Part shown: piece by piece, positions 1 through 64,000 of the stretch
How positions within the stretch are numbered: the stretch's first letter is position 1
How the letters are laid out: the number at the start of each line of letters is the position of its first letter
DNA from: an uncultured delta proteobacterium
Lineage (GTDB): Bacteria; Desulfobacterota; BSN033; UBA1163
Reading direction: 5' to 3'
Length of the DNA: 64,000 bases
Assembly (NCBI GenBank): GCA_963708295.1
Contig: CAVPSJ010000004.1
Coordinates: 64,001-128,000, forward strand
The notes under the pieces: model-generated
Told to the model about the DNA's origin: nothing
What the model saw: only the letters and a program-made list of their open reading frames with translations
The model's database searches: none
Made by a program: the position numbers and the translations under genes

Positions 1-523
1 AGTTTATCCCTTTGAGATTGAGATCGCTTACAGGCCCAAGAAGTGGTTCAAAAGATATGAATTTAATTCTTGCTCCGGTTTTGCGCAGATGGTCGATTCT
101 GAAAGCATGCTCTTGATTTTCAACACTGACTCCCATCCAAATGTTGGAACTCCAGGAAAGTTTAGGATTGAGTTCAAGAAGGCGTTCTGATCTTTTCGTC
201 AGAATCTGGAAACGATGCCAGTGGGCCTGTTCCATGATATGAAAGACCCTCTGAATAAATTTAGCTGGGACATCCTCATGGAAAAGATCACTCATCGAAT
301 TCACAAAGATTGATTGCGGTTTCTTCCACATCAGTGGTAGTTCCAGGACTTTCTCTTGTAAAGTAAGTTCAAATCCGTTGGCATAGTTGGGCTGACCCAT
401 CGCCTGAAGCCGTTTGGCCATACGTTCGGCGTAGCAATGGCCGCATCCAGGGCTTATTTTGGTACAACCGGTGACGGGATTCCATGTGGATTCAGTCCAT
501 TCAATTTTAGAAACTGAACTCAT
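1..523 (-). CDS. DUF5131 / phage Gp37Gp68 family protein (radical-SAM-like three-Cys motif), runs off window edge
   Basis: Manual translation from ATG 523: [39 protein letters not shown]...[12 protein letters not shown]...FQILTKR...IWMGVSVE...[10 protein letters not shown], all hallmark DUF5131 motifs; absent from the ORF track. Confidence 0.93.
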
Positions 524-534
524 TAGGCGTAATC

Positions 535-1662
535 CTATTTGTGGGCGCGAATTCGTGCACCGCTTACAACAGTGTTCTTCCTTTGCCCGGGCTGCCGTTT
601 AATTGACACTTTGCTGTCATGCTCTAATTCGACTAATGCTTCTTTTATGGTTTTGGCTACACCAGTGGTGTTAGCATATGCCCAATTCTCTATGTCATCG
701 TAATCTACCCAACCCTTCGCGTTCCGGCATAGCTCTTCGATTCGGTCACGTAGCGTAACCTTGTCTGGATTCTCAAAGAGGCTCATCTGCTCGGAAACCA
801 GCCCAATGGCTTCGAACCGATAGGGCGCGTCACTGACTTTTGCCATATTGTTCTTCATGGTCTTGAGTGCCCGAATGTCCTTCGAACCATGAATGAGATA
901 GTACCGGGGGCGTGTTCCCTGACTAGGTGTGTTAACCCTAAAAGGCATCGCATACTGAGCACCAGCGTTCAAAAGACAAGAGGAGTAAAGGTTGACAAAG
1001 AATGCGTACTTCTGTCCTGGCGTAGTACATTGAGCGACTTTTTTGAAGTCATCGGTCCCAAAGAGGGCCATCATACCCTCTTCATATTGTTCCTGTTCAC
1101 AAAACCTTACGATATCGTAGACCATAAAATTGACGAAAAGCTCAGTGCGCGGATAGGTCAATAAACGTTCTAAAGTCTTCATCGGGTACCCGCTGTACCC
1201 GAATGGGTCAATGAAAAAGAATAACGGTTGGTATCGCAAATCTGTCTGGTCGAATAAGTCGAGTACTTCGTTGACTTTGTCATCGAATTCACCATTGTGT
1301 ACCTGCCAATCCTGGTTGTGTCTATTGAGTTTGTCTAACTTCTTTTTCAACATCTCGGTGCACTGGGCATCTTTGTCGACGCAGTGCATTATGACCGACC
1401 GCTTCGGGTCTTCGTCGAGATATTTGTTCGCAACTTCTGCAACTAACAAGGGAGACCCAGAGCACTCATCCGTCTTAGACTCATCGTTGTAGTATATTCC
1501 CGGGCCGCAAAAACCGTCAAAGTAAACCACCTTCTGCTCTCTTCCCCGTTTGGTTTGGACTGCGAAGAATATTGCCATCCAAGGGTCAATGTACTTTGTG
1601 AGTAATGCGTGTTTGATCCGAGTATGTTCATCAATTACCCAAGGTATCTCAACAAGAGTCAT
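535..1662 (-). CDS. tcmP: Three-Cys-motif partner protein (TcmP; methyltransferase-like fold plus C-terminal wHTH)
   Basis: [34 protein letters not shown] and YYLIHGS motifs; directly upstream of DUF5131; likely start MTLVEIPW at 1662. Confidence 0.88.
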
Positions 1663-1772
1663 GATATGGACCTGCCTATGGGTGAATACTTGTTCGAGAG
1701 AGGTTTCAAATATACATCTTGATGCACAAAATATCATGACTGGTAAATATGTCAATTGTTTTTACGGGTAAT

Positions 1773-1817
1773 GAGATTGCCACGTCGTCCCGCCAAAGCG
1801 GGACTCCTCGCAATGAC
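1773..1817. repeat. REP-like palindromic element (GATTGCCACG...CCTCGCAATGAC) with nested hairpin TCCCGCCAAAGCGGGA
   Basis: Inverted-repeat structure seen between tcmP and the polymerase gene. Confidence 0.6.
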
Positions 1818-1835
1818 AATGCAATATTCCCCTCT

Positions 1836-4251
1836 TTAGAAAAATAATGGAAATCTTTTCACTCGAACCCTTGAATCCCTGCCTACGGCAGGCGGGCCAG
1901 GCTCCTCGAACTCTTTTAATTCTTTTCTTAAGCGTTTCGCATTATACCCCAGGTGAATCAATATCTCTTCGGTTGCTTTCACGAGGAGATCCAGGTATTT
2001 TTTGACATCGTAGGTGTCGTCCGGCCCGACTAACGGAAATGGCCTGACCCGCTCCGCCTTATCTTTTGCTTCGGCATCTTTGATCACATACCTCACCTTT
2101 TCTCCGGGATGGATCAGAATTCCGACATCCTCGAGCTCCTGAGCGGCAAGAGCAGTCAGGCTATCTACCTTGTAGGCACTGGGCTCCTGAGAGATCCTCT
2201 TGCCGATGGCCAGATCCTCGTTTTTTGCCTGTCCGTCCTTTAACATCAGGCTATATTCGAGGAGAAGGTCTAAAATTTTTGGAATCTTCGCCCGATAATC
2301 ATCTCTATTCTTCGTCTCTGCCAGAATCTCAAGCATTCGAAGCTGAGCTTCCTGAATCAAAGGAGGCGTGTCACTTCGTCGAAATGCCAATCCTCGCGCC
2401 TTGATCTTTCCGTTTTGAAAGAGTCCGAAATAACGGTTGGCCACGGGACTCTCCGGATTCCCTTTGGAGGGAAGGAAGGCCATCCATCGATAAATTCCCT
2501 CCAGACTCATCGTGATCCCGGTGGCATCGCTGATCTTCTGACAGAGTTCAAGGACCTCTTCCTCTCTGAGCCCTTTCTTACGAATCCAGAGGGAATCGGT
2601 AATGGCATGGAGGAGTTCGAACCCTTCCTCCTCGCAGATCTCCTTGGCTTGAAGAAGGCTTTCCCTTCCAAAGGCAGTGACCGCCTCATGGGCTTCGATT
2701 CTCCCGAAGCGGGCATTCCGATAACCCAGATATCCAAAGCATGTCACGAGCATCCACTTGAGTGCTGTCTGCTTCCGGTTGTAAATTTCTCTTCTCTTTT
2801 CGCTAAGGGAATCGATTCCAAATCCCCCCAACCCCCTTTTGCTAAAGGGGGGAGGGGGGATTATTTCCACATTCCGCATTCCGCATTTCGCATTCTTCTT
2901 TGCCTGCTGCCTTCTGCTTTGTGCCTACTCCTTCTTTCGCCATTTTCTTCAACCAAGCCCTTCTTGCTAAGATGGGCCTGAGTGTCTTGGGAACAATCCC
3001 CTCTCTCTTCTCACAGATGGTATAACCCGTTTCCGGGACCCGATCGTTTTCACAACATCCACAAAGTACGGTCTCCGGAGAAATATTGTGAATCGCCATC
3101 ATGGTGGGATACATCGAGGCGAAGTCAATCTCCGCCACCTCTTCAAAGATCCCCAGCTTAGGTTGAAAGACAAGCCCCCCCTTGTCTCCAACCAGCAGAT
3201 CCCACGCCGTCTTGAATCTTTCCGGCTCTCCCTTTCTCCAGGGAATGAGAATGTCCTCCTGGAAGGCCCGGTCGAGTTGCATCGAGGTGATCGCTGTTCC
3301 CGGAGAGGTCCGGGCCATTCGTTGAACTGGAATTTTAGATAATCGCGCCAGCTCGATCACTCCTTCCATTCCCGATTCTCCATAGATGAAAGAGTTTCTA
3401 CGATCGATGTGCCACCTTCCAAGGAAGAGATGGGCAGGGGCCCGATAATAGGTCCGGCCATAGGAGAAATAAGAAAAACCTTTCGGATGAACCTGTCTTT
3501 TCACAGGATGAGGCTCCCGATCCCAGGGGATGGAGATTTTCCACCTTGTCTCTCCAGAAAAGAGAAGGGGCAAAAGAGAGGCATCCCCCTCATCGCTCAA
3601 GATCACATCCGGATCGAAATGTCTGAGAAATTTATCGACTTCTCCGACATCGATCGTCTCCGTCTCCACATGATACCCTTCACATTCCAGTAGGAGCCCT
3701 GAACCAGTACGGTTCAGGGTCTGTCCACCGGGAGGCATGGAGTTCCCAGAGATAGAAAGTTCCATGACCCGAAGGTCAAAAATATCTTCATTGTCTACCC
3801 AGACAGACTCGGATGGGTCAGGATGAATTTCGAAGACCCGATTTCCTTCAACCTCCACAAGACACCGCCCTGTTGGAAAAATTTCTCTCTCATAAAGATA
3901 CGTCTGGGGCAAAGGGATGTCACAATTGTAGAAGGTCATTTTCTCTTCCCAGGGAGGGAGAATTCTGGGAAGTTGGGCATAACGCTCCGAATCAACAACC
4001 TCGATCTCGATCACCTCCACTTCATCACCACTCCAGAACTCCTTCTTTCGGGTCCACTGGTAGCCTGCTGCCCGCTGGCCTCTCTGCAGAGAGTGGAAGA
4101 GATCGAGAAGATCACTTTTCTTTCCCTGTGCATAGAATCGGGGCCGGAAAGGATCTTCCAATCGACGAAGTCTCCCATCCTCTTCCTTGATCCACAGGAT
4201 CATCGAGGATTCCAAAGGATAAAGATCGAAGAGACGCCCGCTGATTTGCAT
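1836..4251 (-). CDS. polB: Family B DNA polymerase, PolB2-like (one gene, frameshifted near 2850-2880 inside a repeat insertion)
   Basis: Motif A DFASMYP, motif B KWMLVTCFGYLG, motif C HAITDSLW (YGDTDS variant typical of PolB2), RRSDTP; ORFs 2842-4503 and 1836-2879 join at a C-homopolymer tract; likely start MQISGRLFDLYP at 4251. Confidence 0.9.
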
Positions 4252-4339
4252 GGGTTTACCTAACTGCTCTGCATTTGCCGACGATGGTTCACCTGTCTGC
4301 TGCAGGCGGACACGAACGATAAGGTTACAATCATTACCC

Positions 4340-4500
4340 TCCCCCTGGAGGCTGGGTCGCAATATGAAAAGATGCTTTTCAAAAAAAGGGAGAGGCGGCG
4401 GGTTGAGAAGATGTAGAGAATTGTTCCATTGTGACACAGTCTCTTGACGGGGGAGGGTAAGGGTGGGGGTGCCCAAGAGGTATTTAGAGTCCCCTCCCCT
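4340..4500. repeat. Cluster of degenerate CCCTCCCCC...GGGGGAGGG palindromic repeats
   Basis: ccctccccctggagg, gggggagggtaagggtgggggtg and related hairpin halves between the small gene and the polB start. Confidence 0.5.
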
Positions 4501-4778
4501 CAAGAGAGAGTCTGCTCCTTTTGCTCCTCCAGGATTTTCAGTTTCGACCTCAACTCAACCAGGGCCTTTTCATGCTCGAGGAGAATAGAGACCAGTATCG
4601 TTTCAAAAGGCCAGGGCCTTGAAGCATAGACCCCGGCTTGTACATGAAGCCTTGCCGTTTCGAAGAGCCGGTCGAGGAACTGCTGATCTTCTTTCCTCAG
4701 ACCTCTCCGAAACTTCCTCCACTCCTGGGCTTCCTGCTCCAGAACCCTGCTAAAAGGAAGAACCGTCCTGCCCATCAC
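4500..4778 (-). CDS. Small helical PolB2-associated protein (arCOG07300-like)
   Basis: MGRTVLPF...EWRKFRRGLRKEDQQFLDRLF...ASRPWPFETILVSILLEHEK resembles the small protein encoded next to archaeal PolB2 genes. Confidence 0.75.
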   Translation of the reverse strand: MMGRTVLPFSRVLEQEAQEWRKFRRGLRKEDQQFLDRLFETARLHVQAGVYASRPWPFETILVSILLEHEKALVELRSKLKILEEQKEQTLS

Positions 4779-4937
4779 TCGTACTCCGTGTCCGTGCCTG
4801 CACGCCGAAGTGCAGCGTTTCGGGTCCGCTCACTCATCAATCTCAAAACCGCTGGACATTGCTCAAAGCGCATAGCGAAATTCATTCAGTGCTTATCTAA
4901 CGTGTTCGCCCCCAGTAAATGGGGTGCTACAGATTTT

Positions 4938-5657
4938 TCAATCTGCGATTTGCGATCTTGCAATCTGCAATTCTGCTACTTCTTTTATCAAAATCATTTT
5001 GGGCCCCTCCTCATCCAAATCAATCCTCCAAGCTTCGTTAGAAAACTGGAAGAGCCTCCGGGTGAGATAGACTCGTTTCGAATCCCTGAATCCCCCCATC
5101 CTCCGTTTAGAAAAAGGAGGAAAGAGAGAATTTTCAGAGAAGATAGAGGACTGGAATAGAAAAAAAGGAACTCCTCCCGAGGCTATTCCTTCTATCTTTC
5201 TCAGAGCTCTCTCAAAGAGAGGGCGAACCTCTCTCTCCGGCACATCTTCATCCAGAAAGGTGGTGAGCGGCCCCAGAAGGATCACCCATGGTTTTTGTAG
5301 GGGCGATTCATGAATCGCTCCTACCGTCCTGGCATGGATCAGGGAAACCAATCTTTCTCCCATCAGAGTGGCCATCTGGTAGCAGGTAAAGGCTCTTGCG
5401 ATCCGAATGCTTTTGAGAAGCTTCTCCGGAGAAATCAATGTCCTCTTTGCGAAAGACGAGACCGTATAGGCGTTAAAACGATTGGCTCCGTCTAATACGA
5501 TCACCTCGATCCCTTTCCCCGCCATCCATCCCGCTACATAAGAAGAAATCTCTCCCGCATCTTCCCCCCAAAAAAGAACTTTTCGGGGAGTAGAAGATTG
5601 AACTTGTGATAAGACTTCATCGAGGGTGAGGGATGGAGTTCGGAGTTTAGAATCCAT
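4938..5657 (-). CDS. Inactivated RadA/RecA-like ATPase-fold protein
   Basis: VIVLDGANRFNAY...IRIARAFTCYQ...TTFLDEDV RadA-like motifs with no intact Walker A; sits between lexA and polB. Confidence 0.75.
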   Translation of the reverse strand: MDSKLRTPSLTLDEVLSQVQSSTPRKVLFWGEDAGEISSYVAGWMAGKGIEVIVLDGANRFNAYTVSSFAKRTLISPEKLLKSIRIARAFTCYQMATLMGERLVSLIHARTVGAIHESPLQKPWVILLGPLTTFLDEDVPEREVRPLFERALRKIEGIASGGVPFFLFQSSIFSENSLFPPFSKRRMGGFRDSKRVYLTRRLFQFSNEAWRIDLDEEGPKMILIKEVAELQIARSQIAD

Positions 5658-5703
5658 ATCTTTCAGTCCGGAGTTCGGAGTTTCGCTTCCGCATCGTTCG
5701 GAG

Positions 5704-5883
5704 TTAGGTTTTTGGAGTATCCTTCTCTGATCCTTTTAGGGATTTCATCAATCCATTGACCATTTTCGATCGTTCGACACAGAATCTTCTTGATCGCTGT
5801 TCGAATCTATCGTCGATAACTCTTTGCCTACATGAAATTTCTGTAATAGAAACACATTCTCTTATAGATCTTCTTGCAGTCCA
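5704..5883 (-). pseudogene. C-terminal remnant of a four-helix-bundle protein (23S rRNA IVS protein-like) flanked by heptamer repeats
   Basis: Translation WTARRSIRECVSITEISCRQRVID...CVERSKMVNGLMKSLK resembles the family C-terminus; no start codon; ACTCCGA-type repeats on both sides in opposite orientation. Confidence 0.6.
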
Positions 5884-5900
5884 TCACTCCGAACTATTAT

Positions 5901-6569
5901 TTAAACTTTCCTGAACATCCCGATGACCTTTCCAAGAATTTGAACTTCCCCTGATCCCTCCTTAATCTGAATCGTCCCCCAGCGCTCATTGTCCGGCTTC
6001 AACTCGACCTCCCCTCCTTTTTTAAAAAACCGCTTCACCGTTGCCTCTTCTCCCATCAGGGTCACCACCACATCCCCATTTTCTGCCGAAGGTTGGACCC
6101 GAACGACGACATAATCATCGGGCAGAATATAAGGGGACATACTGTCACCTTTCACTTTCAGAAGGAAGATCTCTTTTCCTTTCACCCATTCCGTGGGAAG
6201 GGGAATCGTCCCTTCCACATGTTCTACGGCCAACGTGGGCTTTCCTGCGGCGACCCTGCCTAAGATTGGAATCTCCCGGCTCAACGCCCTCCCCTCTTTT
6301 TTTAGAGGTCCCCCATACGGTCCAGCCCCCAGGGATGAACCATGCGATTCATGCTCCTGAAAGATGAGTATCTCGAGGCCTCTGGACATCGAACCCCTCC
6401 GTTTCAAATAACCTTTTTTTTCCAATGCCTTGAGATGGTCGAAAACCGCTCTCGGATAAATATTGAAGTGCTCGCCGATCTCTCTTACAGAAGGGGGGTA
6501 GCCTCTTTCTTTGATAAATATCCTGACGAAGTCGAATATCTCTTTTTGCCGAGATGTCAGTTCCATCAT
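5901..6569 (-). CDS. lexA: SOS repressor LexA
   Basis: LTSRQKEIF...GYPPSVREIG wHTH, VAAG cleavage site, GDSM Ser and TVKR Lys catalytic dyad. Confidence 0.96.
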   Translation of the reverse strand: MMELTSRQKEIFDFVRIFIKERGYPPSVREIGEHFNIYPRAVFDHLKALEKKGYLKRRGSMSRGLEILIFQEHESHGSSLGAGPYGGPLKKEGRALSREIPILGRVAAGKPTLAVEHVEGTIPLPTEWVKGKEIFLLKVKGDSMSPYILPDDYVVVRVQPSAENGDVVVTLMGEEATVKRFFKKGGEVELKPDNERWGTIQIKEGSGEVQILGKVIGMFRKV

Positions 6570-6689
6570 TCCCCTCTTGAATCTAGGATTGTAAATTGGA
6601 TCAGTTCCCAATGTGGATCATTCGATTTGTGGATTAGTCCGAGACGGGCGCTTCGCCGATATTCTGAGTTTCGAATTTTTCGTGTTTTA

Positions 6690-6718
6690 ACGATACTATA
6701 CATTTGTTTAGCTGTCAA
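6690..6718 (-). promoter_or_regulatory. Sigma70 promoter of the lexA cassette with a candidate LexA operator in the spacer
   Basis: Minus strand TTGACA-17 nt-TATCGT; the spacer contains the near-palindrome CTAAAC-AAAT-GTATAG (6696-6711). Confidence 0.7.
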
Positions 6719-6832
6719 GGGAATTCTAGGAGGTCTCTGGAAGAAACATTGGTTTCTGGGAAACGGAGTGCTATTGTATTTCATTCAATCTATAAGTTAA
6801 AATTAACTATTTGACGAAAAAAGAATTCACTC

Positions 6833-7486
6833 ATGTGGGAGCGCTTTAAGGAAGATATTCGAACCATTAAAGAGAGAGATCCTGCGGCAAGAAACCTCGT
6901 AGAGATTTTTCTCTGCTACCCGGGTCTCCATGCAATCTGGCTCCACCGCGTCGCCCATTTTCTGTACGAAGAAGGCTGGTATACAACGGCTCGCCTCGTC
7001 TCCCACTTCAATCGAGGGTTTACAGGAATCGAGATTCATCCCGGGGCCAGGATCGGCAGACGGCTCTTTATCGACCACGGAATGGGGGTGGTCATCGGAG
7101 AGACAAGCGAGATCGGCGATGACTGCCTCATCTACAAAGGCGTGGTGCTGGGCGGTACCACCCTCGAAAGGAAGAAACGACATCCCACCCTGGGGAACCG
7201 TGTCATTATTGGTTCTAACTCCACTGTCTTAGGAGCCATCATCATTGGCGACGGTGCGAGAATTGGCTCCGGCTCCGTGGTGGTTAAACCCGTTCCAGCC
7301 GGTGCGACCGTCGTCGGTGTCCCGGGCCGCATTGTGGAATCCTTGACTCCGGAAAAAGACGAACTCGATTTCGAACATGGAAATCTCCCGGACCCGTTGT
7401 CTGATCTTATGAAGATGCTTCTTCAGCTTCACAGTAGATTAGAAGAGAGAGTCAAGCGATTGGAGAACCAGGAGAACGAACATTAA
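6833..7486 (+). CDS. cysE: Serine O-acetyltransferase
   Basis: RDPAA, YPGLHA, GIEIHPGA, FIDHGMGVVIGET, KRHPTLG, HGNLPDP motifs. Confidence 0.96.
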   Translation: MWERFKEDIRTIKERDPAARNLVEIFLCYPGLHAIWLHRVAHFLYEEGWYTTARLVSHFNRGFTGIEIHPGARIGRRLFIDHGMGVVIGETSEIGDDCLIYKGVVLGGTTLERKKRHPTLGNRVIIGSNSTVLGAIIIGDGARIGSGSVVVKPVPAGATVVGVPGRIVESLTPEKDELDFEHGNLPDPLSDLMKMLLQLHSRLEERVKRLENQENEH

Positions 7487-7561
7487 ACAAATCAAGGTCA
7501 AGGTGGAAGCTTGGGTTAAGATTTGAAGTATTCTCCGATTCAACTTTGTTAGGCATGAAAC

Positions 7562-7987
7562 ATGGCAAAATATCCAAAAGTTTTGATGGAACATTTTCAA
7601 AATCCAAGAAATGTGGGTGAGATTTCTGATCCGGACGGTATCGGCACTGTCGGAAATGCCTCTTGCGGGGACATCATGCAGATGTTCATCAAAGTGAATG
7701 GCGACAAGATTATCGAGGCAAAGTTCAAGACTTTCGGCTGCGGGGCTGCCATTGCCACCAGTTCTATTCTCACAGAGCGGATCAAGGGGGCCACGCTGGA
7801 CGAGGCCTTGACGATCTCGGAGGAGACTTCTACGGAGGTCCTCTCCCAATTGCCTAAAGAAAAAGTTCCCTGCTTCACCCTGGCCACGGATGCTTTAAAA
7901 TTGGCGATCGAGGAATGCCGATGCAAGCGGACCGGGATTCATGAAAAGGGTGGGTTTGATATGAAGGAGATGGAGAAGGAATCATAA
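7562..7987 (+). CDS. iscU: Fe-S cluster scaffold IscU/NifU-N family
   Basis: HFQNPRNVG, GNASCGD, FKTFGCGAAIA, KVPC. Confidence 0.9.
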   Translation: MAKYPKVLMEHFQNPRNVGEISDPDGIGTVGNASCGDIMQMFIKVNGDKIIEAKFKTFGCGAAIATSSILTERIKGATLDEALTISEETSTEVLSQLPKEKVPCFTLATDALKLAIEECRCKRTGIHEKGGFDMKEMEKES

Positions 7988-7997
7988 GGATGATTTC

Positions 7998-8906
7998 ATG
8001 ATAAAAGAAGAAAAGGTCGTTTTTCTCAAGAATCCAAACCATGTCCTGGAACAAGTGATTAAGAACTTCATCCATGAAGCGCAATCGAATCAACGAACTC
8101 AGCTGGACGACGGAACTTACTGGGAAGAACCCTTGGTCGGATTTGCTTCAGGCATTGCACCCCTCTTCTTCGAATACAAAACACTCATCGGCCCCTTTCA
8201 CCTGACCCCTAGGGAGATTATTTCAGCAGCCCTGAAGGAGAGGGGGAGAAGTCTTCTCTTTACTGAGATTGAGCAGATTAGTGTTATTTCATGGGCTCTC
8301 CCCGCCTCAGAAGATATTCGCAAGAGCAACCGTCAGGAAAAACAATTTCCGTCCAAACTCTGGGCCTACGGCAGGACGTTTGGCGAAGCCTGTAATATCG
8401 CTCTCAGGAACCAGGTTGTAACCTTTCTGGAGGACTTAGGACATCCTGCCGTGGCACCCACGCTTTCCCCGGCGTTTCAGCATATCAGGGATGAGAAGGT
8501 GGGCTGGGCTTCTCCCTGGTCTGAACGCCACATCGCCTATGCCTGCGGTCTCGGAACCTTCAGCCTCAATGATGGTCTCATCACTCCTAAAGGAATGGCT
8601 GTTCGATTCGGCAGCGTCGTCACTCTGCTGAAGTTGACACCAAGCGAGATGAAATATCGTCACCATAGAGAAAATTGTCTTCAGTTTCGAAACGAAAAAT
8701 GTGGAAAGTGCATTCCGAGATGTCCGGCCGGCGCGATATCGGAAAAGGGACATGATAAGGATAAGTGTAAGGAATATGTCGATTCGGAGGTTTTGCAAAA
8801 GAAACGGATCGAATATGGGTTACAAAACCCTCCCCCTTCCTGTGGCCTCTGTCAAACCGACGTCCCCTGTGAATTTCAGATCCCAAGACCAAACCTGATC
8901 GCCTAG
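7998..8906 (+). CDS. QueG-like (epoxyqueuosine reductase family) 4Fe-4S protein
   Basis: WSERHIAYACGLGTF, CGKCIPRCP and CGLCQTDVPC motifs. Confidence 0.75.
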   Translation: MIKEEKVVFLKNPNHVLEQVIKNFIHEAQSNQRTQLDDGTYWEEPLVGFASGIAPLFFEYKTLIGPFHLTPREIISAALKERGRSLLFTEIEQISVISWALPASEDIRKSNRQEKQFPSKLWAYGRTFGEACNIALRNQVVTFLEDLGHPAVAPTLSPAFQHIRDEKVGWASPWSERHIAYACGLGTFSLNDGLITPKGMAVRFGSVVTLLKLTPSEMKYRHHRENCLQFRNEKCGKCIPRCPAGAISEKGHDKDKCKEYVDSEVLQKKRIEYGLQNPPPSCGLCQTDVPCEFQIPRPNLIA

Positions 8907-9239
8907 AAACCATCTTCATCCGTAAATCACGTAAATCATCAATTCACTACCCTCACCCACACGCTCTTTCGGTAGACGGCGTTGTCGTCGAACGGGGTTG
9001 GCAAAAACGGAGCAAACAGCCGAATTCCAGAGCTTTAGAATGCGCACGGTTAAGGTTAGAGGCTATTCTCCTTGCCACATGAAAGTCTATTCTTTCAGGG
9101 TATGAAGTCCCTGAGTCTTACGGTCCAAAGGTTGCGCTCTAAAGCTTTTTCATCCGTCTGTCTGTTCCGTTTCTCCAGGATTTCTGCCGCTATCCCTGTT
9201 GCGACGCAGCCACTTGTAGGAAGAGGAAAAGAAAAAGAG

Positions 9240-9287
9240 TTGACAAAACTTGCATTGTGGATTATATGATTAATGAATCATATAATC
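9240..9287 (+). promoter_or_regulatory. Promoter and ArsR-type operator
   Basis: TTGACA at 9240; perfect 12-4-12 inverted repeat GATTATATGATT-AATG-AATCATATAATC (9260-9287) overlapping the -10 region just upstream of arsR. Confidence 0.8.
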
Positions 9288-9299
9288 ATGGAGGGATTT

Positions 9300-9617
9300 A
9301 TGGAAGAAAGGGTTTTGGAATTGAAGGCTGAGATCTTGAAGGCCCTGGCCCAACCCACCCGCTTGAAGATCCTGGAATTGCTCCGGAACGGAGAAAGATG
9401 TATCTGTGAAATCGTCCCGGCCATTAACGGGGAACAATCCAACATCTCCCGGCATATTTCCTTGATGCAGAAAAGCCATCTGGTTACCACCCGAAAGGAC
9501 GGCGTAAAGGTGATGGTGAAAGTGAGGGACCCGAAGATCTTTGATATCCTGGATAGGGTAAACAGTATTTTAAGAAGCCAGATGAATGAACAGAGCCGAT
9601 TAATTATGGCGATCTAA
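9300..9617 (+). CDS. arsR: ArsR/SmtB family transcriptional repressor
   Basis: LKALAQPTRLKIL...ERCICEI...QSNISRH; RBS GGAGGG before ATG 9300. Confidence 0.9.
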   Translation: MEERVLELKAEILKALAQPTRLKILELLRNGERCICEIVPAINGEQSNISRHISLMQKSHLVTTRKDGVKVMVKVRDPKIFDILDRVNSILRSQMNEQSRLIMAI

Positions 9618-9650
9618 CATCTATCAGCATTCTCTTTAAGGAGCAAAGTT

Positions 9651-10598
9651 GTGCTTAAGAAATTTGCAGCATACGTCGTTTTCAACCTGTTTGACTTAGA
9701 GCCGGGCACCCATCTCGGTGAGGCGATCAACTTCTTTATTTATGACACCATGAAGGTATTCATCCTGCTGATCGTGATCATTTTCTTTGTGGCCATTATC
9801 CGCTCCTATTTTCCGCCGGAAAGAACACGGCGCATTCTTTCGCGAAAACGTCAGTATCTCGGCAATGGCCTCGCGGGGCTTCTGGGCATTGTTACACCTT
9901 TTTGCTCCTGTTCCGCAGTCCCTCTTTTCATCGGCTTTGTCGAATCGGGAGTACCTCTCGGGGTCACTTTTTCTTTCCTCATCTCCTCTCCAATGATCAA
10001 TGAGGTTGCCCTGGTTCTCCTCTTGGGACTCTTCGGCTTGAAGATCGCCTTGCTTTATGTAGGGACGGGTTTGCTTGTCTCCATCATCGCCGGCATCGCC
10101 ATTGGGAAACTGAGGATGGAAAAATATGTACAAGACTATATCTACCAGATGAAAGTAGGAAGCGCTGAAATCCCTCAACAGAAGTTCAGAGAAAAGATTG
10201 TGTATGCAAGAGACTATACGAAAGATTTGTTAAAACGGATCTGGCCCTATGTCCTCATTGGCATTGGTGTGGGTGGCTTCATACATGGTTACGTACCCTC
10301 GGACTTCCTGGTCAAGTACGCAGGGCCCGACAACCCCTTTGCTGTTCCTGTAGCGGTCTTGATCGGCGTTCCTCTTTACAGTAATGCCGCCGGAACCATC
10401 CCGATCGTTCAAGCGCTAATGGGAAAAGGGATGCCCATTGGCACGGTGTTGGCCTTTATGATGGCGGTCACCGCGCTTTCTTTTCCTGAAGCGGTCATAT
10501 TGAAGAATGTACTGAAGATGCGGCTTCTCTTAATCTTCTTTGGTATTGTCGCCGCAGCCATTGTCGCAGTGGGCTACCTTTTTAATGCTATCTTGTAA
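9651..10598 (+). CDS. arsP: ArsP/DUF318 permease
   Basis: TPFCSCSAVPLF, FLISSPMINE and GVPLYSNAAG motifs; hydrophobic. Confidence 0.88.
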   Translation: MLKKFAAYVVFNLFDLEPGTHLGEAINFFIYDTMKVFILLIVIIFFVAIIRSYFPPERTRRILSRKRQYLGNGLAGLLGIVTPFCSCSAVPLFIGFVESGVPLGVTFSFLISSPMINEVALVLLLGLFGLKIALLYVGTGLLVSIIAGIAIGKLRMEKYVQDYIYQMKVGSAEIPQQKFREKIVYARDYTKDLLKRIWPYVLIGIGVGGFIHGYVPSDFLVKYAGPDNPFAVPVAVLIGVPLYSNAAGTIPIVQALMGKGMPIGTVLAFMMAVTALSFPEAVILKNVLKMRLLLIFFGIVAAAIVAVGYLFNAIL

Positions 10599-10625
10599 AT
10601 TATCCAAACTGGAGAGGAGACAGAA

Positions 10626-10856
10626 ATGAAAATTGAAGTGTTAGGGATGGGCTGTGCAAATTGCAATAAACTGTACGAAAATGCTCTTGAGGCGGTCAAG
10701 CTAAGCGGGAAAGAGGTTGAAGTTGGCAAGGTTGAAGACATCAAAAAGATCATGGGCTATGGCGTCCTATCCACACCGGCCCTGGTGATAGACGGCGTGG
10801 TGAAAGTGGCGGGAAAGGTTCCAAAAGTAGAAGAGATTAAGGGTTGGATTAAATAA
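10626..10856 (+). CDS. Small thioredoxin-like protein (MTH895/redox-active disulfide protein 2)
   Basis: GCANC, YGVLSTPALVIDG. Confidence 0.9.
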   Translation: MKIEVLGMGCANCNKLYENALEAVKLSGKEVEVGKVEDIKKIMGYGVLSTPALVIDGVVKVAGKVPKVEEIKGWIK

Positions 10857-10857
10857 G

Positions 10858-11007
10858 CCCCGTTAGAAAGTTTTCTACTCTCTAACGGGAAGGTTTACAC
10901 GGGGCATTAAACCCTGTGTTCCCTCGTTTAGAGATAAATCTCTAATGGGGTTCGATCAAAAAAATAGTCTTTATCCCCGCGACAAGCGGCGGGGCTCTCT
11001 AACGGGG
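10858..11007. mobile_element. MITE-like element, copy 1 (CCCCGTTAGA...TCTAACGGGG)
   Basis: Terminal inverted repeats shared with copies at 13928 and 37708; internal nested hairpins. Confidence 0.75.
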
Positions 11008-11024
11008 TAAAGAGAGGGGAAAAA

Positions 11025-11411
11025 ATGGATGGAAAATGCCTTTGTGAACCGAATGAAATTTTGATTTTTTCTTGCGCCGGCAGCTCCAATGTCGGCCAGA
11101 TCGCCAATCAAGCTGCTGTTAGACTGGCCCAAGAGGGTGTCGGAAGGTATTTCTGTCTTGCAGGGATCGGGGGCCATGTCAGTGGGATGATCGAATCGAC
11201 TAAAGCAGGCAAGATGTTAATCGCCATTGATGGCTGCCCCGTGGGGTGCGGCAAGAAAACCCTGGAGCACGCGGGTTTCAATATCGATGAATATGTCCAG
11301 GTCACCGAGCTGGGTTTTGAGAAAAACCATGATTTGAACGTTTTCGGTCCTGACGTTGGGAAAGTGAGGGATCACGTGACATCCCTCGTTTCAAAAAGGA
11401 GAGGCATCTGA
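11025..11411 (+). CDS. DGC domain putative zinc-binding protein
   Basis: FSCAGSSNVGQ, FCLAGIG, IAIDGCPVGC. Confidence 0.9.
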   Translation: MDGKCLCEPNEILIFSCAGSSNVGQIANQAAVRLAQEGVGRYFCLAGIGGHVSGMIESTKAGKMLIAIDGCPVGCGKKTLEHAGFNIDEYVQVTELGFEKNHDLNVFGPDVGKVRDHVTSLVSKRRGI

Positions 11412-11496
11412 GGCAAAGCTCAGGTCGATATGGAAGAAAAAGCGCCTCTCATATGTCGGATTTTCTGATAATTAGACTCAAAGGAGGAAACACACC

Positions 11497-12099
11497 ATGT
11501 TAGACAAAGAATTGTTGGGGTTCGGACAGAAATTTCACGGACACAAATGCCCGGCGATGCCGATGGGCCTGCGGGCTGGTTTGGCTGCCATGGGAAAGCT
11601 TGGAGTGAAGCATGCTCCTGATGGTCAATTGGAAGCGATTCTGGAACTGGATGAAGAGCACTGTGCGACCTGCTTCGCGGACGGCGTTCAGGTTGCGACT
11701 GGCTGCACTTACGGCAAAGGGAATATCAAGCGCCTTGGTTACGGGAAATGGGGCCTGACTCTGATCGATAAGAGGACCAAGCGAGCCGTGAGAGTCGTTC
11801 CGAAGACCGAAGCCATGATGAAGAATAAGCAGTCTAAATTCATGGAACTGCGTAAATCCGGCACACCTGCCTCACAGGTCCCCGCAGAGATTGCCGATCC
11901 GCTAGTGGAAATGGTTTCCAATGCTCCTGATGAGATGCTTCTCAAGATCGGAGAAGTTTTCCTCTACGAGTTGAAGGAATCGGCGCACACGTTTGAATCG
12001 GTAGTCTGCGACCAGTGTGGTGAGATGGTGGTTGAACGTAATGCCCGGTTAAAGGAAGGGAAAGTCGTCTGCATTCCCTGCTCAGGTTACGAGGACTGA
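11497..12099 (+). CDS. FmdE family protein with C-terminal zinc finger
   Basis: FHGHKCPAMPMG, CFADGVQVATGCTYGKGN, CDQCGE...CIPC. Confidence 0.9.
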   Translation: MLDKELLGFGQKFHGHKCPAMPMGLRAGLAAMGKLGVKHAPDGQLEAILELDEEHCATCFADGVQVATGCTYGKGNIKRLGYGKWGLTLIDKRTKRAVRVVPKTEAMMKNKQSKFMELRKSGTPASQVPAEIADPLVEMVSNAPDEMLLKIGEVFLYELKESAHTFESVVCDQCGEMVVERNARLKEGKVVCIPCSGYED

Positions 12100-12165
12100 G
12101 AAACATGGGAAGCTTCGCTCTTGAAGCCTCCCATGAATGTGTTGTTTACAAGGCAGGAGATTTCA

Positions 12166-12915
12166 ATGACTACGATCATTATTGCGTCGATTTTGGTTCT
12201 CCTGTTCACGACGGTATTAACCATTGCTGGTGTAGGAGCAGCGTTTATCATTATCCCCACCTTCTATTGGTTAGGCATACCTCTCAAAGAAGCGATGGCC
12301 GTGGCCTTGCTTCTGAATACCTTCAGCATGGTCTTTGCCTCGGCGAATTACATCCGTCGCAAGCTGGTGGTTTTCCAAACGGCAATTCCTATTATCGTCC
12401 TTGCCATCATCTTTTCACCCCTCGGCGCTTATTCAACCAGGTTCTTCCCAGAAAAGGTGCTATTGGGTCTCTTTATTGCCTTTCTGGTCTTCGCAGGTTC
12501 CATGATGTTATTTTATCGCCCAAAACAAAAAGTTCCGTCAGAATCGGTCAGGAAGGAATTGGTATCAGGTATCGCGACCGGGACCTTTGCTGGATATCTC
12601 GGAGGATTGCTCGGCGTGGGAGGAGGGAACTTCATCGTCCCCGCTCTGGTTTGGCTGGGATTTGATCCGAAGAAGGCATCAGCGACAACCGCTTTCATTG
12701 TGATTTTTTCTTCATTAAGCGGCTTTTTGGGTCATGCCACGACGGGCCATGTGAATTTGACCCTCCTTTCGTTCTCAGCCATCGGTTCCATTGCCGGAGC
12801 ACTGATAGGCTCCTGGCTCATGACCGAGAAGCTCCAAAGCAAACATGTGAAAATGATCATCGGGATAGTTCTCTATGGGATTGCCATCAAAATGGCATGG
12901 GGGGGCATTTTCTAA
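12166..12915 (+). CDS. TauE/SafE (TSUP) family transporter
   Basis: GVGAA...GLLGVGGG duplicated motif; multiple TM segments. Confidence 0.88.
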   Translation: MTTIIIASILVLLFTTVLTIAGVGAAFIIIPTFYWLGIPLKEAMAVALLLNTFSMVFASANYIRRKLVVFQTAIPIIVLAIIFSPLGAYSTRFFPEKVLLGLFIAFLVFAGSMMLFYRPKQKVPSESVRKELVSGIATGTFAGYLGGLLGVGGGNFIVPALVWLGFDPKKASATTAFIVIFSSLSGFLGHATTGHVNLTLLSFSAIGSIAGALIGSWLMTEKLQSKHVKMIIGIVLYGIAIKMAWGGIF

Positions 12916-13073
12916 TTCTAAAAAGATGCGAGAAGAACATAATTTACTATAACACAGGAATTTATCCTTGATGATACAGGATGATCCTGCCTGGAGATTC
13001 ACAGCTTACTGGAAATGTTTAAAATGGATTGGGATTCAAAATTCACTCAGCGACATTCTGCAGGGAGGAAACG

Positions 13074-13676
13074 ATGGACGACAGAGATATCTTGATGGAC
13101 GCACTGAAGTTTCATGGGCACAAATGCTGGGCAAGCGTGGCCGGCGTGCGTGTCGGGTTAGCAGCGGTGCGGACGTTGGGCGTGAAACGTGCTGGCGGCA
13201 CGCAGCTTTTCGGCATCGTGGAAATCGGAGAAGACCACGGCGGAATGTGCTTTGGCGATGGCGTGCAATATACCACCGGCTGCACCTTTGGTAAAGGTAA
13301 TATTCGTAAGGAGCCCTATGGCAAGCTCGCCCTCACGCTGATTGATAAAGCCACAAACCGATCTGTTCGCGTCAGTTACAAGGCCACGCTGCAAAAGCAA
13401 ATTGGGGAATCCGCTTTTATGCGCAAACGAGGCCTTGGCGTCATGCCGGATGAAATTCCGATTGAAGAACAGATGGAGCTGGTGAACCTCGTCTGGGATG
13501 CACCCGAAGCGGACATCCTCACCATCGGCGAGGTGGCCACGTACAAAGGAGAATGGTTCCCCGAGTTGATGGGTTTTAAGCCGTGTGCAGGCTGCGGTGA
13601 GCTCACCGCCCATGCGTACCTCCGCGTGGTGGGCGACAAGTACGTCTGTATCCCGTGCTCGGGCTACGACCGCTAA
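13074..13676 (+). CDS. FmdE family protein (second paralog)
   Basis: FHGHKCWAS, CFGDGVQYTTGCTFGKGN, CAGCGE...CIPC. Confidence 0.88.
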   Translation: MDDRDILMDALKFHGHKCWASVAGVRVGLAAVRTLGVKRAGGTQLFGIVEIGEDHGGMCFGDGVQYTTGCTFGKGNIRKEPYGKLALTLIDKATNRSVRVSYKATLQKQIGESAFMRKRGLGVMPDEIPIEEQMELVNLVWDAPEADILTIGEVATYKGEWFPELMGFKPCAGCGELTAHAYLRVVGDKYVCIPCSGYDR

Positions 13677-13723
13677 TTGCAACTACTTTTTCTTGACGCG
13701 ACGAATCGGAGGGAGGAGACAGG

Positions 13724-13936
13724 TTGAATATCAAGAAGGTTGTGCTAACTCTTTACCCTGAGGAAACCCTGAGGCTTACGAGAATCCTTCTTGGCGAAGA
13801 CAAAGACGAAGCTCTCGCATTCCTTAAGGAATGTCTGAAGCCTCAATTTGATCACGCAACCCGGGATCATTGAGTGCCGGTCTTTGAGGCTTCGTATAAG
13901 CCTTCTCAAAAGGACACCTTCGGTAAGCCCCGTTAG
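13724..13936 (+). CDS. Small putative selenoprotein (70 aa, Sec at codon 50, ...RDHUVPVFEASY...)
   Basis: GGAGG RBS plus TTG start; in-frame TGA 13871-13873 followed by hairpin TTTGAGGCTT-CGTAT-AAGCCTTCTCAAA; similarity to the downstream paralog continues past the TGA. Confidence 0.7.
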
Positions 13937-14021
13937 AAATTCCGGCGGGACGTTAATCTCCACAGGAATTATTCTAAAATTTAACGCCCTTCAGAGCAGC
14001 GGGACATTCTTTCTAACGGGG
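13928..14021. mobile_element. MITE-like element, copy 2
   Basis: CCCCGTTAGAAA...TTTCTAACGGGG ends; interior similar to the 37708 copy; supplies the stop codon of the upstream gene. Confidence 0.8.
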
Positions 14022-14047
14022 TAAACATCAGCAGTCGGAGGGGAGAA

Positions 14048-14221
14048 ATGGCGAACGAACCAATCATACTCAAATTGACTCCTGAAGATGTTCTAAGACT
14101 CACCAGGATCCTTCTCGACGAGGATAAGGAAGAGGCCGTTCTGTTTCTCAAACAATGTCTCAAACCTCAAATCGATCAGGCTGCAAGAGGCCATTTAATT
14201 CGTTCTTTCGAAGGTCCCTAA
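14048..14221 (+). CDS. Small hypothetical protein (57 aa), paralog of 13724-13936
   Basis: MANEPIILKLTPEDVLRLTRILLDEDKEEAVLFLKQCLKPQIDQAARGHLIRSFEGP; RBS present; below the ORF-track cutoff. Confidence 0.75.
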   Translation: MANEPIILKLTPEDVLRLTRILLDEDKEEAVLFLKQCLKPQIDQAARGHLIRSFEGP

Positions 14222-14245
14222 TGCCCCCACAGGAGAGGAGAACCG

Positions 14246-14644
14246 ATGAAGAAGGGAAATGTACTATTTTTGACGTTACTGATCTTCACGATCTTGGCCT
14301 TTTCCTATCAAGCCACTTTCTCAGAGCCTTCCATAGACCAACGGTTTCCAAAAAAAATTGCCCAAAGTCCTCTTCCGAAGCTCCTGGATTTTGGGAGGGG
14401 TATTTGCATTCCCTGTAAGAAGATGGCTCCCGTTCTTCAAGAATTGTCCGAGGAGTATAAAGGCAGGGTCATCATTGAAATAATTGAAATTGACAGGGAA
14501 AAGGAGCTTACCCGGACAAACCGGATCCGCCTTATTCCGACACAAATCTTCTTTGATTCAAAAAATAAGGAGGTTTTCCGGCATGAGGGGTTTATGGACA
14601 AAGAGGCAATCAAGAAAGTTTTCCAGCAAATGGGAGTTCAATGA
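14246..14644 (+). CDS. Exported thioredoxin family protein
   Basis: N-terminal hydrophobic segment, CIPC, IPTQIFFD...RHEGF. Confidence 0.9.
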   Translation: MKKGNVLFLTLLIFTILAFSYQATFSEPSIDQRFPKKIAQSPLPKLLDFGRGICIPCKKMAPVLQELSEEYKGRVIIEIIEIDREKELTRTNRIRLIPTQIFFDSKNKEVFRHEGFMDKEAIKKVFQQMGVQ

Positions 14645-14647
14645 CCC

Positions 14648-15344
14648 ATGGAAACCCTCATTAACCATCTCTCGCAATCACTTACGGAAAACCCTCTTCT
14701 TGCCTATCTCGGTGTTTTCCTGGGAGGGATTCTCTCCTCTTCAAGTCCCTGCGTCCTGGCCACCATCCCATTGGTAATCGGCTACGTGGGAGGCTATTCA
14801 GAGGGAAACCGGCGTAAAGCTCTTTTATACTCCCTTGCCTTCATCTTTGGTCTCTCTCTCACATTTACAGTATTAGGAGCTATTGCATCCGTGATCGGAG
14901 GCCTCTTCGGGATAATCAGCCGCACCTGGTACTTCGTTGTGGGCGGAATCGCTGTTGCCATCGGTCTTCAATTGGTCGGGCTTTATGAATTCAACCTTCC
15001 TACTCCCGGTCACCTTCAACCCAAACAGAGGGGTTTATTGGGAGCATTCATCCTTGGTCTCATCTTCGGTATTGTGTCCTCACCCTGTGCGACTCCGATA
15101 TTGGCTTTGATTCTGACCTTTGTTGCCACAAAGGGTGAAGATCGTTTACGGAACTTCGTTATTGTTTATTTATGCTCTCGGCCACTGCGCCCTGATCTTT
15201 TTGGCTGGGACGGCAACAGGTTTTGCTGAAAGTTTCATCAAGTCAAAAGGGATCTCAAATCTCGCCACCTGGGGGAAAAGGATCGGGGGCTCAATCGTCG
15301 TCCTGGTGGGAGTTTATATGTTTTATTTAGGGATCACGCTTTAG
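14648..15344 (+). CDS. ccdA: CcdA/DsbD-type disulfide transporter (frameshift near 15140)
   Basis: SSPCVLATIP and SSPCATP motifs; C-terminus continues in ORF 15120-15344. Confidence 0.85.
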
Positions 15345-15355
15345 TCAGGGTCAAA

Positions 15356-15892
15356 ATGTTACTCAATTCATACAAAATCACACGGACGCTTCCCTGCTTG
15401 GCCGATCCTGAGAAGATCCGGGTGATTGCAGAAATATCGGATGAAATCCATGAGGTATTTCCTTATCTGAATGCCACCCTCAAAGGATGTATCTACAATC
15501 ATCCGGCTTTGACATTAACCATTAAAAAGGACGGAAAATTGTTCACCCTCCACGCACACCATATTACGTTAGCCAAAATAGAAGATGAGAAGGAAGCCGA
15601 GGAGATTCTGGGATGGTTGAAGAATCTGATTAACGAAACATATGAGAAACGAGATCGGATCGAGCCCAACTTTTCCAAGGGTGCGGAGCTGAAGGCATTG
15701 GATATTTTTAAACTCCTCCCCGGGACAAATTGCAGAAAATGCGGCGAACCGACCTGCCTTGCCTTTGCTGTCAGATTGGTTGGCCAGGAGATTGACGTTA
15801 TGAAATGCATCCCCCTCTTTTCAGAAAAGTATCAGGAGAAGCGTAAAGTGCTGTCCGAGCTGCTTCATGCCGCGGGATACAAAATAGATTGA
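15356..15892 (+). CDS. (Fe-S)-binding protein with C-terminal FeS domain
   Basis: LPCLADP, FPYLNA, LLPGTNCRKCGEPTCLAFA...C. Confidence 0.85.
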   Translation: MLLNSYKITRTLPCLADPEKIRVIAEISDEIHEVFPYLNATLKGCIYNHPALTLTIKKDGKLFTLHAHHITLAKIEDEKEAEEILGWLKNLINETYEKRDRIEPNFSKGAELKALDIFKLLPGTNCRKCGEPTCLAFAVRLVGQEIDVMKCIPLFSEKYQEKRKVLSELLHAAGYKID

Positions 15893-15910
15893 TAAAGGAG
15901 GATCCTGAAG

Positions 15911-17006
15911 ATGGCTGAGGAACAAACTGCTCGAAAACTCTCTTTCCTGGATCGGTTTCTGACGTTGTGGATTTTTCTCGCGATGCTTGTCGGTGTGGGC
16001 TGGGGCTATCTCTTTCCGGGTGTGGTCGGCTTCTGGAATCAATTTCAGGTGGGAACGACCAATATCCCCATTGCCATCGGGCTCATTCTGATGATGTATC
16101 CACCGCTGGCTAAAGTGAGATACGAGAAACTGGGCCAGGTATTCCGGGATTTCAAGGTGCTGGGTTTGTCCCTGGTTCAGAACTGGATCATTGGGCCCAT
16201 CCTCATGTTCCTTCTCGCCATTACCTTTCTTTCCGGATACCACGAATACATGGTCGGCTTGATTTTGATCGGGCTGGCCAGATGCATCGCCATGGTCATC
16301 GTTTGGAATGACCTAGCCTCCGGAGACAGAGAATACTGCGCCGGACTTGTGGCCTTCAATTCGATCTTTCAAGTCCTTTTCTTCTCAGTTTATGCCTACA
16401 TATTCATTACCGTCCTGCCACCCTGGCTGGGACTGAAGGGAATGGCGGTCAAGATCACGATCGGTCAGATCGCAGAGAGCGTCTTCATTTATTTAGGGAT
16501 TCCTTTCATCGCTGGTGTCCTTTCGAGGATCATCGGCCTCAAGACGCTTGGACGGGAATGGTACGAGGAGAAATTCATCCCCAAGATCAGTCCAATCACC
16601 TTGATTGCCCTCCTCTTTACGATCCTGGTTATGTTCTCCCTAAAAGGAGAATTCATTGTTCAGCTTCCACTCCATGTCGTCCGGGTGGCGATTCCATTAT
16701 TCATCTACTTCGTGGTCATGTTCTTTGTCTCCTTCTACTTGTCGATGAAGGTGGGGGCCACTTACGAACAGTCCACCACACTCAGCTTCACCGCAGCCTC
16801 GAACAACTTTGAACTGGCTATTGCCGTGGCAGTGGCAGTATTTGGAGTCAATTCCGGCCAGGCCTTTGCTGCCGTCATCGGTCCTCTCTTGGAGGTCCCT
16901 GTTTTGATCAGTCTGGTCAACGTGGCCCTCTGGTTTAAGAAGAAAATATTTCCCCTATGCGGTGGAAACTCCGACCGGGGTCTGTCATGTGACCTGCGAA
17001 CCATGA
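15911..17006 (+). CDS. acr3: Acr3 family arsenite efflux transporter
   Basis: [49 protein letters not shown]; probable frameshift in the C-terminal A-run. Confidence 0.95.
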
Positions 17007-17060
17007 AGGAGATGGACCAGAAAAATAGGAGTCATATCAGCACTGAAGGAGGAATATTTC

Positions 17061-17625
17061 ATGGTTGAAAAAGACGTAACCTTTAAAGTTATTTGTTGTA
17101 CCGACACTTCCGACTGTTGCAAGCCTGTACAGGAGGATAAGTCTGAGCGGAGGAAAATAGAGATCGATTTTCTGTACCTGGATCTAAGCGTCTGCACAAG
17201 GTGCCAGGGTACGGATAACAGCTTGGACGAAGCGATTGCAGAGGTCTCACAAATCCTCAAAGCTACGGATGTCGACGTGGTAGTGAACAAGATTAATGTG
17301 ACAACTGAGGAGCAGGCGGAAGCCTTACAGTTTGAGAGCTCGCCGACTATCCGTGTCAACGGGAGAGACATCCAGCTGGAGTGAAGGAGAGCCTCTGTGA
17401 ATCCTGTGGAGACCTGTGCGGAGATGAGGTGGACTGCAGGGTCTGGGTCTACCACGGGAAGGAATACACCGTCTCCTCCTAAAGCCATGATTATCGAAGC
17501 TATTCTACGCGAAGTTTACGGGAGTCCTCGTGACAAGGCAGGAGGTAAATAAGAAAGGTTACCGATTGCCGGACAACCTCAGGAAGTTTTTTGCGTCAAT
17601 GCATGGGAAACAAGGAGCAGAATAA
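17061..17625 (+). CDS. DUF2703 thioredoxin-like protein (frameshifted)
   Basis: [26 protein letters not shown], then [12 protein letters not shown]...DCRVWVY in the shifted frame. Confidence 0.8.
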
Positions 17626-17685
17626 TCAGGTTAGCCTTTGTTCTGAGACCCCAATCTCCCACCAAGTCAGGAGGTGTGAATCCTT

Positions 17686-18090
17686 ATGAAGAAGCAACCG
17701 AAAACGATTGCGTTCATCTGTGTTGAAAATGCCCGGCGAAGTCAAATGGCACAAGGGTTTGCTGAAGCCCTTGGAAAAGGGAAAGTAGAGGTTTACAGCG
17801 CGGGCTCACGTCCCTCTTCTCAGATCGATCCACTGGTCATCGAGGTCATGAAAGAGAAAGGAATTGATCTCTCCGGCAAACGCCCAAAAGGGCTGAATGA
17901 TCTTCCTCCTATCGAGATGGATTATCTCGTTACGATGGGGTGCGAGGAAACCTGCCCAGCCGTCCTGGCGAAAAAGATCATCGAGTGGGAAATCCCCGAT
18001 CCCAAAGGAAAGCCCATTGATGAAGTCCGGAGGATCAGGGATGTGTTGGAGGCGAAAGTAAAAATGCTTCTTGAAGAGGTCGAATCGTGA
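17686..18090 (+). CDS. arsC: Arsenate reductase, LMW-PTP family
   Basis: FICVENARRSQMA, TMGCEETCP, WEIPDPKG. Confidence 0.9.
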   Translation: MKKQPKTIAFICVENARRSQMAQGFAEALGKGKVEVYSAGSRPSSQIDPLVIEVMKEKGIDLSGKRPKGLNDLPPIEMDYLVTMGCEETCPAVLAKKIIEWEIPDPKGKPIDEVRRIRDVLEAKVKMLLEEVES

Positions 18091-18253
18091 GAAGATTTTT
18101 GGAGAGGTCAACGGCCCCAGCTTCATCTGCAATATGCTGTCTACCTGAATGAAAGTTTACTCATTGAGAAAGGAGGGGAATGACGGATCAGAGGGGTCAT
18201 GAAGGCATTGCAGCTGCTGGATGAAAAATTACTCGAAGAAAGGGAGGTTGTAA

Positions 18254-20413
18254 ATGAAAAAATTGTTATTCCTGTTGATGTTGTCATGCTTGATCATAGC
18301 CTTTGATCAGGCGAATGCAGCATCTGCCAAGATCCTTGGTAAAGTGCTGGACGTAAACGGCAAGGGTGTCGCGGGGGTCAAAGTTGCCGTTGAGGGGCAG
18401 AAGATCACTGCCACCACGTCCAAAGACGGCTCCTTCAGACTCGAAGGGGTGGCCCCCGGCAACGTGTACTTGTACGCAACCGCGCCTTCCAAAGCATATT
18501 TGGACGGTGAGACCCTAAAGTCCATCTCCGTAAAGGGCGGCGCAACAGTCTCCGGTGTGACGATAACCCTCTCGGGCCGTCCCAGCGCAGCCGCCACCTA
18601 TGTAGGAATGAAGAGCGTGCTCCGGGTGTCACGACGCCAAGATTGTTCAAGTCACTTGACGGCACCCCGCACGCATCTGTTCACTCGCGCTTCGTGACCG
18701 AGGGGACGAGCCACATGGTCTACAAGAACATGTGGCCGGAGCCTAACGGCAAATACCTGCCCAGGGATCCCCAAGGGCAAACTGCTCAAGGTACAGGACC
18801 CCCTGGACGGCAAAGGCCTGGTCCATGTGGCATTGTGCACGAAAGGCGACGAACCCAATCGCCAGTATCTCTTCAAGTTCTATCCCGAGCAGAAAGAAGG
18901 TGTCTCTCTGACCGAGGCCGATCTGGATTGTTCGGATAAGCCCGCTGACGCCGTCTGGATTCCGGTTGCCGCCACGATCGGTGGCGAGGGCAACTGGGGT
19001 GAAGGGTACACCGACCCCAATCACAAAACCCCTGACCGCCACCCCAACTTCGGCGAGGGGAAGCAGCGCTACATGTGCAAACTCCAGGACGTGCCGTTTA
19101 TCGCGAAATGGATGAAAGATAACAATGTATCGCGGGAAGGGCAAAAACAGGATTATATCTGTTTCCTTCCGGTTTACATCATGCAGGACGGCACCCCCAG
19201 GGATTCGAAGGTGCTGGCAAAAGGTGAGGTTGGCGCTCCCGATGTTCTGGCAGAAATCCCCGAAAAATTGGGCGGAGCCCGATAATACGCTCTCCAGAAA
19301 TTGCGCCGGGTGCCACGCCACCGGCGTTACGATCAAAACAAAGGACTTTCCGGGCTACAAATCTGTCGTCACCGACTGGGATTACAAAGACCTGAATATC
19401 ACCTGTGAGCGTTGCCACGGACCGGGTTCGGAGCACGCGAAGACGTCGGATAAGACGCAGATCATCACACCCAAGTATCTGACCGCAAAGGCCGGCAATG
19501 AGCTCTGCGGGCAGTGCCATGGGTACCACGACGGAAAGAGCCAGAATCCGATGGGGATATTCAAGCCCCCCTATGACGGGAACTACAAGGACACCCTTGG
19601 CCATGGGTTCTTCGTCCCGGGCGTGTACGATCTCGAGACGTTTTATTTCAACTATGACAAGCCCACACCCGCATCTCGAGACCGACTGGAAGGAGGGAGC
19701 GTTCCACACCTGGCCCGACCAGACCCATGGTCGTTCGCACTCCATGGAGCTTTGCTGAGTTGCGCCGGTCCGCCCACTGGAGCAATAAGCTCCGAAAAGC
19801 TCACCTGCTATACATGCCACGATGCCCACACCCTGGATGCGGGGCCGGCCTCGCTTAAAGTCGGCGGCTACGATTTCGTGAACGCGGCCTATGGGAACAA
19901 CACCCTGTGCCTGGCCTGCCATGCCACCCGCGGTGCAGTTCAAGGACGTGTCCAAGGCCGATGTGGCGGTGCTCCAGCTCGACGCGGGCCGCAAGGTGAC
20001 GAAGGACGGAGCCGCCGTCTCGGTGAAAGCCACTGACGCCGTCTTGGCCCGCAACCGGGTCGCCCGGGCCGTCGCCAAGCACATGCAGGTAAAAGCCGGG
20101 ATGGGCGGGGCTCTCTATACGCCCGACGATCCGAACATGCCGGTGGGCAACTGCGCATCGTGCCACATGGCGAAGATCGGTAAGCTGCAGGACGTCAACG
20201 TTGATGCTCAGTACCACCTGGATTTCGACAAGAATGGGAAGAGCGCCGTGGCTGAGGGCAACGTAGCGTCCCACGTCTTCGACATCGTCTGGCCCGGTCA
20301 GAGCGCGATCCTCAAGAACCCCGACCCGTCAAAAGGTCAAGGACTACGACATCATGCCGAACTCGTGCAGCAAGTGTCATGCCTTCGCCAGGATCAGCGG
20401 CGATAAGGATTAA
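18254..20413 (+). CDS. Exported multiheme cytochrome c (8 CxxCH) with N-terminal carboxypeptidase-regulatory-like domain; several frameshifts
   Basis: Signal peptide; CSGCH, CAGCH, CERCH, CGQCH, CYTCH, CLACH, CASCH, CSKCH across consecutive frames. Confidence 0.8.
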
Positions 20414-20456
20414 GATCTTTCTATAGATCTGCTGCCTTCGCAGAATCAATTGCAGC

Positions 20457-20491
20457 AAGTGGGGCCGGGAGAACCCCGGCCCCACTTTTTT
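20457..20491 (+). terminator. Rho-independent terminator
   Basis: AAGTGGGGCCGGG-AGAAC-CCCGGCCCCACTTTTTT. Confidence 0.85.
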
Positions 20492-20641
20492 CATGGTGCT
20501 ACAGGCATCGCAGAACAAAGAGAAGCATCTCCTTATTTGTTCGGCGAGCCCGTCTTTTGCCCCCAACTGGTGGAAGGAGTTTCCCAAGTCTTCTTTCCCC
20601 AAGAGTCTCTGGGGAAGAATCAAGAAACTGGAGATTGAGAC

Positions 20642-20941
20642 ATGAAGATCGAGTGCTTCTTTGCTGAGGGCTGTGGATCAAAGGATCAACTCAAGGAGAA
20701 TATCGGAAAAGCACTTTTTGAGGAAGGCAGGGCCGCTGAAATTTCTTTTCGAGTTCTTTCTCAAGAAGAGGCAGAGCAGCTAGGTATAGGTGGGTCCCCC
20801 ACGGTCTGGATCAACGGTCAGGATATAGAACCTGGAATTCTCCTCCGTGGCATTTCCTGAAGAACCTACCGAGACGAGGCCGGGCGCTTCGTCAATGTAC
20901 CATCGGTTGAAATGATCCGAAAAGCTTTGCGCCAGCAGTGA
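20642..20941 (+). CDS. DUF2703-like thioredoxin-fold selenoprotein (99 aa, ...GISURTY...)
   Basis: GSPTVWINGQD, then TGA 20858-20860 at the position of the family CRxY cysteine; frame stays open for RTYRDEAG...VPSVEMIRKAL; SECIS-like hairpin follows. Confidence 0.85.
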
Positions 20942-20984
20942 ACTAAGAGGGAGAAACCTGGCTGCCTGCTGGAGTTCTGGGTGC

Positions 20985-22064
20985 GTGGCTATGACTATGG
21001 TGTGGAGGCTTTTGGATTACAGTTTTGATGATCCTTTCATGAATCTTGCCATGGAAGAAAGTATTTTAAGAGGCAAAGTGGAGGGGGAGAGTCCAGACAC
21101 GCTCAGACTTTGGCAGCATCCCCGTGTGATCAGCATCGGCTGTTTTCTAAATCCGGAAGACGAAGTCAATGTAGGTGCGTGCAAGCAACTCGGCCTGAAA
21201 ATCATTAGAAGGTTATCGCCTGGCGGGGCCCTCTACATAGACGAGGGAAGCATTCAGTATAGCCTCACTTTTGACAGGCAGTCCCTCCTTCTCCCTGAAT
21301 GTATCGAAGATTCTTATAGTGTTTTAAGTAACGGGGTGATAGAAGCTTTGAATTCCATGGGGGTCAAAGCCCAGTTTCAGCCTATCAATGATTTGGTAGT
21401 GGGTAGGAAGAAGATATCGGGTGCCTCTCAAAGCAGAATGTACAATGGCATACTCCACCACGGCACAATTTCCGTCAATACTAAGCTCGACATTCTGGAA
21501 CAGGTTCTAAAACCCTCCGAGCTAAAATTGAAAGCGCAAGGATTCCCAAACCTTAAAGATGGGATCACCACGTTAAGCCGCGAAATTGGCAGAGATGTAC
21601 CAATGGAGGTCTTTAAGAGAAAACTTGTTGAAGGCTTTGAAAAGACATTGAACCTCGATTTCGAAGTGGCGGCCCCGAGCCCGTGGGAAATCAAAACGGC
21701 AAAGGAGCTTTACGAGGAAAAATACAAGAAGTTCGAATGGGTTTTTGCGGAGATGAAACCCCGTTTAGACGTTTTTTCGAGTTACAAGGCAGCCAAAGGC
21801 TTAATAAGTGTTTCACTCTCCTTTCGCGGCGATCGCATTGAGGATCTGAAAATTTCCGGAGGTTTTATCCTCCACCCTGAAAATGCCGTGCAGGAACTGG
21901 AACAAGGCTTGCGGGGGGAAGTTCTCAACGAAGAGACGTTGCGGGAAAGGATTCTGAGACTTTTTGCGGTGAAGGGAATTCAGCCCGTGGGGGTCTCGGC
22001 GGAAGACTTCGCCAGGGCAATCATGTTGGCCTACTTAGATTCACGTCCTCCGTTTGTGCAATGA
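20985..22064 (+). CDS. lplA: Lipoate-protein ligase A family
   Basis: MNLAMEE, RRLSPGGALYID, PINDL...KKISGASQ, LHHGT; C-terminal LplA domain. Confidence 0.88.
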   Translation: MAMTMVWRLLDYSFDDPFMNLAMEESILRGKVEGESPDTLRLWQHPRVISIGCFLNPEDEVNVGACKQLGLKIIRRLSPGGALYIDEGSIQYSLTFDRQSLLLPECIEDSYSVLSNGVIEALNSMGVKAQFQPINDLVVGRKKISGASQSRMYNGILHHGTISVNTKLDILEQVLKPSELKLKAQGFPNLKDGITTLSREIGRDVPMEVFKRKLVEGFEKTLNLDFEVAAPSPWEIKTAKELYEEKYKKFEWVFAEMKPRLDVFSSYKAAKGLISVSLSFRGDRIEDLKISGGFILHPENAVQELEQGLRGEVLNEETLRERILRLFAVKGIQPVGVSAEDFARAIMLAYLDSRPPFVQ

Positions 22065-22131
22065 CCCCAGAATATCCGGGAACTTGTCTGGGTGATGGAT
22101 CGCCTCCCCGAGATCATTTTCTAAAGGAGCT

Positions 22132-23139
22132 TCAAGAGCAAACTTCACCTCCCCATTGATGACCACAGCGGGCAAGATGTTGGCCTTTGAAAGGTGAATG
22201 ATCACCGGAGGCATTGACTCTATGGGATGCTGCTGACCCCCCTAGACCTCTCCTCCAGACGACAACCTTCACCTCATCCATGAGACTGGAAACAGCTTTA
22301 TCGACCATCTCAATCAGTTGACGACATTTTGATGTAGGCGGATTCGCCACATAGAGCGCAACCAGCGTCTCTCCGGTAAGGGCCAAAAATGGAGCTTTCC
22401 CGTCAACGTGCCATTTATCCGTGCCGTATTTAGTTTCGTAAAGCTTCGCAGCCAATTTTTGTTCAGCATCTGTTAGACCTTTCCTTTCGAAAGTCGCCTC
22501 CAATTTGTTTTCAAGTCCTTTTACAACAATGTCAGTAACCTCGTCAGGCAGGATGTTTTTATTGAGCTCGGCGCTGAGTGAAGTAAGGTCTCTCTTAAAT
22601 GCTGATTTTAGGATTTCCATCTGAGTACTTACATAAACTGTTCCTTGAAGAAGCAGCACATCGGAAAGCCAGGCGGGCTGGGCAGTGGCTATTTCCTTAC
22701 CTGCGGTGGTATAGATTCTATCGGTCTCCGCGTTTACTTCAACCCCGAGCCTTCTGATCCCTGCAGCAAAACCGTCAAGTAGTAATTCATATTCCGATAA
22801 GAGCGGACGATATTCCCCTTCAATCCGTGGCTCCAACAGCCTCGTATCTACCGCAATGGAGAAATTTATATTTCCGGCATCACAGAAGAAGCTACTACCG
22901 GCTACCGTCTTCGTCCTCAACAATTCAACGGTCTGCTCTCTCGCGGATTGCGCAAAAACTTCATGTTTGGACCCTGAATAAAACAGGATGATAGGATCCG
23001 CCGTGTGCCACAGGTACAATGTGTTTGGAGAAAGACCTGCCCTTTTGCATCTAAAAATAGCTTCACTGACCGCCAGGTTCATCTTGGGATCTGGGGTATT
23101 AAAATCCAGGAGCCTCCAACTCTCTTCATACTTCACCAT
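22132..23139 (-). CDS. Divergent lipoate-ligase-like protein with C-terminal thioredoxin-like extension (frameshift near the end)
   Basis: WRLLD...MNLAVSEA...PNTLYLW start is homologous to the neighbouring lplA; RRxxGGG and KISG motifs degenerate. Confidence 0.65.
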   Translation of the reverse strand: MVKYEESWRLLDFNTPDPKMNLAVSEAIFRCKRAGLSPNTLYLWHTADPIILFYSGSKHEVFAQSAREQTVELLRTKTVAGSSFFCDAGNINFSIAVDTRLLEPRIEGEYRPLLSEYELLLDGFAAGIRRLGVEVNAETDRIYTTAGKEIATAQPAWLSDVLLLQGTVYVSTQMEILKSAFKRDLTSLSAELNKNILPDEVTDIVVKGLENKLEATFERKGLTDAEQKLAAKLYETKYGTDKWHVDGKAPFLALTGETLVALYVANPPTSKCRQLIEMVDKAVSSLMDEVKVVVWRRGLGGSAASHRVNASGDHSPFKGQHLARCGHQWGGEVCS

Positions 23140-23827
23140 AGTATGGGCACCTCGCCTTTAGACATTCGGTGTTCGATTTACTGAAAATGCACGGCTTTAG
23201 GTTCGTGGAAGTCTGGATAGGAATTGAAAGTTCACGCGCAAAGAATTCCACTGCCACTCTGATGGCCAGATAAGTCGCCATCTTGCAGCATCGGGGACCT
23301 CCAATCCGAGCCATTTCGTCAAGTATTCTGGAAGCAACCCGCAATGCCAGTGACCTTTCTTTATCCGAAAGATAAGTAGCTCCGGTAATGATGCTGAATA
23401 CCGCCCCGGCTGCGATTGCACAGCCGCAGACACCCCATGATCCACAGATTCCATGAGAAGCCCTTTTCACTCTTTGGTTTGCCTTATGAAACTCAGGTTT
23501 CCCAACATGGACTTCACCCGAATTCCTTAAGGCGGTCAAAAGGGAATACGCTGTCACAAAGTGATTTTCTGATCCATGGATCGGAATGGCAGGATGCTTC
23601 ATTAACAGGAGGGCAATCCGCATGGGATCTGTCTCATTGCTGGCTTCGCAAGTCTTCCAGACAAGGTCCTGGGCTGAGGCCAATCTGCACACCTCACAGA
23701 CATAATGCCCGTCAGGACAGACGTAATCCGCCTTTTCCCTCTTACCGCAATAGGAGCATGCGGCTTCTCCCACCACGGTAGATAGGCGGTTTCCACAGAC
23801 GATACAGAAATATGTCTCCTCATCCAT
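23126..23827 (-). CDS. DUF5714 Cys-rich protein
   Basis: CIVCG, CSYCG, CPDGHYVCEVC, HGSENH, CGSWGVCG, GPRCCK, CPYY. Confidence 0.8.
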   Translation of the reverse strand: MDEETYFCIVCGNRLSTVVGEAACSYCGKREKADYVCPDGHYVCEVCRLASAQDLVWKTCEASNETDPMRIALLLMKHPAIPIHGSENHFVTAYSLLTALRNSGEVHVGKPEFHKANQRVKRASHGICGSWGVCGCAIAAGAVFSIITGATYLSDKERSLALRVASRILDEMARIGGPRCCKMATYLAIRVAVEFFARELSIPIQTSTNLKPCIFSKSNTECLKARCPYYGEV

Positions 23828-24094
23828 AAGACCTAATTCAGGGAACCTCTGTTACAGCTAACTGGTGCACCCGCTCCGAAGACCTGATCTCTTTTTGAAG
23901 CCTCCCGCTTATCATTGTGGTGATTAGCAGTATCTGCAGTATCTTATGTTACCGCACACCTTGTCAAGATTCCATTCAATCCCGGCAACGAACTTTTGAG
24001 AAGAATCAGCTAAAATGGTTGGAACTATTAAAAGAGAGACGTACTTATCTCATGCTCTTGTTCAGAGTATTTTGAATATGCAGGGGTGAAATGC

Positions 24095-24366
24095 TGTCTG
24101 AATTGAGACAGGCTATCTGAATTCAGACAGATTTGAATTTTCTTAATCAATTCAATATATTATTCGGTTGATAACCCCACCATTGCTTTATTTCAGACGT
24201 TTTTCCAATTTTCTTTCAAATCAGATGATTCACTGACAAAAGATCTAAGGAGAGAACTCTTCCCATCACAACCTTTAACTATTTGATTTTAATAGTAACT
24301 TTAAAGAGAGACTATTAGCCTTGCTGAATCGTTCCTTTAAACACCCTCGTTGGCATTTTCTTTGCT
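24095..24366 (+). promoter_or_regulatory. Sigma-54 promoter with tandem enhancer sites and an IHF-like site
   Basis: TGGCAT-N5-TTGCT at 24351-24366; near-palindromes TGTCTGAATTGAGACA (24095) and TATCTGAATTCAGACA (24114); WATCAAN4TTR match on minus strand 24276-24288. Confidence 0.75.
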
Positions 24367-24407
24367 CTATAGAGGAGGATTTATAGTAATTCCTGGTAGG
24401 GGCGTAG

Positions 24408-24608
24408 ATGGGAAACGCCGGGGAAGACAAAAGACCATGCTGGGTTATTCTAGACTGTTCGAAATATGTCTACTCCAATTGCCCGGCTTATCAGAACCAG
24501 GATAAGCCTTGTTGGGAGGTTGCCGGGACCCAATGCCGGCAGATGCTCAATTTAGAATGGGGATGTCGGGATTGCAGGGTCTTCAAGATTTGCGGTCATG
24601 GTGACTAA
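24408..24608 (+). CDS. Small Cys-rich two-CW-type protein
   Basis: PCW...C...CPAY...PCWEVAGTQC...CRDCRVF. Confidence 0.7.
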   Translation: MGNAGEDKRPCWVILDCSKYVYSNCPAYQNQDKPCWEVAGTQCRQMLNLEWGCRDCRVFKICGHGD

Positions 24609-24711
24609 CAAAGGCAGGAGTTTGTCATGCTCTTGCGGTCAATTGCGGGAGTATTCGCGGGGGAAGCCCATAGGAATTCCTTGACATGCATAAAGAACGG
24701 AGGGTAACAGG

Positions 24712-24999
24712 ATGAGGAAGTTAGCAGTAGTGGTGATTGCAGTAGCGTTGGCGCTCGGAACGGCGGTCATGGCGCAGGAACTCATGAAGGTGACGGGTCT
24801 GGTCATCAAAATCGATACGGCAGCCGTAAGCGTAACCATTCTGCCCCAGGTGGGGGATGCGGTCACGGTTATCATGAAGGATCCCGAGTCGCTCTCCAAG
24901 GTTAAATTAGGCGAGATAGCGGAGGCGCGATATAGGGTGATGGACGGCAAGAACATGGGGAGAAGGCTCCGCATGATCAGCGAAGGCTGTTCCTCCTAA
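24712..24999 (+). CDS. Exported small hypothetical protein (OB-fold-like)
   Basis: Signal peptide, RBS, beta-rich sequence. Confidence 0.65.
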   Translation: MRKLAVVVIAVALALGTAVMAQELMKVTGLVIKIDTAAVSVTILPQVGDAVTVIMKDPESLSKVKLGEIAEARYRVMDGKNMGRRLRMISEGCSS

Positions 25000-25123
25000 G
25001 GGGTAAAGCGGCCATTTGTAAGAAACCCACGTTGCCGGGCAAGGCCGCCGGCTGCGAAACCGTCCAGACAACGGAAAAGCTGGATAAAGTCCATTAACGC
25101 AAAAAACCAAGAAAGGAGGCAGT

Positions 25124-25826
25124 ATGAAACACTTTTTATCTTTGATTTTAGCTCTATCGCTTTTTTTAGTAACGGGGGTCTGCAGCGCCCAGGTTGTCAG
25201 CGGTCCATCGATCGCACTTCCCCCGGCAGAGGTCATTTTGAATGCCTGTAAAGAAATGGGTGTTGAAGCGGTCGGGGGAGAATATGTTATCTCAAAGATG
25301 CCCGACCTGATCAACAAAACCGGCAAGGTATTTGTCATCGATGCAAGACCCGCAAGGAACTACGATGATGGTTTCATTCCCACAGCATTCAACATGTTTG
25401 ACGCAAAATTCAAGCTCATCTACCCGGAGTTTGAAAAATTAAATCTTCCTAAAGATACGGAGATTTTTATCGGAATAGGAAGACCTTGCCCCATGAGCCT
25501 CAGCGATATCAAACAGCTCAAAGAAAAAGGGTATACCAATCTGAAAGCATTTGTCAAAGGCCCGCTATTCTTTGAAAAATATTTTTCCGAAGTGACGGCC
25601 AAAGGAGCAAAAAAACATGTTTCAAACGGTGCGGTGGTCGTTAACCTTGCGTGATGACGCTGACTTATCCAAATTCTTTTCTACAAATACCGAAAAGGAT
25701 AAACTCATCATCCTCGTGGGCTCTGCCGATAATGCAAAAATCAATTATGCTTCGGCTGGAAAAGTTTATAATGCCGGTTACAAAAAAACGGCCGTATTAA
25801 ATGGCCGCATTGAAGATATTAAATAA
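25124..25826 (+). CDS. Exported rhodanese-domain protein (frameshift near 25650)
   Basis: VIDARPARNYDDGFIPTA; continues in ORF 25617-25826. Confidence 0.75.
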
Positions 25827-25839
25827 GGGAGGGATACCA

Positions 25840-26310
25840 ATGAAAAAACTATCGGTCTTGCTAACAATATCGGTACTGTTTGCTTTTGGGTATGTTCATT
25901 GGGAAGTTGTCCCCGTAAGAGCCGAAGAAAAGGCGGTGGCAAATAAAGTTGACACCATCAAGGCAGGTAAGGAAGAGGGGACGATCGATAAAGAATTTTT
26001 CAAAAAAATAGTCGCCGAAAAACCTGCAAACGTATCCATCGTAGATGTGAGGACTCCATTTGAGTATCAAGCAGGTCACTTTGATGGCGCTATACATATA
26101 CTCATCAACGACCTCTTTAACAAAGGTTGCGATTCCACCCTGGCTCGGCTTCCAAAAGAAGGGTATGTGGTGTTTGTTTGTGCCAGTGGCGCAAGGGCTG
26201 CGGAAATGTATTTTGGGATTCTGGATGATTGCAAATACAAGGATAGCAAGAGGCTGTTTTTCCTGGATGCCAATGTTGCATACACACCCAAGGGTCCGGT
26301 AGTCCAATAA
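25840..26310 (+). CDS. Exported rhodanese-domain protein
   Basis: IVDVRTPFEYQAGHFDGA, VCASGARA. Confidence 0.88.
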   Translation: MKKLSVLLTISVLFAFGYVHWEVVPVRAEEKAVANKVDTIKAGKEEGTIDKEFFKKIVAEKPANVSIVDVRTPFEYQAGHFDGAIHILINDLFNKGCDSTLARLPKEGYVVFVCASGARAAEMYFGILDDCKYKDSKRLFFLDANVAYTPKGPVVQ

Positions 26311-26318
26311 ATTCATCG

Positions 26319-26360
26319 CCCCCCAAAGGAAGGCATTCAATGCCTTCCTTTGGGGGAAAA
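26319..26360. terminator. Stem-loop terminator
   Basis: CCCCCAAAGGAAGGCATT-C-AATGCCTTCCTTTGGGGG perfect hairpin. Confidence 0.75.
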
Positions 26361-26522
26361 GTGCATTTTCACCCAAAAATCAACAACGACCGGTAAAGGA
26401 TTCCCACAGGATCGGTCGTGGTTTGGCTGTTGCCCTCCCTACTCACTGCCATTTCATCCCTTCAGTCTCTCGACAAAAATAACCTTTGAAGTTAATATGT
26501 TAATAAATTAGGAAGGCTCAAA

Positions 26523-28079
26523 GTGAAGAAATTTCTCATCTCTTTCCTTCTCCTTATTCTTCTCTCTCTCCCCATTGATACTGCCGCACAGAGTCCCTCT
26601 TCCATCCAGATCTATTTTTTCTACTCCGAGGATTGCCAACCCTGTCAGGTGATTCTTCAGAGTTACCTTCCAACGCTGAAGACGATGGTCCCCAACCTTG
26701 AAGTCAAGACCTTCGATGTCGGAAACCCCGCCTATTATGGAGCGCTTGCCAAACTGGAGAAGAAATTTGGACGGTCAGGAAGTGAGCTCCCCGTGGTCTT
26801 TGCCGGAGATCAAATGCTCTCCGGAGAGATGGAGGTCATGGAGAAGTTAAATCCCCTCCTTCTGGAGGTTCAGGCAAAAGGCGGCTCCTCCCCTCCCCCT
26901 ATTGAAATTCCATCTCTGTCCAAACCTTCTTCGAAAACCTTTACAATGGAGGTCACCTATTTTTATCAGAAGGGATGCCCAAAATGCGATCGAGCAAACG
27001 CCCTTCTCAAATACTTGGTCAAGAAATATCCTCAATTGACCATCAAAGAGATTGACCTCAATACCCCGGATGGGAAGCGTTTAAATGAAACCCTCTCTAA
27101 CCGGCTCAATCTCTCCATGGAAAAACGTTTGATCGCTCCGACCATCTTTATCGGCAGCGATTATCTCCTTTCAGGTGAAATCACAGAATCTAACGTGGAA
27201 GCGTTGATCCAGAAATATGGAGAAAAAAGGCCGGGTGTCAGTGAAATTAAACCTACGTTAACAACACCGACGCCCACCCCATCGCCAACGCCAGAAGAAT
27301 CCAAAAAAGCCGAGGAGTCGATTATCGAACGCTTTAAATCCTTTGGGGTCCTGGCTATTCTCCTGGCAGGCTTGATGGAAGGGATGAATCCATGTGCTTT
27401 AGCCACCCTGGTCTTTTTCATTTCCTATCTCACCATGGTTGGCCGAAAACGACAAGAGATCTTCTGGGGTGGGCTGGCTTTTTCAGGAACGGCCTTCATC
27501 ACCCATTTATTGATCGGCATTGGGATTCTAAGTTTCATCCAGCATCTCTCATTCTTACCCCTGTTCTCACAAATCGTTTACTTAATCACTTTCGTGTTCG
27601 CCCTCCTTCTTGGACTCCTCAGCCTTTACGATTACATCCAACTCAAGAAGGGACGACCCTCCAAGATGAAACTTCAGGTTCCGAATTTTATGAAAAAGAG
27701 GATCCATCAGATCATTCGAGTGAGAAGTGATGTGTTGGAGGCGAACAAGGAAAGCCCATCTATCCGTTTCTTGCTTGCTGCTGTTGTGATCGGTTTCATT
27801 GTCACCCTGTTTCAATCCACGTGTACGAGTCAGGTCTATCTCCCCACGATTCTCTTCGTTGCGAATATCCCGTCACTCAGGAGCAGTGCTGTCTTGTACC
27901 TTATTTTTTATAATTTTGTTTATGTCCTTCCGTTGCTGGTCATCTTCGGGATCGTCTACTGGGGAGTTACTTCGGAACAGCTTTCCTTTTTCCTCCAGAA
28001 GAGGGCATCCACGATCAAGCTCCTCACCTCCATTTTCTTTTTTGTCTTGGCCGGGATATTGATTTTGAGCCTGATATAA
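26523..28079 (+). CDS. Two thioredoxin/glutaredoxin domains fused to a CcdA-like membrane domain
   Basis: CQPC, CPKC, GMNPCA, CTSQVYLP. Confidence 0.82.
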   Translation: MKKFLISFLLLILLSLPIDTAAQSPSSIQIYFFYSEDCQPCQVILQSYLPTLKTMVPNLEVKTFDVGNPAYYGALAKLEKKFGRSGSELPVVFAGDQMLSGEMEVMEKLNPLLLEVQAKGGSSPPPIEIPSLSKPSSKTFTMEVTYFYQKGCPKCDRANALLKYLVKKYPQLTIKEIDLNTPDGKRLNETLSNRLNLSMEKRLIAPTIFIGSDYLLSGEITESNVEALIQKYGEKRPGVSEIKPTLTTPTPTPSPTPEESKKAEESIIERFKSFGVLAILLAGLMEGMNPCALATLVFFISYLTMVGRKRQEIFWGGLAFSGTAFITHLLIGIGILSFIQHLSFLPLFSQIVYLITFVFALLLGLLSLYDYIQLKKGRPSKMKLQVPNFMKKRIHQIIRVRSDVLEANKESPSIRFLLAAVVIGFIVTLFQSTCTSQVYLPTILFVANIPSLRSSAVLYLIFYNFVYVLPLLVIFGIVYWGVTSEQLSFFLQKRASTIKLLTSIFFFVLAGILILSLI

Positions 28080-28214
28080 GTCATAAAGATGTTACTCGGT
28101 TCTTATAGAATTCCCGTGTCGTTCCTCGCCCGGGCGATTCAGAGATCTTCGGGTGTTCCCTGAAATACCGGTTCGAAACAGACCGTCCCAAAATGATGAA
28201 AGGAGTGGGCCTAA

Positions 28215-29192
28215 ATGAGTGATAACGTGGAAGGACAACCCCTTGAACCCCAAAATGAACCTCAGAACGAACCTAAAACGCCAAGGGTAAAACGAAAACC
28301 CCTTATTTTTGGCGCCATCGCCATTGTTGTGGTGGCGGGAGCCATCCTTTTTTACTTCTTCTACCTCCAACATCCAAGCCGACAAATTCTTGCTCGAGTG
28401 AATGACGATAAGATCACGGTCGATCAATTTAGCAGAGAACTTGCCAAGGTAGAACCTACTTTGATAAGAGAAATGCTTCGTGAGGAACCCAATAATCTTC
28501 TCGAAAGAATGATCGTCAGGGCTCTCCTCTTGCAGGAGGCAAAGAAGCAGGGGGTTTCTGCTCCGGCCAAAACGTACAAAGATGCGGCAGCGAACCCTCT
28601 TCCTGCTGACGAATCCATCATTGCCGAGTTGATTGGAAAAAAGTTTCCTGCGCCGCCGGAGGTAACGCGCGAGGAAGTCGAGGGATTCTATAAAATGTAT
28701 AAGAGTCGGATGGAGGGAAGACCTCTCAAGGAAGTCGCTCCGGCGATTGAACAGTATATCCGGGAAGCAAAGTCACGCGAGGCATTGAGCCAGTTTTTAG
28801 AGGAGATTCGAAAAAACGCCAAGGTTGAGATCGATCAGGCACAGTTGCAAAAGGTTACGGTCAAACCCCCCGAGATGAATACGGAGGACGAGCTCAAACA
28901 GGCGCTTACGAGCGGGAAGCCTGTTCTGGTCGATTTTGGAGCAAATTCCTGCCTCCCCTGCCGTCAGCTGAGGCCTGTTCTTAAGGAAATCTCTGCGGAA
29001 TATTCCGAAAAGGCGAAAGTTCTGGTCATCGATGTTTACAAGTATCAAGACCTTGCCAGAGAGCATAAGGTTCTCATGCTCCCGACTCTGGTCTTCTTTG
29101 ATTCCAAGGGAAAAGAAACCTTCAGAAATGTCGGGTTGATGGAAAAAGAGAAGATTGTCGGAAAGTTGAAAGAGATCGGAATGGGCACGTAA
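28215..29192 (+). CDS. SurA-N-like domain plus thioredoxin fusion protein
   Basis: TM anchor, LARVNDDKIT, C-terminal VDFGANSCLPC...PTLVFFD. Confidence 0.8.
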   Translation: MSDNVEGQPLEPQNEPQNEPKTPRVKRKPLIFGAIAIVVVAGAILFYFFYLQHPSRQILARVNDDKITVDQFSRELAKVEPTLIREMLREEPNNLLERMIVRALLLQEAKKQGVSAPAKTYKDAAANPLPADESIIAELIGKKFPAPPEVTREEVEGFYKMYKSRMEGRPLKEVAPAIEQYIREAKSREALSQFLEEIRKNAKVEIDQAQLQKVTVKPPEMNTEDELKQALTSGKPVLVDFGANSCLPCRQLRPVLKEISAEYSEKAKVLVIDVYKYQDLAREHKVLMLPTLVFFDSKGKETFRNVGLMEKEKIVGKLKEIGMGT

Positions 29193-29197
29193 TCCAA

Positions 29198-29295
29198 ATG
29201 CGGAGTGAGGATTGCGGATTGAAGTAAGTTACTTGGGTTGCTTGGGTTCTTTGGGTTAACCCAATAAACTCAACAAACTCAATGAACTCAGTAAA
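29198..29295. repeat. Heptamer and inverted 9-mer tandem repeats between convergent genes
   Basis: tgcggag-tgaggat-tgcggat, then (ttgggtt)x3 facing aacccaata/aactcaaca/aactcaatg/aactcagta. Confidence 0.65.
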
Positions 29296-29356
29296 CCTCT
29301 ATTGAGGATACTGCAATCGGAAATTCCTTAAAGTGGCCGGTACACGACCGGTCCTT

Positions 29357-29572
29357 TCACACCCCTCACGAGCCGCCATAACCCACCGTCACCTTGCTTC
29401 CCTCGACGATGACGGGCACGTTCCGGACACCTTTCGAATACTTTAACATCTCGTCCAGTTTCTTCTTGTCTGATTCGACATCAAAGTATTTTGCGCCGTC
29501 GCCGTAGGCTGACCTAGCCTTTTCCGTATAAGGTCAACCTCCTTTACCGTAGATAATCACCGTGTCCTTCAT
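29357..29572 (-). CDS. UXX-star-type glutaredoxin-like selenoprotein with two Sec (71 aa)
   Basis: MKDTVIIYGKGGUPYTEKAR...VPVIVEGSKVTVGYGGSUGV*; TGA at 29536-29534 and 29368-29366, each followed by a SECIS-like hairpin; absent from the ORF track. Confidence 0.88.
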
Positions 29573-29719
29573 CGCCTCTCCTTTCCCATTTTGGATTTCC
29601 TACCCAACTAATATCCAATTCAAAATCTTTAGTCAAGCCTGAAAGTCCCTCTCCTTGACGCCGTTAAAAAAGCAATTTAAAGTAAAAATTGTAAACCTTA
29701 TAAATACAGGAGGTAGGAA

Positions 29720-30031
29720 ATGGGATTCTGGGATCTTAAAACATTAAAACTGGATGAATTTCGGCCCGGCATCTGGAGTAAATTGGAATCAGGAACAAAC
29801 TTGACGATGGCTTTTATGGAAATCGCTCCGAATAAAGAAGGATCTGCCCATGACCATCCTTTCGATCAGTGCGGGGTCGTGATCGAAGGAGAGATCGAGA
29901 TGTCCATTGAAGAGGAGAAGAAACTAATGAGGCCGATGGAGACCTACTTCATCCCAGCAGGCGCAAAGCATAGTTGGAAAACGATGAACTCATCAGCCAG
30001 GATTTTAGATATCGCGGTAAAGCAGGGCTAG
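29720..30031 (+). CDS. Cupin domain protein
   Basis: HDHPFDQ...IEGE...IPAGAKH; upstream TTGACG-17-TAAAGT promoter. Confidence 0.88.
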   Translation: MGFWDLKTLKLDEFRPGIWSKLESGTNLTMAFMEIAPNKEGSAHDHPFDQCGVVIEGEIEMSIEEEKKLMRPMETYFIPAGAKHSWKTMNSSARILDIAVKQG

Positions 30032-30222
30032 GAAATGTGAAACGCCGGGCGGACTATCTTAATGGCATGCCTTGCGCTGCCGCACCCTGCACGGTGCGCG
30101 GCAGCTTGACAATTCTTCTCTACTGAACTTATGCTTTATAAAACGCTTCTTTGGGATGGAAGAAGGGTGAAATTTCCGAGAAGCAGGATGGTTGTTTCCG
30201 CGATGAGGTTTGAAAGAGAGTT

Positions 30223-31362
30223 GTGAAGGAAGCTCAGAGGATTTACCTCGATTTCAATGCCAGTACCCCGATTGCTCCCGAAGTGGCTGAAGCGATGAGG
30301 CCATTTCTCTCGGAGCACTTTGGAAATCCCTCCAGCCAGCACTGGGCAGGGATTCCGGCTAAAGAGGCCGTTGAGCATGCACGGCAACAGGTGGCCGAGC
30401 TTCTCCAATGCTCTCCGGATGAGATTGTCTTTACCAGCGGCGGAAGCGAGTCCAACAACCACGCCATCAAAGGGGTGTTCTTCACACTGAGAGAAAAGGG
30501 GAACCATATCGTCACCACGCAAATCGAGCATCCCGCTGTAATCAACCCCTGTCGATTTCTTGAGAAACTTGGGGCAGAAGTAACGTTTGTTCCTGTGGAC
30601 CGACATGGGAGAGTGGATCCTCAAGACATTCAAAAAGCCATCACTCCGAGAACGATTCTGATTACGGTGATGCACGCCAATAATGAAGTGGGAACCATTC
30701 AGCCGATTGAAGAGATCTCGAAGATCGCAAGGGAACGCGGCATCGTCTTTCACACGGATGCAGCTCAATCCGTCGGGAAGATTGCTACAAAGGTTGATGA
30801 TTTAAGGGTCGATCTATTGTCCATAGCCGGTCACAAGGTCTACGCACCCAAGGGAATAGGGGCGTTATATATTCGCAAGGGGACACCGATTGAACCGCTC
30901 ATCCACGGCGCGGGCCACGAATCAGGCAGGAGGGCTGGAACCGAGAACGTTCTTCTCATTGTAGGACTCGGGAAAGCGTGCGAGATCGCAAAGAGATATT
31001 TAAATGACGATAGGATTCTCGATCTGAGAGACCGCTTCTGGAAACTTCTTCAAGATCATTTTGGAGAGAAAGTGGTTCTCAATGGTCATCCTGTTCTTCG
31101 CCTCCCGAATACTCTTAACGTCAGCTTTGTTGGAAAAGCAGGAGGAGAAATCTTATCCCGATTAGACGGAGTGGCAGCCTCAACAGGAGCTGCCTGCCAT
31201 TCCGGTTCGGTGGAACTCTCTCCGGTTCTGAAGGCAATGGGAATTTCTCCTGAGGTGGGTATGGGTGCTATCCGATTCAGCCTGGGCCGGACAACAACAG
31301 TTCAAGAACTGGAAAGGGTAGTCGATCTTCTTAAGAATTCCCCTCTTCTTTTAACCCAATAA
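30223..31362 (+). CDS. Cysteine desulfurase (IscS/NifS group I) family
   Basis: YLDFNASTP, FTSGGSESNN, HTDAAQ, AGHKVYAPKG, STGAACHS. Confidence 0.93.
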   Translation: MKEAQRIYLDFNASTPIAPEVAEAMRPFLSEHFGNPSSQHWAGIPAKEAVEHARQQVAELLQCSPDEIVFTSGGSESNNHAIKGVFFTLREKGNHIVTTQIEHPAVINPCRFLEKLGAEVTFVPVDRHGRVDPQDIQKAITPRTILITVMHANNEVGTIQPIEEISKIARERGIVFHTDAAQSVGKIATKVDDLRVDLLSIAGHKVYAPKGIGALYIRKGTPIEPLIHGAGHESGRRAGTENVLLIVGLGKACEIAKRYLNDDRILDLRDRFWKLLQDHFGEKVVLNGHPVLRLPNTLNVSFVGKAGGEILSRLDGVAASTGAACHSGSVELSPVLKAMGISPEVGMGAIRFSLGRTTTVQELERVVDLLKNSPLLLTQ

Positions 31363-31374
31363 ATTTTCCGCTCT

Positions 31375-32530
31375 TCACACCTTGATCCAGCGGCGTTGGA
31401 GGCCGTAATAAAGAATCAATCCTGCCAGATAAGCCACACCCATGTTCCACATGGCAGTGCCGGCGGTGACGAGGAGAACGAAAAGATTCTGTTTTTTAAG
31501 TTTGACATCCTTAACGACCAGCGCCAGTTCCACTCCTGCGAAAAAGAGGATCACGCCCAGAATCGAGCCGTGGAAAGACCTGAAAAATGAGTGATACTGA
31601 ATCGCTCAAAAAGAGCCCTGTGAAGAGTACGATCACACCAAGAATCACCAGTGCCCCTCCTGTCCTGGCGCCAAACCGGATGTGACCCGCCATGCCTCCT
31701 GCTCCATGACACATGGGAATGCCTCCTATGAAAGTACTGATGAGGTTCATGACACCGTGATCGATGGCAGATTGTTTTGGCCGTTACCTTTCGATCGGGA
31801 AAATATTGATTATTTTCGGCAACCGTCCCGATGATGGCATTCCCGAGTGTGAGAGGAGCTTGAGGAAGTCCTAAAATGACAAAGCCAGAGAGGAGTTCTT
31901 GCCATGACATTCGTCCAAACGTCAATTCAGGAAATCGAAATCGAACCGAGAGATTGGAAAGCTCTCCGAATCAATTCCGGTTTTTGAATAAAAGCCATTA
32001 CGATTCCATATGCCAGAAGGCACAACATGGCCGGAAAACGCTTGCTATTGAGAAGGAGGAGGGTAATGATCACTCCTCCGACTGGCAATCACAGGGCCTT
32101 CTCTCATCATGCTCAATCCCTCTACGACAAAGCTCAACCCCAAGCCCGAGCATGATGCCTCGAACGACAGGTTTCGTCGTGATCTTCTCAATCCAGGTGA
32201 TGGCTCCGGTCAATCCCATCAGAAGCCAGAAAAGGCCGGTAAAGATTCCCGACCCCCAGATCATTCCATGGGTGATCGCCCGGCATGAGCGATGGCCATC
32301 CCTCCAATTGCTTTCATGGGTTGAATAGGAACGGGGGTCCTGAAATAAAGTCCCACAAAAATTTTGAAGACGCCGAAGGCAACAAGAATACCCAAAGGGT
32401 CCATCTTATTGAGCGTGATATATCCCACGACAAAAGGGATCAGCGTGCCCAGGTCGCCAAAGGCCCCGGCAAACTCCATCTTGTTGTAGTCATTCCCCCA
32501 CAATCGCATGGATGATTTACTCTCCTCCAC
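31375..32530 (-). CDS. Molybdate/sulfate transporter (MOT family), frameshifted
   Basis: GAFGDLGTLIP, PIQPMKAI, PQAPLTLGNA, PMCHGAGGMAGH motifs across frames. Confidence 0.85.
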
Positions 32531-32575
32531 GAAAAATGTTAGAAGAGATTTGTCATTTAAAGGGTATTTTCATGG

Positions 32576-32958
32576 CTATTCGAGAATCTCCTTCTTTCTG
32601 ACCGATTTCATGCTCCGCATGCACTCCACAGCATAATCGCAGGCTTCAAAGGCTTCCTTCCGATGAGGTGCAGGCGACTGCTGCGATGAGGATCAAGTCG
32701 CCCAGGTCAAGTCTGCCCACTCCTGCGGTACAGGGCAATGTCCTGTATTTCCCACTTGGTCAGGATTTCGTTGGCTATATTCGATAATTCTCTCTCTGAT
32801 GCATTTATGTCCGCTTCATATTCGATTGAAACAACCTTCCGACCGTTCGAATCAGGACGGACAATGCCAAGATGCGTCACGATTGATCCGGAGGAGTCAG
32901 TTTTTAAACTGTCGAGCAAAAGCTGAGGAGAAACCAATGCTTCAGTAACTTTTACCAT
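32576..32958 (-). CDS. moaE: Molybdopterin synthase catalytic subunit MoaE-like, frameshifted
   Basis: GSIVTHLGIVR, IEYEA, then APHRKEAFEAC...KKE. Confidence 0.8.
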
Positions 32959-32980
32959 GCCAAACTCCTTACGTAATTTT

Positions 32981-33322
32981 TTACTTGGTTAGGAGTCTCT
33001 CGAATTTCTGCTTAAATCTTTTTTCTACGATTCCTTGAAGGTCCTTTATAAGAGAATCCACTTTCCCGATGAATTCCTTCCCTTTCGGTGTCAATTGCGC
33101 TCCACCATCTTTCCCGCCAAGTCTTGTATCTAATATCTTGAACCCCGCCCTTTGTTCGATCTTTCTGATCGCTCCCCAGGCATGCCGGTAAGACATCCCA
33201 AATTCCTCGGCTGCCCGCTGGATGGAACCTAACCGATCAACAGCCAGAAATAGTGCAGTTTTGCCTCCCCCAAGCACCACTTCCCCCTTGTTCTCGATCC
33301 AGAATTTCGCTTTGATCTCCAT
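32981..33322 (-). CDS. ModE N-terminal-like winged-helix regulator
   Basis: LGGGKTALF...GSIQRAAEEFGMSYRHAW...GGAQLT. Confidence 0.88.
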   Translation of the reverse strand: MEIKAKFWIENKGEVVLGGGKTALFLAVDRLGSIQRAAEEFGMSYRHAWGAIRKIEQRAGFKILDTRLGGKDGGAQLTPKGKEFIGKVDSLIKDLQGIVEKRFKQKFERLLTK

Positions 33323-33349
33323 AAAACCTCCTTGGAAAAATTTCACTTA

Positions 33350-33390
33350 TAATATGCTAACTACAATATGCTAAAAAAGCATATTGTCAA
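33350..33390 (-). promoter_or_regulatory. Promoter with ModE-like operator
   Basis: Perfect inverted repeat ACAATATGCT-N5-AGCATATTGT (33363-33387) overlapping minus-strand TTGACA; extra half-site AATATGCTAA at 33351. Confidence 0.7.
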
Positions 33391-33463
33391 GATAAACTCG
33401 CTTTTCTGAAAGGGTCTTATACATTGAAGGATACCACATGGGTCTCGGTAATGTTGAAAGGAA

Positions 33464-34648
33464 TTAAAAGAGGAAACCATAAATAAGGATGGAAAGCAAT
33501 CCACCTGCCAGAAGGATGTAAGGAAGGCTGATCTTTTTATAAATGGCAAAGAAAGCCGCTGCAGCCATGAGAATCCTTGGAATATCTACAAGGGAGGTCC
33601 TTCCAAAATTATAAAGGACCAGGGCCAACATTCCGATAAATGACCCAAGGACACCCTGCTCCATCATCCGGACCTTTTCGACTCCCCGCAATCGATCGTG
33701 ATAAGGAATCAGAAGGACCAGGATGAAGAAAGAAGGGAAAAAGACTCCAAGCGTGGCCATGAATGCACCCAACAGATTGGCTACCTTGTAACCCACGAAA
33801 GTGGCTGTAATCAGAATGGGACCGGGAGTCACCTGACCCAGTGCAATCCCGTCCAAAAATTCTTTTGTGCTGAGCCACTGAAATCGGTCTACCATCTCAT
33901 ACTGGATCAAGAGGGATGGCGGTGAACCCGCCGCCGAAGGCCAGAGCTCCGATCTTGGAAAGATTGAGGGAGAGGCTCGTAATCCTGGGATCCACGAGAT
34001 AAGAGAGCACCAATGCCAGGCAAATAAAGGCCGCCAGGAAGAGCAACAATAAGATATTCCTTTTCTTCACCTCGTGAGGAACGCCTCCGGAGCGCTTCCA
34101 GCGGCCGCAGCTTTGGCTTGGAGGTATCTTAGGACGTAAAAGAAGACCGGCAAGCGGCAGCGAAGACAAAAATCAGAACAAAGTTCCACTGGAAAAAGAA
34201 GGCGAAGAAGGATAAAACTGCGATGAGAATCACCTTCCAGTCTTTGAGAATGGATCTGCCGAAGGTGATGCAGGCATTGAGGATGATGGCCACCACAATT
34301 GCCCCCAATCCCTTAAAAAGAGCCTGGATAAACCAGAGGCTATGAAATCTGAAATAGATGGCCGAAAGAATCAAGGAGGGCGATAAATGCCGGGAGAACA
34401 AAAGCCACTGCCGCTGTAAGGGCTCCCCAGATTCCCCTGACCCGATACCCGATGTAAGTAACGATCTGGACCATGGTAGCCCCCGGGATCAACTGGCAGA
34501 GGGCCACCCCTCGCATGAACTCTCCCTCTTTCACCCAGCCATATCGATTTACAGCCGTCTCCTTGATCTGACCGATCATCGCCGGGCCGCCATAGGCCGT
34601 GGCCCCAAGTTTGAAAACTCTTGTGAATAGAAGGCTGAGTGGAATCAT
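33464..34648 (-). CDS. chrA: Chromate efflux transporter (two-domain), frameshifted
   Basis: GATAYGGPA, QLIPGA, AFGGG, GQVTPGP motifs. Confidence 0.88.
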
Positions 34649-34679
34649 ATGCAGTCTCCCTAAGAGAAAGGTCTACCCT

Positions 34680-35943
34680 CTAAAACATCGGCGTTGGAAC
34701 AGTGCCCCATCCGCTTCCTGCAGGGGTATCTTGCACTTGAAGAATCTCTCCAGTGTGAAGGTGAACATCAACGAAGAAAAGTGGCTTCCGTATGATGTTG
34801 ATGTCGAAATCATCAAAGGCGATTTAAGCTCTTCACTTATCGGCAGATACTTCGATGAAAATGATCCTTCGCTTCATCGCCGGACTATCGTGCATGCTTG
34901 GATTGTGAGCCTGCATTCCAGCATGGTGAGCATGTCCTTCTGTCAAATGGGCAAAGGGATGAAAAATATACTCTGTAATCATGCCAATGGTTTTGTGCTG
35001 TTCGAACAGTTTCCATTCCCCGCCTGTATCAGCAATCATTCCCTGCATCACATAATCAATCGGAATGAAATAGGCAAGAAGACGATGACCTTTGCTATTT
35101 TCGATGGATTGCAGCTTTGAGGCAATGGCAGGATCCTGAAGCACAGAGGGAAGAAGTTGTTTTGCCGCTGATCAGGTCTTCTTTTGTTATAGTGATCACA
35201 TCAACACGGTTCGACTTGCTCCAATGGAAGATGATGGACGGTATAGGCTCGTAAAATGAATCCGCTTCCGACAATGACTACAAGAAGCACCAGAAAGATG
35301 AGAATGGCTTTCCCGAAGCCGAGACGTTGTTGTGACTGGCTTTGAGCTTCCTACCAATACTTTCTCAATGAAACGGGGAAGGAACATTCCCGTTCGATTC
35401 ATGTAAGCAATGTAACTTTCCCCGAAACGATTGGTCATTCGGCGTTCCTCATCTTTGGCGAGAAGGTAATACAAAAAGAGCATGACTGCAAAGAGCGTGA
35501 GCGTCAGAAATCTGGGCCACATGATCGCCAGTCCCAGAGCTGCCAGCCCAAGGCCAAGATATTGAGGATGGCGAATAAAGGTATAAAATCCTTTTGTCGC
35601 AACACCCTTTTTCAACAACTTGCCCAATATAAACCTGTGCAGCACAGACGAGAAATATTAACGTTCCTGACGACAAAAAACACTGACCCCAAAATACGAA
35701 CGATTGCCAATGCCTCATTGGGCGGAACGACCATGTGAGGAAGAAAGAAGGCTGTCAGCCAGCGAGTCATCGACGATTGATTTAGGGCGAGCAAAAATGG
35801 GTTGAATGCCGCATAGAAAAAGAAGGCAAACGGGCTGATCATAATGGCAATTTCAAAGGCCGACAATGAATGATAGAAAAATAGCGCTTCTTGCCGCAAA
35901 CCTCTTACCTCATACCACGACTCGGCATTTTCTCCTGGTCCAT
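34680..35943 (-). CDS. Isoprenylcysteine/PEMT-like methyltransferase membrane protein with C-terminal extension, frameshifted
   Basis: GFYTFIRHPQYLG...EERRM...FGESY...RTGMFLP. Confidence 0.7.
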
Positions 35944-36012
35944 TTAAGAAAAAACTCCTTTATACTCTTCTTGTGAGAGCGTAAACCAGAGCCAACTTCC
36001 ATGGAGTTGTGT

Positions 36013-37008
36013 TCAGCGCTCAACGATAACGTGGATCGTGTAACGCGGGCCACCCTGAAGCTGTGCATCGATCTCGGCGAGCCCGGACACTGAGCCCCCT
36101 GTGACGTAAAAACGCACAATCCCCAAGCGGGCAAAGCCCGGACCGAACGGCTCCGGCTTGAGCGCCACAGGGACACCACGCCGCGTAACCATTCCGATTG
36201 GCACCCCATCGCTGAGGATCTCCAGGTTCCCCTCGGCGGTCGGACGGAGCGCCATGAAGGAGCGCGCCTTATCGGGTAGCGTAACCAATAGATCGACCGG
36301 CATGGACGCCATCTGGCCTGTCTTCACATGTTGCCAATCCTCATTGCGGCTTTCGTGGAGCTGATTGTAGGCAGCCACGTTCGGCACCGGCTTGGCGGTG
36401 ATATGAGCAATGGCCTGAGTGGTTCCAGACAATCGCCCAGCATCTGAGAGCTGAATCGAGATCGGATAATCGCCTGCCTGAATGGGATTGAGAGGCCCCC
36501 AACGAAGGTGGATCGCCTTTAAGCCGGGACGTTCAGGCGGACCGGCAGGTAAGGCCCCTGTGAGCTTGAGGACAATAGTGCGTGGATCCTGGGGGTCCAA
36601 CCCTATAGTAAAGGGCACGGATATAGGCCCTTGCGACCAGCCGTAGAGGAGAACGGCCTGCGGACGGCTATTTGGCTGCGGCGTAAAGGCTTGTGGAAAC
36701 GTGAAGCGGAAGGTAGCCCCTACGGGCAGGGCCAAGCCCTGTATGCTCGGGTCAGAGGATATATTGAAGACAACCCAGGACTCAAACGGATACCCGGCTG
36801 CAAGCCCATCGCTTGTCATCGGTTGGTACTCGATTGTCGCCCCAGGTGGGTTTGCTCCAACGATCGTCGTAAAGAATGCAATGACCAGTGCCGTTGAAGT
36901 GATTAGGCTAAGGGCGCTAAGCCATACTGTAGAACTCCGATCTCGCCACTTCTCTCGAATCCAGAGGAATCTATATTGAAGTTTTTGTTGCATGAGCCAC
37001 CTCCTCAA
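36013..37008 (-). CDS. Hypothetical exported/membrane-anchored protein
   Basis: Long open frame with an N-terminal hydrophobic segment; no motif recognised. Confidence 0.6.
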   Translation of the reverse strand: MRRWLMQQKLQYRFLWIREKWRDRSSTVWLSALSLITSTALVIAFFTTIVGANPPGATIEYQPMTSDGLAAGYPFESWVVFNISSDPSIQGLALPVGATFRFTFPQAFTPQPNSRPQAVLLYGWSQGPISVPFTIGLDPQDPRTIVLKLTGALPAGPPERPGLKAIHLRWGPLNPIQAGDYPISIQLSDAGRLSGTTQAIAHITAKPVPNVAAYNQLHESRNEDWQHVKTGQMASMPVDLLVTLPDKARSFMALRPTAEGNLEILSDGVPIGMVTRRGVPVALKPEPFGPGFARLGIVRFYVTGGSVSGLAEIDAQLQGGPRYTIHVIVER

Positions 37009-37108
37009 AAATTGTACCTTCTTTCCTTTGCCACACAGGATATGGAAGGCTCTATGTATAATTTAAACATTCGAAGACAAAAAGGCCACCCAATGGGATT
37101 GACGCAGC

Positions 37109-38459
37109 CTATAGTTGCCTTAGTATCTCGGCAGGCTTCATTCTGCTTGTCCGTTTCCCCATGACATAACTCGCCATGCCACCGGCAACAAGGGAGAGTG
37201 CCAGAGAAATTGCTGTTAGCCCGGCGGAGATGCTAACTGGAAGCCGGACGGTTTGGGCAGCGGCTGCCGTATCTTTGGCGAAAGCAGGCAAAAGATTCAG
37301 CTCCCAGGAGGTTGATACGGGAATGGAGAGGAAACCCAGAAGATAAGAGAAGAAGTATCCCATCAGGATTCCCAAGACACCTCCGAGAAGAGATTGTAAA
37401 AAGACTTCGCCCATTAACTGTTTTTGAACATCTCTTTCGGTCCAGCCGACCGCCTTCAGAATGCCGATCTCTCGGGATCGCTCAACAAGATTGGAAAGCA
37501 TGGCCTTGACGATCAGAAAAACAGCGCCTCCAAGGGCGATGATGGAAACGATAAAAGAGAACTGGTCAGAAATCTTCGAGACCCCTCCCATCAGTTCAAG
37601 AGATGAATCGGAACTCGCGACAGAAACCCCATTGAGCTGCCTGGCAATGCTTGTCTTTACCTGGCTGAGAAGAGATGGGTTCTTCAGGCGAAGATAGACA
37701 ATATTTACCCCGTTAGAAATAATGCCCGCTGCTCTACGGTCCCGCCTATGGCGGGATTAGATTTTGGAATAATTCGGGCGGGATTGAGTGCCCCGTCTGG
37801 AATTTCTAACGGGGTGAACACCGCCCGATTCTCCGCCAAGCAAGCTCTGGGCATCTTGAAGGGGCAGGTATATATTCGCTGAGGCGATCTGGGATCCTTC
37901 TTTGATCTCCAGGAGTCCCACGACGCTGAAGGGACGGCCATTGATCTCCACTGTGTCTCCCATTTTTTTGTGCTGGAATTTTGCATAATGTTTTTCGAGA
38001 ACGACTTCCCCTTCTTTTTGGGGAAAACGCCCTTCTTTGAGCCACTCCTTGACCTTGACCGGCCCCAGACTCGGTTGCGTAAGATCGACTCCCATGATCG
38101 TCCTGAAACCGCCTTTATCAAACTCCCAGAGGAGGAGCGAAGAAGCCATCGAATCGACACCTTCAATCGTTTTGAGTTTTTCGAGATCCTCGGAGGGAAG
38201 AAGCTGATTCGAAAAAGGCAGGCGTATCCCGCGCATGGATGCGGGCGGCTGGCCTGAATCAACAGCCCGCTTTTCCGGTCGCTGCACAACGACGTCTGCC
38301 CCAAGGTTCTTGAAAGGCAGGCTCACCGCTTTCTGATAAGCCGTTGAAACGGCATTGATGGAAACAAAAAGGGCAATTCCGATCCCGATGCCCAGGATAT
38401 TGACCAGGGTACGGTTATGGTGATGGCGAAGTTCTTTCAACACGTAGTTGATAGTTCAT
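37109..38459 (-). CDS. ABC transporter permease (FtsX/MacB family) interrupted by a MITE
   Basis: RTLVNILGIGIG, GADVVVQ, ERSREIGILKAVGW; split at 37708-37819. Confidence 0.85.
37708..37814. mobile_element. MITE-like element, copy 3, inside the permease gene
   Basis: ACCCCGTTAGAAAT...ATTTCTAACGGGGT terminal inverted repeats. Confidence 0.85.
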
Positions 38460-38492
38460 GATGTCCTCACTTTCTTACTTCTGTTATTTGAT

Positions 38493-38879
38493 CTAGAGAG
38501 CGCTTCGGAGATCTTCCATGGTCCATTTCCCCTGGAAAGCGGCAGGGCCTGAACCTGTGGGAAAGCCGACAAATTTTATTTCTTTGCCATTTACTGGAAT
38601 GGCGAACTTGCCGTCCAGCCAGATGACCAGGGGGACATGCTGGGTTACCCCTTTTTTGGCCATGAACTGTTCGCCTTCTTTGGTCTCGAAGTCATACCAG
38701 GAAACGGCGACTTTGCTCCCGTACTGTGAGAAAACCTTTTTGATCTGCTCCAGCGAATCCAGAAGCGGACCGTGGTTCATGTAAAGGACTTCAACCTTGA
38801 CCTCTTTCGCAGCAAAAACTGTAAATGGAACAGAAAATAGAGCCAGGATTACCAAACAGGATAAAATTATCTTTTTCAT
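38493..38879 (-). CDS. Exported hypothetical protein (possible thioredoxin-like fold)
   Basis: Signal peptide; VEVLYMNHGP...HVPLVIWLDG. Confidence 0.65.
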   Translation of the reverse strand: MKKIILSCLVILALFSVPFTVFAAKEVKVEVLYMNHGPLLDSLEQIKKVFSQYGSKVAVSWYDFETKEGEQFMAKKGVTQHVPLVIWLDGKFAIPVNGKEIKFVGFPTGSGPAAFQGKWTMEDLRSAL

Positions 38880-39544
38880 GACATGATCTCCCCATCTTTC
38901 ATTCGGATTAGCCGGTTGGCTGTTTTAGCAAGTTCATCTTCATGGGTGACCATTAAAATAGCCACCCCCTCTTCCTTATGCAATTTGTTCAAAATGCCCA
39001 TAATGGCCTCGCCGGTGCTTGAATCGAGGTTTCCGGTGGGCTCGTCGGCAAAGATGATTTTGGGGTTATTGATCAATGCCCTGGCAATGGCTACCCGCTG
39101 CTTCTCCCCTCCTGAGAGGGCCGAAGGCAGGTGCTCGATCCTGTGCCCCAACTCCATCTTGCCAAGGAGTTCCGTTGCACGCTTGCGACGCTCTTCATTG
39201 GTCATCTTTAAAGGAAAAAGAGGAAGGGCCACATTCTCCCATGCGGAGAGGGTCGGGATGAGGTTAAAGGACTGGAAAATAAATCCGACATTTTCCCGAC
39301 GAAACAGGGCCAGCACATCTTCAGATGCTCCGTTAATCTCTTTCCCATTTAGAATCACCCGCCCCTTCGTAGGTTTTTCCAGCCCTGACAAAAGAGAAAG
39401 GAGCGTTGTCTTGCCGCAGCCCGATTTTCCCACGAGGCAAACAAATTCCCCTGCGTCGATAGCCAGCGAAACCCCCTTGACCACTTCAAGATCACCATAT
39501 TTCTTGCTTAGATCCGTACCTGATAAAATAGTTGATTTAGTCAT
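38876..39544 (-). CDS. ABC transporter ATP-binding protein (LolD/MacB type)
   Basis: GKSGCGKTT, LSGGEKQR, ADEPTGNLD. Confidence 0.95.
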   Translation of the reverse strand: MTKSTILSGTDLSKKYGDLEVVKGVSLAIDAGEFVCLVGKSGCGKTTLLSLLSGLEKPTKGRVILNGKEINGASEDVLALFRRENVGFIFQSFNLIPTLSAWENVALPLFPLKMTNEERRKRATELLGKMELGHRIEHLPSALSGGEKQRVAIARALINNPKIIFADEPTGNLDSSTGEAIMGILNKLHKEEGVAILMVTHEDELAKTANRLIRMKDGEIMS

Positions 39545-40790
39545 GTCTTAATACCTCCGAAGGTTTGATTTTTGAAATGTGTCTGCCCAGCAACCCGCCT
39601 GTCATTCCTCCTATGATGATTGATAAGAGGATAGCAAAGAAAGCCAGGTTCCAGGGGACATGGACGGGAAGCCGCAGGGTCTTAAATATCTGATCTCCCC
39701 CTCCCGGGAGAAAATGCGGATTTGGACTCATCTCCCACGGGATAGGGATATTGACCTTCATGAAACTTAAACCGAACGAGGCCACAAGGGCTATCAGAAG
39801 ACCCAGAATACCTGCCATAAAACATTGGATCACCGACTCTGACATCAGTTGAGAGACCACGTTTCGATTGGTCCAGCCAACTGCCTTGAGAACCCCGATC
39901 TCCCTGGCCCGCTCGGCAATGTTTCCTGCCATGGTCTTAAAAGCGATCAGGACGGCAACAATGATTGCGATCAGAGAGGCAGCCAGCGTGAATTTATCCG
40001 AAAGGGCAAAGAGGCTGCCGAGAAGTTTCAGGAAGGAGTCCGGCGTAGCCACCGTGGCCTTATTGCCAAGGATGCCTTTCATCTCGGATGCCAGGCCGGT
40101 GATCTTTTCCTGGTCTGCCTTAATAAAGAGGAGGTTCACATCGCCCGGTGCGTATGGAGAAACAGACTGTAATCCTTTCGACGAAGTGGCCAGATCCTCT
40201 GCCTCTTTTAGAGGTAGGTACACATTGGCTACGGCGATTTTAGCTGCACGGGAGGCATCTACAATACCCACGACAGGAAATTTGTCATCGGCCACCGATA
40301 TGGTGTCATTCAGTTTGATCCCAAATTGCCGGGCATAGGCCTGCTCAACAAGGGCCTCGGGTTTGCCGTCTTCGAGAAACCTTCCCTCTGTGACAGAAGA
40401 GCGAAGAAGGCTCGGTCCTATGGAGTTCTCTTTTTCAATCCCCAGGACGATCCAGGCCCGGTTCGGGTCGAAGACCCAGAGCAGCAGGCCTGTGCCTATT
40501 CCTCTTACGCCGGGAAGTTTCTGGATCTTCTCAACTTCCTCCTTGCGGATCGTCACTGCCGAACAGGGAAAGACCGCTCCTGCCAGGTCCTTGGGAACAT
40601 CGCCTGACCGCTGAACCGTTATGTCGGCTCCGATTTCCTGGAGGGGGACATGGGCTGCCTGGCGGTAAGCCGATGAGAGAGAGTTGAGGATGATGAGAAG
40701 GGCGATTCCGATCGAGAGTCCGAGAATTGACATCAGTGTCCTTCGTTTCTGGTAATAGAGTTCTTTCGTCATGTAACGTAGATTCATCAC
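39537..40790 (-). CDS. ABC transporter permease (FtsX/MacB family)
   Basis: RRTLMSILG, ERAREIGVLKAVGW, KPSEVLR. Confidence 0.92.
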   Translation of the reverse strand: MMNLRYMTKELYYQKRRTLMSILGLSIGIALLIILNSLSSAYRQAAHVPLQEIGADITVQRSGDVPKDLAGAVFPCSAVTIRKEEVEKIQKLPGVRGIGTGLLLWVFDPNRAWIVLGIEKENSIGPSLLRSSVTEGRFLEDGKPEALVEQAYARQFGIKLNDTISVADDKFPVVGIVDASRAAKIAVANVYLPLKEAEDLATSSKGLQSVSPYAPGDVNLLFIKADQEKITGLASEMKGILGNKATVATPDSFLKLLGSLFALSDKFTLAASLIAIIVAVLIAFKTMAGNIAERAREIGVLKAVGWTNRNVVSQLMSESVIQCFMAGILGLLIALVASFGLSFMKVNIPIPWEMSPNPHFLPGGGDQIFKTLRLPVHVPWNLAFFAILLSIIIGGMTGGLLGRHISKIKPSEVLRHD

Positions 40791-41268
40791 TTACCTCCAT
40801 TTGTGTGACCATGGACTTTGCGCACGGGTCATGCTCTGGCGCATAAGATTGAAGAAACGTTGTTGCTGATCGGGATCGAGGATCTTCTTTAACTCCGTGA
40901 TATGCGTGATGACTTCCTTTTGAATCTCATCCTGGATACCCGCCATCTCTTTCCGCAGATTCTCTATCTTCACAGGGTCGCTGTTTTTCTGAAGGAGAGT
41001 TACGAAAATCTCTTTTTTCTCCTCCATGAGCGCTCCCCAGTTCTGCAAGCCGCCCATGAAACTTCTGGGCCAAGGGATCCATTTTTGATAATTGAACATT
41101 CGAAAGGCCGAGGGACTGATAGAGATGACTGTCTCCCGGTGACATGGGACAGGGCGCTGAGGATGTAGTAGAGGCGTTAACGTAATAATGGTATCCCATG
41201 GAGACCAGGACACCTGCATTGATTGCTAATGACAGAACCAGAACGACTGTCAACCACTTAGATTTCAT
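40791..41268 (-). CDS. Periplasmic heavy-metal sensor / Spy-CpxP family protein, frameshifted
   Basis: LSLAIN, LGLSNVQ, KKILDPDQQQRF. Confidence 0.75.
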
Positions 41269-41763
41269 CTGGATTCATTCTCCTTATAACTCACCATTTG
41301 GAGATATCCGTGTGCCAACGTGCCAGGAGGGGCAGGATCAAAAACCTTCAAGGAGTCAAAAAGGGCCTCCTGTGAATAGGTCGGTCGCTCAGGCTGAAAC
41401 GGAAAGAAATCAGATCGGGCCAGGATATTACCGAGATAGGTGCCAGCCAGGATTCCAATTACCAGCAGGATTGAAGCGATAGCAGGGGTCCGCAATAGCT
41501 GGAAAAATCGCTCGAAGATTGGCAACAAACCTTGTTCACGAGGTTCTTTAATTTTTCTAACAACTTGCCGGTAAAACCATGGATCCGGGTGGATTTCTTC
41601 CAACTCCCCCAGGGTTTGCCAGACCCGCTCAAGCTCCGCATACTGTTCACGACAGGCCCGGCAGCTCAGAAGGTGACTTCTGACCTGTTCCTGCTCCCGA
41701 GGCTTCAAGTTCTCTGTCCTGGTAAGCTGAAAATTTCTTTTGGACATTATGGCATTTCATCAT
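41265..41763 (-). CDS. Anti-sigma factor with zf-HC2 domain
   Basis: HLLSCRAC plus TM segment; downstream of an ECF sigma factor. Confidence 0.8.
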
Positions 41764-41909
41764 AAAATCCATTCAAAAATATGTGTCTCTAATCTAATTA
41801 AACAACTCTCAAGCCAAAAACCTGCGGTCATTTTTTAGAAATTTTTGCATCAGACTTAGCCTTTTGAGAAAACGAATTTCGAAATCCCAGAAATCAAGAA
41901 AATCACCGT

Positions 41910-41990
41910 AAAATCCCCCTTAATCCCCCTTTTCCTAAGGTGGAAAGCATCATCTCCTCCCTTTGTAAAAGGGAGGTGGGAGGGATTTTC
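41910..41990. repeat. Double-hairpin REP-like element (CCCCCTTT...AAGGG)
   Basis: Same style as the hairpins inserted at about 2820-2860 and 5090-5125. Confidence 0.6.
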
Positions 41991-42004
41991 AAAACGCTAA
42001 AGTT

Positions 42005-42581
42005 TTACAAATTTTTCAATTTTTCTTGAAGGGTTCTTTTGGCCCGGACAAGTAAGGATTCAACGGCAGAGACCGAACAGCCAATGATCTGGGCAATCTC
42101 CTGCATAGGAAAGGTCATCGTATCTTTTTAGAACCAATGCCATTCGCTGATTGTCAGGCAGGCTCTGAAGGGCATCGGAGATTTGGCGGCTGCGCTCCTT
42201 CTCGAGAAGAAGATCTTCAGCAGATGGCGAACCATCGGCGAGAGTCTCCTCAATAGCTGTGCTCACTCATCTTCATCAGACCGGTGAAATGGAAACCATT
42301 TCTTGCGGCGAGCGGATTTCAGCTCATTAAAACAAAGATTGGTCGTAATACGATAGATCCAGGTTGTGAATTTAGCCTCTGGGTTTATAGGTTTTGGCTG
42401 CCTGCCAAACCCGTATAAACACTTCCTGGGCCAGGTCTTTCGCCTGCGTCCTGTCCCCGATGAAACGATAAATAAGATTCAGGACGGAAGTCTGATGGCG
42501 ATTCACCAGGATTTCAAAGGCACTCTCGTCACCTTTGGCAATCCTGGCCATTAAATCTTCACTTGGTATTTCCTTATCCAT
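42005..42581 (-). CDS. ECF RNA polymerase sigma factor, frameshifted
   Basis: GDESAFEILV, AKDLAQEVFIRVW, FTTWIYRI, LPDNQRMALVL...ESLLVRAK. Confidence 0.88.
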
Positions 42582-42628
42582 AGATTGAAAAAAGTTTACA
42601 GCTGGAAAGGAAGGCGGGGTAACCTGGA

Positions 42629-43944
42629 TCAGAAATAGTACCTCACCCTTAATTCAATCCTGTAGTCGTTCTGTTTTTCACCGAATTCGCTTCCTTTCTG
42701 CTCCCACCAGGGCGATTCCCTTTAACCGGAACTCCAAATTCTTAATCCCGGTATATAAGAGTTCCGGAGAAATGGAAAGGCTTCGATCATTGAGGTTCAT
42801 GATTGTTGTGATGGCGGGCGTAAAGTAAAGGATATTGAAAGGGTTCTTTCTGGCTGATCCGGAGGTAGAGGTAATCCTTGCATCGGATTGGGTCTTCCAT
42901 AATTGCCTTCGGTCACACTCGCCGCTTTCTTCAACAGGGAATCGTTCCCATTTAATAGAAACAGGTCGTAACCCCTGTCGATGAAGGTAAAGTAGTCTTT
43001 CATTTCAAGACGGCTAAATCCGGTTCCATTTCGGTAGTACTCAAAAATAAATGTCGTATCTGAAGCAGTCAGGTATCGGATTCCAAGGAGGTAACTCTTG
43101 GCATCAAATTTTGCTTCAGAAATGTTCCCCTGGCTGTCGATGACTCTGCTTCTTTTGATTATTGATAAAGGCAAACTCCCCGTGGATTTCGAGATTGGTG
43201 GTGATGTTTCTTGAAAAATCCATTCCCACCCGGTTCGTCTTGCTCTCTCCTGTCATGGCCATGAGATCGATGTCCGTATCATAAAGAAGAAGGTAGAGTT
43301 TTCCGGCGAAGTTGAGCCCGTTTATCTGTCCCGAAATCGTCGTTGACATCCTTATAAACAGGAAAGATCACGGGAGTGAACGAGACCGTTTTCAAGCGGA
43401 CCCTGGAAGCTCTTGATATAATCCGCCGAGGCCAGTGATATATCCTTCACGGGCAAGTTCGGGGTCATCAGGATCTTTGGGCCTGCTGACAAAGGCTACC
43501 GGATTCCAGGCATACCCCTTTCCCCAGAGCAGGGTCTGCTTTCCGAAGTTGAAGCTGAGAGAGGAGGAGGGTTTAAGGGAAAGATATCCTTCATAGATCA
43601 TACTCTTGGGCTCATTGTGGTCCCAGCCGAGATAGGAGTATTGCAAATCGAAATTGGTCCTGACGAAAAGACGGGCAATCCCTTTTTCGAGACTTCCTTC
43701 AACTGGAGCTTTCCATTGTATTCCTCGATCGTTTTCCCTTCGTCACGGTTATAAAATTTGAGCTTGTACAGGGCTGCATCCCTGTCCAGGCCAAAAAGGA
43801 CCGGCCTGAATTCCACATAGCCACCCACATGATAGGGTTTCTTCTCTATTTCGGAGAGATCAAATTTATACTCCTCTTCGGCGAAGGCGAAGGAGCCAGA
43901 AAGAGGGTCAGCGCTTGCAACAAGGATATGAGAAGCCTTTTCAT
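42629..43944 (-). CDS. Putative outer-membrane beta-barrel protein, frameshifted
   Basis: GKQTLLWGKGYAWNP motif; ends ...RVRYYF; in an operon with a lipoprotein-sorting protein. Confidence 0.65.
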
Positions 43945-44056
43945 TCTCAACGATCTCATTGAATCGGTTAGCACGAACAAAATCACCTCCCCGCAAGGGG
44001 ATCCTGTTCATCAAGATCCTCGCTATCTTGGAATCCTTATTCTTCTGGCGATGATC

Positions 44057-44797
44057 CTATTTTCTCAACGACTCGATGTTCGGCATGAAGGTCAGGGTAA
44101 AGACCTCATCCTTGAAATCTTTCTGTTTGATCTTGGCAAAGATCATGATTGATTTATACCCCTTATAGAGAGGGCTATCCGTCTCGATGACCGAGGGTCT
44201 GACAATCCCACCTCCAAAATCTTTGATTTCCTTAAAATAGAGTGTCTTGATCAGCATCGAGGCCTCTGTCAGACATTCGATCTTTGTGGGTAGCTTCTTA
44301 TTCTTATCTGCCCATAGTTTGATCCTGATCGTAGGCAACCGTCTTTGTCTTTGCCTTGAGATAAAGGAGATATTCATTCCCTGTTTCTTCAACCTTTTCC
44401 ACATTATATTCTGCTGCATAATCCAGACTGCAGGATATCCGCATTGTTGAAAACTCCTCCGATCACGGACTGAAGGCTGGTGATCCGGACCGGTTTCCCC
44501 ACATTGGGAATATAAAGCCACATGTTATCTCCCAAGCCGCAAGGTGCTTCTTCCCTTTTCACTCGCCGGAGCAAGAAAGAGCGCCGCAACCTTGTCCACA
44601 CCTTTCTTGACCGAGAAGAGAGTATATTCCATCTTCCGGCCATTCGGCTCAACATTGATGAGCTTTCGATACATTTCATACGATTCGGGGTTGAGATTTC
44701 GGTCAATCTGCTTCAATAGCTGGGTGCCATCAATGGCATAGGCCGGAACGGCAATGAGCAGAGCAAACAAACAAATCAGAATTTTCTTCATATCCAA
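44057..44797 (-). CDS. Outer membrane lipoprotein-sorting (LolA-like) protein, frameshifted
   Basis: FLAPASEKG, DNMWLYIPNVGKPVRI, LIKTLYF. Confidence 0.8.
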
Positions 44798-44811
44798 CCT
44801 CTCTTTCTGTG

Positions 44812-44898
44812 CTTTAGGTCTAAGGTTTAAGGTTCAAGGTGAAAGATTAAAACATAGTTCTTTGCCTTTGACCTTTCACCTTTAACCTTTCACCTTCT
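44812..44898. repeat. Inverted heptamer tandem repeat arrays
   Basis: ttaggtc-taaggtt-taaggtt-caaggtg facing tttgcc-tttgacc-tttcacc-tttaacc-tttcacc. Confidence 0.7.
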
Positions 44899-46141
44899 TT
44901 ATACATGTCTCAGGGCCTTAATCGGTTCCATTCTCGATGCCTTGAAGGCCGGCTGTAAACTGGCAACCACCGAGATGAAGATGACAATGAGAGAGATCAT
45001 CAGAACATCGCACGGAGCGATGGTGGCCGAAAGGACAAGCCCTGTTTCCCTCCCGAAATCAAAGGTGATCCCAACACGATTGAGGATGAGAATGATAATC
45101 AGCCCTATCAGGTCACCCGCCAGCGCTCCCATCGTTCCGAGAAATAATCCTTCCAGGACAAACATCGATAGAATTTTTCCCGGCAGCGTGCCGATGGCCG
45201 CGATCGTACCAATCTCCCTTATCCTCTCATAGACCGCCATGATCATCACATTCATGATACTGACCAGGACCACAGCGATCAGCATGAGCTTGATAAAGAA
45301 GGCCATGACATCGATCATTCTGGCAATATTGTAGAAAGGAGAGAGTTTTTCCCAGGTATGAACCTCGTAAATGGGTTTGCCCTGTTTGTTGACCTCCCCG
45401 GAAAGGAGTCTTTCAAGTTTGTCACTGAAGGCATGGAGCTGTCCGAAATTCTTCAACCGGATGGCCACCTCGCTCACTTCCATCTCCTCCATTCTCAAGA
45501 CTTCCATTGCATCTTCAATATGGATGTAACCATCTCTGCCGCCAGGCCCTGTGACGCTTTCGAGAACACCCGCAACTTTGAACTGTTTTCCATTGACAGA
45601 ACCATCCTTGTTCGTGGCGATAATGACTACCGTATCGCCTACATTCACTTTCATGCTTTTCGACATGAGGTCAGGAATCCAGATCTCTCCTTTTTCGAGA
45701 GTCTTTTTTGCGCCATTTGTAACCCTCGATGGAAGGAGGGGAACCGTCTTTAAATTCCCGGTCCGGATAGACCCCATTCAGTCTTATGTTGGTCGTCTCC
45801 ACAAAGGTGCTGAACATCCCCCCGAATTTTATCCGGGGAGAGAAGGCTTCAACTTCAGGCTGCTGTTTGAGAATCCCTTCCAATTTCTGATAAGCCTGCA
45901 GTTTGAGGTTGAGATTGAGGGGAAGGTTATCGATGGAGGCCAAATAACCCTTCCTGTGAACCTCCAGGTGCCCCAACATCGAATCGGTCATCTGTCCGAT
46001 CATCATGTTCTTGAAAGAACCGCTTATCGAAATGAAGAGAAGAACGAAAACAACCCCGATCGTCACAAGAGAGGCTGTAAGCAGCGTTCTTCTCTTGTAT
46101 CTTAGAAGATTTCTGATGGCGATTTTCAATAGATTACGCAT
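44899..46141 (-). CDS. ABC transporter permease (LolE/FtsX family), frameshifted
   Basis: IAIRNLLRYKRRTLLT, ERIREIGTIAAIG, MEPIKALR. Confidence 0.88.
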
Positions 46142-46873
46142 TTTTCTTTCCTCCTTTGACCTGTTTTCCAACCAGTTCTCCATCCTCCAGAGTGTAGATA
46201 ATCTCCGCTTCACCCACGATCTTCTGGTCATGGGTGGAGAAGATGAAGGTTGTCTGAAACTCATCCCTCATCTTTTTCATCGACTCAAGGACCAGAAATG
46301 CCGTCTTATGATCGAGATTTGCGGTCGGCTCATCGGCCAGGACCAGTTTCGGATTTGTGACCAGGGCTCTCGCAATGGCCACCCTCTGCTTCTGCCCGCC
46401 GGAGATCTGGTCGGGGTATTTGTCCTTTTGATCAATCATCCCAACCGCCTCCAGCAGTGGTCAGAATTCTCTTTTTCCTTTCTCCTCCGGGAACATTCTG
46501 GACCATGAGAAGAGGGTATTCGATATTTTCATAAACCGTAAGAACAGGGATGAGGTTGAAGTCCTGAAAGATGAACCCGATGATTGTTTCCCCGGAACGA
46601 AGCGCTCTGTTTCCGGTCAAGATGCAACACATCGGTGCCCGCAACCTCCAGTTTGCCTTCCGTGGGCTTATCGAGACACCCGATCAAATTGAGAAGCGTT
46701 GTCTTGCCGCTTCCCGAGGGTCCGACAAAGGAGACAAAGGAGGCAGGTTCGATTTCAAAACTCACCTCATTCAATGCCCTGATCGCAATCTCCCCTGCCG
46801 TGTAGTCTTTGCTTACCTTTGTTGCCACGACACTGTAAATCTTGGTGATATTCTCTGCCACTACAAGTCCCAT
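46134..46873 (-). CDS. ABC transporter ATP-binding protein, frameshifted
   Basis: [26 protein letters not shown]. Confidence 0.9.
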
Positions 46874-47006
46874 AATTTCTCCTTTCTTAATAGAATGTGA
46901 TCAGGCCCCGCTATCTCTAGATTATCTCGGATTCTTGGGGTTTCCTAAGTCATGTCCCGGAGTCATTTCTTTGCAACTACATATATGATAGCATTTGTCT
47001 CTTTTT

Positions 47007-47810
47007 TCAGGGAAGAGTTTTTTTGAAAGGCTTTCTACTGTTCCTCCGGACAAAATGGGCATGGAAGATACTGAAGACAGTGAAAGGGGGATAGAGGATG
47101 ACGACCATCTGAAACAGGTAGACGAGAGCTTGCGTTTTTGAGAACTGACCAAAAAGACTGAAGACCCCGTAGAGTCCAAAGACAATGGGCATGAGGGTCC
47201 CCACATATTTTCCAACCATTTTGATTTCATAATCCTTTCGGTTAAAGTACCTAATCCCCAGATCATCCAAGGTCCAGAGAGTGGATAGAAGAAGGGAGAC
47301 AAGAACCGTGATGCCCGTGACAATCAAGAGTCGCCCGGTCTGAAATTGTCCTCGGGGCAAAAAAATAGAGGCTGATGGCTGCCGATCCTGTAACGATCTG
47401 AAGAACACAGAGGAGTTTTGTGGCAAAGAGAAGTCCGATGCCAATCCCTTGAAACGGTCGGAAGAGCCAATGCTTTATAGGATCGAATTTCTAATTCCTG
47501 TTTTCCCTCTACTTGAATAAGGACCCCTTTCATTCTTCGGAAAACAAGATCGAGTTTGCCGTAGATAGGCAACAGCATATAGAGAGGGAGGCAGAGGAGA
47601 AGGGTGAAATCGAAAAAACCGGAGAAACCCCAGATAGATTGACTCCCATCCTCTTGAGAAGGTGAAATCCCCCAAAAAGATGGAGACGACGATGCTGAAA
47701 ATTAAGATCAGAAGTGCGGGCCAGGCATTTTTAGACCAGCGATGGAAATTATTTGAAGGGGTTAAGTAGATCATCATCATTACCCGAAATAGTTTATCGT
47801 TGAATATCAA
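47007..47810 (-). CDS. Hypothetical membrane protein, frameshifted
   Basis: Consecutive hydrophobic ORF fragments in operon order. Confidence 0.5.
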
Positions 47811-47992
47811 AAAAAAGCAGAAGTAGATTGAAACTGCTTCTCGATGATCTGGAAAACATGGTCCAATTCATCCAAATATCCACGGCATTTCTCACATTGA
47901 GAGAGGTGCTTTTGAAGGGCACCGGCTCTCCCCCTTAATTCCTGATGGGAAAAAAGGGTTAACGGAACTTCGTATCTTCCGCAGGGATTCAT
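47807..47992 (-). CDS. Small zf-HC2 domain protein
   Basis: HLSQCEKC. Confidence 0.6.
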   Translation of the reverse strand: MNPCGRYEVPLTLFSHQELRGRAGALQKHLSQCEKCRGYLDELDHVFQIIEKQFQSTSAFF

Positions 47993-48003
47993 CTTCCTCT
48001 CCT

Positions 48004-48345
48004 CTATTTAGACTTTTCAGATCGGATGGCCTCAGCGGATACCTCTGATATTGGTTCGGGTCGCCGAAGGTCATTCCCGCAGAATGGACAGAAGGGCCAT
48101 TTTCCTTCTTTTGAAACGGTTGATCCTTTTGATCGGAAAAGGAAATTGAAAAACAGGAATCCGATGGCAAACATGGCTGCCAGCGCCAAGAAGGGAAAGA
48201 AAGGAAAGAGCCTTGGGCCGAAATAATGGAATCTCCAGCCAAAAGAGGGATGCAACGGCCAGAAGGGAAAGAAAGAATAATAGATAAATAAGAAAAGAAT
48301 ACCTATCCCTGCAAAAAAGAATCCCCAACGCATTGTATTTTTCAT
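48004..48345 (-). CDS. Membrane protein with zinc ribbon
   Basis: Two TM segments followed by FCPFCG. Confidence 0.65.
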   Translation of the reverse strand: MKNTMRWGFFFAGIGILFLFIYYSFFPFWPLHPSFGWRFHYFGPRLFPFFPFLALAAMFAIGFLFFNFLFRSKGSTVSKEGKWPFCPFCGNDLRRPEPISEVSAEAIRSEKSK

Positions 48346-48379
48346 CGATTGTTCCTCCTTTATAAACGTATTATTCTTT

Positions 48380-48904
48380 CTACCAACGTGCTCCTCTTCG
48401 AGGGCCTCTCCCTACTCCCATCCTCGTTTCGTATCCCGTATCCATGCCCAATAAGCAGTCCTGAGGAAGTCGATCCAATTGGTCCTTCGTAAAGATAGAT
48501 CGAGCTTTAATCTGATATGAAAGCGAGAGATTATCAAGTTTTGCTCTGAAGTTCTGAAATCCTTCTTCTGTCGATCCAACAGGATGCTTGGATTGAACAT
48601 TCGGGTCTCGAATTAAATGGCACAATTCAAACCTTAAGGACATAAGCTCCCTTCTCAGTGGTAAGGCCTCTGCTCCATAGTCACGCTGAAGGGTTTCGAG
48701 TGCTTTTATCTGCTCCTCGCTGAGGACCAAATCAGAAGATTCCCAACAAGCTCCCGTGGCTGTCCCGTCTCAGCATAGGCTCATTCTGAGGATGGAAAGG
48801 AGGTTGGGCCTTCGATAGCTGGACGCCAAATATGATCGATATAAAAAGTATAATTGCGAGAAGAATTCTTTCAGGCCGATATAGCCCTATTCCCTTCCTA
48901 GCAT
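48380..48904 (-). CDS. Spy/CpxP/ZraP-like periplasmic protein, frameshifted
   Basis: LSEEQIKAL...PLRREL...IFTKDQL. Confidence 0.65.
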
Positions 48905-49283
48905 ATTTGAACCCTTTCTGATCCTGACAGGGTATCCAATAAGGTGTGTAGTTCATCCCAATTGACCGGTTTCGAGAAGAAACCATCCAATTTTTCTTGC
49001 TTGGCCTTGCATTTTAACTTCTTCAGCCGGAAAACCGGTGATCATAATCGTAAGAAGCCTTGGCTGGATCATTCTGGCATTCCGAATCAATTCAAAGCCG
49101 TCCATCCCCGGCATGCTGAAGGTCAGTGATGAGAATAGTGAAAGATTCCTGTTTAAGTCGGGCGATTGCCTCTTCTGCCAGAGCACAGGAGAAGGTTTCG
49201 TAATTGTAACTTTGAAGAAGCTTTTCCATTGCTCCTCTTGAGAAGGCGTCATCCTCTACAATCAGAATCTTTTGGGTTTTCAT
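48898..49283 (-). CDS. Single-domain response regulator, frameshifted
   Basis: ILIVEDD, ITD, MPGMDG, IMITG, KP. Confidence 0.8.
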
Positions 49284-49349
49284 TTTTCTCCCCTTTTCTG
49301 AATGGAAAGGGAGCAGGGCGGAGAAATCTCTCCGCCCTGCTGTTCGAGT

Positions 49350-49855
49350 TTACCAGCGGCCCATGGGGCCCATCATCCCCATTCTTGGACCAAAGCCTCT
49401 GGGACCGAAACCTGCACCAGGGCCAAATCCCGCGCCTTGATTGAAAGCAGGCATCTGAGCCAGTTGCTCCGGTGTGAGCACTTTCCTGATTTCGAGCCCA
49501 AGATTAGTGGCCTTCTCCTGGAGCTGAGACCGGAGATCAAACATCTCCTTCTGCTTTGCTGCAATTGTAGCCTGGTCAGGATTCGGACTCTGCCAGAGGT
49601 TCCGGAGCTCTGTGCCCCTTTGTGTAAAGCTCTTTCTGAAGAGGTTCAATCTCTTTCAGAAAGCCATCCCTCAAAGCCTGGATCTGAGCAGATTGCTCAG
49701 CCGTCAAGTTCGGAATGGGTGGGGAACCGATACGCCGGTCCTCCAAAACCCCGACCGAACCCGGGCCCGAAGCCAGGACCCCAGGCCAGAGCAACAGTAG
49801 CCACCAATGCCAGCACTAAAATCAGACCTAAACCAATGATTGTGGTCTTCTTCAT
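49350..49855 (-). CDS. ZraP/Spy-like periplasmic protein, frameshifted
   Basis: Signal peptide, Gly-rich repeats, NLTAEQ...VLTPEQ. Confidence 0.8.
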
Positions 49856-49998
49856 GGAAATCACCTCCTTTCTTTGCGATTTTCAGCATCCTCAGTGTGT
49901 GTTTCTTGACCTCTGAGGAGAAAATGGTCGATAGAATTTCTTACGTAGTAATCTTACGAATGAGATGAATTAAATAGACGAGTTACTTTTGATGGAAA

Positions 49999-50307
49999 TT
50001 AACAGCGAAGGGGAACAGAATTGAAGGTTACATTGGAATGAATGGAGTCAGGATCCAAAACCTGGATATCGAAAGTAGGTGTTGATTCCTGATCCAGTGA
50101 AGTTGAATTTAAATTTACGATGGTGGGATCGTCATGAGAGACGATGGAATGGAAAGGACAGTGATTGCTCCATTGGACTTGCTTGCAGTGAGTGAAAGGA
50201 CCCCCGCTCGCTAATTTGTGAGCCATGTTTAAGGGGGTCATCCCAAGAAGAATGGGAATGAGAAGGATTGCAGGGATAAGAATTAATAATTTGTGTCTAC
50301 TTAACAT
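49999..50307 (-). CDS. Small Cys/His-containing protein ending in LRC
   Basis: N-terminal TM, CPFH, C-terminal VPLRC; first gene after a sigma-54 promoter. Confidence 0.6.
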   Translation of the reverse strand: MLSRHKLLILIPAILLIPILLGMTPLNMAHKLASGGPFTHCKQVQWSNHCPFHSIVSHDDPTIVNLNSTSLDQESTPTFDIQVLDPDSIHSNVTFNSVPLRC

Positions 50308-50344
50308 CGGAACCTCTATGAGTTAAACCTGACTCTGTAAGTAA

Positions 50345-50476
50345 AGCAACTTTGATGCCAGAATCTGAAACATCTTTGGAAGGAGGTTGAATGTTCAGGA
50401 ATCACAAGGAGTTGGTAGATTTTTGGAAGGTTCGAAATCTATTCGAAGAATTAAGTTCTCTCGACAATGATGTCGA
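50345..50476 (-). promoter_or_regulatory. Sigma-54 promoter with a candidate enhancer site
   Basis: Minus strand TGGCAT-CAAAG-TTGCT (50360-50345); palindrome TCGACA-N4-TGTCGA at 50461-50476. Confidence 0.7.
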
Positions 50477-50601
50477 TTGCAGTTTGCGCCAAATCGCCAA
50501 TTTTCATTTTAATATCAAGCATTCAAATCTTTCGACAAAGCTTTTCACGATCTCGACAAAATCGTCGCAGATCTCCTTCACTCCACGTTTAGGAAGAATA
50601 C

Positions 50602-51656
50602 TTAATCCATTGAAGGGAGCAACGGAACCTTCAGGACGTCTTCCGGAATCTTTCCTGTTAAGGATTTCAAAAATGTGACGATCTCTTCGACCTGAGACTT
50701 GTTAAGGTCTTTCCCAGCTGAATTTTCCCCATGATCCAAACCGCATCCTCAAGCTTGTCCACGGAGCCGTCGTGGAAATAAGGGGCGGTCTTTGCAACAT
50801 TTCTGTGGATCGGCACTTTAAAGACGTATTTATCGGCCTCGTTTTTCGTGACGACATATCTTCCTTCATCTATCGGTTCACTCTTCGTATATTTCCAGTA
50901 GGGCTCAAATATTCCAGATTTTTGATACACCTGTCCGCCAACATAGGGGCCGGAATGGCACATGATGCACCCTGCTTCCATATATGTTTTTAATCCCCTT
51001 TTCTCTTGTCCATTCAATGCGGCGATATCGCCTTTTAAAAAGGAATCAAAGGGGGAAGGAGTAACGAGTGTCCTCTCAAAAGCACCAATTGCTTTTGCAA
51101 GATTATCTACCGTTACTGGATCGGTTTCTCCCGGGAATGCCTTCTTAAACAGGTCCATATATCCTTTGATCTCTTTAAGCTTTTTTTCTACGGCCTCATT
51201 CGACGGCATCCCAAAGGAAGGCGGACCGATCACCGATTGCCTTGCCTGGTCTTCCACATCTGTTCGGTTTCCTATCCAATGGGCGGAAATCTGTCCTGCT
51301 GCATTAAAAAGGGTGGGGGCATTTCTTGGATTGACTTTGCAATTATTCCCGATCGACTTCTTTAGCCCATCCGCCGCATATAAACCGATCGGATGGCATC
51401 TCGCACAGCTGACTGTTCCGTCTACGGAGATCCGCGTTTCATAAAAAAGTATTTTCCCTAATTTCGACCTTTTCAGGGGTGATCGGATTTTTATCAGACG
51501 ACATCACCTGCGGCAAAGGACCGAAAATCTGTTTTGCCTGTTTTAGCAAGTCTTCATCTCCGTTGTCAGCCAGCGACGACCCTGCAAAGCATACGATTAA
51601 GAAAGATAGAATCATTCTCAAAATAGGATGATGATCCAATCTCTTTTCCTTCCCAT
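50602..51656 (-). CDS. Di-heme cytochrome c peroxidase, frameshifted
   Basis: SCARCH, RNAPTLFNA, CIMCH, FKVP...PYFHDGSV. Confidence 0.9.
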
Positions 51657-51699
51657 GAGATCCTCCTTTACTGACATACTTCCTCCTCGATCATGAAAC

Positions 51700-52927
51700 T
51701 TAAACATAACCCAATACGGATAGTACCCAGCCGACGGCAGCTCCTCCAAGAATCAACCAGGTGGCGTTGACCTTCCAGCGAAAACTCACCCCGAGAGCGG
51801 CCAGAGCGATTAGCCATGCAGGGAAACCCGTGAGCGTCGTTTGACCCAATTTCACGATGACTGCCAACATGAGAGCAACCGAGCTCACATTCACTGCATC
51901 GAGGAAAGCAGAAGTCCAAGAGGAGCGGCGTAGGCGGGGGACAATAGGGTTGAGAGCGGCAACGAAGAAAAATGAAGGGAGAAAAATAGCAACGGTCGAG
52001 ACGACAGCACCCGGTATGCCCGATATCACATAACCGATAAAAGTAGCAGCCGAAAGCACAGGGCCAGGCGTGAATTGTCCAATGGCGATAGCGTCAAGCA
52101 GTTGTTGCTGAGAAAGCCAGCCGTAGTCGTGGACGAGCCCACCTTCTAAGAACGCCACCAACACATAACCGCTGCCAAAAAGAACTGCGCCGACCTTGAG
52201 AAAGAAGAGCTCCCAGTTTCAATAACGAAAAACCAATCGGCCCGCTGAAACCAACTGCCATCATTGCCACCGTCCCCGCCACCGACCCCCATGATATCCG
52301 CACATTATGAAGAAGTGCGCCTATGGCGGTACTGATCCCTGCAGTTATCTCAAGGACCGAGGGAGTTCCTCTCCGAGGAGGCAGCCGCAGCCAGAACATG
52401 CCGATAACTCCACCCAGGAGGAGCACAGCGATCTCGTTCATCTTGAGAAGAGAGGCAAGGGTCACGAACAAACCAATCACCAGAAGCCGCCAGCTTTTGA
52501 CGGCAGTTCTCCCCAGCCTCCAGACGGCGAAAAAAATAACGGCAAGAACAGCCGGCTTAATCCCGTAAAAGAATGGGATGACGTTTGGAAGTGACCCAAA
52601 CTTCACGTAAGCCCAGGCAAAAGCCGCTGTAATCACAACTGCAGGAAGAATGAAGGAAATGCCGGCAACGGCAAGCCCTGACCATCCTGCTCGTATATAC
52701 CCTATATGAATGGCCATCTCGGTGGAATTCGGCCCAGGGATTAGATTGGTTGCACCCACTAAATCCAGGAAATACTCTCGCGTGATCCACTTACGTCGCC
52801 GCACAATCTCCTCTTCCATCATCGCAATGTGGGCCGCCGGTCCGCCGAATCCAATCGTGCCAAGTTTGAGAAAAATACCTGCCAGTTCTTTCAATCGGGT
52901 GTTTTTCTTCGGATCTGGATCAACCAT
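51700..52927 (-). CDS. chrA: Chromate efflux transporter, frameshifted
   Basis: GFGGPAAH, NLIPGPNSTE, GQFTPGP. Confidence 0.92.
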
Positions 52928-52993
52928 TCTGCTTCGACCACTCCTTCAAGAACCTCTTCGAGTGTGCATTGCCTAATCGTCATGGGTTCTCGT

Positions 52994-53728
52994 TTATATG
53001 TTTGCCGTGAATTGCGACAGGTCGTAAATGCCCACTCTCTTTTCCAATTTTTCCACCTCGTCCACGATCTTCTCAAATCCATTCTTTCCGAAAAGCTTCT
53101 GTTCTTCATCCTCGAAGATGTCCCCCAGGCGATCATATTCCTCCGGGGAAACAATGGTGTGAAGGGCTGGAAATAGGACCGTATCTTCGCGGGCTTTGTG
53201 GGGACGATACATTCGAGTGAAGAGGCCCAAATATTTGGCCAGTCTCCCTTTCTCCCCGGGAGCCTTCAGTGAGGGGAGCATAGACAAGTCTCTGATACAA
53301 TCCGTCAAGCGCCGACCGGCTTGATGCTGTAGGAGCAATATTTTTACAAGATCGACAAACATCCCTGCCTTTTCAAATCTTGGGAAGAGGTAATTCTCCT
53401 CAAGTTTTTCATGGTAGTCTTCCACGAACCTGCGAATGAGCCCGGTTGAATTGACAAGAACTTCTGCAGGAACTTCCTTTCCGCTGTTTACACGTATGAT
53501 AATCTCATCGTAGACGAGGAGGATCCGGGCAAGCGCCCCATGTTCGCGCATCAGGTCTTCCACGGGAGAAATTTCTATCTCTTTCTGCTCCTGAGACCCC
53601 TTTTCCGGATTCGATTTTGCCGTTTCTTGAGCAATTAAATGAGCAGGTTGGATCACGGCTGCTGTGGCAATCAGGATTCCACTCTTTTTTATAAACTCTC
53701 TCCGTTGGGAATGGACCCCCTCTCTCAT
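52994..53728 (-). CDS. Hemerythrin (HHE) domain protein with Tat-like signal
   Basis: RREFIK signal; LMREHG, YHEKLEE, QH, H..REDTVLFP. Confidence 0.85.
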   Translation of the reverse strand: MREGVHSQRREFIKKSGILIATAAVIQPAHLIAQETAKSNPEKGSQEQKEIEISPVEDLMREHGALARILLVYDEIIIRVNSGKEVPAEVLVNSTGLIRRFVEDYHEKLEENYLFPRFEKAGMFVDLVKILLLQHQAGRRLTDCIRDLSMLPSLKAPGEKGRLAKYLGLFTRMYRPHKAREDTVLFPALHTIVSPEEYDRLGDIFEDEEQKLFGKNGFEKIVDEVEKLEKRVGIYDLSQFTANI

Positions 53729-53877
53729 AAAAACCTCCTCTCCGGGATTTCATGTAAAGAAGCCTTTACATTATAAAGCTATTCGAATGACTCTGAAAAA
53801 TAAATAAGGTGAATCTTGTATTTTCTGACAAACTGTTGCGTATTTTGGGTGCGAGGCGTACAAAGGGAGCCTCCTTG

Positions 53878-54018
53878 ATACTTCGACGGCGCCAAACCCC
53901 CTCCTCTTTAATACAGGGTGAAAAACGCCGCTTAGTATCAACCCTGAGCTCTCGACCCGAGCTCAGGCCGAAGGGCAAACCCCCGTGCTTTAGACCGGGG
54001 AAAGTCGAAGGGTTGATT
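53878..54018. repeat. Nested palindromic repeat cluster upstream of aor
   Basis: cttcgac...gtcgaag ends, accctgagc...gctcagg and cccc...gggg hairpins. Confidence 0.55.
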
Positions 54019-54049
54019 TAACTCTCCAATTTCATTTAATATAGGGGTA

Positions 54050-55778
54050 ATGAAAGGATTTTTTAATCAGCTTCTCCGAATCAATCTCTCTCATCAGAAA
54101 TCCACGGTCGAACCCATTCCCGAATCCGTCCTTCGATCCTATCTGGGTGGAAAGGGATTAGGTTCTTACCTTCTTCTTAAAGAAAATCCACCCCATATCG
54201 ATCCCTTTTCACCTGAAAATCGCCTCATCTTCACATTGGGCCCCTTGGCGGATACTCCCTTTTATGGCTCCAGTCGTTACGCCGTCTTCACCAAATCGCC
54301 TCAGACCGGAATCTATTCCGAATCCTATTCCGGAGGAAAGATTACCCTCTCCCTCAGCCGAACGGGTTATGATGCCATCATCATTGAAGGAAAATCAAAA
54401 CATCCCATCTTTCTCGAGATCAGCGATCAAGAAGTCGTTTTCCATTCTGCATCAAGCCTCTGGGGAAAAGAGACCTATGAGGCAGAAGAGGCCATTCTCA
54501 AAAAGGTTGGCAAAGATTCCCGCGCTTTGGTCATCGGTCCGGCGGGAGAAAATTTGGTCAAATTTGCAGTGATCGAGAGTGAGCACGGGCGTTCTCTTGG
54601 AAGGGCCGGAATCGGAGCGGTGATGGGATCGAAGAAGTTGAAGGGGATTGTCTTCCACGGGAAGAAGCGCCGGGAGATTGCCGATCCCTCTTCTTTGAAA
54701 AGGTTGTCTCAGGAATTTAAAGAGCGAGTCAAGGGCAATGAGATCATTTACATGTATAAAAAATATGGAACCCCCATGCTGGTTTCCATCATGAACACCA
54801 TCGGCGCCTTTCCGACCCAATATTGGTCCAAAGGGACATTGGAGGGGTGGGAAGGGATCAGTGCGGAGAGCCTGATGGAACGTTGCCAGGTGAGTTCCAT
54901 CGCCTGCCCTTCTTGTTTCATGGCCTGTGGGAAAATCTCTGAGGTCAAACAGGGGAGGCACCGAGGCCTTCGCATCATGGGACCGGAATACGAAACGATT
55001 TATGCCTTCGGGGGACTCTGTATGGTCAATTCCATTGAGGAAATCATCTATCTCAACGATCTCTGTGATCGCCTGGGAATCGATACGATTACCGCGGGAA
55101 ACTTAGCCGCCTTTGCCATCGAGGCCTCAAAAAGAAGAAGATTAAAGACAACCTCGACTATGGAGAGGTGGATGGGATTGCTGAGATCTTAACGAAGATC
55201 GCTTACAGAAAGGGAGTGGGCCGGATCTTATCGGAAGGGGTTCGCCATGCCGCAAAGGTCTGGGGGATGGAGGAGGAGGCAATCCATGTGAAGGGCCTGG
55301 AGCCTGCGGGCTTTGATCCCAGGGTATTGAAGGGAATGGGGCTTGCTTATGCCACATCGGATCGGGGCGCCTGCCATCTCAGGGCCACCTTTTATAAATC
55401 TGAACTCTCCGGTCAGATTCACCCCAACCAGATTAAAGGAAAGGCCAAGCTTTTTGTCGATTATGAGGACAAGATGACCCTTTTCGACGCCCTGATCCTC
55501 TGCCGGTTTTATCGGGATCTCATCACCTGGAAGGATCTTCAGGAGATCATCAAATCCAGTTGTGGTTTCTCATCAGATAGAAAGATCTCAAGACCATGGC
55601 CTCCGGAATTATCAATCTCGCCAGAGCTTTCAATCAACAAGAAGGGGTGACAAAAAAAGAGGACAAACTGCCCCGCCGATTCTTTCGAGAGGTCCTCCAG
55701 GACACGGGGAAAACGATCCAGCCCCAGGATCTGAAGGTGATGCTAAAGGAGTATTATCAATTAAGGGGTTGGAAGTAG
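54050..55778 (+). CDS. aor: Aldehyde:ferredoxin oxidoreductase family (W-dependent), frameshifted
   Basis: YLGGKGLG, KSPQTG, GRAGIGAVMGSKKLK, CPSCFMAC, GPEYET, DRGACH. Confidence 0.92.
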
Positions 55779-55833
55779 ACCTTTTACCTGCGATTCTCAA
55801 CATGGTAAAATTCATTAACGGTAAGGAAAGGAC

Positions 55834-57421
55834 ATGGTTTTAGAAGTCTAAAGACAAAGATTCTTCTCAGCGTCATCATCGTTGTGGTGGTGATCGAAGG
55901 ACTTTTCCTTTACCTCAATATCCACTCCCTCTCCCAGCAGATGATCGACAAAACGGAAGAGGAGGCCTTCAACCTCAGCGAGACGATCCGTCTGAGCATT
56001 CGGAATGCCATGATCAAGGACCGAAGGGACGAATATCAGAGGATCATCGATGATGTTGCCCAGAGAAAAGGAATTGCCGAGGTCAGAATCTTCAACAAGC
56101 AGGGCGAGATCACCGTCTCTTCCGATAAGACCAAGGTCGGAACGGTGGTCGATAAGCAGGCAGAGGCCTGTTATGGGTGCCATCGGGAAGGAGAGACAAA
56201 GGTTCTCCTCCCATCCGATAGCAAAACCCGCATCTATCATACGGAAAAGAGAAGCCTTCTTGGATTGATCAACCCGATCTACAATGAATCCTCCTGTTAC
56301 CCCTGCCATCCCAAAACGACAAATGTCCTCGGGGTTTTAGACACCACGATCAGCCTCGAGGATTTTGAAAAGGAGAAAGCCCAGATCTACAACCGGATGA
56401 TGATCTCAGGAATCATCAGTGTCATCGTTCTCAGGTTTCTGCTCAGTCTCTTGCTCACCCGATTTGTCAACCGGCCCATCGATAAACTCCTCGCTGCCAC
56501 GAAAGAGGCTGCTCACGGAAATCTCGATCAGATGGTGTCGGCATTCGAATCCCATGACGAACTGGGGGAGCTTTCCGACTCCTTCAACAACATGATCTCC
56601 GAATTGAAACGGTCTCGAGATGCCATCGAGGAATGGACCCAAACTCTGGAGCATCGCGTTCAGGAGAGAACCCAGGAGCTTCAGCAGGTTCAGGATCAAC
56701 TCATCCGTGCCGGCAAGATGGCTGCCCTTGGAGAACTGGCAGCAGGTGTGGCCCATGAGATCAACAACCCCCTCACCGGGGTCCTCACCTTCAGTTCCCT
56801 GATGCTCAAGAAGGTGGATGAAAACCATCCCTGGAGAAAAGACCTGGAGAACATTGTTCAGCAGACCACTCGATGCCGGAACATCGTCAAGGGGCTTTTA
56901 GACTTTGCCCGGCAGAGGAAGCCGGATAAGAGAGAGTGGGATATCCATCTCTTAATCGACAAGACGCTCACCCTGGTTGAAAAACAGGCTCCTTTCCAGA
57001 ATATCAAGATTGTCAAGGAATTTAAGACCGGGATCCCCATGCTCTTTGTGGATGGAGACCAGATCCAGCAGGTCTTCATGAACATCCTGCTCAATGCAGC
57101 CGATGCCATGGCAGGAAAGGGTGGCATCTGACCATTAAAACGGACTTAAAAGATGGATTGGCAGAGGTCTCTTTTACCGACACGGGGTGCGGGATTTCCA
57201 AAGAACATCTTTCGAAACTCTTCGATCCCTTCTTTACGACGAAAGAAACTGGCAAAGGAACCGGATTGGGGCTTGCCATCAGTTACGGAATCGTTCAAAG
57301 CCACGGGGGCGATATCGAGGTCGAAAGCGAGGTGGGAAAGGGATCGACCTTCCGGATTAAACTTCCCATTGAAAAGTCGAATCGGGAGCCGCGGAGAGGC
57401 TCGGATGCAGGGAAGGGGTAG
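55834..57421 (+). CDS. HAMP sensor histidine kinase with CxxCH motifs in the periplasmic domain, frameshifted
   Basis: [31 protein letters not shown]. Confidence 0.9.
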
Positions 57422-57447
57422 CTGTGTTACCCTGATCCTCGTCCTTT

Positions 57448-58150
57448 CTACAACGCTCTTGGCGGCAGGTCAGCGCTCCGCACGACCGCGCCAGCCGCGA
57501 TGGGCGTAGCAGTGTACCGGAGCGCCGAGCGCCTCCAGCGTCCCATCGGGGGAAACGCACAGCCCGGCTCCCTGTTGGAATCCCGTAACCCAGCGTGCCT
57601 TCCGGGCGTCAACCGCAACAGGGCGCGCAGTTCCTCCCACCCCTCTGCTTCGCCGTGCGTATCACAGACGATCGGCGCAAACCCCATGCAGGGGAAGAGA
57701 TTCGCTGTCGCGTCGTCGTCAGGGTCCTCCCACCGCACCCACTGACGCCCGAGCATGATGCTCCCCGCCGAACTGCCGAAGAAAGGCTTGCCCCTCTCGA
57801 ATAGCTCGCGGAGGAAGGGCAGGATCTGCCTCTCTTCCAGGACTTCCATTCCTGCCTCGACGTCGCCGCCGCTGATAAAGACCATGTCGGCCGACTCCAG
57901 GATGGCTCGAGCCTTTTCGAGCTTGCTCCGCTTGCCGGCCAGCGGGGCAAGGGTGACGCGCCCTGCACCGCACCTGACGCAAATAGCGCGAGATCATCGA
58001 GAAGAACGGCTGGCTGTCACCGCTGGCAGCACCGACATAGGCAATCGACGGGTGAGGCACGCCGCAGCTCGCCAGAACCCGCGTCAGCAGCGGATCTCTG
58101 TCCGTGCGGAGCGAACCTCGTCCGCCTGCCAGGAGATAAATGGACACTGG
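57448..58150 (-). CDS. Peptidase S51 (peptidase E-like, GATase fold), frameshifted
   Basis: IAYVGAASGD, FISGGDV, GSSAGSIM, DTH. Confidence 0.75.
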
Positions 58151-59549
58151 CCCCGGAGTTTCTGTCCAATCCGTCGTCTTCCTCAGATTCCCTGGGTGCA
58201 AACTGGTCGTCGAGCAAGACGTCGGGATCGATGGGATCGAGCCTCTTCGAGAGGCAGTATTTACCCGGCGGGTCAGGAGCAATCGCTTCGACGGGATCTG
58301 TTGTGATGACCGCCGCTGGCCCGTACACTGTCCGGAGTGCGTCGCGGGCTTCATTCGCCACGCCGCTCCACCGCAGCTTCCTCGGCCACGAAGCGAAGAT
58401 GGTAGGCCGAGGAGCCTGTCTGGAGGATCTGGTATTCCACCAACCCCGCAACAGAGCCCAGGGCGCGATCCACGGCTGCCTTGCGTCACCGCTCGACCCT
58501 CCGGCGTCAGCGTGAGGTTCACCGTGCGTCCCTCCACCGACATCAAGAGTCAGTCCTTCACGGCGGCCGCAGGGACAGGGAGTATGTCCGTCCAGCCGCA
58601 CCACATCACCGATGTCGAAGCGCACCAGGGAGCGCCAGGGGTTGCCAAAGGTGGTGACCAGGATGCGTCCCACATCCGGCCCGCCATGCTCAGGGCGCAA
58701 AGGGCAGAAAGTCCACGTGGCAGGTGGTGGTCACCTGGTGCAGACGCCCGGCTTCGCACTCCATAAACACATAACCTGCTTCGGTTGCGCCATAAGAACT
58801 GGCGATGGGCGCATCGAAGGCCCGACCGATCTGGCGCCGGTGCAGGACCGAGGGATTCTCGTACGTCAGGACAATGAGGGCCGGCGAGTGCACGGGCAGC
58901 CGGCGCCTGACAATATGGCGTGAGAGCCTGGCCAGAAATGACGGGTTTGCCTCCAGGATGACCGGTTCGAAGATATTGAGCTCTTCCACCATGCGATCCA
59001 TCAGGTCGCTGCTCCAGGAACTCGGGTCGGAGCGCTCGCTCAGGAAGAGAAAGCGGCCCAAGGTGCGCTGTTCCATCGTCAGATAACCGTCTTCACACGG
59101 AAACCCGGCACACCAGGGGCTCGTGAGGATTGCCTCACGATGGGCCCCGGTGGCCACGGCGCGAGCGTGAGCATTCAGTTGCCAGGATGCCGCTTCAGAT
59201 GCGTTCCACCAGGGTTGATACCAGACGTTGGTGACGCTGATCCCCCGTTGCGCCGCTCGTTGCGACCAACTCAATCTCATGCGCGTCCAATCCCTCGGCG
59301 ATATCACGGCCATGGGGCACGAACCCTTGCGGACCGCCCGCACGCAGCTCCCGTTTGGTCAACGCCGGTAACGCCGCAAAGCGAGAGAACACGGGCGAAG
59401 CGCGCCCAGGGTCCAACGTGCGCCATGAATCATACGCCTCCGTAGAGTACAATGCCTCGTCAAGCGTCTCGCTACAGCGCTGCTGGATAGTGCGCTTTGT
59501 ACCGCGAAGCCAAAGCAAAAGAGTGTTTGATGGGTGTATCGATGCTCAT
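58100..59549 (-). CDS. Phenylacetate-CoA ligase-like (ANL family) protein, frameshifted
   Basis: LPALTKREL, TSGATG, SYGATEAG, LVRFDIGD, CPCGR, VEGR. Confidence 0.75.
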
Positions 59550-59668
59550 GAAAGTAGTCTCTCTCCTTCCTTAGTTTCCTCCGTCTCCAGCCTTTTCTCC
59601 GCCCCCTCCATGTCAGTTTCCCTCTTTCTCCTGAAGGCACTGCGAGATCCTCATGAGCGTGACCGAGA

Positions 59669-60711
59669 TCAGCCTTTCTCACCTGCGATCTCCTTCAGAT
59701 TGACGTGCTTCCGAACCAATTGCTCAAGAAGAGTAATCTTTTGTGCTGTCCTCTTTGGCGATGAGAGATTCGATCGCATCGATCTGGGTGGCCACCCGGT
59801 AGGTGTCCTGAGACACGAGAAGCAAGGGAATGTTTCGTTCTTCGGCCTTCGAGATGATGCTCGACGAAGGCAAGATATTGTTCGTAATCACCAGACAGGC
59901 GGCGTCGCTTTCGATCGCAGCCAGGATCATATCCGCCCGGTCCCCGGGCGTGATCACCAGCTTTCCTTCCTGTTTAAACAGCGGCGTCTGATACAGGGCG
60001 TTGATCGACATGGCCCCCACCAGAATATTCTTCACCACCCGGCTCAACCCTTTCTCCCCGGTCACCACCTTTGCAAACAGCCGCTTTGCCAGGAAATCGG
60101 CCGTCACATAGGTCAGTTCCTTCTCATACGGGAGTATCCCCAAAACGGGTATCCCTTGTTTCGTCGATCTCTCGAAGATAAACCGTTTCAAAATCCTCCG
60201 GGTTCTGCACGCTGTTGAAGATGACACCCTTGAAGGCCACATGGGTCATATCCAGGTAGTTCTTCACAAAGATCGTATCATCCAGCAGGACATCTCCATG
60301 GCCATCGATCAAGACCAAAAGCTTCCCTCCAATGTCACGGGTAATCGAAAGAGGATCCAGGCCCAACGAGATCCCGTAACGCAGATTTTCGGCCCCTTCC
60401 ACAAAAAGCAACTCCTTGCCCGCGTGAGACACCATCTCCAGGAGCTTCCGCCTTCTTCCCTCCTCGTCATACATGTACCGAAGTTTCGAATGTTCGAACC
60501 CAATCGTCATATCTTCCGGATTTTCCTTCATCCCGAAAACGGACGCGATCAGCTCCGCATCATAATCCCACACTTTCTTTTCCCGGTACACCATCCGGTC
60601 TCCCAAAGGCTTCATATAACCGAATGACTTCCCCAAGGCCTTTGCCATCCCCATGATCAGGCTGGTCTTGCCCGCCCCCTTCCCCGTTGATGCAATGACT
60701 AATTTTTCCAT
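59669..60711 (-). CDS. Phosphotransacetylase N-terminal (AAA_26/DRTGG) family protein, frameshifted
   Basis: GAGKTS, GYMKPLG, VGAM, ITPGDRAD. Confidence 0.85.
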
Positions 60712-60724
60712 CGATCTCTCCTCT

Positions 60725-62853
60725 TCAATAAGCTGAAAGCAGGATCCGAACATCCACGGCCTTCGCACCCCGATCATCCACCACAAGGGGATTGATCTCG
60801 ATATCGGAAATACTCGGGTTCCGCTCAAGGCGGGACTGAAGGATGGCACCCACTTTCAAAATCGTATTCACTAGGCTCTCAATGTCTTTCTTTTTCTCAC
60901 CTCTCACACCCAGGAGGATGGGATAGGATTTGATCTCTTTGATCATGGTGATGACTTCTCTGCGGTCCAGAGGGAACCCCCTGAAAGAGACATCCTTCAT
61001 CACCTCCACGTAGATGCCCCCCAGTCCGCACATCACAATGGGACCGAAGGAAGGATCGTTCCTGGCGCCGACAATCAACTCGACGCCCGGATTTGACCAT
61101 CTCGGAAACCTCAACCCCTTCCAGCCTGGCACGGGGACTGGCTTTTCTGCAATTATGGATGATGGCTTCGTAGGCTTCGATCACCTCTTTCCTGTCCGTG
61201 AGATCCAGGGCAACTCCGCCGACGTCGCTTTTGTGAAGAATGTCCTTGGAAACGATTTTCATCACCACCGGATACCCGATCTTCTCCGCCGCCGACACCG
61301 CCTCTTCAAGATGATGGGCGATGAAACTGGAGGGGACGGGAATGCCCGCGGCCTTCATGACCTTCTGCCCTTCGTCGGCGAGGAGGAAGTGCCGCTTCTC
61401 TTCCTTCACTTTCTGGATCACCCTCTCGATCTCAGCGGTGTCGAGTAAGACCGGATCGATCCTGACGGGCGGATCCTTGAGGTAGCGGGTAATAGGTATA
61501 CATCGCTCCCATGCAGGAAACCGCTTCATAAGGATCGGTGAAGACAGGCACATCCCGTTTCTTCAGAGACTCGACACAGTTTTCTGTTTTCTCTCCTCCC
61601 ACCAGGCAGAAGACCGTCGGTTTCTTCGCCTCTCTAAAATTTCTATAGTTTTCTTCGATGATGGGGGATAGATTCTCGATGTCGAAAACCGCCGTTTCGC
61701 AATACATGGAAATCACCGCATGAATGTCCGGATCTTCAAAAGAGGCCTTAAAGGCACTCTGATAAAGTGAAGAGGTGGCTTCCCCGGTCAGGTCGATCGG
61801 ATTCTTCGTCGACCCAAAATAAGGCATCATCCCTGAGAAGGTCTCTTTCAGACGCTCATAGTCATCATAGAGTTTCACCCCATACTTTTCGCAGGCATCG
61901 GTCGCCAGGACACCGATCCCTCCTCCGTTCGTAACGATCACGGCGTTTTCTTCCTGAGGAAGGGGGCTATTCGCAAAGAACTTGCACCATTCCAGGGCCT
62001 CGTTAAGGCTTTCGGCCCTGATCGCATGGGACTGCCTCATCAGATAATCGAAGATCTCATCCGAGCCTGCCAGGGCACCGGTATGAGAGGCCGCGGCCAT
62101 GGCTCCTTTCTTGGATCGGCCTGCTTTCAAGACGACGACGGGTTTCTGCCTTGGCCGTCTTCTGAAGAACACTGGACAAACCGCTCGCCCGCTTTCAGCC
62201 CTTCGATGTAAATCAGGATCACCTGGGTCGCCTCATGATGAAGAAAATACTCCAGAAGGTCTGTCTCATTGATATCGGATTTATTCCCTACCGAGACAAT
62301 CGCCGAGAGACCGATGTTTTCAACGGCGGTCTTACCGATCATGGCGATGCCCAGGGCTCCGCTCTGCGTGATGATCGCGATATTTCCCGGCTTGATGTTC
62401 TTGGGGCCAAAGGTTGCATTGAGGGAACTGGAGGCCGAAAAGATCCCAAAGATGTTCGGGCCGAGGACGCGCATGCCGTGCTCCCGGGCACAGGCCGACG
62501 ATCTTTTTCTCTTCCTCCCGGTTTCCGATCTCAGAGAATCCTGAAGAGATGATCGGAGCGAACTTCACTCCCTTTTCGGCACAGCCTTTCACCACATCGA
62601 AGACGAATTTCGCAGGGACGACGATGACCCCGATATCCACCTCGTCTTCGACCTCCCGGACGTCTTTGTATCCCCGAAGTCCGAGGATCTCCTCCCCCCT
62701 GGAGTTGACAGGATAGATTCTTCCCGGATACCCTCCCGAAACGATATTGTCCAGGATCTTATACCCGATCTTGCGGGTATCCCGCGATGCTCCGATGACC
62801 GCAATGCTTTTTGGTTTAAAAAGAAATCGGATATCGGGTTCATCCGTTCTCAT
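60725..62853 (-). CDS. ADP-forming acetate/acyl-CoA ligase (fused alpha-beta), frameshifted
   Basis: PKSIAVIGAS, GPN, QSGA, SHTGALAG, HKSDVGGV, EINP. Confidence 0.9.
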
Positions 62854-62854
62854 C

Positions 62855-64000
62855 CTATGCCTCTCGAAATGCCATCTTCAGCTCATACACGCCTGTCGTG
62901 CTCCTTTTCTCAATATCAAATCCCATCTTTTCAAACAGGTGAAGCATCGGCTGGTTTTCCATCAGAACCTCCGCCGTAAAACCGAGAAGCCCCTGCCGTT
63001 TTGCCAGAAACGTCAGATAAGCCAGGATTTCCGACCCGACGCCTTTATTCTGGTATTCATCCCGGATGGCAAATGCCACTTCGGCGGTATGGGTGGCTTC
63101 ATCAATACCATACTGTCCCATTCCGATGACCTCCTCTTTCTCCCCCTTCTTCAAAACGGCAAGGATCACCATCTCTTTGGTGTAGTCGATGATCACAAAT
63201 TCCTGAAGTCGCTCGTGGGGCATATCCTTCCGCTCGGAGATAAATCTGCGGTGAAGGCTACTATCCGAGAGGGAATAAAAGAAATCTTTCAATAAAGGTT
63301 CGTCGTTGATTTTCACAGGCCGCAAAAAGATTTCTAACCTTTCTTCCGTCGTGCGATACGTCTCAAGGTTCTCCGGGTATTCCCCCCTCTTTCCGGGGAT
63401 GAAGGCCTGGTCGCGATAGATCATGTCCAACCGTTTGGCCTCCTCGATCAGCCAGGGACGAAAGTTCGGATGGGCAATGGCAATCAAATCCATGGCCCGC
63501 TCCCGGATATTTTTCCCGTGGAGATAAGCGATGCCCCATTCCGTGATGACATAATGGACATCTCCTCTCATGAGACTGACGCCCGCCCCTACATCCAGGG
63601 AAGGGACGATTCGTGAGATCTTTCCGTCTTCGGCGGTGGACTGGAGCGCCAGGATGGTCTTCCCTTCCGGTGACAGCACGGCGCCGCGCATGAAATCAGC
63701 CTGCCCACCGATGCCGCTGTAGAGCCTCCAGCCGATCGATTCGGCTGTGGCCTGGCCCGTCAGATCAATCTGCAGGGCGCTGTTGATGGCGGTCATCCGC
63801 CTGTTCCTGGCGATCACCAGTGGGTCGTTGGTATAGTCGATGGACCTGAACTCAATGCCGGGGTGGTCATGGATGGCATCATACGTCCCCGCTTTCCCCA
63901 TGCAAAAGGTGGCAATGCTCTTCCCACGGTGAATATCCTTCTGGCTGTTATCGATGACCCCAGCCTTCATCAATTCCACAATGCCGTCGGTCAACAGCTC
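62855..64000 (-). CDS. Acetyl-CoA hydrolase/transferase fused to a GNAT domain (5' end outside the window)
   Basis: INSALQIDLTGQ, SGIGGQADF, IAHP, then GNAT AEVAFAIRDEYQNKGVG. Confidence 0.92.
   Translation of the reverse strand, partial: ELLTDGIVELMKAGVIDNSQKDIHRGKSIATFCMGKAGTYDAIHDHPGIEFRSIDYTNDPLVIARNRRMTAINSALQIDLTGQATAESIGWRLYSGIGGQADFMRGAVLSPEGKTILALQSTAEDGKISRIVPSLDVGAGVSLMRGDVHYVITEWGIAYLHGKNIRERAMDLIAIAHPNFRPWLIEEAKRLDMIYRDQAFIPGKRGEYPENLETYRTTEERLEIFLRPVKINDEPLLKDFFYSLSDSSLHRRFISERKDMPHERLQEFVIIDYTKEMVILAVLKKGEKEEVIGMGQYGIDEATHTAEVAFAIRDEYQNKGVGSEILAYLTFLAKRQGLLGFTAEVLMENQPMLHLFEKMGFDIEKRSTTGVYELKMAFREA

Follow-up and report, generated by a model that had tools for sequence, protein, structure and literature searches.

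The region at positions 1836-6718 of the window (the whole 64,000-nucleotide stretch of DNA analyzed here) represents, with a probability of about 0.75, a bacterial PolB2 mutasome operon, lexA-iRadA-PPB2-polB2, from a Syntrophaceae-like bacterium of the Thermodesulfobacteriota. All four genes lie within these positions and share one orientation, on the minus strand. The four-gene cassette is already in print and is not a new idea. In the accessible parts of the two papers, Makarova 2014 (PMC4104785) presents this very locus, lexA-radA-arCOG07300-polB2, in Leptospirillum ferriphilum, while Timinskas 2025 (PMC11791011) names the "PolB2 mutasome", compares it with Pol V, finds lexA enriched nearby and gives a pentamer model. 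New here are a 27-nt promoter/dyad element, an FKTA-based model of the PolB2-iRadA contact, and heptanucleotide arrays and palindromes.

Gene content and conservation of the cassette

The initial annotation had described lexA, a RadA-like gene, a small helical protein and a PolB as co-oriented, and all four were located on the minus strand, with these features:

1836..2879, minus strand: polB2 C-terminal part, listed from ATG 2879; motif B KWMLVTCFGYLGY, motif C HAITDS and thumb; NF004416 positions 385-657
2778..2943, minus strand: hypervariable finger-tip insert, 166 nt; heptamer arrays and a G/C palindrome; holds the frame break
2824..2859, unstranded: G/C-rich palindrome, on the minus strand C6-T-C6 TTTAGCAAAA G5-TT-G6
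2842..4251, minus strand: polB2 N-terminal part, 469 aa from ATG 4251; NF004416 positions 9-387; ends with TAG at 2842-2844
4500..4775, minus strand: PPB2 (arCOG07300-type), 91 aa; MGRT N-terminal arm and three helices
4935..4976, minus strand: heptamer array in the iRadA C-terminal tail (…AELQIARSQIAD), extending across the stop codon
4938..5657, minus strand: iRadA, 239 aa; RadA/Rad51 fold, lacking the Walker A lysine and the N-terminal domain
5076..5129, minus strand: second in-frame iRadA insert, ENSLFPPFSKRRMGGFRD, variable or absent among homologues
5297..5324, unstranded: 28-nt palindrome in iRadA, in frame (…GAIHESPLQ…), in a low-confidence loop of the model
5658..5900, minus strand: lexA-iRadA spacer, 243 nt; a heptamer array at either end, opposite in sense (AGTTCGG... 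/ ...CTCCGAA)
5901..6569, minus strand: lexA, 222 aa from ATG 6569; TIGR00498, PF01726, PF00717
6690..6720, minus strand: promoter-like site TTGACA, 17 nt, TATCGT, with the dyad CTAAAC-N4-GTATAG inside; candidate LexA operator

Gene identities, order and conservation are direct observations, as is the promoter/dyad element. The order iRadA-PPB2-polB2 is kept wherever the relatives' loci extend, and lexA lies upstream in all 18 loci that reach that far.

The lexA product scores 204 bits against TIGR00498 (cut-off 110.95), matches Pfam LexA_DNA_bind (PF01726) and Peptidase_S24 (PF00717), and shows VAAG, GDSM and VKR. Alignment of MELTSRQ over the relatives' loci places its true start at ATG 6569 (MMELTSRQ) and overrules the upstream TTG 6611 of the ORF list (5901-6611).

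iRadA gave no match in Pfam or NCBIfam. A profile built from 18 homologues matches archaeal RadA/Rad51 (best E 3.4e-4; 22 of the 23 listed chains are RadA/Rad51), and the AlphaFold model (pLDDT 80) resembles Rad51/RadA/DMC1 (TM about 0.6, E about 1e-8). GEDAGEIS occupies the position of the expected GxxxxGK[ST] and holds no lysine, which bears out the description of this gene as Walker-A-less. The palindromic insert is missing from many homologues (pLDDT <50 at residues 115-119), and similar copies occur only in the iRadA of two relatives (L017 and L024). The second insert is a gap in 7/18 sequences (alignment columns about 250-275; pLDDT <50 at residues 174-191). The tail array has a TRF period of 7 with 5.1-5.3 copies, and the tails differ between homologues.

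The third gene had been given as a 92-aa helical protein. Its helical nature holds in the model (helices 8-23, 28-46 and 57-90; pLDDT 82.5), but 91 aa from ATG 4775 is the more likely length, judging from MGRTVLPFS, invariant in 23/23 sequences. Column identity in the PPB2 alignment is 87% on average, with MGRTV.PFS invariant. PPB2 has 2047 homologues, and PF26485 was precomputed on all 120 listed.

The N-terminal part of PolB2 carries motif A DFASMYPT and the motifs FKTA and DK, and its exonuclease region is degenerate; all PolB2 homologues begin M-x-I-x-G-R-LFDLYPL. The best model is the archaeal-type NF004416, with 173 and 237 bits for the two halves, while PolB2 of three intact relatives reaches 415-434 bits, below the curated cut-off of 516. 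The NCBIfam models for Pol II give 25-33 bits on the halves and 31-62 on the intact relatives, with cut-offs of 570 or more. In the PDB, PolBs of Pyrococcus, Thermococcus and entry 5mdn match at 1e-21 to 1e-22 and E. coli Pol II (3k57) at 4e-6; motif C is HAITDS in PolB2 versus YGDTDS in 5mdn. By these comparisons the polymerase resembles archaeal PolB models far more than Pol II, and its identification as archaeal-type was right. Among the outcomes that the initial annotation set against its own reading, inactivity is touched on by the state of polB2 itself. The motifs HAITDS and KWMLVTCFG are both present in the ORF at 1836-2879. The gene occupies two frames, which the initial annotation had missed.

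The frame break in polB2

polB2 is spread over two ORFs, 2842-4251 and 1836-2879, that do not share a frame, and the break falls in a C-run within the finger-tip insert. Mapped onto PolB chains of Thermococcus, this insert falls between residues 470 and 476; it is 42-207 nt long in the 21 relatives measured. The +1 frame change stems from the 13-nt C arm of the palindrome; an arm of 12 or 15 nt would preserve the frame, and one relative (L003) has the same G/C palindrome in frame (…CGNNPPSPPFSKGGLGGFGIDS…). Despite the variable length, a single open frame runs across the insert in 20/23 readable relatives, which suggests selection for polB2. Identity to relatives is 79-93% in the right frame versus 43-77% in the wrong frame. 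At least five other genes in the window are also split into adjacent ORFs, among them:

34129-34648: chromate transporter gene
37109-38443 and 44899-46264: two MacB/FtsX genes
54050-55650: AFOR gene
61432-62853: acetyl-CoA-synthetase-like gene

Because 20 of the 23 relatives are intact and these other genes are split, we interpret the break as probably a one-base homopolymer assembly error, or else a mutation that inactivated the gene very recently. One sequence of this organism underlies this reading. The three broken relatives have their breaks at A-runs close to the insert's 3′ end (L006, L015) or at C5G5 (L008), and broken polB2 genes occur in 3/7 "MFD...bin... contig_N" records versus 0/16 others (Fisher's exact p about 0.02). 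The breaks in the window's other split genes do not all lie at runs of at least five identical bases; hence, a simple homopolymer-error model does not cover every split gene.

If the break is real, polB2 would be a recently inactivated pseudogene in a decaying cassette that is functional in relatives. The break is present in the sequence as given, homopolymer tracts within a hairpin are natural slippage sites, another relative (L009) has iRadA in two frames too, and the many split genes in the window could signal a decaying genome rather than errors. We nevertheless consider this unlikely: the rest of polB2 has no further stop or shift and is 67-93% identical to relatives, lexA, iRadA and PPB2 are intact, most relatives have an unbroken polB2, and every broken one comes from a single record series.

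Two further explanations would leave a working enzyme, and both are highly improbable. In the first, +1 ribosomal frameshifting bypasses the break, with a leucine tRNA slipping from CUU to UUU at a hungry stop and giving full-length enzyme, as happens at the RF2 (prfB) site. The N frame does end ...CCC CUU UAG C (CTT TAG C at 2842-2847), with the C frame at +1. However, only C-runs lie upstream, where a Shine-Dalgarno-like stimulator is absent, and the site is unconserved: in 20 relatives the frame is open without any shift, and the breaks of the three broken ones lie elsewhere. Moreover, a one-base gain in any palindrome ending ...CCCTTTAGC yields CTT TAG. In the second, the polymerase is naturally split, and two separately translated subunits rejoin at the finger tip. 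Split archaeal PolBs exist, the surface loop that holds the break connects the two finger helices, the C-terminal ORF has an ATG at 2879, and a few database proteins end there too (P0021, 444 aa; P0103, 441 aa). Yet ATG 2879 has no visible ribosome-binding site ahead of it, the split is unconserved (20/23 unsplit), and break points vary among the broken records.

Promoter-like element, proposed operon and mechanism

The promoter-like site upstream of lexA scores 10/12, the highest in the region. The core 16-mer, CTAAACAAATGTATAG, is found exactly once in each of the 16/16 loci covering that region, always ahead of lexA and in the orientation of that gene, and the window copy matches an 18-mer with one mismatch. 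In the 14 upstream sequences showing it whole, a 27-nt element around TTGACA is identical save for A/G at one position. The promoter-like site with its dyad is a candidate LexA operator. The dyad is imperfect (6/7) and resembles no LexA box known to us. No further copy of the element was found across the 64-kb window or the relatives' loci, so that a regulon cannot be demonstrated. Position 6718, the upper bound given in the initial annotation, falls on the first T of the TTGACA hexamer.

In compact relatives the genes overlap or nearly touch: lexA/iRadA by -7 (L011) and -4 (L015), and iRadA/PPB2 by 26 nt (L011 and L019), with a PPB2-polB2 gap of 4-6 nt (L007 and L011). No terminator-like sites were found between the cassette genes on the coding strand. 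The overlaps and the once-per-locus promoter/dyad both fit one LexA-autoregulated operon. The intergenic spacers of the window are long (243, 162 and 248 nt), leaving room for undetectable internal promoters. Pooled across 16 lexA-iRadA spacers, the lag-7 signal is 0.362. In the window this spacer forms an end-to-end stem in both MFE and centroid structures (z -2.08, but -1.29 in a separate run), with no terminator-like site within it on the cassette strand.

The predicted complex of the PolB2 N-terminal part with iRadA has an ipSAE of 0.74 (runs 0.72, 0.74 and 0.75), against 0.01 for the best of three controls; 58/80 solved complexes and 2/110 mismatched pairs reach the mark used. The runs share at least 81% of contacts, with partner pLDDT of at least 74. 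PolB2 residues 339-353 (RKGEPERFKTAWDLL) are placed on iRadA 78-98, with the invariant F346, K347, T348, A349 and W350 at the interface and the invariant D356-K357 just downstream. The invariant FKTA motif docks on iRadA in the model, a prediction that may partly echo solved Rad51/RadA oligomer and FxxA-peptide structures. The same arrangement was modeled by Timinskas 2025 (PMC11791011, as far as its accessible text goes).

We infer LexA binding, co-transcription of the cassette and translesion synthesis in bacteria. A single sigma-70-type promoter upstream of lexA, with the dyad between its hexamers, would drive all four genes under LexA repression, and DNA damage would stimulate LexA self-cleavage through RecA and thereby operon transcription. 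PolB2 would be exonuclease-dead; its DxD motif has Ile in place of the first Asp, as does that of the active Dpo2 from Sulfolobus. It would bind one iRadA, FKTA mimicking RadA oligomerization, and a PPB2 trimer with its MGRT arm reaching the active site. This complex would extend primer ends beyond lesions, resulting in damage-induced mutagenesis. The pentamer model and the polymerase activity, known for archaeal Dpo2 only, are taken from the literature; the accessible text of PMC8764526 describes Dpo2 as an active, exonuclease-free extender of mismatches and lesions.

A different damage- or replication-linked role, such as recombination-dependent or alternative replication initiation, is improbable. 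It was weighed in Makarova 2014 (PMC4104785, accessible text) for archaeal operons linked to orc genes, and on undamaged DNA Dpo2 is a high-fidelity enzyme (PMC8764526, likewise). Our literature search found experiments for archaeal Dpo2 only and none on a bacterial PolB2, in line with the earlier statement that the bacterial system is experimentally uncharacterized. The cassette, however, is linked to lexA and not to replication genes, and archaeal genetics and biochemistry, in the accessible portions of PMC7390963 and PMC8764526, favor translesion synthesis and mutagenesis.

Comparison with known systems

The cassette resembles the published bacterial PolB2 operons in gene order (iRadA-PPB2-PolB2 is the only bacterial order reported in the accessible text of Makarova 2014, PMC4104785, and Timinskas 2025, PMC11791011), in the adjacent lexA, the PPB2 MGRT arm, the DK motif, an iRadA without the Walker A lysine, a DxD motif whose first Asp has become Ile, and a PolB2-iRadA contact predicted to involve a motif like that of RadA oligomerization. 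It differs in its broken polB2, the 42-207-nt hypervariable finger-tip insert, the heptamer arrays and palindromes in spacers, iRadA loops and iRadA tail, and the lineage-wide invariant promoter/dyad upstream of lexA. These differences are absent from the accessible text of PMC11791011, in which "repeat" does not occur and "insertion" occurs once, with a different meaning.

As in Rickettsia palindromic elements, to the extent that the accessible source describes them, palindromes are translated in frame in surface loops, here of iRadA and PolB2. In contrast to those elements, no dispersed copies were found: each of the two palindromes is confined to homologous cassette sites in three genomes, with no copy elsewhere in the roughly 370 kb examined, so that a mobile repeat family is not supported. 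The heptanucleotide arrays and palindromes are concentrated in the unconstrained parts of the cassette.

Sulfolobus islandicus Dpo2, experimentally shown to be an extender translesion polymerase (PMC8764526; PMC7390963; accessible text), belongs to the same group of B-family enzymes: it lacks proofreading, carries Ile as the first residue of DxD and has iRadA and PPB2 as partners. It differs in being archaeal and in its Orc1/Cdc6-type rather than LexA regulation (PMC11791011, accessible text).

E. coli Pol II is likewise an SOS-inducible bacterial B-family polymerase, but has a single subunit and active proofreading. The parallel drawn in the initial annotation with lexA-imuA-imuB-dnaE2 is reasonable as an analogy. 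That system and Pol V (umuDC) are also SOS-linked, multi-subunit and error-prone, with a RecA-family or RecA-like accessory and lexA linkage. No Y-family or DnaE2 gene is present among the domain matches of the window. Unlike in those systems, the catalytic subunit of the PolB2 cassette is of the B-family, not the C- or Y-family, and its accessories are unrelated, being a PPB2 trimer and a protein of RadA-type rather than RecA/ImuA-type.

Gene content of the cassette and the predicted PolB2-iRadA complex

Four co-oriented genes are read from the window ORFs on the minus strand at 1836-6720. The order iRadA-PPB2-PolB2 (the Walker-A-less RadA homologue, the small arCOG07300-type protein, and the polymerase), with the genes adjacent and co-oriented, is the same in 24 of 24 related loci (L001-L024) as far as each extends.

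Genes of the cassette
5901-6569, minus strand: lexA; TIGR00498 at 204 bits (cut-off 110.95), PF01726 and PF00717
4938-5657, minus strand: iRadA, 239 aa, predicted RadA/Rad51 fold
4500-4775, minus strand: PPB2, 91 aa from ATG 4775 (preferred start)
2842-4251, minus strand: polB2 N part, 469 aa, positions 9-387 of NF004416 (archaeal-type PolB NCBIfam model), stop TAG at 2842-2844
1836-2879, minus strand: polB2 C part, +1 frame, positions 385-657 of NF004416

By its profile matches, the lexA product is a LexA equivalog with a winged-helix N domain and an S24 domain. The S24 features are readable, i.e., the Ala-Gly site in VAAG, the serine in GDSM, and the lysine in VKR, and comparison with relatives places the start at ATG 6569 (MMELTSRQ) rather than at the upstream TTG of the ORF listing. 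A scan of the iRadA protein gave no Pfam, NCBIfam, or PADLOC match. A profile built from 18 homologues finds archaeal RadA/Rad51 chains (best E 3.4e-4), and the AlphaFold model (pLDDT 80, pTM 0.79) resembles Rad51, RadA, DMC1, and Rad51 paralogues (TM about 0.55-0.64, E about 1e-8). At the Walker A site, iRadA reads GEDAGEIS where GxxxxGK[ST] is expected in RadA, and its 239 aa compare with about 310-350 for the full-length RadA/Rad51 chains listed. The protein is thus predicted to keep the RadA/Rad51 ATPase-core fold, to lack the N-terminal domain, and to have lost the ATP-binding residues. The co-oriented lexA, Walker-A-less RadA-like gene, and PolB with HAITDS described in the initial annotation are confirmed by the ORFs, TIGR00498, and the RadA/Rad51 matches. 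Its 92-aa helical protein is indeed helical, with an N-terminal arm followed by three helices in the model, but the preferred start makes it 91 aa long. PPB2 is 82-95% identical among relatives, and all 23 sequences share the N-terminus MGRTV.PFS without variation. Scans of PPB2 against Pfam, NCBIfam, and PADLOC gave no match, but the Pfam release scanned was without PF26485. This domain is precomputed on all 120 listed PPB2 homologues, so PPB2 is apparently covered by a Pfam family that postdates the scanned library.

The polymerase carries the B-family motifs A (DFASMYPT), B (KWMLVTCFGYLGY), and C (HAITDS). Relative to YGDTDS in 5mdn, the first Asp of the motif C DxD is replaced while the second is kept, with ITD or MTD at this position in relatives. 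Among the NCBIfam models NF004416 fits best, with 415-434 bits on intact relatives, below its cut-off of 516. The Pol II equivalog models reach 25-62 bits on the window halves and intact relatives against cut-offs of 570-1435, which rules out an E. coli-type Pol II, and archaeal PolB scores far better than Pol II in PDB searches. The archaeal rather than Pol II affinity given in the initial annotation therefore stands, and by these profile and PDB proxies, with the NF004416 score below the curated cut-off, the enzyme appears to be of PolB2 type. Alignment of the N-terminal 285 residues to Pyrococcus PolB is weak and unreliable (9.9 bits); in the same unreliable alignment there is no DxE where an FDIET-type exonuclease motif I would align. 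The C-terminal tails of iRadA and PolB2 are variable and repeat-encoded (…LQIARSQIAD and …KRFPLFF), and by eye they hold no clear QLxLF-type beta-clamp motif, a feature that only a fraction of such systems have.

The initial annotation had proposed multimer modeling of the cassette proteins, and for the PolB2 N part with iRadA an interface is indeed predicted. The pair has an ipSAE of 0.74 (0.72-0.75 in three runs), and the best of three controls scores 0.01; 58 of 80 solved complexes and 2 of 110 mismatched pairs pass the ipSAE mark. At least 81% of the contacts are shared between runs, and the pLDDT of the partner is 74 or higher. In the models, PolB2 residues 339-353 (RKGEPERFKTAWDLL) lie on iRadA 78-98, and F346-K-T-A349-W350 together with D356-K357 are invariant in 23 sequences. 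These in silico results suggest that PolB2 binds iRadA via a beta-alpha motif that immediately precedes the conserved D(K/R). FKTA resembles the FxxA motif of Rad51 partners, and FHTA-peptide complexes are among the structure matches of the iRadA model; the high ipSAE may thus owe something to solved Rad51/RadA structures.

The promoter-like element and the proposed transcription unit

Upstream of lexA lies the element TCTTGACA[A/G]CTAAACAAATGTATAGTAT, common to the 14 upstream sequences that show it whole. Each of the 16 loci that cover this region has a single copy of the element's 16-nt core, as does the window (6696-6711). The element holds TTGACA, a 17-nt spacer, and TATnnn, which in the window (TATCGT) is the best promoter-like site of the region, and the spacer between the -35 and -10 hexamers contains the imperfect dyad CTAAAC-N4-GTATAG. 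A repressor bound at this dyad would block RNA polymerase. The distance from the element to the lexA start ranges from about 25 to about 440 nt among loci, and no second copy of the operator-like element was found in the 64 kb or in the loci. A literature search for LexA boxes of this lineage brought up general papers only.

Within the cassette region, a promoter scan gave no internal promoter, and a terminator scan gave no terminator-like hairpin on the coding strand between the genes. Moreover, the genes overlap or nearly touch in several relatives: lexA and iRadA overlap by 7 nt in L011 and 4 nt in L015, iRadA and PPB2 by 26 nt in L011 and L019, and PPB2 and polB2 are 4-6 nt apart in L007 and L011. 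The spacers of the window are long (243, 162, and 248 nt). Collectively, the conserved element and the overlapping or near-touching genes support, and do not prove, a single LexA-autoregulated transcript with a candidate operator at its head.

Two further features lie at the downstream edge. A perfect 7-bp G/C hairpin (GTCCCGC TTTG GCGGGAC; 1787-1804, minus strand) follows the polB2 stop without a T-run and is absent from the terminator scan list. The second-best promoter-like site (TTGACA, 16 nt, TATTTT; 1755-1728) shares its first base with the TcmP ORF as listed. A transcript from it could be translated only from a more internal start codon, unless the match arose by chance.

The frame break in polB2 and the heptamer arrays

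The initial annotation had treated the polymerase as a single ORF, which is not borne out, as the two parts lie in different frames. The break falls inside a hypervariable insert, with RRAWLKK on one side and RKQTALKW on the other. Alignment with Thermococcus/Pyrococcus PolB places this insert in the loop that joins the two finger helices at their tip, around chain residues 470-476. It is made of heptamer arrays and G/C-rich palindromes and is 42-207 nt long in 21 measured relatives (three further loci were not measurable); the shortest version (L005 and L010) reads MAKEGDPEKREIYN.

Inserts, palindromes, and arrays in the window
2778-2943, minus strand: finger-tip insert, heptamer arrays and G/C palindrome, holds the frame break
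2824-2859, G/C palindrome in the insert, minus-strand reading C6-T-C6 TTTAGCAAAA G5-TT-G6
5297-5324, no strand assigned: iRadA insert 1, 28-nt palindrome, in frame, low-confidence loop
5076-5129, minus strand: iRadA insert 2, …FPPFSKRRMGGF…, in frame, low-confidence loop
2778-2943, 4935-4976, and 5658-5900: heptamer arrays, window sites of the period-7 excess

The C arm of the window palindrome, which includes the plus-strand G6 run at 2847-2852, is 13 nt long, and a length of 12 or 15 nt would preserve the frame; in L003 the same palindrome element is in frame (…CGNNPPSPPFSKGGLGGFGIDS…). One open frame runs through the insert in 20 of the 23 readable relatives among the 24 loci, L021 being left out because its insert is a run of N. 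The three broken relatives (L006, L008, and L015) break at A-runs or C5G5, and all belong to a series of seven records named 'MFD…bin… contig_N' (3/7 compared with 0/16 of the others; Fisher's exact test, by hand, p about 0.02). These records are, we suspect, long-read assemblies. In addition, at least five other genes in the window are split into adjacent ORFs. The relatives' intact frames, the breaks confined to the MFD series, and the other split genes therefore lead us to favor an assembly error as the cause of the frame break, with a probability of about 65%. The split genes of the window are not all broken at long homopolymers, so homopolymer error as the cause of every one of them is only partly borne out, and a real recent frameshift in polB2 retains a smaller though appreciable share of the probability. 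A +1 ribosomal slip at CUU UAG C would join the two frames during translation; this slip site is not conserved, and we consider such an event highly improbable. Similarly, the two ORFs as they stand could encode a true two-subunit polymerase. The split is absent from 20 of the 23 readable relatives and lies at differing points in the broken ones, which rules against a naturally split B-family polymerase and leaves this reading only a very slight chance. With an assembly error as the favored reading, the two-ORF polymerase is a caution against reading a split or dead enzyme without a read check.

The contig is rich in frameshifts (32261-62853). The split genes elsewhere are a chromate transporter (33464-34648), an AFOR gene (54050-55650), an acetyl-CoA-synthetase-like gene (61432-62853), and MacB/FtsX genes at 37109-38443 and 44899-46264; ABC_tran, CCP_MauG, and MoaE are truncated in the window. 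Among the relatives, the iRadA of L009 (1479-2142) is found in two frames (query residues 9-194 and 166-227) and thus has a frame break of its own.

Despite complete sequence turnover, 20 of 23 relatives keep the finger-tip insert free of stops and at a length divisible by three. The polB2 C part, moreover, is 79-93% identical to its relatives in the right frame compared with 43-77% in the wrong frame, the latter serving as contrast only. Together with the PPB2 identity and the synteny of the locus, both observations count as sequence evidence for a system that is functional in this lineage.

The heptamer arrays themselves are concentrated in the cassette. In the 24 loci and the window, TRF places 74 period-7 rows in the cassette DNA (about 109 kb) and 14 in the flanks (about 261 kb), although the flanks are 2.4 times larger. 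The other periods have no such excess (cassette/flank: period 6, 8/9; 8, 10/18; 9, 11/18; 10, 4/9; 12, 4/11), and a stricter periodicity filter leaves 10 segments inside cassettes and one outside. Lag-7 identity is 0.36 in the lexA-iRadA spacers, 0.35 in the iRadA-PPB2 spacers, and 0.44 in the finger-tip insert. The PPB2-polB2 spacers reach 0.27, polB2 coding sequence 0.24, and a further 48 intergenic segments of the window (8.8 kb) 0.26. The arrays and palindromes occupy the 5'UTR of lexA and two of the cassette's three spacers; in coding sequence they fall in two loops and the tail of iRadA and in the finger tip of PolB2. Flanking and other intergenic DNA largely lacks them. The heptamer units differ between species, and the left and right spacer arrays are often reverse complements. 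Of 51 spacers in the relatives, 19 are more stably folded than their shuffles (z below -2), which fits their inverted repeats. In the window, the lexA-iRadA spacer has a weak fold signal (z -2.08 and -1.29 in two runs) and the other three spacers do not beat shuffles; structured RNA in the window spacers was set aside on this weak signal.

Both iRadA inserts are absent from many homologues and predicted to be disordered. Similar copies of the 28-nt palindrome are found only in iRadA of L017 and L024, and the about 370 kb examined held no other copy of the two palindromes. A dispersed REP/MITE family is not supported as their source, as the window and the flanks of 24 loci, at about 17 kb per genome, hold no further copy. 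Possible origins of the repeats are neutral accumulation in a rarely expressed operon, template switching driven by hairpins, and a role in regulation or contingency. We consider the non-neutral versions improbable, whether a cis footprint of the mutasome/SOS response on its own heavily induced operon, through template switching or slippage at hairpins, or a contingency switch of which the window would be the OFF state; in either case the cassette would be a local hotspot of an unusual sequence turnover. Were there such a switch, the 7-nt units and homopolymer runs of the coding insert would turn an error-prone polymerase off and on. The period-7 excess merits a look across other PolB2 operons.

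Lineage context and known mutagenesis systems

The cassette locus is chromosomal and syntenic among relatives. A divergent cysE-nifU pair lies upstream in 11 loci, 10 of which also have the Fer4 gene, and L009, which is cut there, has cysE alone. In the window this block consists of:
6833-8906, plus strand: cysE (TIGR01172, 240 bits), NifU-like gene, and 4Fe-4S protein gene, divergent from lexA

TcmP/DUF5131 genes lie downstream in four to five loci, as a pair in L001, L010, L016, and L024 and as DUF5131 alone in L003. The neighbors are 76-96% identical, similar to the cassette itself. The many 80-90% identical database hits had first suggested a mobile cassette or recent horizontal spread. 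This was rejected, since 23 of the 24 loci are labeled Thermodesulfobacteriota, Syntrophaceae, or delta-proteobacterium, the flanks are syntenic, and the neighbors are equally conserved; the hits therefore reflect a well-sampled lineage and not a mobile element. The conserved neighbors likewise speak against a casposon-like or integrated element, for which a variable context, terminal repeats, and an integrase would be expected.

L023, a 4138-nt contig titled Terriglobia bacterium, has a polB2 86-93% identical to that of the window, which points to mis-binning of a short contig or else to recent transfer. Directly downstream of polB2 in the window (2-1755, minus strand), TcmP (TIGR04474, 170 bits) and DUF5131 match both components of the PADLOC candidate defense systems PDC-M30/PDC-M41 (A 6.6e-33; B 7.1e-88). 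Among the 95 ORFs scanned there was no umuDC, imuABC, or dinB, a result for the 64 kb rather than the whole genome.

Makarova et al. 2014 (PMC4104785) link PolB2, arCOG07300, and inactivated RadA and place lexA in the same predicted operon in some bacteria, e.g., Leptospirillum ferriphilum LFML04_0990-0993. In Timinskas et al. 2025 (PMC11791011), a single transfer from archaea to bacteria is inferred, iRadA-PPB2-PolB2 is the only order in bacteria, lexA is enriched nearby, and a PolB2-iRadA-(PPB2)3 pentamer is modeled and compared with Pol V. A 2026 survey of bacterial polymerases lists the group as G2/PolB2. Work on the archaeal PolB2 Dpo2 (PMC8764526) describes an active, exonuclease-free enzyme that extends mismatched and lesion-opposed termini, with activity shown only for archaeal Dpo2. 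No experiment on a bacterial PolB2 was found in the literature searched, in agreement with the initial annotation, which had called the bacterial system experimentally uncharacterized.

On comparison with Makarova et al. and Timinskas et al., the cassette is, by its sequence features, a further member of the described, predicted bacterial PolB2 system and adds no new kind of system. It offers as handles the 27-nt promoter/dyad as candidate LexA operator, the FKTA...DK segment predicted to hold iRadA, and a map of sites that tolerate large insertions (the finger tip, two iRadA loops, and the tails). The predicted PolB2-iRadA interface has the same arrangement as the model in PMC11791011, where a RadA-oligomerization-like motif stands just before the D(K/R) motif. 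Next to Pol V and ImuABC, the predicted bacterial PolB2 mutasomes would form a third kind of machinery for SOS mutagenesis, one of archaeal origin. The parallel with lexA-imuA-imuB-dnaE2 drawn in the initial annotation holds as an analogy and does not extend to membership: the cassette may work like Pol V and ImuA-ImuB-DnaE2, and it is a member of neither.
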